A DNA stretch of 63,440 nucleotides, counting the filler, from Ministeria vibrans ATCC 50519 (Eukaryota > Protista > Filasterea): the NCBI GenBank assembly GCA_943704425.1. It is 5 parts of 5 records of this genome, joined end to end, with 100 filler letters (N's around TTAATTAATTAA, not from the genome) between each part and the next. Parts side by side here need not be neighbours in the genome. Positions count along the whole stretch, not along the records: positions 19,191 to 40,499 come from CALSCP010000556.1; 4 more parts are not named here. One strand, written 5' to 3'. This document shows positions 1 through 63,440 of this stretch, in pieces. Position 1 is the stretch's first letter, and each line of letters begins with the position of its first letter. The position numbers and the translations under genes were made by a program. A model generated the notes under the pieces. That model searched no databases. It saw nothing but the letters and a program-made list of their open reading frames with translations, and was not told the origin of the DNA.

Positions 1-123
1 CTCTTTTTTCCTTTTTTTTTTTTTTTTCCCTCTCACTCTCTCTCTCTCTCTCTCTCACTCACTCACTCCTCTCTCTCTCCCTTTCTCTCTCCCTTCCCTC
101 TCTCAAACCTCCTCTCGCCTTAC

Positions 124-201
124 CGACACAGAGACTCCATCCGGCAAGCTCTCATCAGCTGAGATGGTGATCCTGCGAGGCGTCGATTCAACGGCGCCCA
201 T
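124..201 (-). CDS. CHCHD3: MICOS subunit MIC19/CHCHD3-like, exon 1 only (remainder lies beyond window start)
   Basis: Manual translation MGAVESTPRRITISADESLPDGVSVS followed by a GTAAGG donor. The MGxxxS myristoylation motif plus RR(I/V)T and the downstream GVxxS resemble the animal CHCHD3 N-terminus. Not in the ORF track. Confidence 0.6.
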
Positions 202-293
202 TGCGATCTTAGCGAGAGAGAATAGAGTGAAAATTCCAACTTTTGATCATTCTTTCTTGGTTTTCTTTTATTATCTTTTTATTTTTATTTACA

Positions 294-1705
294 ATGTTTG
301 GCCACGGGTCACGTTCATCGCACAATCCTTATGGGTCAGGCAATGAGTTAATGGGACTGCGAGCGAAGCAGGTACATTCGAAAGAGAAGAAGAAGAAGAA
401 AGAAAAAAAAAAGTTCCCCCATCGAATTTGCTGTTTATTCGCATTCTCTACAGATATCGTCGTTACTCAGAGACTGCGCATACACGCGAGAGCTTGTGCG
501 CGACAGAGTACGCCGCTGAACGGCCTCGCCGGTCGTCCACACACACCACACTAAAACCCTTTCTCTCTTGCGACTCAGACGTACGAAGTTCCTTGCAGCG
601 TCAACGCCACCACACTCTACCTCAATGTACAGCTGCCCCCGTCGTTTCCCAACGACCCGCCAGTCATCACCGTCGCGCCCCCCGTTGCGCATTCTTGGGT
701 CGACTCGGTACGTTTATTGTATATTTTCTGCGTCTTCGTCTCATTTCTCTTCTCTCTTCTCTCTGACCTGTGTCGCTTTCTCCCCCGTAGCAAAACCGAA
801 TTGTTGGGCACTCCGACCTCCGCATGTGGTCTATCCACACATCCTTGGGTCGCGTTGTCGCAGAAATCATGACCGAATTCAAAAGACATCCTCCAACACA
901 AGCGTCCAAGTCAACCTCGTCGTCCGCTCCCGTCCCCCCGCAGCAATCCTATGGCGCCTTTGGACACTCCCCCACACCCCCACAAACACAAACACCACCA
1001 TCCTCTTCAGTCGCTCCCTCCAACACCACCGCCAGCAGCGGCAGTGGCAGCACCAGCAACAGCGCCACCACTGGCTCAGCCAATCGAGCAACGGCAGCCC
1101 AAGCCGAACTCGACCGCCTTCTCCCAACAATCCCTTCCTCTCTCCCATCACTCGGTGCACTTTCGGCCGAAGAACTCGATCGACTCCTCACAGACGACAC
1201 CGCCTTCGATGCCTTCTACGCAACCCTCCCCGAACCCACTCAGCTGCTGACTGCCACACGTGATCTCACTGACGCCCTCTCCTCCAAAATCACCCAACTT
1301 GACGCACAAGAGCCCCTCCTGCAAATCCAGGCAGACCGCATAGCCCAGCGCCACACAGCCTTGCAGACTGCATCAGACAAATACGATGCGCTCATGCAGC
1401 AGAGAAGAGCTCACGAACAGCGCTTCTCCTTTGACGTGCTCCTCACCAACCTCAGGTAAAACACAACACACCATCATACAATGTTGTTTAAAAAAAGAGA
1501 CGTACAATATAATAAATTGTTATGGTTTTATAGAGTGGCCACACAGGAAGCCGATGAAAAGTCCGACGACATTGTCAATGAGTTTCTGTCTGGGCAAATG
1601 GCCGACGATGAGTTTGTCAAACGCTTCCAAGCTCAGCGCGAAGAGTATAACACACGCGCAGCTAAAGTGGAGCGATGTGTCCTGACGCACGCAAATGCTC
1701 ACTGA
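294..1705 (+). CDS. VPS37A: ESCRT-I subunit VPS37A-like (N-terminal UEV-like domain + C-terminal Mod(r) domain), 5 exons
   Basis: Spliced exons give YEVPCSVNATTLYLNVQLPPSFPNDPPVITVAPPVAHSWVDS-QNRIVGHSDLRMWSIHTSLGRVV (UEV-like), a Pro/Ser linker, then LSAEELDRLL...ATQEADEKSDDIVNEFLSGQMADDEFVKRFQAQREEYNTRAAKVE (Mod_r). All introns GT-AG. Confidence 0.88.
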
Positions 1706-1849
1706 CGCACACACACACACATACACACACACACACACACACTAAGCCTTGCTCTATCACTTTGTTTCTTTCTTCCTCCACTTTCTCTTTCTTTGTACAC
1801 ATACACATACATTTACATTTCTCCCATCATGTTCTCTCTCTTTCTCTCT

Positions 1850-2806
1850 CTATTTTTTGTTTCCGTTGCGTATGTGACGATATAAGAGAAGGACTGTGAG
1901 AGCAGAGAGCAACGGGATCGCAATGAGCAGTGGCTGCGAGGACGTGAGGGAGACACGTGAAGAGGAATCGTCGTAGTGCCGACACACACTGGCACTGAGC
2001 AGCTGCGATGCAAGCGCCTGTTTGATGATGGTGTTGTAGTGGAGCCCATCTGTGGTGGTAGGTGGTGTGGCTGTATCGATGACTTTGCCAAAGGAGAAAA
2101 GTTGGATGGAGGGACCGAGTTGGCGCAGTCGCTGTTCGATGGCCCGGTTAAACTGCTCAATGAGCGCATTTCGCAAGTTTTTGCGTGCGTCCCACAGCTG
2201 CTCCTCAACCACGGGTCCTGGCAACATCCACACCACAGCTACGTTGGGGTGTCTGCGGGCGAGGCGCTCGAGTCGCTCGATGACTTGTGATCGTGAAACT
2301 GCCTCAAGAAACTCCCGAATGCTTTTCGCCTCGTCGCTCGCGTTGGTCTGCTTTATTCGCCACAGACTCGTCGAGAGAAGTACAAGTGCTCCTTCGTCAC
2401 ACAGACGCGCCTCAAGGTCATCAAATAGCGCTGAGGTGTTCAGCTGTTCGACATGAGCGAGCCATGAAAAGTGCAGCTCGAATCCCTGTCGTGTTGCAAC
2501 GCTCCGATCCGCATGCTTCGTCGACTCGTTGCGGTACTCGACAAAGGAAGCGTCCACCTGGCGTGCCATGGTCGCGTACAGCTCGCGTGCACGACTATCG
2601 CCCACCACAGCCACGACAAGATCACGTTGCGTAGAAGTGCCCGAACAACTCCGCTGCGCACACGTCTCCAACGGAGACGACGACCCACACGGGCCCTCCC
2701 AGTAAGCTCCCCCCTCTGTCCACTCGCCCACCTCTTGCTCCTCCAGACAGCGCGCCGAAACGAGCGCCAGGCGCAGGACGAGTGCCAATGCGAATCGTCC
2801 ACGCAT
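1850..2806 (-). CDS. Intronless SGNH-fold protein (CASD1 N-terminal / PC-esterase-like O-acetyltransferase or esterase), with signal peptide and C-terminal TM anchor
   Basis: Hydrophobic N-terminus MRGRFALALVLRLAL, VVGDSRARELY (GDS motif), DGLHY (DxxH), and a hydrophobic C-terminal helix followed by a basic tail. Confidence 0.75.
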   Translation of the reverse strand: MRGRFALALVLRLALVSARCLEEQEVGEWTEGGAYWEGPCGSSSPLETCAQRSCSGTSTQRDLVVAVVGDSRARELYATMARQVDASFVEYRNESTKHADRSVATRQGFELHFSWLAHVEQLNTSALFDDLEARLCDEGALVLLSTSLWRIKQTNASDEAKSIREFLEAVSRSQVIERLERLARRHPNVAVVWMLPGPVVEEQLWDARKNLRNALIEQFNRAIEQRLRQLGPSIQLFSFGKVIDTATPPTTTDGLHYNTIIKQALASQLLSASVCRHYDDSSSRVSLTSSQPLLIAIPLLSALTVLLLYRHIRNGNKK

Positions 2807-3070
2807 TCGAAAGGAGCACGAAAATGAGGACGTTCCGTCAGGAGATATCGCGATCGACAACACAGGTCAGCAACACGTATAGACGATGATTAACATTCAA
2901 CCAAAAGGTGTCCGTCGGTGAAAAACTCGACCTCAAAAAAAAATCAATGCAAATTTTATTATAAGCGCGCCAACGAATAGTCAATAGAGTTGACTCACTG
3001 AAAGGAGTCACAGAGACACCAACGAAGATCAGCTTTATTTCTCACCCCGCTCCACCACCTTGTCCTCGTT

Positions 3071-3493
3071 ATGACCGCATCTGCTACCATTGGCGAGGAT
3101 GAATTCACGCGCCCTGCGACCGTCGTGCTTGCTGACGGCTCGTCGTACCTTGGCACCTCCTTTGGCGCCGAACGAAGCGTTGCCGGCGAAGCCGTCTTCC
3201 AGACTGGTAACCACATTCCTTCAGCCAACCACTTGCTCATGCCGACTGCCCCCAATCGAGTCATACATCGCTTGTTTCCTCTCTTTTTCCCTTTTTTTTT
3301 TTCTCTCTCGCTCGTTCTGTGTGACTGGCTGTCCACGCGTGGATGGGTTTCCGCTCGAAATTCACCGCGCATCCTCACTCACTTGCGCCTGCATGCTGTT
3401 TCAAGTTGATTGTGAAAGAATTGGAGGCGGCGTTAAGTCTGGCAGCGAAACGCGTGGGATGAGTTTCTCCTGTCTTTTTTCGCTGTGTGTCTC

Positions 3494-3524
<31 letters not shown>

Positions 3525-6500
3525 GTCTCTCTCTCTCTCGCTCGCTCCCCTTCCTTGAAGGCCCTCTCTCCCTGTCAATGACACACACATGCATGCACAC
3601 ACACGCACACACACTCCTTGCCTTTCTCCTCTCCTTCTTCATCTGTCTCACATGATCATCCCAATCTTCTTTCTCATCTTCTTCCTCTCCTCTCCTTCAC
3701 TCCAGGCATGGTTGGGTACGCCGAGGCAATCACCGACCCGTCGTACGAGGGACAACTCTTGGTGATCACCTTCCCGCTCGTGGGCAACTACGGTGTACCA
3801 TCGCACGAGGAGTGCGATGCCAACGGCCTGCCACGGCACTTTGAGTCAAGCCGCATTCACGTTGCCGGCCTCATTGTGAGCGACTATTCGCTCAAACACA
3901 GTCACTGGCGTGCTGTCGAGTCCCTCTCCGAGTGGCTTCGTCGCGAGAATGTGCCGGCCGTGTTCAACGTCGACACGCGCGCGCTCACCAAGCGCATTCG
4001 CAACGAGGGTGTCATGCTCGGCAAGATTCTCATGGACGGCGATCCAACCGCTGCGACACTCGCCTTCTCGGACCCCAACGAACGCAACCTCGTCGCCGAG
4101 GTGAGCTGCAAGGAGCCACGCGTGTACTCGGCGCTCAACCCGGACGGCACCATCTTGACGGGCGAGCCCAAGGCACGTGTGCTCGCCGTCGACACCGGCA
4201 TGAAGTACAACCAGATCCGTTGTTTTGTGCGCCGCGGCATCGAGCTCAAGGTCGTGCCGTGGAACCACGACTTTGTTGCCGACACGTACACCCACGACGG
4301 TCTCTTCCTGAGCAACGGTCCCGGCGATCCCACCATGTGTCAGATCATCATTGACCGTCTCGCCGCACTCCTCAAGTCAGGCCCCACACGTCCCATCTTC
4401 GGTATTTGCCTGGGTCACCAGCTTCTCTCGCTCGCCGCCGGTGGCTCCACTGTCAAGCTCAAGTTTGGCAACCGTGGCCACAACATCCCGTGCGTGGACC
4501 GTCGCAGCGGACGCTGCTTCATCACCACCCAGAACCACGGCTATGCTGTCGATGCTGCGTCGCTCGACGCTGACACCTGGAGCGAACTCTTCTACAATGC
4601 CAACGACCAGACCAACGAGGGCATTATCCACCACTCGCTTCCCATCTTCTCTGTCCAGTTTCACCCCGAATCGGCCCCGGGTCCCCACGACACCGAGTTC
4701 CTCTTCGACTACTTTCTCGAGAGCATGCTCGCCTGTCGCGCCGCCGGCTCGCTCCAGGCCCTCCCGGCGCCCCCGCGCGTCCAGGCCGAACGCGTCGTTG
4801 CCTCCAAGGTGCTCATCCTTGGCTCGGGCGGCCTCAGCATTGGCCAAGCTGGTGAGTTTGACTACTCTGGCTCGCAGGCAATCAAGTCGCTCAAGGAGGA
4901 GGGCATCTCGACCGTCCTCATCAACCCCAACATTGCCACCATCCAGACGTCCGCCGGCCTTGCCGACAAGGTCTACTTCCTGCCCGTCACTCCCGAGTTT
5001 GTGCTGCGCGTCATTGACCGCGAACGTCCCGACGGCATCCTCGTCACGTTTGGTGGTCAGACCGCCCTCAACTGTGCCATCCAGATCAAGGAGGAGCTTG
5101 AGAAGCGCAATGTACGTGTGCTCGGCACAAAAATCTCAACCATCGAGTCGACCGAAGACCGCGAAGTGTTTGCCGAGAAAATGCGCGAGATCAACGAGCC
5201 CGTCGCCGTGTCCGAAGCGGCCGTCACTGTCGACGAGGCCATTGCGGCCGCCAACCGCATCGGCTACCCGGTCATCTGCCGTGCCGCTTTTGCCCTGGGT
5301 GGCCTCGGCTCCGGCTTTGCCAACAACGACGACGAGCTTCGCACACTTGCAACGCACGCCTTTGCCAACTCACCCCAGGTGCTCATTGAGCTCAGCATGA
5401 AGGGCTGGAAGGAGGTTGAGTACGAGGTGGTCCGCGACTGCGTCAACAACTGCATCACCGTCTGCAACATGGAGAACTTTGACCCGCTCGGTATTCACAC
5501 CGGTGACTCCATTGTCGTTGCTCCCTCGCAGGTATATTACCCTGACGAATCCCAAATGCCTTTGACTTGACATATGTTTGTTCTTTTCAAGACACTTTCT
5601 GATCGTGAGTACCACCTTCTGCGTGACTCGTCCATCAAGTGCATCCGTCACCTTGGTGTCGTTGGTGAGTGCAACATCCAGTTTGCTCTCGACCCCAACA
5701 GCGAACGCTACTGCATCATCGAAGTTAATGCGCGTCTGAGCCGTTCGTCGGCCCTCGCCAGCAAGGCTACCGGCTATCCTCTTGCCTTTGTCGCCGCCAA
5801 GCTCGCCCTCAACATCACACTTCCCGAGGTATTGTTTTTATTTTTTCTTTTGTCGGTTTGTTTGCTGCATCTCAAACTCATATCAATGCATCCTCACTCT
5901 TTGATGGTCTCTTTCATTTCGTGTGCGTGTGTGTAGATCAAGAACGCGGTGACACGTGTGACGTGCGCCTGCTTTGAGCCAAGTCTCGACTACATTGTGT
6001 GCAAGTTTCCGCGTTGGGACCTCAAGAAATTCGATCGTGTCAGCACCAAGATTTCGTCGTCGATGAAGAGTGTCGGCGAAGTCATGAGCATCTCGCGGTC
6101 CTTCGAGGAGGGCCTTCAGAAGGCAATTCGTGCGCTCGACGACAGTTTTGATGGTTTCATTGGCGACGACAAGCTCGAACTGACGGCGTCCCAGGTCGAC
6201 GATGAGCTTCGCAATCCCACGGACCAGCGTGTGTTTGTGATTGCTCGTGCCATGGAGCACGACAAGGCGACTGTCGACCAGATCCACGAACTCACCAAGA
6301 TTGACAAGTGGTTCCTTCACAAGCTGGAGCGTGTCGTCAATTTGCGTCGCACTCTGCGTCAGACCGCCGAGAAGCACTCGGGGGCAGCGCACGACGACTC
6401 CACCGGTGTGCTGTCTCACGCCACTTTGTCGCCGGCTCTGTTGCGTCTCGCCAAACAACTGGGTTTCAGTGATCGCCAGGTGGCGCGTGCCGTCTCGTCG

Positions 6501-9500
6501 ACGGAGCTTGCGGTGCGTGCGCGCCGTGTCGACATGGGTCTCATGCCGTGCGTCAAGCAAATTGACACGGTCGCCGCTGAGTTTCCCGCCTTCACCAACT
6601 ACCTTTACACGACCTTTTCGGGCAGCGAGTCTGATGTCACCTTTGACACGACCACCGCTCCCATTGTTGTGCTGGGCTCGGGCGTCTACCGCATTGGATC
6701 GTCGGTCGAGTTTGACTGGTGTGCCGTGCGTGCAATTCGCACTCTGCGCGCCGCCGGTCGTTCTACCATCATGGTCAATTACAATCCGGAGACGGTGAGC
6801 ACCGACTACGACGAGGCGGACCGTCTTTACTTTGAGAACATCACGCTGGAGACCGTGCTCGACATTACGACGCTTGAGTCAGCCGGCGGTGTCATCATCA
6901 GCATGGGTGGTCAGGTGCCCAACAACATTGCGATGCCTTTGTCACGTCAGAACGTGCGCATTCTCGGCACGAGTCCCATCCAGATTGACATGGCGGAGAA
7001 CCGCTACAAGTTTAGTCGTCTGCTGGACTCGATGGGCGTGCAGCAGCCCCAGTGGAAAGAGCTTACCCAGCTTGAGGAGGCGGCCAGCTTCTGCGAGCGC
7101 GTCAGTTATCCGGTCCTTGTGCGTCCCTCTTACGTGCTCAGTGGCGCCGCCATGGCCGTCGTACACTCGTACGACGACCTCAGTATGTACCTTGGCGAGG
7201 CAGTGCGTGTCTCACGCGAACATCCCGTCGTCATCAGCAAGTACATTGGCGAAGCCAAGGAGATTGACGTCGACTGCGTTGCCCACGACGGCAAACTTGT
7301 CATGCACCTTGTGTCCGAGCACGTTGAGAATGCCGGTGTGCACTCTGGTGACGCGACTCTCCTTCAAGTAAAAAAAAAAAAAACACGAAGTTCACTATCT
7401 CATTCCTTTTTTTGTTTTTTTTTATAATTATATTGTACTTTTAGCCCCCTCAAGATTTGGATGACGAGACCAAGGAGAAGCTGCATGTGGCGACGGCACG
7501 CATTGTTAAGGCACTGCACGTGACGGGCCCATGCAACATTCAGTTTATTGCGAAGAACAAGGATATTCTGGTGATTGAGTGCAACGTGCGTGCCTCTCGT
7601 TCCTTCCCGTTTGTCTCCAAGACGAGTGGCGTCGACATGATCGAGCTGGCGACGCAGGTCATGTGCGGCCTGCCGTACACTCCCTATCCGTTGCGCAACT
7701 ACCCGCGTCCCGGCTACGTCGGCGTCAAGGTGCCCATGTTCTCCTTCTCGCGTCTGCAAGGTGCCGATCCCGTCATGGGTGTCGAAATGGCCAGCACCGG
7801 TGAGGTGGCGTGTTTTGGCAAGGACCGCTACGAGGCGTACCTCAAGGCGCTTTTTGCCACCGGCTTCAAGATGCCCCCGCCCAAGGGCAATATTCTGCTG
7901 AGTATTGGTCTCTTCCGCGAGAAGGCCGAGTTCCTTGCCTCCGTCCGCAAGCTCCACGACATGGGATTCCAGATTTTTGCCACGCCTGGTACCTCAGACT
8001 ACTACTGCGAACACGGAGTAAGAAGGAAGAAAGATAGAATACAAAAATGATTCACCGTGAAAACTCATACATTCGTCGTACTTTTTTTTTTGGTCGTTTA
8101 CCGTGTTTGTAGATTCCGGTGAAGCCTGTGGACTTTCTGGGACAGGGAAATGAGAACGAGCTGTTGGAGGAGAGCAACTACTCGCTGGTGCAGAAGCTGT
8201 CGCAGCACATGATTGACATGTACGTGTGTCTGCCGAGCCAGAACAGCCACCGTCGTCCCGGTTCGTACATGAGCCGTGGCTATGTGACGCGTCGTCTCGC
8301 TGTCGACCGACAGATTCCGCTCATTACGAACATCAAGTGTGCCAAGCTGCTTATTGAGGGCATGAGCCGCTTTTCGACGAGTGCATCGCTGCCTATTTCG
8401 CAGCTGGACTGCCAGGGCTCGGCGCCCATGGAGCACATGGTGGCGCCTGTGAACCTGTGTCCGCTGACCAAGGAGAGCGATGCCATTGCTGCCGCCAAGG
8501 GTGGCTTTGGCCTGGTCTCCTTTGTTGATACGGTCGGCTCGGAAGAGTCGCTGGCGGCCATGCGAACACAGCTCGCGAGCGGTCCCTGTGACTATGCGCT
8601 GTTTGTGTCGTGGAGCAGCAAGAATACGCGAATTCTGAGTGTCTCGCGCACTGCCGGTGTCCTTGTGGACTTGTACTTGCCGGAGACGACGGCCCGCCTC
8701 GAGCTCGAGGGACCCTCGTCGCTTGCGAATGCCATGCGTGCGTGTTTTGATGCGGAACGACCTGTGTTTGTGCGCGCTACAGGCAGTCGCCTTGCAGCGG
8801 CGCTTATGTGTGCGCAAATGGCTGCGGCACAGAGCGATGCGTCGTGTCGTGTCCATGTGTCGCAGGTGCGCACACACGCTGATCTTGAACTGGTGCAGCA
8901 GGTGCGCTTCTGCGTGAGCGAGCTGCCACTGAGCATTACCTGCGACGTTGATCCCATTTTGCTGATGCTGGAGAGCGACGAGGCTGTGCAGGCGTACGCC
9001 AAGGCGAGTGTTGGTCCGGCGCCGACACTGCAAGATGTGCAGGCGATGTGGACTATGCTGAGTGCCATTGACTGTTTCGCGACGGGCGCGCGTCAGGCCG
9101 AGCTGGCGCTCACGGTGGTCATGGGTGCTGTGGCGGCCGAGCGACTCACGGTGGACCAGGTGGTGGAGCGCATGCACCGCAACCCTCTTCGCGTGTTGGG
9201 TGTGAGCGCCGTGCGGGGCTCACAGGTGGAGATGGCGCGCACGAGCGGCATTGCGCTGGAGGGGGCGGTGCGCACCGGCGCGAAGGTGGAGCGTTTGAGC
9301 GTACGTGGTGAGACTATGGTGTCGAACGGTGTGGTGATTGCAGGTCAACTGGCGGCACTCGACTGTCACTCGCTCGCCTACCGCAACAGCGGCACCGAGG
9401 ACGAGCTCACTAACGAGTCGGCGACGAGTGTTCCGCGCAAGTCACCGAGCCACGTTCGCATTCGTCTTGGCTCGTCCACATCGAGTGCTCTTGATGGGAG

Positions 9501-10795
9501 TATCTCGATGCTTTCGTCGTCGTCCACGGCTGCCGCAGCAGCCGGTGCCCTTGGCTCTTCTGCTACTGCATTGTCGTCGTCGGGCGCCGCCGCGGTGGCC
9601 ATGGCGTCAGCGAGCGACTTGACAGAGGCGAGTGCGTCGCTGCCTCAGCGTCACATGCTTACGGTGAAGGGCATCACGCGTGGGAATTTGCATGCGCTTT
9701 TCCGCTCTGCTTCTGAAATGCGCACCATGTTTGAGCGTCAGGGAACTGTTGACTTTCTCAAGAACCGCATTTTGGCGACGTTGTTTTACGAGCCATCGAC
9801 GCGCACGCAGTGCTCGTTTGTTGCGGCCATGCAGCGTCTTGGGGGCCAGTGCATTGACGTGTCGCCATCGACGTCGAGCATCCAGAAGGGCGAGTCTCTG
9901 GCGGACACAGTGCGCTGTGTCGAGTGCTACGCTGACGCAATTGTGGTGCGTCACCCGACGCCCGGTAGTGTGCAAGAGGCGGCCAAGCACGCGAGTGTGC
10001 CTGTGATTAACGGTGGTGATGGCATTGGTGAGCACCCTACGCAGGCGCTTTTGGATCTGTTCACGATTCGTGAGGAGCTCGGCACAGTCAACGGTCTCAC
10101 AGTGACCTTTGTGGGTGACCTGCTCAACGGACGAACGTGCCACTCACTTGTGCAGCTGCTCCTGCTCTACCATGTCAAGCTCAACTTTGTGTCGCACGCA
10201 TCGCTCTGCATGCCCGACGATGTGCAGGCGGCTGTTGATGCCAGCGGCGTGACGAGCACGCGCACCGAGCGCCTTACTGACGTCCTTGCCCAGACTGACG
10301 TGCTCTATGTCACCCGTGTGCAAAAGGAGCGATTTGCATCGTAAGAGAGAAGAAAGGAAAGAAAGAGAGTATGATCTACTGACCTGTCTATTTGTTTGTT
10401 TGGTNNNNNNNNNNNNNNNNNNNNNNNNNNCCCTTGTATCATTTTGTTTCTTTCTCTATCACTTGTATCATTTTGTTTCTTTCTCTATCACTTGTATCAT
10501 TTTGTTTCTCTCTCATTTTGTTTCTCTCTCTATCACTTTATTTCCCTCTCCATATATCTGTAGTGAGGAGGAGTACAACCGTGTGAGGGACGTGTTCAAG
10601 ATCACGCCAGCAGTGCTGCAGGGGGCCAAGCAGAAGTGCATTGTGATGCACCCTTTGCCGCGTGTCGACGAAATCAGTCCTGAGGTCGACTACGACCCCC
10701 GCGCCGTGTACTTCCGCCAGATGAAGTACGGTCTCTATGTTCGTGCTGCGCTACTCTATGCCATGCTTGGTGGACCCAACAAGCTTGATTTTTGA
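3071..10795 (+). CDS. URA2: URA2/CAD-type multienzyme: glutaminase + carbamoyl-phosphate synthetase + degenerate dihydroorotase-like domain + aspartate transcarbamylase, 7 exons
   Basis: Exons ~3071-3206, 3707-5531, 5592-5828, 5937-7367, 7446-8017, 8113-10340, 10564-10795. Motifs: SNGPGDP, GICLGHQ and QFHPE (GATase); [36 protein letters not shown] and STGEV (CPS); [16 protein letters not shown] and MHPLPR (ATCase). Confidence 0.97.
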
Positions 10796-10923
10796 ACAAA
10801 CAATCAAACAAGAAAAAAAAATCAAAAGAGAGAGAGAGAACGATTCGCGAATCGGAGAGAGCCAAAAAAAAAAACAATACATTTTTTTTTCCTTTTTTAC
10901 ATTTTTATAACATGGAAATGATA

Positions 10924-12267
10924 TTAAGAGTGTACAGTGGTGGTGGGGCGACAGAGGACTTGGCAGACGTCGGCGAAAAACTCGGCGACGACAGGGTCGG
11001 ACTCGGTGCGCTTGACGGGCTGGACGGTGACGAGCGACACAGATGGATCGATGCGGCGGAGGAAGAAGGAAGCGTGGGCGCGGGGGTCGTCGAAGAAGAC
11101 GGTGGTAGTGGTGGAGAGAGCGCTGGAGTGGTCGAGGAGAAGCGAAATGATGCTGGGCCAGTGAGTAGGTGGCGGAGGGCAGGAAGGAAGGGCGACGAGG
11201 GCCGGGAAGGAGCGCATTCCGGTGGGCGGGTCGTATTCACTCATGGGCGCACCGTAGCCGGTGGTGGGGTGGAATCCGGTCGTGTTTGCGGATGTGTGGT
11301 AGATGAGAGCGGTGAGAAGGGCGTCACTGCGTTTGTGGAAGGCACGGAAGCGATGCCAGAGATGGGAGGTTTGTACGACGGCAGGATTGACTTTGAGCTC
11401 GGCAGGTGTCGCTTCGAGGAAGGTACTGAGGATAGGGCGAAAGTAAAGCTTGGCACGAGCCGAGATGGTGGCAAGCCAGGCCTTGACAAAAGCATGGAAA
11501 ACAGTGGGTGGCTGGGACGGCTGCGAGGCGCGACCCTTTGGGTCACGACAAAAGCTGCACCACTCGGCAAAACGATCTGTTGCATGAAGCACCTGGCAGG
11601 TGGTGCTAGGCAGATCGTACTGCTGGACGGCCGCTTCGGCATGCAGGACGGCCAAAAGGGTGTCGCACTCGAGGAGAAAGAGACGCGAGAAGTGAGAGAG
11701 CCAACGGTCCGTGAGCGTTTCGTGGTGCTTGCCCTTGGCGACTTCGACGGAGCGAACCAGGTCGTGGATATGCTCGGCCGAGAGTTCGCGTTCGCCAAAC
11801 GACAGAACGTTCTGGAAGGTGTCGCGACGCGCAAGCATGATGCTGCGGGCGACGCGACACGCCCGTTCCGACAAGGGCTGCGCAACGGTCGTGGCGTAGA
11901 TGGCGTCGATGATTGCGTCCGCCTCGAGGTGGACATTGGTCAGCGCTGCGCCTTTCTTGTGGTCCATGTAGCTCATGGACATGTACGTCGTCTCGGCTTC
12001 GCACAACCGGAGAAGGAGAGGCTGGGGAGGAGGCGAGAGTGAGTGAGTGAGTGGCGACCAGAGTCAAGCTGACGGACTTACTTGGCAAGGCTCGGCTCGC
12101 AGTAGACTTCCTCGCAATAGTCGGTGAGCAAGCGTGTATTCGCAGCGGGAGAGAGCAAGGACCGTGTCGGCCACGGCACTCTCGACTGCCTCACTATTTC
12201 GAGACTCCATCATCATTACTGCCATTTGCGCAGCGTCGCCCGCCCCCGTTGCCTTCCGTTTGAACAT
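10924..12267 (-). CDS. KICS2: KICSTOR subunit 2 (C12orf66/DUF2003)-like, 2 exons; start could be any Met between ~12210 and 12267
   Basis: LCEAETTYMSMSY, AKLYFRPIL and YDPPTGMRSFPALVALPSCPPPPTHWPSIISLL...FFLRRIDPSVSLV resemble C12orf66 family motifs. GTAAGT...CCCCAG intron at about 12081-12022. Confidence 0.8.
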
Positions 12268-12360
12268 GCCCTGGCGAGCTACGACACCCAGGGGGTCTCT
12301 AAAGTTGATGCAAGGCGAGTAAGCGAGTGTTTTTGATAATTTGATTTCGCCCCTGTAGAG

Positions 12361-13238
12361 TTAAGAACCACTTACTTCGAAGAAGTTGAAGGACGTCAAT
12401 TTTTGAGTATACAACCGTGACAAACTCGCCGAAGGGCAATTGGACAGGCGCAACAGGCGCAAGGAAAGGCTTGTGTGCATCAAGGACAACACTGGAAGCG
12501 ACTGGGTTGTAGTCTCAGTAGAGTTTAGTTGACGGATTGTTGCACTTACTTGGAAGAAGTTAAAGGACGTCAATTTTTGAGTATACAACTGTGACAAACT
12601 CGCCGAAGGGCAATTGGACAGGCGCAACAGGCGCAAGGCAAGGCTTGTGTGCATCAAGGACAACACTGGAAGCGACTGGGTTGTAGTCTCAGTAGAGTTT
12701 AGTTGACGGATTGTCGCACTTACTTGGAAGAAGTTGANNNNNNNAACAGGCGCAAGGCAAGGCTTGTGTGCATCAAGGACAACACTGGAAGCGACTGGGT
12801 TGTAGTCTCAGTAGAGTTTAGTTGACGGATTGTCGCACTTACTTGGAAGAAGTTGAAGGACGTCAATTTTTGAATATACAACTGTGACAAACTCGCTGGA
12901 GGGCAATTGGACAGGCGCAACAGGCGCAAGGAAAGGCTTGTGTGCATCAAGGACAACACTGGAAGCGACTGGGTTGTCTTTGTAGGCCCCGTACAAGCGC
13001 CATGTGTCCCTTTCGGTTTGACAGCGGCTGAAATGAAAAGGAGACTTTTGGAACTAAACCGCGTGACGCTCTCACGCCCGCTGAACAAGCGACAAAGGTG
13101 TGCTTCAGTATGGGGCACGAGTTTGTGCCTGGAAAATCGTTTCTCGGTCGCCGGCGAGGCGTGTGAGCGCCCGCAAGAGAGATGGACAAGCGTACCCGCC
13201 TGGGTCACATCAGGAAAATAAGGCCGAACGCGCGCCAT
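12361..13238 (-). CDS. Possible gene built from the 174-bp repeats (58-aa repeat, or 42-aa repeated exon if spliced); function unknown
   Basis: ATG at 13238, a frame that is stop-free through the sequenced repeat copies on each side of the gap, and TAA at 12361. The ATG lies 87 bp head-to-head with the F-box gene ATG, like other divergent pairs here. Confidence 0.35.
12369..12977. repeat. Tandem array of a 174-bp unit, at least 3.5 copies, interrupted by a 7-N gap
   Basis: Unit starts (CACTTACTT) at 12369, 12543, 12717 and 12836; copies differ by only a few substitutions. Confidence 0.97.
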
Positions 13239-13325
13239 TCTCAAAACTTCATTTTCTTCCCACTGCGAACTATCGCCCCATCCGCCTATCTATTCATTTT
13301 TATTCAGCTCTCCACTTGTCCTGGC

Positions 13326-16300
13326 ATGTCGAGGAGCTTCTTGAAGGCGATCAGGCACGTTGCAGACGCCGTGAGCGCCCCGATCGAGGTGGATCTTCGA
13401 GATTCTGGCTTCGAAGAAGAATTCGAAAATGAGGACCCGATTCCCGAATTGCGTGGGCGCAAGCATGCGGACTTTATCACTATCCTGCCCGGTACGAGAC
13501 ACAAAAGCTAGCGCTATCAATGAGGTGGCGCGAGCCCTCTTTTTTTTTTTTTCTTTTTTTTGTCCTCTTTGTCTCAATCGACTGAACCCCCGCCGCTTGC
13601 GGTGCTCTGCCGCTGCTCTTGTTTCCACAGACACTATTGCAGTGTACATTCTCTCGATGCTGGACGTTAACAGCCTGCAGCGATGCCTTCTTGTGTCGAA
13701 GAGCTGGTGCCGACGCGCGACAGAAAACCGTCTGTGGAGAGCCCAGCTGCATGCAAACGCTCGTTTTCTCTTTGCCTCAGGTAGGACCATGGTCTATAGC
13801 TTTATCCTTCTCCGTTTGCTCCCCGTGTCTTGCAATCCGCCGTCTAGTAAAAATAATTTGACCCCACTCTCCCAACGCTGCTGTGAGCTCTACGCCCGTC
13901 CGTTTACTCTCGCTCGCCCCCGTTCTTGCCTGCCTCTCTTGATTTTGGTCAACGCACCCTGTGGGGCTGTTTTCCTGCGCGCAACTGCTCCCGGAACACC
14001 CGGACAGACCCGCTGAATGCGTGACGTCACCAAGCATTTTTGCTACTCCCAAAACAAGCGACGGTCTCCCTCTCCGTCTCCACGTTCATTTCTGCCTTGT
14101 TTCTGCCCCGATTTTCCCCTTCTTTCACTCTTCCTTTCACGTTGTGGTCTCGCCTTTACGCGTACCCGGCGTTCCCAGCGAACGTACCAACTCCATTTTG
14201 GCTTTTTTTTTCTTTCAAATTGCGCATTCAAACGCGAATTGTCCCGACGCAACACAAACTTCACTTTGCCCTCATTGAGTTTGAAACACTCTTGAGACTT
14301 AATGTAGCCATGTGCGGGGCTTACTGCGAGCTTCTTTTCTTTCGTTTGCCGTATTAAGAGCTGTCCCAATATTTCGTCAACTCCCTCTTCTTTTCCCGCC
14401 CCCGATTACCCTTTTGTAAATCTGTGGTTTGCTATCGCTGAAGGGTGTTGCAAGGCCAATGTGTCCGATTGGCAGCTAAGGTGGCCGCAACAGCTCGCGC
14501 GCTTGAGTGTGTCTCATTTTTCGTTTTTTTTTGTCAAAATAACAACACTTTTAAGGGGGCACTTTCCTAAAGCGGAGGAATGCTAATTGTCAATTTTGAC
14601 CCTGCTCTATCGGGGTTTCTTGCTTTTGCTTTTTTGTCCTAGCTCGTTCATCGTCATATTCATTCATTATTATTTGACTCGTATCGCTTTCCCACGTATG
14701 TTCTGTTGTCATTCATTCATTGTTTTGCTTCTTTTTTTTTTTTTTTTTTTTTTTTTGTCGCGACAGGCAAGATTCCACCAAGTCTTCGCATGAACCACAG
14801 TGTCATCTCGAGTTTCAACTGGGCATTGCGAGAACGCCGACGGATTGACGCTAACTGGGACAACTCACGATTCCAACTGCGCTCGTATTTGGGACATTCG
14901 GAGATTGGTGTGTATGCGCTCGATTCGTACGACGGCACGCTCTTTAGTGGCGGTACCGACGGTGTGGTGCGCGTATGGAATATGCGCACGCGTCGCTGTC
15001 TGCACACACTGGAATTGCCCGAGTTTGTGCGCACGCGAGGACACAATGGAGTTACGCTTGCACCCATGTGTGTTCGCTCGCTGCGTGTCGATCCCATTCG
15101 ATGCCGACTCTTCGCTGTTTTTTCGGTACCGGCTGCTGTGTCGTACAGTGGTCCTCCCAGTTTGCTGTGCGAGTGGGATATTACAGACTTGATTGAGGCA
15201 GGAATTGCCTCGTCAGTACCCAGCGACGCCGGCACACCCCACGCCCCATTCAAACCCCACCGTGCCATTCAGTATTCCACCTTTGCATTTGTGTTTGCGG
15301 TGCCTCACTCGGCTGCCGTTGTCTCGTGCGACATCGACACCGTCAACGACCGCGTCATTGTTGGCTGTCGCGACTCGACGCTCTACATTTACGAGCACTG
15401 GAGCAAGCCTGCCTGGCGCCGTCTCATGGCAACGCTTCACGGCCATCTGGGTCCCATCACCGCCGTGCGCGTTCACGGCGACTCCTTCTTCTCCGCCAGC
15501 TCCGACGGTGCCGTCGGTCAGTGGGACTGTGACACGCTTCGTCTTGCTCGTATCTACACTTCCAAGGCAGGACAGTACCGTAGCATCTACAGCATTGCAG
15601 TAAGTTTTTGTTTTATATAAATTTTAATAATTATAATAATAATAATTTTTTGCTTGTCTGTAGGTGAGCGACTCGCATGTGGTTGCTGGATGTCACGGGG
15701 AAGTGCGTGTGTGGAAGAGAGTGAATCTGGATCGAGGAGCCCATCTGCAGGACGCAGAGGACGACAGTGTGCTGACCGAAAAGGACATGGAACGTCCCAT
15801 GCAACTCATCAAGTTTGAATCGGCGTATCCCAACGTACCGCAGTCATGGCGTGTGCGCACCATTGCCATAGATGGACAGCGCATTGTGGCGGGTCTCGGT
15901 GACGGTTTCTTCCGACTCGTGCGCATCGATCGACCTGGTTTTTGCCAGGCACTCGGTCAAGGGCGCTGCTCTCAACTGTCGGCCATGTACCTCGACAAGG
16001 ACCGCATTGTGTCGGGAAGTCTCAATCTCACCGATGTCCAAGAGTGGACATTTGCCTCGCTCACGGCCACGTCGGCCCAGTCGCTCGATCAATGGCTCAA
16101 GAAACCCGAACGAGCGACCATTGCAGCGGCCGTCTCGGCTGTCGCCGCCACCGCCTCCACCGTTACCGTCACCTTCCCACACCTCGAAGAAGAGTCTCTT
16201 GATGAACCCCTAACAACCAGCTCGGCTCCTTGTGTTGCCAAGGGGAGCGCACAACCCACTATCAGCAGCAAGGACGATGACGACGTAGGCATTGAGTCGG

Positions 16301-16335
16301 ACGATGACAGCGACTGGGTCGAAACCACTGTATAG
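13326..16335 (+). CDS. F-box/WD40 repeat protein (CDC4/MET30/beta-TrCP-like architecture), 4 exons
   Basis: DFITILPDTIAVYILSMLDVNSLQRCLLVSKSWCRRATENRLWR (F-box, split by intron 13492-13630). WD repeats GHSEIGVY...SGGTDGVVRVWN and GHLGPITAV...SASSDGAVGQWD. Exons 13326-13491, 13631-13780, 14768-15599, 15664-16335. Confidence 0.9.
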
Positions 16336-16542
16336 TCCCCACTTCCATTTTATTTTTGTGGGGATTGTACCGAGGGCCCCAACTCAGCAAACACACATAT
16401 CTTGTATCCCTATCATCTCACAGTTAGAGAGAAGCAGACAAAGAGAGAGAAAAAGAAAGAGAAAGTGAAGAGATTTCTTTTTGAAACATACACGTAAACT
16501 TTTTAATAATAATCAATTTGTTTGGTTTGTATTTGTGTTCCA

Positions 16543-18893
16543 TCAGGGGGTGTAGTTGGCCCAGCCATCCTTTTCAATTTTGGCGGCCTTGTCAAGCACC
16601 TGCTGCTCAATGCGTCTCTGGTAGTCAAGCATGCGGTCGAGGTAGAAGGGCACATGGGCGCCAAGCATGCGAATAGCGAGCAGAGCGGCATTGGTTGAGT
16701 TGCCAATGGCGACTGTGGCACACGGTACCCCCCGCGGCATCTGCACAATCGAGTACAGCGAGTCCTAACAACAATAAAGAGAAAGAGATGAGAGAGGAAA
16801 CAGTATGGTGCGTTTGTATATTGTGTGTGTGTGTGTGTGTGAGTGGAGAGAAAGGAAACAGTATGGTGTGTTTGTATGTTTGTATGATTTGCGTATTTGT
16901 GTGTGTGTACTTGACCATCGAGATACTTGAGGGGCACTGGGACACCAATGACTGGGAGGGGTGTCTGTGCAGCGACCATGCCTGGCAGATGGGCCGCACC
17001 GCCGGCAGCTGCAATGATTACGCGTAGTCCTCGCTCATGCGCACTCCGCGCGTACTAATTGACACGTAAAACAGAGATGAGGAAATACGGTGTTGAGTAA
17101 AAGAGTAGAGATTACTTGGGCCATTCGGTCGGGAGTGCGATGTGCACTAACAATGGTGAGCTCAAAGGGCACTTCGAACTCACTCAGTGTAACGGCACAA
17201 GCTTGCATGGTTGGCAGATCAGAATCACTGCCCATAATGACGCCGACAAGAGGCGCAGACTTGTCTGCGAGGGCAAGGTACGGGCTGGCAAGGGACGCAA
17301 GAGGGTCGCGCAGGTCGGCCATGCAGTCACCCGTCACCGTCATGTGGCCCACTTTGCGCCCTTTGCGGATGCCGCTCTTGCCGTACCAGTGCAGTGTGCA
17401 TCGAGGGGTGCTCAAGGCAGTCGCACACTGCGCAACACTGCAAAACAAACAATGGAAGAAGCAGATTACAAGTTTGAGCAACGCAGAGCACAAATAAAAC
17501 AATAGAAGAAGCAGATTACAAGTTTGAGCAACGCAAAACACAAATAATCAAATACAAGTTTGAGCAACGCAAAGCACAAACACATACAGCACACAGATGA
17601 TGGCGGCACGTGTACATACGTTTTAGCAAGGTCTTCGTCGGTTGAGCCTGAGCCAAGGAGGTTGACCATGGCGGCGACAGGGCAGCGCATGCCAGGGGCG
17701 CCAAAGGGCAGGCCGGCCACACAGCGCAGATGCTGCTCAAACTGATCAGTGTGACACGCTTCGATGGTGACGTGCCCCGAGTTGTGCGGTCGTGGTGCCG
17801 TCTCGTTGTACAGCACCCGCTTGTCCGCAAGAAGAAACAGTTCAACGGCAAATATGCCGGCGCCGTCGTACGCAGACACAGCTCGCTCGGCAACAGTCTG
17901 GGCGTGACGCAGCACATCGCCACTCACCTGTGCCGGCATAATCACCGTGTGACAGATGCTCGCTTGCTGCACGGTCTCCACCACGGGATACACTTGTGTG
18001 TTGCCGGTGCGCGACCGTGCCACCAGCACCGACAGTTCGCGAGTGTACTCCACCCATTGCTCAGCATACAAATTGGTCCAGTCACCACCGAGTGACGCGA
18101 CGGCTGTGTCCACATCCGCTTCCGAGCGCACCACAGCGTTGCCTCGTCCATCGTATGCGAGTCGCTTACTCTTAAGCATCAAAGGATAGCCAAAGTCCTG
18201 GGAGATACAGTGATGAGGAGAGAGAGAGGACAGAGAGAAGCAAAATGAGAAGGACAAATGACAAAATAGAATTATATTTTAGTATTATTGCTGGTGCGTA
18301 CTTGTCCCGCTTGCAGGAGTGCCTCCTTGCTGGGCGTCTCGACAAAGGCGCCCAATGGAACGTCGTGGCTCTTCATAAACACTTTCTGTGCATACTTGTC
18401 CTGAATAATGCGGATTGCGCTGGGCGACGGGTGCACTTGAACGCCCATTGTGTTCTACATCCACGGTAAGTCGGTAAGTCATCCACAAGGAGTGGCGTGC
18501 ACCAAACGAACACAGTCGATGCGCTTACTTGCACATGCTCGAGTGCATCCACATTGACATGCTCGATTTCAACGGTGAGCACGCTGCACTGTCGCGCAAG
18601 CTCAACGACTGCCTCGGCCGAGCGAATGTTTCCCTCAATCTGACAATGCGCCACTAAAACAATGATGATTCATATTGTAGCACGGACAGTTTCCCCCGCA
18701 AGGTTCACGCAGTGCAGCCAAATGCACGTTGGAGCCCGCATTGGAAGGGATATCGAGAGGGCAAACCTTGTCCAGCCGGTGAGTTTGTCTGCGCGTCAAG
18801 CACTGTCAAATGGATATTGAGGCGATGCGCCGCCGCCGCCATCATGCGTCCCAGTTGACCTCCACCGACCACGCCGACACGAATTGGCTCCAT
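16543..18893 (-). CDS. ADE2: Phosphoribosylaminoimidazole carboxylase, fused PurK-PurE (ADE2 type), 7 exons
   Basis: [47 protein letters not shown] and HWYGK...RKVGH (PurK); [36 protein letters not shown] and [16 protein letters not shown] (PurE). Confidence 0.97.
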
Positions 18894-18969
18894 GATGCAA
18901 AAATAGAGTAAATCTTTCGAATTTCAAATTTTAGTTTAAGATTTTCAGTTTTAACTTTTGGCTTTTGTA

Positions 18970-19084
18970 ATGGAACGACTCTCATTCGATTGCAAGTGCG
19001 CCATTGTTGGCTGGTGTACCCCACAAGCGGCTGTGGCTTTGTCGGGCGTCAGCCGCGAGTGGCGCGAAATTGTCGCGTACACAG
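18970..19084 (+). CDS. F-box protein, exon 1 only (scaffold ends)
   Basis: MERLSFDCKCAIVGWCTPQAAVALSGVSREWREIV fits the F-box pattern ending in VSRxW, followed by a GT donor. Confidence 0.55.
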
Positions 19085-19090
19085 GTTTCA

Positions 19091-19190
19091 NNNNNNNNNN
19101 NNNNNNNNNNNNNNNNNNNNNNNNNNNNNNNNNNTTAATTAATTAANNNNNNNNNNNNNNNNNNNNNNNNNNNNNNNNNNNNNNNNNNNN
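19091..19190. other. Artificial scaffold linker (N44-TTAATTAATTAA-N44)
   Basis: Six-frame stop spacer flanked by N runs. Confidence 0.98.
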
Positions 19191-19274
<84 letters not shown>

Positions 19275-19504
19275 CTTTGTTTCTCTCTCTCTCTCTTTCC
19301 GTCTTATCGTTTGTTGTGCACATGCGGAAAGGGTCAATTGCCGCGACTCCCTCTCAAAAATCTGTCCATGATATCACACATTCAGTGACTATCCATCAAT
19401 GTCACTCCACTGACTCATTCACTCACTCACTCACTGCAATCAATATCCCTCGCCCTCAGTGCGCGACAATATCAAACGTATTTACTCTTTGATTCGTACA
19501 CTAG

Positions 19505-20129
19505 GCTGATATGGTGAAGCTGTGCGCGTATTTCATGTACGGAGTGTATGAGAAGAAATTCATCTATGTGGACCAGTGCAAGAGCCGACCCAATGCATAT
19601 GGATTCTCCTATGTGTACCGCAAGAGCCTTTACGATAAGGGTATGTGATTTGAGTGGATGATTGAGTTTTGTGTTATTGAATTTATTTGTGTGCGATATT
19701 TTGTGCACTAACTTTTTGAATGTAGGAGTGCGGTTCCAGGCGAAGTCGCTGATGGAAGACGATTTCTTCCTGAACCATGCTGAGCGCATTCTCAATGCAA
19801 AGATTGTTCGTATTCCGGAAGAGCGTGGAGACGCACTCAAAGTGGTACGTACTTCAACTCTAATGCAAAATATAGCCCTAATAACAACCCTAACCCTAAT
19901 GACAAAATATGACAATCCCATGACAAACTATGACAATCCTAATGACTATCCTAAAAACATTACTCACCAATGACAACCTACATCTTCTCAGGTGACTGGC
20001 ACCGGATGCACAGGAATGCCCCTCGAGCGTACTGGCGATGTCATCTACGATCAACTGCCCCAGTTTCTCAAGGGAACTCTCTACGGTTCGCTCGCGCACA
20101 TTGAACAATACCTTAAACGTCCCTATTGA
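19505..20129 (+). CDS. 3' exons of a probable GT-A/GT2-like glycosyltransferase (5' end missing)
   Basis: Three in-phase exons: ADMVKLCAYFMYGVYEKKF...AYGFSYVYRKSLYDKG / VRFQAKSLMEDDFF...ALKV / VTGTG...YLKRPY*. The GFSYVYR...RF....ED pattern resembles GT2 acceptor-side motifs. Confidence 0.5.
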
Positions 20130-20213
20130 AAAGACGCTCACAAACTTGAACTTAAATATAATTAAAACTATAACACACACTTTTTATATGAAAACATTAT
20201 TATATTATGATGA

Positions 20214-21259
20214 TTATTCCGTTCCGTCGAGCTCCAACAGTTTCTCTGTGAGAGTGCGCTTTGAAAAGTGGAACGAAGAAATGTACGTGAAAGCAGTTTC
20301 GGGGCCCAAGAGACGCGCACGAATTGCGTCGATGTCCTTTCCTTGAGCCTTCAGTGTGAGCGCACTATCGCGCAAACGCAAGAAATGGTCAAGGCGTGAC
20401 TGAAGCATGGCGCGTGCATTGTCGGTGATGCACCCGCGGTGCGCACAGTACATGGTGGTCCAGGGGAGCCCCAGAATGCGTCGCAGGGATTGAATATCGC
20501 GCCTGAGGTCCTCTTCTGGTCGCATAAACATGGGCTTTGCCGTTACGAAGAGGTCGGCAGTAAACATGGCGTCGAGTGCGGGTGCGTGCAGAGCGACCAT
20601 GTCCTCGCAGTGTCCCGGCGTGGCGTACGCTGTCAGAGTGACCTCCCGTGTCACCTCAATGGGCGTCTCAAGGGGCAGTGTCGCATTGGGACGGAATAAT
20701 CGCGGACGACCCCACACTACAAACAAACAAACACACACACACACACACACACACAGCACAATGCAAAGGGTGAGAACAAGCTCGTCGTGCAGCGTGTCGC
20801 GCACCAAGAGAGCGGTACCACTGGATCGGAAATCCCGTCTCAACCAGCGGAATCGTCAGACTGGGCGCCACAATCTCAATGTGTCTGGTGCGCTTGTGTC
20901 GTTGCAGGCGTGCACCGTTGCCGCTGTGATCTACGTGGGGGAGGGGTTTGAAGGCGGTGGAGTGAAAGACAAGGCTAGGGCGGCGCAGGAGCGGCGAGAG
21001 AGCAGTACCTTCGTGGTGATGGGTGAGGATTGCGCGCGTTACGCCGTGCTTGACAGCGTAATTCGCCAGTGGTTCCCACGCAATGCATGGTCCCACGTCA
21101 ATGAGAGTCTGGCCAATGCGATACACAAACTATGAGCAGAAAGACAACACATTTCACGTGAAACTTATGATTGTATGAACTTGCATCAATCATTACGACG
21201 CTCGTGTTGATCCTGCCCGCATATCGGCCCAGTCTCAAGGAGTCTACTAACTTGCTCAT
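20214..21259 (-). CDS. Metallo-beta-lactamase-fold hydrolase, 4 exons
   Basis: TLIDVGP, ILTHHHEDHSGN (HxHxDH across an intron), TPGHCED, FTADL and CAHRG. Confidence 0.9.
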
Positions 21260-21466
21260 AACAGTTCGATTGGTAGGAGAAGAACAGATTGTGAGATCAC
21301 AGTGCGTCAAAATTTATAATTCAATCAGTTCATACTTCATTCAGTTGGGACTTCTCACACAGATCACCTCAATTCACAATGAATTCACATTTTTCTCTTC
21401 ATGCTTCAAATCGGACTACTTTTAAGGTCGTCCATTACCAAGGCTAACTATCACGGCTCGAGACTC

Positions 21467-22770
21467 ATGTCGACGCGGTCAAAAGCGCAAACGTTCGTAC
21501 ACAAGCGACTCTCCAAAATAACGCAATGGACCTAATTCAATTATGATTCGTTCAGCGTCACCTCAAGCGACGGATGGAGCGTTGCGTTTGACCGACACGC
21601 GCCTACCAAGGCCGGTGCGCCCTCTGTTGCCTTTGCGCATGCGACGGGGTTCTGTCGTCAGGTGTGGGCGCCAGTCATTGAGGGTCTCACTCTCACTCAA
21701 CACGGCGAGATGGTCTCCTTCGATTTTCGGCTCCACGGCGACACAGGCATGCACCCAGAGCAGGTACGCCCCGCGGGAGCGATCCCGCGAGACACTTTCG
21801 TCTGATGCCCACGCGTCTTTGCAGAGTGATGCGCACACGCGTTTGTCCTGGTGGGACTTGACGCGAGACGTGAGTGCGGTTACGTCGCAGGTGGAGTCGC
21901 TCTCTCGCAAAATAGTGGGCGTTGGTCATTCCATGGGTGCGGCTGCACTAGTCATGACTGAAATCGAACATCCAGGGACATTCTCTGCACTTGTACTCGC
22001 TGAGCCAATCGTGTTTCCGCCACTTCTAGACGATCCGGTCAAGTCACCCGTAAACCCAATATCATTATTCATAACGATGCATTGCCTCTCAACGCACGCT
22101 TTTACACATTAGACTGCCGAAGTATTCCAAAAGCGGTCCCAACAACTTGCCAAGGGAGCACTGCACCGCCGCAGTACGTTTGAGTCGCTTGAGTCGTGTC
22201 GTACGCACCTCACTCGCTCATCGCCCCATCGCCCATCCATCTTCGCCCAATGGTCTCCTTCTGCCCTCAATGCATATCTCTCGGGCGGATTTCGTGTTAC
22301 TGAGGGTCCTCCGCCGGGTTTGCTTGAAATCAAATGTCGTCCCGAGTGGGAAAGTGCCGTTTACTCCATGGGCCATCACAATGCTTTTCAGCGGCTCAAC
22401 GAAATCAAATGTCCCGGTTCGTTCACATATTGAACGTCTGTGATCTCGCCTGACAACCCACTATTTTTGTAGTATTTCTACTAACAGGCGAAACATCCGA
22501 CATTTACCCAAACGCATTCACTGAGGTAGCAACGCAAACCCCTAACCCTAGCCCTACCAATCATTCACCCCCATTTCTCCTCTCTGTCTCTGTCTCTCTC
22601 TCTTTCTCGTCTCACAGGTTCTCGTCAAGCAGTTCTCGTGCCCCATCACCCACCACACAGTCCCCAATAGCACTCACTTTCTCCCAATGGAACAGCCATG
22701 GGCCATTGCTCGCTCTGTCTCAACCGCTCTCGCTCTCTCTTCAAAACCAGCTGCTCACCCCAAACTGTAA
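21467..22770 (+). CDS. Alpha/beta hydrolase with C-terminal PTS1-like tripeptide (PKL), 6 exons
   Basis: [25 protein letters not shown] nucleophile elbow, [13 protein letters not shown] (catalytic His); ends AAHPKL*. Confidence 0.88.
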
Positions 22771-22869
22771 AATCACAATGAAAATAAAATAATAATAAAA
22801 TAATTATAATAAATTATTATTAATTTTTTTTGTTATTATTATTACGTTTTATATTCTTTATAAGTATAA

Positions 22870-25800
22870 TTAAAAACATTTCCGTTCAACTGACTCAATC
22901 AGATTCACAGTCTCGCTCACGCTTATTCCACCCTAAAAAGAAAGCACACATTCTCTCAATACGTTTCGTCTCGTCTCTCTCAAACTCTCCCTCTCTCTCA
23001 AACTCTCTCTCTCCCACTGGTTTCTTCTTTCGTTCTTACGCTTTTAATGGAACGGACCAAATGATTCTGTTGCTCAACGGACAGAACAGAGACAAAGCGC
23101 GACACAATCAGTCCATCACACACTCCCTTGCGCACATGCGAGTGTGCTCGATATGCCTAAAAGCAACATGACAATCATTATGAGTCTGTGTTTGTCAGTC
23201 GCTGTCTCGTGTACTGGAATGGAAGCGCCGGTGAGTGAGGGACAGAGACCCAACTCAACCATTTGATGTTCAATGGCAGTAAGCGAGTGATACTCGGAAG
23301 GAGTGATGGGTGCAAGGACTGTGAGTGCTCCACTGGCAGACGCAACAAGGAGCACACGCGACGACGACGAAGATACTTGCGACTCTGATACAAAGCCAGA
23401 CACAGCGGAGTGGGTGAACTGTACAAGGCGCAGTCGTGTGCATTGACCCTGATGCACATCAAAAGCGCACACCTGCTCAAGCCAGTTAAAGGCACCGCCT
23501 GTCTTCACACGCTCCACTGCCAGTGCGCCCGTGTGGTCCACACCATACAGCACAAATGACCCTGTTGCACTGTCCACCGTCGCAAGGCACTCCTTCATCA
23601 CCCGCGCTCGTGGACTCTCCATCGCATACGTCAATGTTACTTTCCCACCCACTCCTTCTTCTCCTCCATCCAGCAGCAGTTCCGCTCGCACTGCAAACAG
23701 TCCCGTGTGCAAATCACTTACGCCAATCAGTGCCGATTCAGGACACACACTCACACGCAATATCATACTTGTGCGTTGGCGGTACGCTGTATCATACACA
23801 AACTACACAATCGAACAATCCAGTGGTAAGAAGACATAAGATGAATGTTTGTCTAATAATACAACGATAATAAAAATAACGATAATAGCAGTAATATAAT
23901 AACGCGACATTTAACATCATTATCTTTTTTTCATCATTACCTTCTGACCGTCCCAATGCAGCACTTGAACCTCTGGACCAGCGCCAACAATCAAGAGAGA
24001 GTCGCCAAATACTTCGATGGTCCGCACACTGCTCTCTACCAAGATTGGCTGCCACTCGCCCACCCACTTCAGCTCATCGCCCCCCTGTGGGTTGTGATAC
24101 GCAACCAGCAATCCCTGAGCCAACCTTGGATCGGTTTTGGAATGCTCAAAGCCGATAAAGATCATATCGCGATGGGCTGTGATGGCAAGAGCACGAAGTC
24201 GCGCGGCAACCTGCCGAGCGGGCAGGGGAGCTCGCGCAACCACGTCTCCCGTCAGCGCATCGACAAGCAAAAGTTCGCGCGACGAGGTGACGGCAAGGCG
24301 ATTTCCTTGCGAAATGTGAGTGATTCGAGAAAAGCTATCGCCTGTCAGCAGCACGTCGAGGGAAAGGCGGCGATGCTCTGCCAGCGCGACAATGTACAGC
24401 TGGTCGGTGGTCATAAAAATCAGTCCAGTGCCCTGCGTGGTATGTGGCAAAAGAGAGGAGCTGAAGGGAACCGCAAGACTGAGCGCACGTGTGAACGCAA
24501 CTGGCATGATCGACGGCAAACCATATAGGGAGCGCACAATGTGTGCACGTTCGCACAGCGCAATGAGTGTCTCGGGCGTGTCCTCGTTGCGGCTGCTGTT
24601 GTTGGCGGCAACAGTCGACGCATTGACACGCAAAAGTCGCACAGGTGTGGCACCAAGCGTGCGAGTGTGCGGTTCGGATGCGACTGTCGGACAACCGCCC
24701 GATGTCGGCGACCACGTCCAGTCAAAGCGCGCCAGACGACCGTCACGCAAACCCACATAGAGAAGGGTGTCAGCACCCTGCAGACGACGAGCAATGCGCA
24801 CCGATTCGGGAACACAATGGCCGCGATCCTGCCGCATTGCGGGCAACTGAATGGGTGCGGCGACGCTCTCCAGTGTGGACAACGCCAAAATGTGAACCTC
24901 CGATGTATATGTGCCCACCAAGACAATGCCGTGCGCTGAGTCCACATCAACACACGACGGCTCAACAATCCCCAGGGCACGAGCACACAGCTCGGAAATG
25001 AAGCCGTCCTCGCACGACACACGAAGCACAATCAAACGGTTTCCAGGTGTCACCGAGAGTACGACGATATCGTCGTGGCCGTCAACGACACTAATGGAGG
25101 ATGCACTAGTACCGTCAGGACACCACTCGTGCATGCATGACGGATGAAGTGGCAGAGCCGACAGCAGATCGACTGACGAGGCGGGAAGACGCACGGTGCG
25201 CACACGCTGAGCTGTCACTTGGATCAGGATGTTGCCCTGCGGTGTGCTCATGGCCAAAAGGGTCGTTTCACTGCCACACAGACCCACATCGTCCGCTAAG
25301 ATGGTCTCAAAGTTGACACTATCCGTCGTTTCATCGTGCACAAGCGCAAAGGCACACGAAAGACTCTGCAAGAAGGTAACAAGCACCAGTTCGTGATCGG
25401 GCACTTGAGACGAGCGCGCGAGTGCCCACACCCCCGACACCCCTTCATAGTCAGCATCAGACTCGTGAATCACCGAAGCAGCTACGCCATTGGTGACACG
25501 GCGCACACTGCCACAGTCCACCGCAGCACCCGCCGTCACACTCACATCATACACCGGCCGTGGCACAGTGCCATCAGTATCATCATCAGCACCACCAAGT
25601 CCACAACACAAAAACGCCACGTCCGACGTGTCTCCAGGCATTCTCGCCACAGCACAGTCCAGAATGGGTCCCCAGTTTTCAATCACTTCAATAGGCCGCA
25701 CACTCAGATCAGGAGACAACTAAACAACGTGCATAAGCTTCGTACCATGCTATCAATGTTTGAGACGTACCGTCAGCAAAAGAGTCACTCCGTCTCCTCT

Positions 25801-26783
25801 GAGACTTGGCAGCACAACCACACACGTGTCGTCAGAACTACCGGGCTGTGTTGATGGCAAGGTGACAGTGGGGATGACCGTCAAGTGTGCTGCAGCAATG
25901 TGTTGGCCCAATGACATGGCACTGAGTGTGTCGACCTGAACGGTCACGAGAAAGAGTTCGGCGCAACTGTCAAGTGTGAGAAGCCGCGTGCAAGGCATTT
26001 GCTCGCTTGTGTTGGCGGGTAGAGCGCACCACGACAGACACGGTCTAAAGTATATGAATAAGAGATATTCAAACAAATCAAAAATAATATATAAATATGA
26101 ACCGTTGTTGAGGGAGGAGAAACGGCTGCGGCCACTCAAGGGACTGTTCGAGGTGAAGAGGAACAGAGATGATGAAGACACGACCGTGCTCGGAAACGAG
26201 CAGAAACGACTCGGAAAGGTGAAGGAGAGGCTCAATGTGAATGTAGAGTGGCGTGCTGTTACTATTGCGGTTGTCGGGGGCGTCACAGGAAGGAATGTCG
26301 TAGGAGAGACGTGAGATTGAGAGGAGGGGGGCTGTGTGAGACGACTGGAGACGGGAAACAATGATGGTGGCGCAGTTGCTTGTTGAATTCCAGGCAAGAA
26401 CAACAGAAAGAGCAGCCGAGAGAAATGCTGTGGAAATGATGGTGGTGCGTGAAGGGAGTCGTGGTGACTCGAGCAACTGCAAAAACAAAACAAAAACCCC
26501 CAAATATTACGGAATCACTATGACTGAAGTTGAATGGGTTACGTGACAAACGCCGTTGGGAGCGGTGGGGGAAACAGAAAATATGGAAAGAGATTCGTTA
26601 AAGCCGGCTGCAAGGATAGATTGGCCACTAAAACAGAGAAGACGAAGGTCAAAGATTAACTTTATTATTATTAGTATTATTAGTATTATTAGTATTATTA
26701 GTAGTATTATTTTAATTATCATTATTATTATTATTATTCGTATTATTAGTATTATCATTATTATTATTAGTAGTATTATTTTA

Positions 26784-26838
<55 letters not shown>

Positions 26839-26850
26839 GTATTATTAGTA

Positions 26851-26885
<35 letters not shown>

Positions 26886-27532
26886 GTAGTAGGGTATAAT
26901 GTGATGCACATACGTTGAATCGACATTGAGATGGTGACAGGTCTCGTTGTAAGTGAAGGGTAGGGAGGGAAAGAGAGATGAGGGTGCAATTTGAGAAATG
27001 GATTGGAAGGAATGCGGGTGGGAGGGCACAATGCGGAGGAGGGAGACAAAGCCCGAGTCGGACAGGAGGGCAATCCAGTCTGCAACACACAATATGAGAT
27101 GAGTCAGTTGCGCGACTGGTTGGCATTGGTGTACCCTGGTCCTGGTCGCTGCGTGGCACAGCCTTGAGCGCATGGCAGGTGCCAAAGACAGGGCTCTCGC
27201 AGAGGGGCAGGAGAGCGTGTGTGGCGGGTGAGCAAAGGAACAGTTCGAGCGAGGAGGCCTGCGCAAACAACACCAACGCATGAGAGCCAGAGAGCGGCTC
27301 GTCAGCCCACCACATGCGTGTCTGGTACCTTGGCCACAACTAGGTCATATGCACGGAGCGAGCGAAAGCGTCCAGCACAGGAGCAGCTGATGAGAGAGCT
27401 GAGACACACAGTCGACACTGTCAGAAGACATTCTCCTCCTCTCTTCACACTTCAGACGACGGCGTACCTTTTCAGCACTTCCTGCGCATAGAAGTGCATG
27501 TCGATATTGGGCAGCTCATCAGGTTCGACCAT
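22870..27532 (-). CDS. DDB1/SAP130(RSE1)/CPSF160-family triple beta-propeller protein, divergent paralog, ~11 exons
   Basis: GRFRSLRAYDLVVAKASSLEL...ESPVFGT, IALLSDSG, IENWGPILDC, LCCG..., GSVRRVTNG, VPESV, LYVGLRDGRL and C-terminal GVCDGLIVSRF. Confidence 0.85.
26661..26883. repeat. Imperfect (TAT/TAG)n trinucleotide microsatellite in an intron
   Basis: Visible run; it produces the spurious poly-I/poly-N ORFs. Confidence 0.95.
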
Positions 27533-27632
27533 TGCAGAAATGACCAAGTGATGACCAAATACCAATAGAGTGAAATATTATGAAATAAATCTGATCGAGA
27601 TTTAAACTTATTTATCTCTATTTTTTTGTTGA

Positions 27633-29432
27633 ATGTCTACAAACAAGGGAAAGGGGCCCGCGTCGAAGGAACAGCTCACGCCGGAGGCTGCTGCGGCAGC
27701 GCTGATGGATGGCGAAGAGGACGAAGATGCGATTGACCGAATGTTCGACGCTTACCGTCGAGGCGAGATTCCTCGCGTTCCCGGCTACATTCGCGACGAC
27801 CACATCGAGGAGGACCTTGAGAACACCCCGCTGTTTATGTCTCGAGCGCCTCAAGGCGACGTGGATCCTGAGAAGGTACAGAATTTGCTCCGTTTCTGTT
27901 TTTTTGACACGTTCGCGTGTTGTGTGTTTTTGCACTGTTTGCGCAGTCACCGGCGATTGCTGCTCTCCAGAGCATTATTGACGAAGAACAGACACCCGAG
28001 GAGGCTGCCGCTTACTTCAAGGACGGCGGCAACGAAAAGTTTCGACAGGGTGGCGAAGAGAATATGAAGGGAGCGATTCGCATGTACTCAGACGGACTGT
28101 ACAAGGCGCGCGACGACTGCAGGGACCGCTCGCTCGTGCTCATGCTCTATGCGAACCGCGCTGCGGCCCATCTGATGCTGAAGAATCACCGACAGACACT
28201 GCTGGACTGCGCGTCCGCCTGGAAGGAACACGAGCGCATTGTGGCCGAGGCAAAGACAGCAGCAACAGCAACATCGACATCGGCGACATCCTCAACCGAC
28301 GACAGCGACAGCAGTACGGCTGCTCCGTCCATTAAGACTTCAGGTGCTATTATCAAGGCATGTGTACGTGCGTGCAAGGCATCGTCGGCGCTGGGTCGAC
28401 CTCAAGAGGGCGTCGAGTGGTGTGATAAGGCGCTGACCGTCGACCCAGCTCACGAGACGGTGCGCGAACACCGCGCACTGGCAGTCAAGGCCGAAGCGGA
28501 GCGTCTCAAGCGCTACCGCAAGCAACAACGCGAACGGAGCAAAATGCTTAATGCTGATAAGGCCCTCATCGAAGCGATTGAATCACGCGGAATTCACATG
28601 AGACAAGTAAGAAATGCCGTACAGTGCGCGTTCAACTGTCCATTCTCTCATTGCTCTTTCTATCGCTTTCCTTCTTCTTTTATCACTTTGTTTCCTCTCC
28701 GTCATTTCTATTACTTTTGTTTTTCTCTCTCTCTTATTTCCCTACCATTTTAATTATTATTGATAATTTCTCTTCCTCTTCTTTTCTCCTTCTCTCTCTC
28801 TTGTAGCATCCTGAACGTGACACGTCGATTCCCACGTCGATTCTGGAGAATCCCAGTGGCCATCGACTGCACTTGAAGGCGTCTGAGTCGACGGGTGAGC
28901 TCACACTCTGTGTGCCTGTCATGTTTCTGTATCCTGAATTTCACCAGACCGACTTCATTGAGGAGTTTTCCGAACATGCAACGTTCCAAGACCATCTGTC
29001 AGTCATGTTTGCACCATCAGAGGTCATTGCATGGAACACAGGCGCGACCGTTTACCGCGCGGACAACCTCGAAGTGTACTTTGAGCAGGACAGTGATATG
29101 TCCGGGGGCACAGTGGCCCGTCAGGGGTCGAATCTTTGCCGCGTTAATCGCTCACGCTCACTCTTGCAGGTTCTTCAGGTACGCAACTGATGAGACAAAA
29201 AAAAAAGAGCTGTATATGATCATAGATAGAGAGGGAGAGAGAGAGAGAGAGAGAGAGAAGGGAGAGCGTAAGACGAATGTGTCACAGTGAGTCAACGAAA
29301 AGTCATTTTAATGTGCTTCTGTTGTCTTTGTAGGACCCTCGTTTCTGCATTGTGGGTGGCATTGCTGTGTTCTTTCTTGTCGCTGCCGATTCGCAGTTCA
29401 AAGAGTCCTTTCTCAAATCACACAGAATATAA
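27633..29432 (+). CDS. TTC4: TTC4/CNS1 TPR co-chaperone, 4 exons
   Basis: LENTPLFM, AALQSII, FKDGGNEKF and LYANRAAAHLMLKNHR (TPR); VPVMFLYPEFHQTDFIEEF (wheel domain). Confidence 0.93.
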
Positions 29433-29510
29433 AATCACTTTTTTTTATCCACCATAATTGTACAAATTATTATTACTATTATCAACTACGATCGTACAAT
29501 AACAAGCAAA

Positions 29511-32500
29511 CTAAAAACTTTGAGTGTGGGCCTTGATGACTTTGAGGCGCCGCTCCACCTCCTGCGCAGTGGGTCGCGCCCATGGGTCACCCGTCCAACA
29601 GTCACTCATAAGCGTACAATAAGTCTGCGACCANNNNNNNNNNNNNNNNNNNNNNNNNNNNNNNNNNNNNNNNNNNNNNNNNNNNNNNNNNNNNNNNNNN
29701 NNNNNNNNNNNNNNNNNNNNNNNNNNNNNNNAGTGTGGGCCTTGATGACTTTGAGGCGCCGCTCCACCTCCTGCGCAGTGGGTCGCGCCCATGGGTCACC
29801 CGTCCAACAGTCACTCATAAGCGTACAATAAGTCTGCGACCACGACGGGTCAATGGGTGGTCGTACCCCTCGCGAAACAGACTCGATAATCTCCCAGTCA
29901 AATGCAATGTCGTTGAACGGTAGTTGGCGTGCCATAATCTCCCACAGAATGATCCCCAGCGCATACACATCCGCACTCAGCGAGTAGTTTGTGCCCGCAG
30001 ACACTTCAGGAGCACGCCACAGCAAAGTTCCCGTCTTGGCTGTCAGCACTCGCGGAGCCACACTCGACCGAATGCTCTCCCGACTCGCATCCGTCGTCTG
30101 TCGACTACTCCTCTCAGATTCCTCATTCACCAGATCAATGGGCGGTACATACGATCGCCCAATGTCCGTAGACGTAAATGCGTGGGGTTTGAGTCCGTCA
30201 ATCAGTCGAGCAGTCCTAAAATAGTCAAGGAACGTGAGCAGACTCAACCGAATGACACAAAGCTCCCTACCCAAAATCAGACACTTTCACAACCCAATCA
30301 GCGTCCACCAACAGATTCCCACTCTTCAAATCACGATGGATCCCTGGTGGATCCATTGCGTGCAGAAACGCCACACCACTGCTTGCATCACTCGCAAACG
30401 ACATTTTGCGTCCCAAACTCAATTCAATTGATGTGTCCCCCAACACATCCAACAGGCTCCCGCGCTCCATAAACTACACAGCAGATCATATGGTTGAGAA
30501 TTCACGTATACACATACATTATAATTATAATAATAATAAAAGTAGTAGAATTATATATACACATACATAAATTCACACGCACACGCACACACATACATAC
30601 ACACTCGCTCTCTGTCTTCCTATCCTTTTCTAATCCTTTACCTCTGTAACTAGATAGGGCGCCCCCGACGCAGTATACCCCGCTCCGTAAAAAAACACAA
30701 TGTGCGGTCCGCGAATCGATCGCAGCAGTTTGATTTCGCCTGCAAAGTCATCGACACTCTCCTTGTCCGTCTCCATCACTGCCTCACGCAGGTACTTCAC
30801 AGCAACCGTCTTGCCTACCCACTTGGCCAGCCACACCTTTCCAAATGCTCCGCTCGCAACTTCTTTGGTCCGCGTCAGGTCTGACTCGCTAATGTGCCAT
30901 GCGCGCTCTGCCTCGTCCCGCTCACGAGCCGCGACGTCTCTCTCCCGCTCCGCATCCACCAGATTGGCTTCGGCGTCGCCGAGCAGTCGAGCGTACAGTG
31001 AGGAGCGCTCACGATTGCGCTTGGAGCGACGCACAAGAAACAAAAACACGGCAATGGTCAGGATGGACATCAGAATGGCAAAGCCCACCAGTGCGCCCCA
31101 CGGAAAGTTACAATTGTCGCGGGACAAATAGCCAAAGTGACACGAACACGAGACGAGGCCTTGAGCAGCGGCAATCACAACACATGAGCCGTGAGCGTGG
31201 CACGTGGAGGGACGGCAGACGAGACAGTCATTGATAGACTGGGATCCAATGGAGCGAGTATAGGTGTCGCCAGGACATTTCGAACACACAGTCATGCCTA
31301 AAGATCAGAAGAAACAAAAAATGTCCCTCACACCCTTTCTTTTTTCTCTCCTTCAGGCTCACCTGCTGCTGACGAAAAGGATCCCAAGGGACACGACTGA
31401 CACGGGTCGTATCCAAACGCTTCAGAAAACTCACCGGCGTTGCATCCAAGCTCAAGGAACATTGTGACAGACGGACTCGCGCCCAGTCCACCATACACAC
31501 CACTAAAACAAAAATAATAATGACCCTTTTAGTAGACATGCACTATTCCTAAATTTATTATTAGATATTGTGCTCGTACAAGCCAGTGCGTCGCCCAGCA
31601 GAGTTGTTTTGTGAGGGAATAATAGGCATTTGTGCGCCTGCTCCCGACGAGATAGAAATAGGATAGCCAGCGCGGGTGTTGAGCAGCGACCAGTCGTTGT
31701 TGACGAGTGAGTAGACGTACAGGTCCGAGTCGCGTTCCGAGAGCAGGTCTTCGCCACCAAACATTACTATGGCCTGACCAATTGACGCCATTTGTGGGTA
31801 AAGACGCGACGGAGCGGGTCCACTCACCGGAGTGATTTCGCTCCAGTAGTTCTCGAGCGCATCGTACTTCCACATGTCGCCATAGGGCAAGCGCGTGATG
31901 GCATCAAACCCACCAAAGATGATCAGGTAGCGCTCGAGCAACACCTGGCCGTTGGGTAGAGAGCGAGCGGGCGGGTAGGTTCCATTGGTCTGCGGGATGG
32001 TCCACTCAAGCGTCGCCAAATCGAGCAGTTGCAACGAGACAAAGGAGTGCTGTTGCGAGGCAATGAGACCCCCAAAAAAGATGAGCGAGCCATAAGTGGA
32101 CGTTGACGATGAAATGGCACGCACAAGACCACCGACGGGGAGTGCAACAGCAATGGGTGAGGGAGACGACGGTGGTGCAAGCACTTCGGTCCAGTAATTG
32201 CGGTGGAGCGAGTAGATGAATGTGCGGTTGCTGGGCCCTTCAAACTGTGTCCATCCTCCAAAGAGCACTGTTGTCTGCTCACCCGCAAACATCTTCACGT
32301 TGGCCGTGAGCATAATGTACGATTCAAGTGCGGGTGGCTTTGTGCCTGACGGATAGAGCTGGCGCCATACAAGGTTGTTCACATTGAGAAGCCAGAGGTC
32401 ACTGAAGAAGACCCACTCGACAAGGCCAATTCCCCCATACATTAGAAAGACAATCTGGTCGCCCGTTGCATTGCCTGTGAGCGTCCCCACACTCACATCA

Positions 32501-32648
32501 AGTGTAGACAGCATGTAATCAGGCAGTGCAAAGGAGGAGGTCGCAGACAGTTGCAGCTGAGCCATCTGCATGAACTGGCGCGGCGAAGGAAAACTCGGCG
32601 CAGACCGGTCTTCCCACAAGCCCTGAGACAGGTCAAGAAGGTATACCT

Positions 32649-32688
<40 letters not shown>

Positions 32689-32719
32689 GAGACAGAGAGA
32701 CAGAGAGACAGAGAGAGAC

Positions 32720-32752
<33 letters not shown>

Positions 32753-32777
32753 GAGAGAGACAGAGAGACAGAGAGAC

Positions 32778-32810
<33 letters not shown>

Positions 32811-32848
32811 GAGAGAGACAGAGAGAGACAGAGAGAGAGAGAGAGAGC

Positions 32849-32888
<40 letters not shown>

Positions 32889-34331
32889 AAGTGATAGAGA
32901 GAGAGAGTTAATGATGAAAAAGAAGAATGAGACGCAAAACAGAAGGTGCAATCGTGAAAAGGTCATTATGAATTGAGAGGCGTTTTACGTCGGAAACGTC
33001 GTCGATGTGAGCATACTGTAGACGACCGCCAAACATGACAAGATAATTGTAGGGCTTCCATGTGCCCACGACAAAGCCAATGCGGGCAATGGGGAGAGAG
33101 GAGAGCTGTTGGTAGACAACGTTTGCGAAGGGGTGGTTGAGGCGCGTCGACATGGCGATGTTGTTTGTGTAGACAAACGGAGCGACCGTCGTGATGTTGA
33201 TCTCGTAGACAATCAAATCCAGAAGGTCGTAGGTAGTCACGGCAAAGACATTTGCGGAGCACACGCCGTCTGGTAGCTGCGTTGAATCAAAGACGGACGG
33301 ACCAAGATTGCGAAAGATGCTCTGAGAGGAGATGGACGCCGTGTTGTTGTTGACGAGCGTCCACTGAGCCGTCACGTTGGTTGAGGAGATGGTGACAGGT
33401 TCGAGAAATTCGAGAACCCACAGGTCGTAGAGCCAGAGGTAGTTGACATTGGAGAAGGAAGAGGTGCCGCCGACCATGACCATCTGGGAGTCGGTGCACA
33501 GCATGCCGACCGAGGCGAGGAGACGACCGCGCGGCACAATTCCGTCATGCGCAATGACAGGACGAAATACACCGCGCAACGGATTCGTTTTCGATCCAAG
33601 GGAGCCTTGCAGGGTGAGAACCCATGTGTCATTAAGGACACGTGAAGGAAGCAGCGAGTAGCCGCGCAACGACGACTGAGAGCCGCCGAAGACGATCGCC
33701 ATCATATGGTCTGACACGGAAGTGTACGCTGGCGCAGCACGGCGCGAAGGCCAGGTTACACCAATGACGTCGTCTTCGTTGGGGCCAAGAAAGTGCCACG
33801 AGTTGTTGTTGTGGTTGTACAGCCAAGCGTCGTTGAGAAGCGTCTGAAACGACGTATCATAAGAAAATTTAAGAATAGACGTACAGTACCAACAGCGACA
33901 TGACTGTCATGTTTCAGTTTGTCGTTAATTCTTACCTGATTTGCCACACTGAGTCCTCCGGTGGCGCCGGCAAAGACGACAAAATAGGTGTGCAAGCCAA
34001 CGGCCATCTGAAGACCGGCATGGGAATAGCGGGCGACGGGCGCAGGGCCGGGGAGGGGGCGGTGGACACTCCACGTCCGCTGCGTCAAATCCATCGCCCA
34101 CACGTCGTTGGACTCGACGATGGCCGTGTTGTTTTCGCCGCTGAACACGTACAGGTGGTTGCCAATGACGGTGCCCGCTGCAAAGTCGACGGGACGAGGC
34201 GAAAACGCGCGAGTGTCCAACGACTGCCACAAGTCCACATCAAACGCAGGCGTGCCCGGCGCTGCTGATCCCTGTGCATGCCGGGCGCCCAGGGTCAAGC
34301 AGCCCAAGCTTGCAAGCAAGGCAAGTAGCAT
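29511..34331 (-). CDS. Receptor kinase 1: signal peptide, kelch-like repeats, Cys-rich GCC2/GCC3-type repeats, EGF, TM, TKL (Raf-like) kinase
   Basis: Repeated FGG...ND.W kelch blades; CQSCPLGSF/CSKCPGDTY; CHAHGSC...CSCHFGY (EGF); TM GALVGFAILMSILTIAVFLFLV; kinase motifs SGAFGKV, VAVK, HRDLKSGN, DFG, GTLLWRAPE, DVYALG. Confidence 0.93.
32651..32907. repeat. (GA)n/(GACA) compound microsatellite in an intron of receptor kinase 1
   Basis: Visible run. Confidence 0.95.
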
Positions 34332-34628
34332 GGGGGGCCAAAATTGAATGAATGAAACTGTGATAAAACTAATAATTTAACTCTTAGTTAAGACTGATCG
34401 AATTGTTCGGTTTTTTCATGAATTTGAATTATGGTCGTTTAAAAAACACCGGCTACTAGTTAGCCACTAATAGGAGATGAATGTCCAGCGCCAAATACAT
34501 TGAAAAGAATGAGAAAAAGCGTGACAGGTGTGACCAAGCAAATGTCCTCAACGACTCACCAAACACGCGATACAATAATAAAATATTATTACTCTTGTTC
34601 TGTTACAATGTATCATAATTATTTGTTC

Positions 34629-37600
34629 TCAGTAACTCTGCGTGTGGGCCTTGATGACTTTGAGGCGCCGCTCCACCTCCTGCGCAGTGGGTCGCGCCCA
34701 TGGGTCACCCGTCCAACAGTCACTCATAAGCGTACAATAAGTCTGCGACCACGACGGGTCAATGGGTGGTCGTACCCCCCGCGAAACAGACTTGACAATC
34801 TCCCAGTCAAATGCAATGTCGTTGAACGGTAGTTGGCGTGCCATAATCTCCCACAGAATGATCCCCAGCGCATACACATCCGCACTCAGCGAGTAGTTTG
34901 TGCCCGCAGACACTTCAGGAGCACGCCACAGCAAAGTTCCCGTCTTGGCTGTCAGCACTCGCGGAGCCACACTCGACCGAATGCTCTCCCGACTCGCATC
35001 CGTCGTCTGTCGACTACTCCTCTCAGATTCCTCATTCACCAGATCAATGGGCGGTACATACGATCGCCCAATGTCCGTAGACGTAAATGCGTGGGGTTTG
35101 AGTCCGTCAATCAGTCGAGCAGTCCTAAAATAGTCAAGGAACGTGAGTAGACTCAACCGAATGACACAAAGCTCCCTACCCGAAATCAGACACTTTCACA
35201 ACCCAATCAGCGTCCACCAACAGATTCCCACTCTTCAAATCACGATGGATCCCTGGTGGATCCATTGCGTGCAGAAACGCCACACCACTGCTTGCATCAC
35301 TCGCAAACGACATTTTGCGTCCCAAACTCAATTCAATCGATGTGTCCCCCAACACATCCAACAGGCTCCCGCGCTCCATAAACTACACAGCAGATCATAT
35401 GGTTGAGAATTCACGTATACACATACATTATATAATAATAATAATAATAATAATAATACTAGAATTATATATACATACATAATTCACACGCACACGCACA
35501 CACATACATACACACTCGCTCTCTGTCTTCCTATCCTTTTCTAATCCTTTACCTCTGTAACTAGATAGGGCGCCCCCGACGCAGTATACCCCGCTCCGTA
35601 AAAAAACACAATGTGCGGTCCGCGAATCGATCGCAGCAGTTTGATTTCGCCTGCAAAGTCATCGACACTCTCCTTGTCCGTCTCCATCACTGCCTCACGC
35701 AGGTACTTCACAGCAACCGTCTTGCCTACCCACTTAGCCAGCCACACCTTTCCAAATGCTCCGCTCGCAACTTCTTTGGTCCGCGTCAGGTCTGACTCGC
35801 TAATGTGCCATGCGCGCTCTGCCTCGTCCCGCTCACGAGCCGCGACGTCTCTCTCCCGCTCCGCATCCACCAGATTGGCTTCGGCGTCGCCCAAAAGCCT
35901 CTCATAGAGCGTACTGCTTTCGGCAAGTCGTCGACTGCGCCGGAAGAAGAACAGAAGCAGCGCACCACCAACAGTCGCAGAGAGCAACGAACCGAGGACA
36001 AAACCAATCCATGGAAACGAGCAATTGTCGTTGGAAAGGTAGCCAAATTCACAGTGACACGAGGCAATACCACTGCTGCCCGCGGCAATGCTACAATAAC
36101 CGTGTCCATTGCAAGTGTTGGGACGGCACACACTACAATCGCGCTTGGCCGACGTGCCAGTACCCACCGTCCATGAGTCGCCAGGGCACCGTTGGCACGA
36201 GAAGTCGCCGACATTCGCATAGGTGCCGACGGGGCATTCGACACACGGATAGTAGCCAAACGAAGGAGAGGCAGAGCCGGGTCCGCAGTTGGGAAAAATA
36301 ACATTGAGCGTCGACGGACTTGCACCCAGACCGCCGTACGTCGTGAAGAAGGACGCACTGAGATTGGCAAGTGCGGGAGGCAGATCCGACTTGGGCAAGT
36401 GAAAATATTTCAATGCATCGGCAAGCGTGGCGCCTGTGGAAGTACCCACACCCGCTGAAATGGAGACAGTCGTGCCAGAGAGGGTCGGTAACTGTGCAAG
36501 GCGATTGAGATCAAGATCGTACACTAACATCCTGGCGGTGCGCTCCGAGTAGGAATTCTCACCGCCAAAGATAATCAGCGACTGTCCCACCACTGCCGTT
36601 TGCGGGTACATAATAGGTGTCAATGCGGCTCCCGTTGGATGCTTCTGCTCCCATATTCCCGTCCATGCGTCAAACACCCAAAAATCGGCGAGAATCTCCT
36701 TGAAATTGATGCCACCAACAACAATGAGGTAGCGCTCGTGCATCACACCGCCGTATGCGAGAGTGCGCGGACCAGGACGCACAGTCGAGCGCACCACGGC
36801 TGGCGTCCACTTCATCGTGCCCAAATTGAACATGTACAGATCGCCATAGTACGAAAGGAACTGAGTGCTTCCTCCAAAGATGACCACACACCCGTAAGAT
36901 GACGAGGGGAGGTCGAGGGGACCGCCGCGCACAAGACCGCCCACTGTGCCCGCTGAGCCAGGTGGAGTCGCACCCGAGTTGGAGATGGAAAACCAGCGAT
37001 CTTGCGTCAGCGAGTACACATACGTACCGTTGTTGGCACCGTTCAGATTGGACCAACCGCCAAAAAGTAAAAACTAAAGTAGAAAAAAAAAATTAAAAAT
37101 GAGTACGCGAGTGCATACTGGATTCATCTTGGATACGGTTGTGTCGTCGGGCAAAAGAGACGTTTGAGCAGCAACAGCAAAGGAGGTCTCCAGGTAAGGG
37201 GGTGCGTCGCCCTGAGGTGTCATCTTTCGCCACACAACTCCATCGTCATTGACCATCCACAGATCATTGAAGAAGCGCCAACCCGTCAGACTCATTCCGC
37301 CATAAATGAGCCTAAAAAAAAACACGCAACACACGATCATTATAATTAATTGAAAGGGTGACGTCGATCTAATTTCGTACCAAACGCGCTGGGGAGAGCC
37401 AAGCGTGCCACCAATGGTGGTGACAGAGGGATGGGGGATCATGTAGGCGGGGACCGCGTACTTGGAGTCGGGAGCGAGCGGGAGTTGGACAATGCTGGTA
37501 AATTGGCGAGCGGGCGGGTTGGGATCAGGCGTAATGTTGGTCCAGACGCTTGTATTGGCCGTGAACGAGAACAGCTTTACGTGTGTCAGACAACATGAAT

Positions 37601-38948
37601 GAGAGGGAAACGATTTTCATACCTCGGGTGAGTCTTCAATGTGGGCGTACTGGAGGCGACCGCCGTAGATGATGATCTTGTTGGAGGGGAAGTGGTAGCC
37701 CGGAACATAGCCAACGCGTGCAATGGGTTGCAGCGAAAACTGTAATTGTGAAGGGGTGAGGTACGAGGGGGGTTTAAGGGAACCAGAGAGGAGCGACGGC
37801 TCAATGGCTACGTCGAAGACAAGTTGGTCAAGTTCGTTGAACTGAGACAGTCCAAAGACGCGAAGATGGCACTCGCTGGCGGGTGAGCCGTCGACAGCGG
37901 CCGTGAGACGCGCACAAAAAAGCCGCGTTCCGAGGGTCTTGAAGAAGGGCGGTTCGAGTGCCTCGTTCACGGCGGGGTTGAGCAGGACCCATTCACCGCG
38001 CGGCAAGTCGGACTGCTGCTCGCGAAAGTTGAGCACCCACATGTCAAAGAGAAAGCCGCTGACGTTGCTCACAACAATCGTGTCGGATTCACCTGCGAGC
38101 AGGACAAGCGATTGCGGTCCGTAGAGGCCCACTGAAGCGAAAATGCGCGGAGTTGGCCCGGCCGTGGTGTCAAGTGCGACACGACGGAAACGCGCAGAGA
38201 ATGTCCCCTGCGCATCCTGGTCAGCAGACATTACCCAAGTGTCGTTGAAGAACACTGTGCCGTTGTGTGGCCATTGCGCAAATGGGGTGAGGTTCCCCGA
38301 GTAGTGCGGGGTGTACTTGGAGCCTCCAAAGAACATCATCTGCGTGCGATTCGACACGACCGTGCTCATGGCACTGACGCGAGCCGACGGCCAAGTGTCC
38401 TCTGTCTCGTTTGCCATGGGACCCAGCAGATGCCACGTGTTGTTTTCCGCGTCGTAGAGCCAGGCATCGTCAAGAACTCGCTAGATCAGACACACAGAAA
38501 GAAAGAAGGTTGAGCTTGTCGCAGTGCTATGCACAAGTCAGCTTACGCTCGTGTTTGACGCACTGCCCTCTGTCGCACCCCCAAATAGGACTAAATACTC
38601 CTGGCCCTTGATGACTACGACTTCGCACGCCTGTCCGAACCGCGGTTCGGGCGCTAGAGCCCCCGGAAAGCGCACCGTCCACGATTCGGCGACCAAGTCA
38701 AACACCCAAGTGACGTTCGTCTGGACGTATGCCGTGTTGTTTTGACCGCTGAAGACGTAAAGCGAGTTGCCGATGACGCCGCCACTTGAGAAGTCGGTGG
38801 GATTGGGGCCGTAGAACGTTGTGGGGATGATGTTCCAAATGTTTGAAAAGGGAATGTTGTCGCCAGTGGGAAACTCTGGTAAAGACGACGCACCAAAGAC
38901 CATCTGCACCAGCGTAATGATGGTGATGGTTGAGAGGCACGCCCTCAT
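34629..38948 (-). CDS. Receptor kinase 2, tandem paralog of receptor kinase 1 with the same architecture
   Basis: Signal peptide MRACLSTITIITL, kelch blades, CVECPVGTY/CQRCPGDSW, EGF CNGHGYC, TM, and a kinase nearly identical to copy 1. Confidence 0.93.
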
Positions 38949-39035
38949 TGAGGAGAAGCGAATGTAACTGGAATTTGCCTTTGCGAAGATCAATTCTAAG
39001 TTCGAATTACACTTTACAAATACACTTTTTGTAAA

Positions 39036-39697
39036 ATGATGCGCCTTGTCATTGTGACGCTTTCTCTTCTCTCACTGGCAGCCTCTGTGTCGCCAGTGTT
39101 TCCATCGGAGTGGCAGGGAGAGTTCGTTGAGACCAATGTGTACCCGCACGCAAATTATTCCGTCGACGGCGCAATGTACTATTCATGGCCGCAAAGGGCA
39201 CAGCGGATCAACCGCGCCTCGTCACTGTACAGCCCGCTGTGCTCGCGCTACCACAAAGTCGACACGCCGTGCCACCAGTACTATCTGAACTCGTCGCTGG
39301 TGTTCGTGTGGCCCGCCGAGCAGCGGTGCTGTCGCGGCTGCTCTGATCACTGTGGACCGCTGACGCCGACCTGGCTCGACTCTTCCACGTACACCGGGGT
39401 TCACCAGGTCTCTGTTAATGGTACCACAACAGCGTGTAATTCGTTCCAGGTCAGTCAGGACGTGAAAGAACCCGCAAATTAAGTGATCGTGTGTGTTAGG
39501 TCAAGGGCGCCTCGTCTTCGGACTACTGGGCCGACAGCGTCGACGGCGGAAAGCCTTGCCAACTTGGAGATGGCGGGGGGGCCGAAGGATCGTCGTGGTG
39601 GCTCAACTTTGTTCCCTCGACAGTGCGTGTCGCTGCTGTTGACCCCCTCCATTTCGTTCTGCCTTCGTACTGCACCAATGCTGGTCGTTGCCTCTAA
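39036..39697 (+). CDS. Secreted Cys-containing protein, ependymin-related/LolA-fold-like, 2 exons
   Basis: Signal peptide, PVFPSEW, GAMYYSW, RCC...CGPLTPTWL, STYTG...CNSF and terminal FVLPSYC; intron 39450-39499. Confidence 0.6.
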
Positions 39698-40119
39698 CCA
39701 CGACTGTCAAGTGGGAAATGTCAGCCGCGAGGCAACCGTTACCCAATACCCCTCATACGACATACATGAAGTGTTTGAGTGTTTCTTTTCCGTCCTATTC
39801 GTTTTTGATCAAGCGAGAGAGAAAGGAGTTTGGTGCTCTGACTGTTGGCAGTGCGACAGATGCGATTTCAATTTGCAAGCAGGATAAATAATATTAGAAT
39901 CAACTAAATGCATATGAGCGTATGAGGGGCAATCAGAGACCTAACCGGAGCCTGATTGGCGAGTGTTCGAAATGGAAGTGAGAATGGACTGTGATTACAG
40001 ATTAAGTAGTCACTTACTCACTTTCAAGTTTCAACTCTTTTTCTTAAACTTTCATCTGACCTGTGATCAGTTGTCTCTCCCATTGAACTCGTGTAGTGCC
40101 GCCTCTTGCCCCGGCTCCC

Positions 40120-40288
40120 ATGTCCAACATCTACTACAAATTCAAGAATGAGACGAGTGCAGAAACGATCAAATTCGATGGTGTGGGTCTCACCGTTGCC
40201 GAGCTGAAGCGCGAGATTGTCCAGCGTCACAAGCTGCAGCATGTTCAGAATGAGGACTTGCGCATCACCAACTCTCAAACAAAGGAAG
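40120..40288 (+). CDS. RBBP6: RBBP6/MPE1 DWNN ubiquitin-like domain, exon 1 (scaffold ends)
   Basis: MSNIYYKFKN...IKFDGVGLTVAELKREI...DLRITNSQTKEE followed by a GTAAC donor. Confidence 0.9.
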
Positions 40289-40468
40289 GTAACAAAACGA
40301 AAGAAAAAACCGATTGAGAACGTTTTTTTTTTCTCTTTTTCGCTTTCTGTTCTCTCGACGAACAACGTCCTTTCTTCCTGCTTAGCTCCATTGAATCGGG
40401 ACCATTTTCATTGTGTTCTCCTCTGTGCCGTGTATGGCCGTCATGTCTTGCTATCATTTCATTTCATT

Positions 40469-40499
<31 letters not shown>

Positions 40500-40599
40500 N
40501 NNNNNNNNNNNNNNNNNNNNNNNNNNNNNNNNNNNNNNNNNNNTTAATTAATTAANNNNNNNNNNNNNNNNNNNNNNNNNNNNNNNNNNNNNNNNNNNN
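40500..40599. other. Artificial scaffold linker
   Basis: N44-TTAATTAATTAA-N44. Confidence 0.98.
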
Positions 40600-45808
<5,209 letters not shown>

Positions 45809-46088
45809 TGGTAGCAAAGGACAGTGAGAGAGACTCAGAGAGTGAGAGAGAAAGAAAATCACACTAAATAAAAAGTAATAATAATAATATTTTACTATAA
45901 TAATCATTATTATTGTTCTTATTATAATTATTTTAATTTTAAAATCTTCTTCTATACAGAATCTCAGAAGAAAACAAAGGAGTATTTATTTTTTGTATTT
46001 GCAAAAAGATGGGTCGTGCGAAGGGCCCGGAAGAGAAAGACTGATTAAAAAAGCGGAAAATATTGTTCGTGAGAGCGAGCATGTGTGC

Positions 46089-46158
<70 letters not shown>

Positions 46159-46837
46159 NNNNNNNNNNNNNNNNNNNNNNNNNNNNNNNNNNNNNNNNNN
46201 NNNNNNNNNNNNNNNNNNNNNNNNNNNNNNNNNNNNNNNNNNNNNNNNNNNNNNNNNNNNNNNNNNNNNNNNNNNNNNNNNNNNNNNNNNNNNNNNNNNN
46301 NNNNNNNNNNNNNNNNNNNNNNNNNNNNNNNNNNNNNNNNNNNNNNNNNNNNNNNNNNNNNNNNNNNNNNNNNNNNNNNNNNNNNNNNNNNNNNNNNNNN
46401 NNNNNNNNNNNNNNNNNNNNNNNNNNNNNNNNNNNNNNNNNNNNNNNNNNNNNNNNNNNNNNNNNNNNNNNNNNNNNNNNNNNNNNNNNNNNNNNNNNNN
46501 NNNNNNNNNNNNNNNNNNNNNNNNNNNNNNNNNNNNNNNNNNNNNNNNNNNNNNNNNNNNNNNNNNNNNNNNNNNNNNNNNNNNNNNNNNNNNNNNNNNN
46601 NNNNNNNNNNNNNNNNNNNNNNNNNNNNNNNNNNNNNNNNNNNNNNNNNNNNNNNNNNNNNNNNNNNNNNNNNNNNNNNNNNNNNNNNNNNNNNNNNNNN
46701 NNNNNNNNNNNNNNNNNNNNNNNNNNNNNNNNNNNNNNNNNNNNNNNNNNNNNNNNNNNNNNNNNNNNNNNNNNNNNNNNNNNAAAAAAAAAAAAGTTGA
46801 AAACAAAACAGTCACTCTTTGTTAACATCTCCTTTAC

Positions 46838-47875
46838 CAATCCTCGAACAGTGTCAACGATAATTTTGCTGAGAACGGGCTCTTGTATGGCGCCATGTGC
46901 CTTGTAGACGTCGTAGAGGGAGCCGCCGTCCATGTACTCCATGCACAGACTGAGGTCGCCTTCGTGCAAGAAGGTACCGTAGTACTTCACAATGAAGGGA
47001 CACTGAGATTCTCGTAGACCTCCAATCTCACGTATCAATTGCCTCTATATAAGCACCACTGATGAGATGCAAACTCAGGCAAGACGGCCTCAGACTACCT
47101 TTGCGTTGTTGTCGTTGTTGTTGATCGCCAGTGGCACTTGCTTGATGGCCAGCAGTTGTCCGCCGTGTACGGCTTTCACTACCCGACCGTACGCACCATG
47201 ACCAATCTCTTGAAGCTCTTGAAGCTCTTTAGGATCAGCCTCCGTCCCGTCTGGAAGTGTAATCCTAACAACGAGAGCGAAAGAAATCGAAAAGACGAAA
47301 TAAAGAAAAAAAATTGCTTTGCAGTCAGTGAAATCGAACAATGGGACAAAAACAAAGCCATTCAGGTATGGGAGGAGGGGAGAGAGACAGAGAGAGACAG
47401 AGAGAGAGAGAGGAGGGAGAAAGAAACAAAGTGATAGAGAGAGAGAGAGAGAGAGCCCAAAGGGAAGGGTTGAAACATTGGTACAAGTTGACGACACCGG
47501 TTGCGCCGAAGCGGACAGGGGAGCGGACAGGGCACGGCAGAGACGCGCAAGGCTTACATTGAGTCTGTGAATGATACATCCTGGCCGTCGACGGGCAGCA
47601 CGAGCACGCCGTCGTCTCGGCTCTCCGTGGTGGGCGGCTGTCAGACAGGAAAGACGAGAGAGAGAGAGAAAAAAAAAAAAAAAAAAAAGAGATGTTGTGG
47701 AAAAGGAGAGAAAAGAAGTGTGGTGGAGGGAAGGAGGAGTGTGAGAGGGGTAAGGGAGAGGGGTAAGCAGAGAGAAAGCAAGCGAGGGGGCGCGGGGGCG
47801 CCGGGATGGGCTGTCCGCAGCGGACAGGCGTACCTCGACGTCCGGCATTAAGATTTTTAAGTCGGGTCTCGGCAT
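46838..47875 (-). CDS. MAP kinase kinase (STE7/MEK family) copy 1; 3' half falls in the N gap 46159-46783
   Basis: N-terminal docking-like [21 protein letters not shown] and CPFIVKYYGTF...CMEYMDGGSL. Confidence 0.88.
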
Positions 47876-47991
47876 GATGGTGAGAGAGGTCAAAGTCGAA
47901 CCTAAACCCCAACCGGATGAATGAAAAAGATTAATTAATTAATCGATAGCGGATTATAGATGATAATTCGATATTCGTAAATACTAAAGTT

Positions 47992-49607
47992 TCATTCTTG
48001 ATTGTTATCCCGACCAATGTTGGTTGGTTGTGTATGCGCCACCTTCGGTTGACTGGACGGGGAGGACGGCTCATCAGCGGGGGGCACCGAAGTTTCGCGT
48101 GAGGAAGTTGATGTGCCTTTCAACGCGTGCTCAGGCATCACTGAGCGAGCCCAAATTGCAAGATCAGTGTGCTGCGCATCGACACGCGCTACAAACGCAT
48201 CGGCAAGCAAGGCGGGGTATTTGGGTCGAGTCTTTTCGTTCTTCTCGACGCAGCGCGCAGCAAAAGCACGCAAGTCACCGGGAAGCGAATGAGGCAGCCT
48301 CGGAGCAGGTGAGCTCACTATCGTCTTGAGAATGTCATACACACGCCCGCTCTTACACCTACACAAAACACAAAATACATAAGAATAGAAACACACATAC
48401 ACACACACACCACAAAGACGCATACATACACATACACATACATCACAAAGACACGCACATACACATACATACGTACACACATACACACAATACATACATA
48501 CCCCTCGCTAAACGGATGCTGACCCGTGGCAAGCTCGACAATGGTGATGCCCAGTGACCAAACATCTGCCTCCACGCCGTACGTTGTCACCCGCCCTGAT
48601 ATCCTCTCGGGGCTCAAATACGTACTGGTGCCCACATATGTTTGTGCCACGGAGTGTTTCAGTCTAAGAAAAACAAAAAAGAGGATCAAAAAAGAACGTG
48701 GAACGGAAGAACAACCATCATACCTTCCACTTATTCCAAGATCACACAGTTTGATTTCACCCCGACTATTGAATAGAATGTTGCTTGGCTTCACATCACG
48801 ATGAATGATCTGATGCTCCGTATACAGATAGTTCTACACACACACACACACACACAGCCCCCCCGAAAAAAAAAATTAATCCCTTGCTGGTGTAATAACA
48901 ATAATGTTAATATTACCAATCCTCGGACAATGTCAACGACAATTTTGCTTAGATAGGGCTCTTGTATTGCGCCGTGTCGCCGGTAGACGTCATCAAGCGA
49001 ACCGCCGTCCATAAATTCCATGCAGAGCGCCAGGTCGCCCTCGGACAGGTATGTTCCGTAGTAGTTTACAATGAAGGGACAGTGGGCCTCGCGAAGTGCC
49101 TCGATTTCGTAATACAGACGTTTCTACACCACAACCACGACACACTGTGCAATCAGCATCCCCACTGCCGGGACAGGGTGTTCAGAAAGGCGTACCGTCG
49201 AAGAGTCGTCCGCCGGCGAGTTGATCGACAGACGCACGTACTTCACCGCAAGGATCTGCTCGTCGTAGACGACGCGCACCACTCTGCCGTACGCGCCATG
49301 GCCAATCTCGTCTGTCTCGCGGAGAACCCGTGGATCCACCTTGCGGCCGTCGGGCAACGTGATCCTACAGAGCACAAGTTCACGAAACAAATGCGTTTTC
49401 GACTGATACACTGATAGCGAGCAGTCCCTACGTAGTGTCGGTAAAGGGCACGTCTTTCCCGTCGACAGGCAGCACTAGTACACCGTCCTCCGTCTCGAGA
49501 TCCTCCAATGTCTAAGGGCGTTGCCGTCTGGGATGGGTTTGACTGCCACACAATATGTTTCTTACTGGCGTTGTCGGCATGGTGATTTTCAGTTGAGGCT
49601 TCGGCAT
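47992..49607 (-). CDS. MAP kinase kinase (STE7/MEK family) copy 2, complete, 7 exons
   Basis: MPKPQLKI docking-like site, [26 protein letters not shown], activation loop [22 protein letters not shown]. Confidence 0.93.
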
Positions 49608-49729
49608 GCTTGTGATGGACTGATGGTTGACGGCTGTGCTTAGTCTTCACTCTTCAGTTGCACATGTACAGTTGCGGTTCAAATGAATTAAAAAAATGCA
49701 TTTAATATTATAATAATTATTTTTATTAT

Positions 49730-50836
49730 TTACATTTCGCTTCCTTCACTCACTGACTGTGGTCGGCGCGATTGAACCTTCTCCAATCGCCGACGGTCAG
49801 CTGCCTAAACACAGTCCAATTTAGTTTGTTCATTATTGTATATCGAGCGTCAATACACGTCAATATAAAATTACTATTACTATGATTGTGATTATTATTA
49901 TTATTATTATTATTATTAATAATTATTATTATTATTATTTTGAAATTATTATTATTATTATGAAATTATTATTATAATTATACTACGTACCTTCTGTCGA
50001 ATGCGCTTCAATTTCTGTGCCAACTGACCAATCTCAAAACGATACTCCTCTGCGCGTGCCTGCGCATGTACCAGTTCTCCATCAAGACTCTGAACTCGAT
50101 TATTCTTCTCTTCCACCGCCTTTCGATGTTCTTCGATTTGTGCACTCATATTTTCAGCTACTGAAACAAAAAAGAAAAAAGAACAAAAAGATCGGAAAAA
50201 CGTATTAATTACGTGATCTGATCATTATTATGAGTCTTACCCGGTTGTCGCTTGACAAGATTTTTAAGCTCACGGTACTCTCTCTCCAGATCCTGCACTA
50301 CCACTTCCTTCTCACTAAGCTCCTTTGTCTTCGCAATCAGTCGTCTTTGCGCCGTCTTTTAGCGTCAAAGGGCGAAACACTGTCAGTCTATGATCATTAT
50401 CGTTTTCATTAGCAAACATTTACCTGGAGTTTGTTGAGAAGAGGAGCAAAACAAGGCTCGCGAGCTGCCCTGTCGCGCCAACGATGCACATTGAGGAGCA
50501 CCGCCTGCTCGCCCTCCAGTACAGCGACGCGCGTCCGTTGCTGCGCCAGTGTACGTGTCAGCGCCCGTTCCTCCCGTTCCAGCCCACATAACACGTCGCG
50601 CTCGGCCACAGCCGCCTTGCGTGCTGTCAGTGCCTGTTGCAGCTGCCCTTGCACTTGTCCAATCGCCTCCACCCGCTCTCCGTACACCCGCTCACCTCGC
50701 TGCACCATCCTTTCCTGCGACTTCACCTCTTCGTACAGTCGCACCAATTCCCGCTCCCGCTGCACCAGCTGACTCGCAAACCCATCACGCTCCCACATAA
50801 CCTAAAAAAAAAGCACCACAGCAACAATAATAACAC

Positions 50837-50915
<79 letters not shown>

Positions 50916-53836
50916 GAAATAAGACAAGAACAGGCATGTCAAATACGTTTAGAATACCTTTTTCAGCTGATTGCTCTGCGGGTCACGCTCGCCATCGGCT
51001 CCGCGCAGCACCCCAGTCAGTCGCTGCGCCTCTCTCTCTTGTCCATCCACCATAGCCTTTTCCGTCTCCGCAACGCCCTTCAAACGCACAATCTCCTCTA
51101 CACATACACGTACACCACAGATATGCAGTAGTACCACGGTAAGCCCACTTATCTTCCACGCATGTACACGACCAATTTCCCGCTCACCTTGCAACGCAAC
51201 ACGCTCCCGCTGTGTCTGTGTGAGTTCGGTATGTGTCCGCACAAGTGCACTCTCCTTCTCCGTAACCTCACGCTTCACTCGCCCTATCTCGCCCTGTCGC
51301 TCACCCACGCGCTGCTTCAACTCCTTCACCTACACCCCCACACATACCTGCATAAGACGGCGTATCACCCTCCATTTTAAGTACCTCACTCTGCGCCTCA
51401 ACCAAATTGCGCGCAAAGAGCGTTCGCTCACTGCGCACACTCTCATACTGCATCGTCTGCCGCCGCAGCTCCCCCTCAAGCCTATGCACTTGCTTCTGTC
51501 CCTCAATCACCTCCCGTTCCCCATTCTTCAACTGTACATGCATATCCAAACGCAAAAAGGAAGAGTGAGAATTAAACAAAGAGGAAAAAACAAGCTAGAC
51601 ACAAACGTGAACAATTAATTGTTGCAAGCTGAGTAATGAGGGGGAAGAGCATGCAAGACACAAATATGTCAGCCAAATGCACGAGGGGTAATAGTAACAT
51701 TTTGTGTGCGCTCTAACTTGAGTGAGCATTTCAAGTGATTTTCCCGCACTATTTTGCACATCCACTGCAAATCGATCACGATCCCTTTCCAATTGCTCGA
51801 TCATCAATGCTTCCCGCACACTCTCTTCCTTTGCTCGCTCAATGTCCTGTCATTAAAAGGCAAACACAAGCTGTCAAATTTAATACAGTTCATAAATAAT
51901 AATAATAATTACGAGTTTAAGAGAATCTTTCTGTTGCAAGTGGAGCTTAGCCAAAGTGCTGTGCTGATCGCGGGATGCATTGGCCGCGATTACGCCCTTC
52001 TTGAGACTCTCTCGCTCCCGTTCCAGTTCCTCCTTCCGCTTACGATTCAGATCACACTGAGATCATACAAGAACATAAAATACAATAATAATGAACAAAA
52101 TAACAATAATAATATTAAAAAAATATTAGTATGGTACGTTTTGGGCAAGGCCTAGGAGTATTATTATTATTAATATTATTATTATCGTAGTAATGATAAT
52201 AATCATTACTACGATTATCCATCACAATCATAATGAAAAGCGACAACATAAGAATGTCGAGGAGTTTTACTTTCGTGTTTTACCTGTTTTCGGAGCGTGT
52301 CAAGATGAGTCTGTGCGTCGGCGAGTCTTGTGCGGGCGTCCTCTTTGCGCCTGCGCACTCCATCCAGCTCCATCTCGCCCTCCTCCACCTTCCGCTCAAC
52401 CGTCTCATTCATTCGCTTCCCTTTACTCGCTTCCTCCCTCAGCTCCTCCGCTTGTCCCTCCAGTTCACTCGCTTCCCGCTCTAGCTGCTCCTTTTCGCTT
52501 GCCAGATGGTCTCCCAATTGTGCCTTCAACATAAAAATTTAATATTATTTTACAGTCAATTCCAATTCAAATAATACTATCTGCTATCTTTCTCTCACCT
52601 GTTCCGCCTTCTCCCTATTCTTCCGCACCACCATACTCGCAATGGTTTCAAACTCCCGCTGAGCCGTCTCCAGCAGTCCCCGCTGCTTCTGTAGCTGTCC
52701 TTCAAGCCGTCTAATCTCGTCTATCTCTTCGGCAATCTCCTGCTCTCGCCGCTCCACTGCCCCTTTCTTCTTCTCAGCATCCTCTTCAAACTCTTTCACT
52801 TCGCCTTCAAGTCGCTCCTTCTTGCGTCCCTCCCGTTCCTTTTTGCTCTTGTGTGCTCCAAGCGATTCTTTCATTTCATGCACAACTTTGCTTTTCTCCG
52901 CAGCAAGTTCTTCAACCTATAATAATTATAAAGAATTACAATTCACGTGTGTCATCAATGAAAAAAAGAATAACCACGTCAATCAAAGTCGCAAATTCAA
53001 CCTGTGATTGCTGCTCGGCCAACTGCGTGAGGGAAGCGCGCAAACGCACAATAGTGTCCAATTGAGCGTCGCGCTCCTTGGTCACTGACTCCTTCTGCTC
53101 CATTAGATCCGTCAGAGCACTCTCGTGGCCCGCCCGTGCCCCTGCCCCTGCCTCCTGCTGTCGTTGGAGCTCACCAATCTCAATGCGCAACTGATGCATC
53201 CAGTCCTTGGTACGCGCCTCTTTCTCGTGCGACGCATCTACCACCGCCCATGCGTTCTACACCGTCATGTACGTTAGTCGGAGTGAAAGCAGTCCACAAT
53301 ATTAATACGTGCAACGTCCACCAAAAATGAATAGAAGACTATTGATACGATACCTCAATCTCTTGCTTAAGATTTTCAATTGTCTCCTGGCCCCCAAGAT
53401 CAGAAATTTCAAGAATGAGAGAAAACAAAAACGGATAAGAATGAGAAAAATACGAAACATCCCGGTAGGTAATACCACGTCGTCTTTGGTAGCAGTTGCA
53501 CCACTCTCTTGTGCTGCCAGGGCCACAATCTCCGCATTCAATTCAAAGCATCTCTGTCGCAAGCGCACTTCAGACGCTCGAGACTTTTTCATCGCATCGA
53601 CTTGTCGCTCGAGCTCGACTCGAAACCTTTCTAAGCCTGCATCACCCATGGTGTCTTGCGCAATCTAATAATTTGGTGTGTCACTTATTGATCATAGAGC
53701 GGGTGGACAGAGATTGATGAACGATTCTCGCGTTGCTATGGAAATGAAAAACAATAAGTAATATGCAAACCTTTCCCCAATCACTTGGCGACAGAGATTT
53801 GGATTGGTGTCCGGCCTCTTGGGTCTCTTCAGGCAT
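49730..53836 (-). CDS. CFAP58: Cilia- and flagella-associated coiled-coil protein CFAP58 (CCDC147)-like, multi-exon
   Basis: GDAGLERFRVELER...MKKSRASEVRLRQRCFELNAEI, AWAVVDASHEKE, VTKERD, YESVRSERTLFARNLVEAQ, ERDGFASQLVQRERELVRLYE and LNVHRWR match recalled CFAP58 motifs. Confidence 0.85.
50838..50913. repeat. (ATT)n microsatellite, intronic
   Basis: Visible run. Confidence 0.95.
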
Positions 53837-54079
53837 TTTAAAGAGAGAATAATGAAAAAAAAAGAAGAAGAAGGAAAAGACGAAAGTAAGTGTGTGAAAC
53901 TCGTAACTCGAATCAGGGAAATTCAATTCATTCCACTCACATGCCAGACCTGCCTCCGGGCCACGGGAGGTTGCAATTGGGAAAGTTAGGATTTAGGAAG
54001 CTGGAAGGGCCGACTGCCCGTCTGTACCCGACTGATCAGGGCCGGACCGGACGGGCGATCAGCACACTCGCACTATCTA

Positions 54080-54111
<32 letters not shown>

Positions 54112-54119
54112 TGGTTACA

Positions 54120-54631
54120 ATGACGACGACCACAGATCCCAATCATCCCATTGCTTCAACCACGAGTGAGTCCACGACTTTGACTTTACACTTATTGCCG
54201 GCAGACATCTTCATGGGATGTCAGAGCCCTAAGCCCACTGGGGGTATGGCGCACGACTGCAATTGCCTCACTGGATAGCGACGATACACGCACTTCGGAC
54301 CTTACACTGTTCTCGTAGAGAATGCGGGCGCAGCTCTTGTAGATTGCATCAGCGAATGCATCCAAATAGTCACGTCTTATAGCAAGTCGGTTCTTGATCT
54401 CTTAAATTGTGTACAAAGAAGTAAAATACAGTCTCATACACCAATAAGGGGGTGTCTGATAGTGTACAGTTTGTTGTTTGTTTTTCATTGCTCAGCGTAG
54501 AATTCGAACAACGAATCTCTTCGTGTGTCAAGCCAAGTCACAAATCGCTCCACACGACTCTTGCGTCGTCGCGTCGCGTCTCGCCGTTCGCCCGAAGCAC
54601 TCCTCGTCGACGCACAAAAGGCATCATTTGA
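54120..54631 (+). CDS. Possible small multi-exon hypothetical protein
   Basis: ATG at 54120 plus GTGAGT, GTATGG and GTAAAA donors allow one continuous frame (MTTTTDPNHP...ALVDCISECIQIVTSYSKSVLDLLNCVQR...RRRTKGII*). No family recognised; alternative models exist. Confidence 0.3.
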
Positions 54632-54709
54632 CGCGCGTTGTGCCTATCAATGCAAAATTGTGATTAGCACACAACAATCGAGAACAATATAATAATAAGA
54701 AAATAAATT

Positions 54710-54736
54710 AATAATAATAATAATAATAATAATAAC

Positions 54737-54828
<92 letters not shown>
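54710..54828. repeat. (AAT)n microsatellite
   Basis: Near-perfect run. Confidence 0.97.
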
Positions 54829-54829
<1 letters not shown>

Positions 54830-54979
54830 TTTGGCTCCCTTTTCGTGTAAAAGTTTATTGTTACAGAGACGTTAAGCTCTTATTATATATATCTTCAAAG
54901 ATCTCATCCCATTTGTCCTTATAATGACACGATAATAAATTATTATTATTATTATTATTAATATTATTACGCGTTTTGT

Positions 54980-56518
54980 TTATTGTTGCAGGGATTCCAC
55001 TCGCGCATTAACGCTGTCGCGAACGGTTTTGAAGAAGGTCTGCTTCTCGGCGTCGGATGAGCGGGTCCATGCAAGGGGAAGGTGCTTGGCAACTGGCGCG
55101 CGGTCTTGAAAGAATGCGCCGTTGGCGTCAGCTGGAAGCGAAGCCACCTGCGCCAGCCACACGATGGTGTCGGCGCCCTCGGTGGAAGTGCGAAGACGGC
55201 CTTCCATCTTCTTGTGGAAATCGGGCATGGAGCTTGCAACAGCGGGAGTGTCGGCCCAGCCAGGATGCATGGAGACAAATGTGATGCCTTAGGCGTAAGT
55301 GTCAGTGTAAGATGAGGTGTTTTAAATGTGCTTGCTTACCAGTGTGTTGCTTGGCCCACAGTTCCGTCAGCACCACCTGCTGTCTCTTTTGCTGAGCATA
55401 CACCATTGTCCCCTCAAAGTCGCTTTCACTCATTGTGGTAAGTCCTGGGTCTTTTTCATTTAACTTCTGAAGGAGCATTCCCCCAGAGGAGACAGTAATC
55501 TGCAGAATAGAAGAAGAATAAAATTAAAATCATAATAAAGTCGTGTAGCGATGTGAGACGTACGACTCGGCCATTTTCTTCCATCAATGGGATGAGCCCT
55601 TCTGTTAACTGGACTGTCCCCAGAATGTTCGTGGCATAGTTGAGTTCGTGCCCATCGTCGGTGAAGCGTCGCTCGTTCACCATACAACCTGCATTGTTGA
55701 CAAGCACAGAGATTTTGTCTTGTGCCTTCATTTCGTCAACAAACGAGTTGATATCGCTAGCGCTCGACATGTCCACAATGTGAAGAAACACCTAAGCCGA
55801 AAGAGTGGGTGATTTGTTGATAATAATTATTGAGTGATATTTACCTTCTTGTTGCCCGACGCTTCGACAATTTCCTAACAAAATACAAAACATCTGGTTT
55901 AACGGGGGGGATTCTCATGCTGGCAAAGTTGTAGGCGAGCGTGGAGACAGAATGGCTGTTGGATGCAACACGATACTTAGGTGATGGACTCAAGGCTATG
56001 CCGGCATCAGACTGGTCACTGGTGTGCGACAGGGACAATCTGCGGCGTTTGTTGCGAACAATTTCATTATTATTACAATAATTATTATGACGTATGTCTT
56101 TGTCTTTCGTCTTTGCTGAAGAATAGCTCTACGCACACGCACTCAGCATTGACTTGCCAACCATCGAACAAACTCAGGCATACGCTCAAAAGCAGGTCGC
56201 GCAATCGTTTCAGGGCAGACGCACGAGCCGCATCGACATCGACATTTGGGTCACGACTACACAAAAGTTTCACAAAAGTACCTCTCGTGCGGCCTCGCCG
56301 CGGTTCTGACTTCGGCAGACCATGTGCACCGTTGCATTTGTGGAGGCCAGCTGCAAAGCGGCGCTCTTGCCGATGCCTGAGTTGGCGCCAGTGATAATGA
56401 CGGACGCGGGCGTTTGGTACGCGTCTTCGCCAAATTTCGCCGAGGCCTTTTCGAACCCCTGCTTCGTGTAGTTACGCAAGCCGCCGACGTACCACACAAC
56501 GTTACGATACAGTGACAT
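54980..56518 (-). CDS. DHRS12: Short-chain dehydrogenase/reductase, DHRS12-like, 5 exons
   Basis: [24 protein letters not shown]-terminus, [32 protein letters not shown] (YxxxK) and MHPGWADTP. Confidence 0.92.
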
Positions 56519-56722
56519 CTGATAATATCAAAATAATAGTGATCACATTCGATGGCGGATGGATCTCGGGATCGCCTTCAATTCCGAGTTTCCGATCGAT
56601 GACATGGATGACGCGATCTCGCGGTCGGCGCACACTTTTAATCAAACCGCATCGAAACCGACGGCGTTTTGTCGTGTCACCCAGTCACATTCTTTTGTTC
56701 TTCCACCCGTCTCTCACCCCCG

Positions 56723-57811
56723 ATGTTCATCGGCGTTCTCTTATCCTTCTTGGCTTGGCAATCCATCAGTTTTTTGCTCGATCGGCTGGTCGTCTCAAAA
56801 TTTGTACGCTACCCAGTACAATCGTCGTCGAACCCCCCTGGAACCAGGGGGCATCCATACGACGTGCAATATCGCACCTATGCGTCTCCTTCAACGACAC
56901 CTTAAATTGACCATTAGTGTTTTGTAGACACACAAAGTTGACGCAGCGAAGGTCCAGCTTTTTCGCAACACTTTGGTTTCGGCGACTCATGCAGTCATCG
57001 TTGCGACTTGCTCGACGGTTGGGTTGCTTGACGCAGAGGCACGGCGCGACCTAATCTATTCCCACAATCTTTGGTGCGACATGGCCCTGGTCATCAGTAC
57101 CGGTAAGCGTCTCAGAGATTGCCCGCTTCCTTCTTTGTCGCACTGTGGAATTGAGTCGTTAAATTCAATACACGCGCGCTTTCGTTGAGCATGACAGCGA
57201 TCACTGATCACTGATCACTCGTATCAGCGTCTCAGTGTCTCTCTCGCGCTGAACAGAAACCTTTTGTTTTCCTTTCATTTTATTGTTGTGCACAGGATAC
57301 TTCCTTCACGATACCCTCGACATGTACATGCACTCCATCCCACCATTCCCCAGTCTGATCTACCTACATCATGCAACGGTTTTGACTTGCTTTCTGAGTG
57401 CGCTGTGGCACGAAAACTTTTCGGGGTACCTCAGTGCCGCGTTGATCGTCGAGTACCACGGGGTGTTCTTACACTTGCGCCAACTCTTGAAGTTGAGCCA
57501 CTCATCGCCAAGTGGGTTTACATCTCGCGTTGTTCTCTTCGGCAACATCTGCTCGCTGCTGGTGTTTCGCCTTGCTTTTCATTCCTGGCTTACTCTGCAT
57601 GTTTGGACATCTCGTCCCTCGTTTCCCTCCGTGTTCTCCTTTTCCGTCGCCTTTTACGGGATGGTTACTGTGTCGCTTCTTAACCTCGATCTAGCACGGA
57701 AACTGATCACGTAAGACTTTTCAATGAGAATGAGACAATGACTAACATTTTCTTTTCTTAAATTGCGACAGAGCGGACTTTTTCCGAAGCAAGAAAAAAG
57801 GAAGCGCGTAA
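56723..57811 (+). CDS. TLC (TRAM/LAG1/CLN8) domain membrane protein, TLCD1/2-like, 4 exons
   Basis: RNTLVSATHA, STGYFLHDTLD, LHH, IVEYHGVFLHLRQLL and LVFRL. Confidence 0.85.
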
Positions 57812-58172
57812 ATCGGATGTTATTAGTCATCATAAAAACTTTCCAATGTACATCAACATTCCATATTACTGCACTCTGTCACGAAAAAAGCACTCTTAGA
57901 AAACGACACCAAGTTGAACACGAACACTTTACTAATAGTATTAAGAATATTAAAAGTGAAAATAGAGGAAATAGAGGTTTGTTTTGCAGATAACAACAAA
58001 AAACCCCCAACGAAAATAATTAATAATAATAACAATAATAATAACAATAATAATAATAATAATAATTTTATTATCATTTTCAAAGAAGACATTAATTCTG
58101 AATTATTTTCATGTTTTAATAATCTAATTATTACGTCATTTAAAAATATTATTATTAAAATCATCTTCTTCT

Positions 58173-58463
58173 TCACTTGTTCACAATGGCAGTCGTCAAA
58201 CAGGCAACCCAGGCATCACATAGCTCGGCGGTTGAGCAGTAGAACATGTGCATGACTCCCGCCTCGACAATCTGGAACGCATTCGCCTGAAATTGTGCCT
58301 ATTAGTCTCCTTTACATTGCTCACATCTCGTGCGCTGTACCTTGCCACATTTTCGCTCGTCCACCTTGGTCGCAGCCACCATGTTGGCAAAAGCCACTTG
58401 CTTGGGCGACTTCTTGCCGACCGCCATCCAATGCAGTGTGTTTCCTTCAATACGAGGCACAAT
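58173..58463 (-). CDS. 3' exons of a PH-domain-containing protein (5' end missing)
   Basis: IEGNTLHW...KQVAF / ANAFQIVEAGVMHMFYCSTAELCDAWVACL*: beta strands followed by the Trp-containing C-terminal helix. Confidence 0.65.
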
Positions 58464-58476
58464 CTGCAAAATCGGA

Positions 58477-58585
<109 letters not shown>

Positions 58586-58685
58586 NNNNNNNNNNNNNNN
58601 NNNNNNNNNNNNNNNNNNNNNNNNNNNNNTTAATTAATTAANNNNNNNNNNNNNNNNNNNNNNNNNNNNNNNNNNNNNNNNNNNN
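58586..58685. other. Artificial scaffold linker
   Basis: N44-TTAATTAATTAA-N44. Confidence 0.98.
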
Positions 58686-58691
58686 ACAGAC

Positions 58692-58740
<49 letters not shown>

Positions 58741-58912
58741 AAGAAACAAAGTGATACAGAGAGAGATAGAGAGAGAGAGAGGAGGGGGAAAGAAACAGAG
58801 AGAGAGAGAAACAAATAGAGAGAGGGAAACAAATAGAGAGAGAGAGAAACAAAGTGATAGAGAGAGCGCCAGAGGACACTTGTTTATTCATTGCGATGCG
58901 TTTTCCATGTAG

Positions 58913-60357
<1,445 letters not shown>

Positions 60358-60911
60358 AACTTAATAGTGTATAAGCGAAGATAATCGAATGACAAATCCG
60401 ATTGTAAATTACGATCTACAGATTGATGTGAACACAATGGGAGTGACTGCGCCTCTCCCATCGCCAGACTCACCTCAATTACCTTGCGTCGGTTGCGTGT
60501 CCTTGACCCCTCTAGGGTTGTCTGTTCCGTTCTTTCCCTCTTTTCTCGGATGACTTGGCAACACAATAATATAATAGACAATAACTAAAACCCCACACAC
60601 TGCGCTTGGGCCGACATCGTACTCCCTAAATATGCTGCGTATCTGTGCATACTATCCCTTTGTCAGCTTGTCTCGCTAGCGCAACATGTTGTTCAGTCGG
60701 ATCTTTTTTTTTTTTTTTTTTTTTTTTGGTTTTTTTTTTTCAAATTTCGCAAACCTCACGCAACTCCAACGGTGTTTCGCTTGCGAGTCGCATCGTGCCA
60801 ACACGGAGACGCGGGGGGAGGGTACGGTGAGTCGTGCCCGGCGCGTTCACCAGTGACAAGTATCGTTTTCTATCGAGTGACGCTTATGTTCAAAAAAAAA
60901 AAAAAAAAAAA

Positions 60912-61011
60912 NNNNNNNNNNNNNNNNNNNNNNNNNNNNNNNNNNNNNNNNNNNNTTAATTAATTAANNNNNNNNNNNNNNNNNNNNNNNNNNNNNNNNN
61001 NNNNNNNNNNN
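60912..61011. other. Artificial scaffold linker
   Basis: N44-TTAATTAATTAA-N44. Confidence 0.98.
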
Positions 61012-61069
<58 letters not shown>

Positions 61070-61075
<6 letters not shown>

Positions 61076-61508
61076 CAAATTCAAAATCAATCACTGTCAC
61101 ACGCACAAAAGTCAAATTGGAATCTCTTACAATCTCATCAAGTCTACCGCTGTCAGACTGCGCGACTTCATCGCTGGCAGTCCATCCCCGACGCTCGAGC
61201 TCACGATACATCAGCAAGAAGGACACGTTGTTGCGCGCCATTCGCAGAAAATGTCTGTTTTCGCCAAAAGCAACATTTTTCATCTATCAAGACATAGCCG
61301 AAAGGAAGACATGTCAATCAAGCTACGCCGATCGGTGGGGGTGGGGGCACAGGGAGGCGCAGAGGGCACGTACGCTGGGGATAAGCAGTGCGGATGTGCA
61401 ATATTCGACACCGACACGACGCGTCGCCCGATCAAGCGCATACAGCGCAAGCAGCCCGGTCACGATGAAGATGACGCCTTGGATGCTCGGGCGCCGAAAG
61501 CCCATCAT
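61070..61508 (-). CDS. 5' exons of a probable type II membrane protein (3' end missing)
   Basis: MMGFRRPSIQGVIFIVTGLLALYAL (basic residues + single TM), GTACGT donor, next exon MKNVAFGENRHFL... Confidence 0.45.
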
Positions 61509-61773
61509 CACCAAAAAAAGAATTCTGAGACTGTGAGTCACTACGTCTTAATGTCTCGATCACTTATGATAAAAAATGATTTTTAATTTTGACGGCGCGA
61601 TCGTGGTTACTCACTGGTTTAAGGAGCAAGAACACTCTGTCACACTCAGGGCAGACACGTTAGATAGAGGTTTCACCGTGGAGAGTAGAGACCGGTGTCT
61701 CAGTCTGATCGTTGGGATGAGTAGAATTTAGATCAATAAATAAAACTATTTTTTCTGCCTTTGACCTTTCTCT

Positions 61774-63007
61774 ATGCAACGGCCTCGTTATGTCTTACTC
61801 GAGTGTCCATCCACGGAGTGCAGCCAGTGCGTTGACAAGACAGTCGTCTTCAAGGATGGCTTCCCCCACTGGTTTGACAACAAACGTGAAACAAACGCCA
61901 ATTGAACCAGCGCCACAGCTCACAGTGCCAGTCCCGCCTGCTTCACTGCGACATGTGCCTGGCGTTCCTGGTTGATCCTCGATATGCTACGGCCGACGGT
62001 GAGACGCAGGGATCGGTAGACGACGCAGAGCGTCACTGTCGACGATGCGGGTTCTCAACGCGTCTTGGTGCGGCTCAGAGCCACGCTCCTGCTCGCTCGC
62101 TAAGCCCATTGCTACGTAGATGAAGCGCTTCGACGGTGTCTGGGCCTGGCGGACCTCAACGCGCCCTTTTCAGCCGCACACATTGTATGCGTATCAATCG
62201 TGTGGTGCATTAATATAGTGCACCCTTGTTTCGTTGCAGGCCCGAATACAAAGTAGTCTTGCGGCGCAATCAAGACACTTGAGGATAGAGGGAGCGTCCG
62301 CCGTGGAGTCGGGTCAGCAGCGGAAGCGAACACGCGACAAAGAGGACGAAGACGACGCCGCGCCGCCACGCCAACGCGCTCGACACACCGACGGTTATCC
62401 GTCCATTCCGTCCAGCAGCAATGGGGCGTCGGGAGTGATAGTGGACACTACCAATGCTGACGATCCTGGCGGTAGTCTCATTGAGCTGCCATGGGTTGTC
62501 ACCACTCCCGATGTGTTCACCAAGACTCACCACCTCATTCTGTGCGCACTGTACGGTGAGAGCGACACAAATGGGAGTGTTAAGGAGCTGTTGAGGGTCT
62601 CAGCATGGTTTGTTGCGACACATGCGGAACTGTGCGAGCGTGCGGCGAGGATGGAAGTAATCAGGCAACACGGCGAGCGCGTTACGAGACTTTTCCCAAT
62701 CAGAGAGAATCCGCACGCGAGAGCACTGAATGCGCGATTGCATGAGTACATTGAGCAGGCGGGAGACCCATCGGACGCGACTGAGTGGCGTGAGATTTCA
62801 AGCGAGCTAGGCAAGACGCTGAGTCGGGTGTCGAGCGAATTGCATCGACTGTATGTTGAATTGACTGGTGTGTGTGCGGAGCAGGAGGAGGAGCACGAAA
62901 CTAAAACTGGAGCGGTTCTGGAGTGGCTTGCCCGACGCACTGCTGCTCGTCAAACGGTGCTTCTGATGCGATCGCTGTATCGCTCCATAGTCGATTTGCT
63001 CCTTTAG
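61774..63007 (+). CDS. Hypothetical protein with N-terminal multiple CxxC zinc ribbons and a helical C-terminus, 4 exons
   Basis: Spliced model ECPSTECSQC...HCSQCQSRLLHCDMC...HCRRCGFSTRL joins in phase to DEALRRCLG... and to the long ORF ending at 63007. Basic NLS-like RKR. Confidence 0.55.
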
Positions 63008-63132
63008 GCGGACTATTTTGTACAAACATTGTCATTCTAATCAATAATGAACTAACCTCAATCAGGAATCAATCGATCAGTCGGATCAGAGTTCAGACCG
63101 AGTTTTAAAATCACTTAATTTTCCCTGTCAAT

Positions 63133-63440
63133 ATGCGTGTTATTGCTGTTGTCGCCTTGCTCGTCGCCTCCGCCTTTGCGCTGGGTACGTGCCTGCATTG
63201 CCTCCACAGCACAACCATTAATAATAATAATAATAATAATTATTGTGGTTTTGTCCTCCAGCTCCTCTGCACACCAGCAAAGAGCCCATTGGAAACTCGT
63301 ACATTGTTGTGTTCAACCAGGACGTCACCGCCGACGATGGTAAGCGCCCCCATAGCATTCTCGCTCATCACATGACCCTTTTTTCTACTTTTCTCTCTAT
63401 ATCTGTAATTTCATAACCATCTATTACGTATTTCCCTTCT
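63133..63440 (+). CDS. 5' end of a secreted protein (runs off window)
   Basis: Signal peptide MRVIAVVALLVASAFA followed by a GTACGT donor. Confidence 0.5.

Follow-up and report, generated by a model that had tools for sequence, protein, structure and literature searches.

Two tandem receptor-like kinase genes of Ministeria vibrans with anciently diverged ectodomains and a near-identical kinase half, probably homogenized by gene conversion

The analyzed window is a stretch of 63,440 nt joined from five parts of the genome of Ministeria vibrans ATCC 50519 (GenBank assembly GCA_943704425.1). The part considered here, a 21-kb piece, comes from the record CALSCP010000556.1. It carries two genes, further referred to as A and B, that have the same orientation and are separated by 297 nt (Table 1). 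A TTC4-like gene neighbors the pair. All introns of the gene A model are of the GT-AG type and its translation contains no internal stop; both open reading frames are intact. In the region encoding the ectodomains, two intron positions are common to both genes, two are private to A and two are private to B. Both kinase introns are common to A and B and near-identical.

Table 1. Features of the gene pair, positions counted along the whole window
Feature	Position	Strand	Details and evidence
Gene A, receptor-like TKL kinase	29511–34331	−	1270 aa, 7 exons; spliced model, Pfam, tblastn
Gene A, exons 1–4	34331–33936, 33843–32989, 32646–31580, 31502–31363	−	
Gene A, exons 5–7	31297–30642, 30473–30271, 30215–29732 then 29522–29511	−	Overlap merged in exon 7
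Gene B, paralogous receptor-like TKL kinase	34629–38948	−	1282 aa, 7 exons; splice sites, intact ORF, Pfam, tblastn
Gene B, exons 1–4	38948–38547, 38480–37623, 37574–37381, 37311–37137	−	
Gene B, exons 5–7	37073–35553, 35382–35180, 35124–34629	−	
Kinase intron K1	A 30474–30641 (168 nt); B 35383–35552 (170 nt)	−	GTAAAG...TGTAG in A; ATA/CA microsatellite, site of A/B indels
Kinase intron K2	A 30216–30270 (55 nt); B 35125–35179	−	GTAGGG...TTTTAG in A; one difference (30239)
Tract, copy A	29733–30980	−	Juxtamembrane from GDAEANLV, whole kinase domain, both kinase introns; BLASTN, column list
Tract, copy B	34642–35891	−	Near-identical to copy A; BLASTN, column list, codon counts
Cluster of point differences	29870–29887	−	3 of 7; WEIIES in A vs WEIVKS in B; column list
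5' flank of tract, A	30981–31040	−	TM end and RRSKR...SSLYARLL; homologous to B at protein level only
5' flank of tract, B	35892–35951	−	RRSRR...STLYERLL; codons unlike those of A
3' flank of tract, A	29511–29523	−	Last codons (T)QSF and stop TAG
3' flank of tract, B	34629–34641	−	(T)QSY and stop TGA; codons unlike those of A
Spurious scaffold gap	29634–29731	.	Contig ends 29523–29633 and 29732–29842 identical, 111/111

Each protein consists of a signal peptide, Kelch blades, an ephrin-receptor-like Cys-rich and EGF-like region, a transmembrane (TM) helix, a charged juxtamembrane segment and a TKL kinase. The receptor topology was read from the models: a hydrophobic N-terminus and a single hydrophobic stretch are followed by RRS(K/R)R and then by the kinase. 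The Pfam Kelch profile PF24681 matches exon 3 of A (E-value 7e-33) and exon 5 of B (3e-20), with weaker matches in exons 1 and 2 of both genes; approximately 11–12 blades per protein, counted by eye, would correspond to about two β-propellers. Ephrin_rec_like was detected in the exon-wise Pfam search with E-values of 1e-7 in B and 3e-4 in A. In all three kinase exons PF07714 (PK_Tyr_Ser-Thr) outscores PF00069 (Pkinase), and the VAVK, HRDLKSGN, DFG and APE motifs are found in both spliced models. Among solved structures, the C-lobe exon is nearest to TAK1/MAP3K7 (E-value 9e-19), followed by MLK1, DLK and ZAK. Judged by these features, A and B are predicted type I receptor-like Ser/Thr kinases of the TKL group.

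This architecture is known from choanoflagellates, whose Kelch/Ephrin_rec_like/TM/TKL kinases belong to the same length class (approximately 1100–1400 aa) and have the same order of Pfam domains; an example is Salpingoeca rosetta XP_004995715.1 (P0009), annotated as 'TKL/DICTY4/DRK protein kinase'. Such choanoflagellate TKL proteins have been drawn as 'Eph-like' architectures (PMC6993872). Similar proteins are present in transcriptomes of S. urceolata, S. macrocollata, S. kvevrii, S. punica, Hartaetosiga, Diaphanoeca and Barroeca, and one comes from Ancoracysta twista. Exon-level tblastn matches to the homologs span the Kelch part, the Cys-rich region, the TM helix and the kinase, but these homologs are only 26–42% identical to the A and B proteins. 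An exhaustive HMMER search of protein libraries yielded no match with at least 50% identity to exon 5 of B, and the kinase C-lobe exon found just one distant locus in metagenomes (36% identity over 39 residues). The S. rosetta locus and a 12-kb metagenome contig each hold a single copy, with no tandem or homogenized pair, and we found no literature report of a homogenized tandem pair for genes of the choanoflagellate type.

Metazoan Eph receptors share with A and B a membrane-proximal Ephrin_rec_like Cys-rich module, a single TM helix and a cytoplasmic kinase of the TK/TKL fold. However, the N-terminal part of A and B is formed by Kelch propellers, their catalytic loop is of the Ser/Thr/TKL type (HRDLKSGN, as opposed to HRDLAARN of tyrosine kinases), and the exon-wise Pfam search gave no matches to Ephrin_lbd, fn3 or SAM, which places the two proteins outside the Eph family. 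The Dictyostelium DRK kinases (TKL, Dicty4/DRK) also combine a signal peptide, a single TM helix and a C-terminal TKL kinase, and were described as Ser/Thr-type receptor kinases outside animals and plants (Goldberg et al. 2006, PMC1420674). Their ectodomains carry the Dictyostelium-specific 'drk' domain or TIG (PMC1420674) instead of Kelch, and the link of A and B to them is the family name carried by the S. rosetta homolog.

The initial annotation had described two segments of about 1.25 kb matching almost base for base, introns included, with about seven point changes and slippage in an intronic repeat. BLASTN bears this out: in an alignment of 1253 columns, the two copies of the tract are 98.56% identical and differ by 10 mismatches and 5 gap openings, and no other DNA-level alignment between genes A and B was produced outside the tract. 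Column-by-column comparison resolves the differences into seven isolated points (29870, 29884, 29887, 30239, 30273, 30429 and 30825), with all remaining indels and substitutions confined to the microsatellite of the first kinase intron (30520–30569). Clustering as tight as that of the three points at 29870–29887 was obtained in 1.7% of random placements. The coding part of the tract (339 codons) contains four synonymous and two non-synonymous differences (dS 0.016). Since identity in the aligned coding sequences extends without interruption for up to 330 nt and the maximum in 10,000 column shuffles was 38 nt, chance is excluded as the source of the identity.

Both edges of the tract are abrupt and lie, as had been noted, just inside the membrane and a few codons before the stop. 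At the 5' edge (...LL|GDAEANLV in the gene sense) the tract begins with the last codon of ...RLLG; the ectodomain side of this junction is the sequence upstream of GGCGACGCCGAAGCC. From 30981/35892 onward about 60% of the sites differ at once, and pS reaches 0.87 in the 40 codons that precede the boundary. The 3' boundary lies five codons before the stop, where ACT CAA AGT TTT TAG in A corresponds to ACG CAG AGT TAC TGA in B, so that HTQSF and HTQSY indeed use different codons. Past the stop the 3' flanks are unrelated, and the sequences on either side of the tract are unalignable as DNA. Directly outside both edges, protein homology nevertheless continues in register with differing codons (RRS.R..S.LY.RLL upstream, TQS[FY] and the stop downstream), from which it follows that the recipient gene already had a homologous kinase. 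Neither target-site duplications nor extra sequence were found at the junctions, and no gradient of intermediate divergence was seen at the tract edges.

The two halves of the genes have discordant histories. The 892 codons upstream of the tract have a saturated pS of 0.72, and amino acid identity there is 38%; as claimed initially, the ectodomains are alignable only as protein and have differing intron positions. The shift from this pS to the dS of the tract falls within one codon, and the proposed check of dS along both genes thus showed that it is not uniform. In the ectodomain tree, based on a MAFFT alignment (faster mode) of 47 proteins, A and B are sisters (SH-aLRT 100) 1.51 substitutions per site apart. 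A comparable pair, S. rosetta P0009 and Hartaetosiga P0016, has an ectodomain path of 1.48 and a kinase identity of 61%, whereas the kinases of A and B are 99.3% identical. No other pair among the 820 family pairs has a kinase identity above 61%. Alleles or haplotigs were rejected given the 38% identity of the ectodomains and the differing introns, retroposition given the retained introns, and a mobile cassette given the homologous in-register flanks and the absence of terminal repeats.

The only gap of the piece coincides with the 3' edge of copy A, a sign that the assembler had trouble with this repeat. As the contig ends overlap by the same 111 nt, the run of Ns represents no missing sequence. 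When 29732 is joined to 29522, the reading frame is preserved and ends with HTQSF* at 29511, and the resulting structure equals that of copy B, which is continuous through the equivalent place. Given the position of the gap and the single assembly, it is the scaffolder that determines to which copy each of the seven variants belongs and that ties the left contig to gene A.

On the sequence evidence, we consider it quite probable that the kinase halves were homogenized by interlocus gene conversion within an old tandem pair. An old tandem duplication would have produced A and B; the sensor halves would then have diverged to saturation, each gaining or losing different introns, and the cytoplasmic halves would recently have been equalized by non-reciprocal homologous recombination over a tract of about 1.25 kb, its edges marking where usable homology ends. 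A block that is nearly identical even at silent and non-coding positions, enclosed by homologous and much older flanks, is expected of a conversion tract and is observed here, as is the discordance of part histories expected from conversion (1.51 substitutions per site in the ectodomain vs 99.3% kinase identity). The tandem, same-orientation arrangement with a short spacer also favors conversion. Initiation of gene conversion needs near-identical DNA; hence the kinase halves probably never diverged far from each other (concerted evolution). Conversion has probably been recurrent and confined to the kinase half of the pair.

The initial annotation had left conversion and module swapping side by side. 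Its reading of old paralogs with a recently homogenized signaling half stands, and within it conversion is favored over swapping by the in-register flanks. In a non-homologous swap, template switching or segmental duplication would recently have copied the 3' half of one gene, and this copy would have taken the place of, or been joined to, the 3' half of a neighbor that was unrelated or had diverged long ago. Such a swap would account for the razor-sharp edges and for flanks at random-level DNA identity; moreover, kinases as diverged as the remainder of the gene would have offered homologous recombination no starting point. But such an event must strike a homologous codon at both ends: both edges are in register in conserved peptide (LLG|DAE... 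and ...AHT|QS[FY]*), with the stop at the same position. The clean junctions also speak against it, as do the length of the tract and the tandem order of the genes, both typical of conversion. We regard a swap as unlikely. It is scarcely credible that uniformly old duplicates were kept identical in the kinase half by purifying selection alone. The kinase is the most constrained part, and family pairs do have higher identity in the kinase than in the ectodomain, but comparable pairs retain at most 61% kinase identity, and neither the low dS nor two introns as identical as the replacement sites can be reconciled with selection on the protein, so that this reading was rejected.

An assembly artefact, i.e. 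a single kinase sequence (or one in place of a diverged true second one) copied, with allelic or error variants, behind both ectodomains, is slightly less likely than a swap. In its favor, the gap adjoins the 3' edge of the repeat with the contig overlap left unmerged, a typical repeat-induced break, and the difference-free stretches of 137–351 nt in the column list cannot be phased by short k-mers. However, both copies lie on one unbroken contig (29732–40499) together with their 5' junctions, and each junction is crossed in frame by a single exon. The seven points and the differing microsatellite lengths imply that two distinct sequences were assembled, and a diverged true kinase would have assembled easily. 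Finally, contig sequence runs through both 3' junctions, and the first base of the right contig (29732, A) fits the A-specific flank and not that of B (C).

Interlocus gene conversion has parallels among plant receptor-like kinases (RLKs). In the Arabidopsis OAK tandem cluster, paralogs share an identical block of 2.7 kb that spans the ectodomain but reaches just 60 bp into the kinase (PMC3136440), and gene conversion was described for tandem CRK genes (PMC6368629). In both cases a kilobase-scale block is identical while the rest has diverged, and the authors interpreted this as recent gene conversion (PMC3136440, PMC6368629). In OAK the ectodomain half is homogenized, the opposite of A and B, and the kinase family (RLK/Pelle) and the organisms also differ. 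The 60 solved structures that best match the C-lobe exon include no IRAK and no plant RLK. The likeness of A and B to plant RLKs is best read as functional analogy only.

The pair had been put forward as an undescribed system. It reveals no new mechanism or protein family: the architecture is already annotated in choanoflagellates, partial conversion of tandem receptor kinases is already documented in plants (PMC3136440, PMC6368629), and ordinary conversion between tandem paralogs is the best explanation of the pattern. The proposed family of receptors with variable sensors and a constant output so far comprises two genes, and tblastn with the homologs found no third copy within the 21-kb piece. 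Both proteins may signal via the same downstream output. It is doubtful, though somewhat less so than a swap, that the pair is the visible part of a genome-wide repertoire of many unrelated or deeply diverged ectodomains on one kinase cassette continually homogenized by conversion; if it were, this unicellular relative of animals would have many sensors that all feed one co-evolving output module. For annotators and phylogeneticists the pair is a caution, since a kinase-domain tree would date the duplication as very recent and the ectodomains show it to be old. The pair would be useful as a marker for ongoing ectopic recombination in this genome, and it represents a clean, well-bounded case of domain-restricted concerted evolution in receptor kinases outside plants and animals.

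Genes A and B, two tandem receptor-kinase genes, are both encoded on the minus strand with 297 nt between them, B being upstream of A. Splice sites were placed using open frames, the homology of the A and B proteins, and tblastn of homologs. This yielded 12 introns, all of the GT-AG type and 48–342 nt long, and proteins of 1270 aa (A) and 1282 aa (B); neither spliced model has an internal stop. The spliced models were compared by script only, whereas database and family searches were run exon by exon. The coordinates are listed in the table. Intron positions in the ectodomains, the sensor halves, differ as the initial annotation had stated, two being private to each gene. Intron 2 of A is almost entirely microsatellite, its counterpart in B having only 48 nt. 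Inverted repeats of this intron with the beginning of the 21-kb piece (19191–40499) were rejected as a structure, being merely complementary (GA)n simple sequence. The neighbours of the pair, in regions 19191–29500 and 39036–40499, are ordinary eukaryotic genes.

Features of the 21-kb piece (positions along the whole stretch; aa, position in the protein)
Feature	Position	Strand	Remark
(GA)n simple sequence	19191-19304		piece start
Metallo-beta-lactamase-fold ORF	20214-20843	-	
Alpha/beta hydrolase	21543-22112	+	
RSE1/DDB1/CPSF1-type second propeller	23920-25719	-	
(ATT)n/(ATTAGT)n microsatellite	26626-26934		long, non-coding, between neighbouring genes
TTC4/Cns1-like TPR + Wheel gene	27633-29190	+	
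Gene A	29511-34331	-	
N run	29634-29731		flanks 29523-29633 and 29732-29842
Near-identical tract, A	29733-30980	-	
Kinase insert, A	30050-30214	-	
Intronic ATA/CA microsatellite patch	30520-30569		within the tract
A intron 2	32647-32988	-	(TC)n/(TCTG)n
Gene B	34629-38948	-	
Near-identical tract, B	34642-35891	-	
Kinase insert, B	34960-35123	-	
Small secreted-looking ORF	39036-39482	+	
DWNN/RBBP6-like start	40096-40317	+	
Shared ectodomain introns	after ...GATGGLSVANQ/GATEGSASNTS; after ...AHIDDVSD/AHIEDSPE	-	gene models
Introns private to A	aa 772.7 and 819.3	-	gene models
Introns private to B	aa 484.7 and 543	-	gene models
Shared kinase introns	two	-	gene models; near-identical sequence

Pfam searches by exon identified a Kelch propeller (PF24681; E-value 7e-33 in A exon 3 and 3e-20 in B exon 5), with weaker propeller matches in exons 1–2; 11–12 blades counted by eye suggest two propellers. 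These are followed by a Cys-rich Ephrin_rec_like module (E-value 1e-7 in B), an EGF-like Cys pattern, one hydrophobic transmembrane stretch, RRS(K/R)R, a charged juxtamembrane segment and the kinase. The latter scores higher with PK_Tyr_Ser-Thr than with Pkinase, retains the VAVK, HRDLKSGN, DFG and APE motifs, and in its C-lobe exon is nearest to TAK1 (E-value 9e-19), followed by MLK1, DLK and ZAK of the MLK family. This domain order, the catalytic motifs and the proximity to TAK1 and the MLK family make A and B receptor-like Ser/Thr kinases (type I, TKL group) that both look functional. Between DFG and the P+1 loop there is a Ser/Arg/Glu-rich insert of approximately 55 aa that cannot be aligned to TAK1 and most homologs, making the activation segment unusually long.

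BLASTN comparison of the two regions aligned a single block of the kinase halves, hereafter the tract (98.56% identity over 1253 columns), with no DNA alignment elsewhere in the two genes. Column by column, the copies differ at seven isolated points (29870, 29884, 29887, 30239, 30273, 30429 and 30825), further indels and substitutions being confined to the intronic microsatellite patch. In the gene sense, identity starts from the GGC codon of ...RLLG|DAEANLV; the preceding LL codons are CTG CTC vs CTT TTG, and approximately 60% of sites differ starting one base beyond the edge (30981/35892). At the 3' edge, identity ends five codons ahead of the stop, after which T-Q-S-F/Y is encoded by different codons (ACT CAA AGT vs ACG CAG AGT for TQS), the stop codons differ and the 3' flanks are unrelated, although the stop position is the same. 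The extent, the point changes, the slippage and the edges had thus been described correctly in all checkable details. Three of the seven point differences fall within 18 nt (29870–29887) and alter two residues (WEIIES vs WEIVKS). Points placed at random cluster this tightly in 1.7% of draws; the group could reflect patchy mismatch (heteroduplex) repair or a later multi-nucleotide mutation.

Divergence is far from uniform along the genes. Upstream of the tract, 892 aligned codons have pS of 0.716 (saturated; Jukes–Cantor dS about 2.3), pN of 0.44 and 38% amino acid identity, and pS is 0.87 in the 40 codons directly upstream of the boundary. Within the tract (339 codons) there are four synonymous and two non-synonymous differences, with dS of 0.016. 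The longest identical run in the aligned coding sequences is 330 nt, while 10,000 column shuffles gave no run above 38. In the maximum-likelihood tree of ectodomains (41 proteins, 715 columns), A and B are grouped with SH-aLRT of 100; the LG+G4 search was a quick one and many branches are long, and we used only this grouping and the path lengths. The A–B path is 1.51 substitutions per site, and that between the Salpingoeca rosetta (XP_004995715.1) and Hartaetosiga homologs is 1.48, whereas kinase identity equals 99.3% and 61%, respectively; no other of the 820 family pairs exceeds 61%. Both comparisons bear out the initial annotation's view of an old pair with a recently homogenised signalling half.

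Purifying selection alone is ruled out by the identical introns and silent sites, retroposition by the retained introns, and allelism of A and B by the ectodomains. We consider it very unlikely that the two-copy pattern is an assembly artefact. Assembly was evidently difficult here: difference-free stretches reach 351 nt, and the sole N gap in the piece adjoins the 3' edge of the tract, indicating that the assembler struggled with the repeat. The 111 nt on either side of this gap are identical base for base, so the contig ends overlap and the N run is a scaffolding artefact without lost sequence. Merging the ends (29732 to 29522, minus strand) preserves the reading frame of A, whose protein then ends with ...KAHTQSF and TAG at 29511, the gapless B equivalent being ...KAHTQSY and TGA at 34629. 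However, both copies, along with their in-frame 5' junctions, lie on one unbroken contig (29732–40499), contig sequence reads through each 3' junction, seven point differences and unequal microsatellite lengths separate the copies, and the right contig opens with a base that is an A-specific variant. That two copies exist is more certain than which variants belong to A and which to B.

One of the two realistic biological options is non-homologous replacement of the 3' half. Against it, both ends of the tract lie in register within conserved peptide encoded by differing codons, with the same stop position. Since, in addition, the genes are adjacent and co-oriented and 1.25 kb is an ordinary size for mitotic and meiotic conversion tracts, we favour homology-driven interlocus gene conversion, which would have homogenised the kinase halves of the tandem pair. 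Conversion requires nearly identical DNA to start, and outside the kinase halves the DNA of the genes is no more alike than random sequence; therefore homogenisation of these halves has probably recurred since the duplication, and the sharp edges would mark where homology was lost. The recurrence is inferred, as no zone of intermediate divergence was seen at the tract edges.

As a word-index protein search returned nothing, we searched exhaustively by HMMER, the query being B exon 5, which covers Kelch, the Cys-rich region, the transmembrane stretch and the kinase start. This gave 3568 matches (50 below 1e-30), none of them, in a library of 1.84 billion representatives, at least 50% identical to the query. 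The top matches are proteins of 1100–1400 aa in the expected register, with identity never above 47%. Most are from choanoflagellates (Salpingoeca urceolata, S. punica, S. macrocollata, S. kvevrii, S. infusionum, S. rosetta, Hartaetosiga, Diaphanoeca and Barroeca), the others being one Ancoracysta protein and several metagenome or SRA fragments. The S. rosetta protein, annotated as "TKL/DICTY4/DRK protein kinase", has the same Pfam order (Kelch propellers, Ephrin_rec_like, kinase), its gene being single-copy at the locus. In the Dictyostelium kinome, DRK is a receptor-kinase family that has not been studied (PMC1420674), and choanoflagellate TKL proteins of similar type have been drawn with part of the Eph architecture (PMC6993872). 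A metagenome contig (JGI 3300038657; 6721–10608) encodes an intronless 1295-aa protein of the same Kelch-TKL receptor family, adjoining a rhamnosidase-like gene; a further cluster in the family carries the source name 'N-acetylneuraminic acid mutarotase', evidently owing to the Kelch part.

Hence the pair is not the undescribed system initially proposed: the Kelch/Ephrin_rec_like/transmembrane/TKL architecture is already known, in choanoflagellates, and plants provide documented cases of partial conversion between receptor-kinase genes in tandem. Tandem CRKs have reported GENECONV events (PMC6368629), and the Arabidopsis OAK cluster shares an identical 2.7-kb block that begins at the start codon and takes in the first 60 bp of the kinase (PMC3136440). 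A and B are the mirror image of OAK, homogenisation having affected the kinase half and left the sensor half free, and, unlike the plant genes, belong to a protist TKL receptor family. They may form part of a family with variable sensors and a constant output, as also proposed, but this idea rests on two genes, with no third copy found by tblastn in the 21-kb piece. As an evolutionary event the case of A and B is real, tidy and ordinary, and the protein family in which it occurred is known but unstudied.
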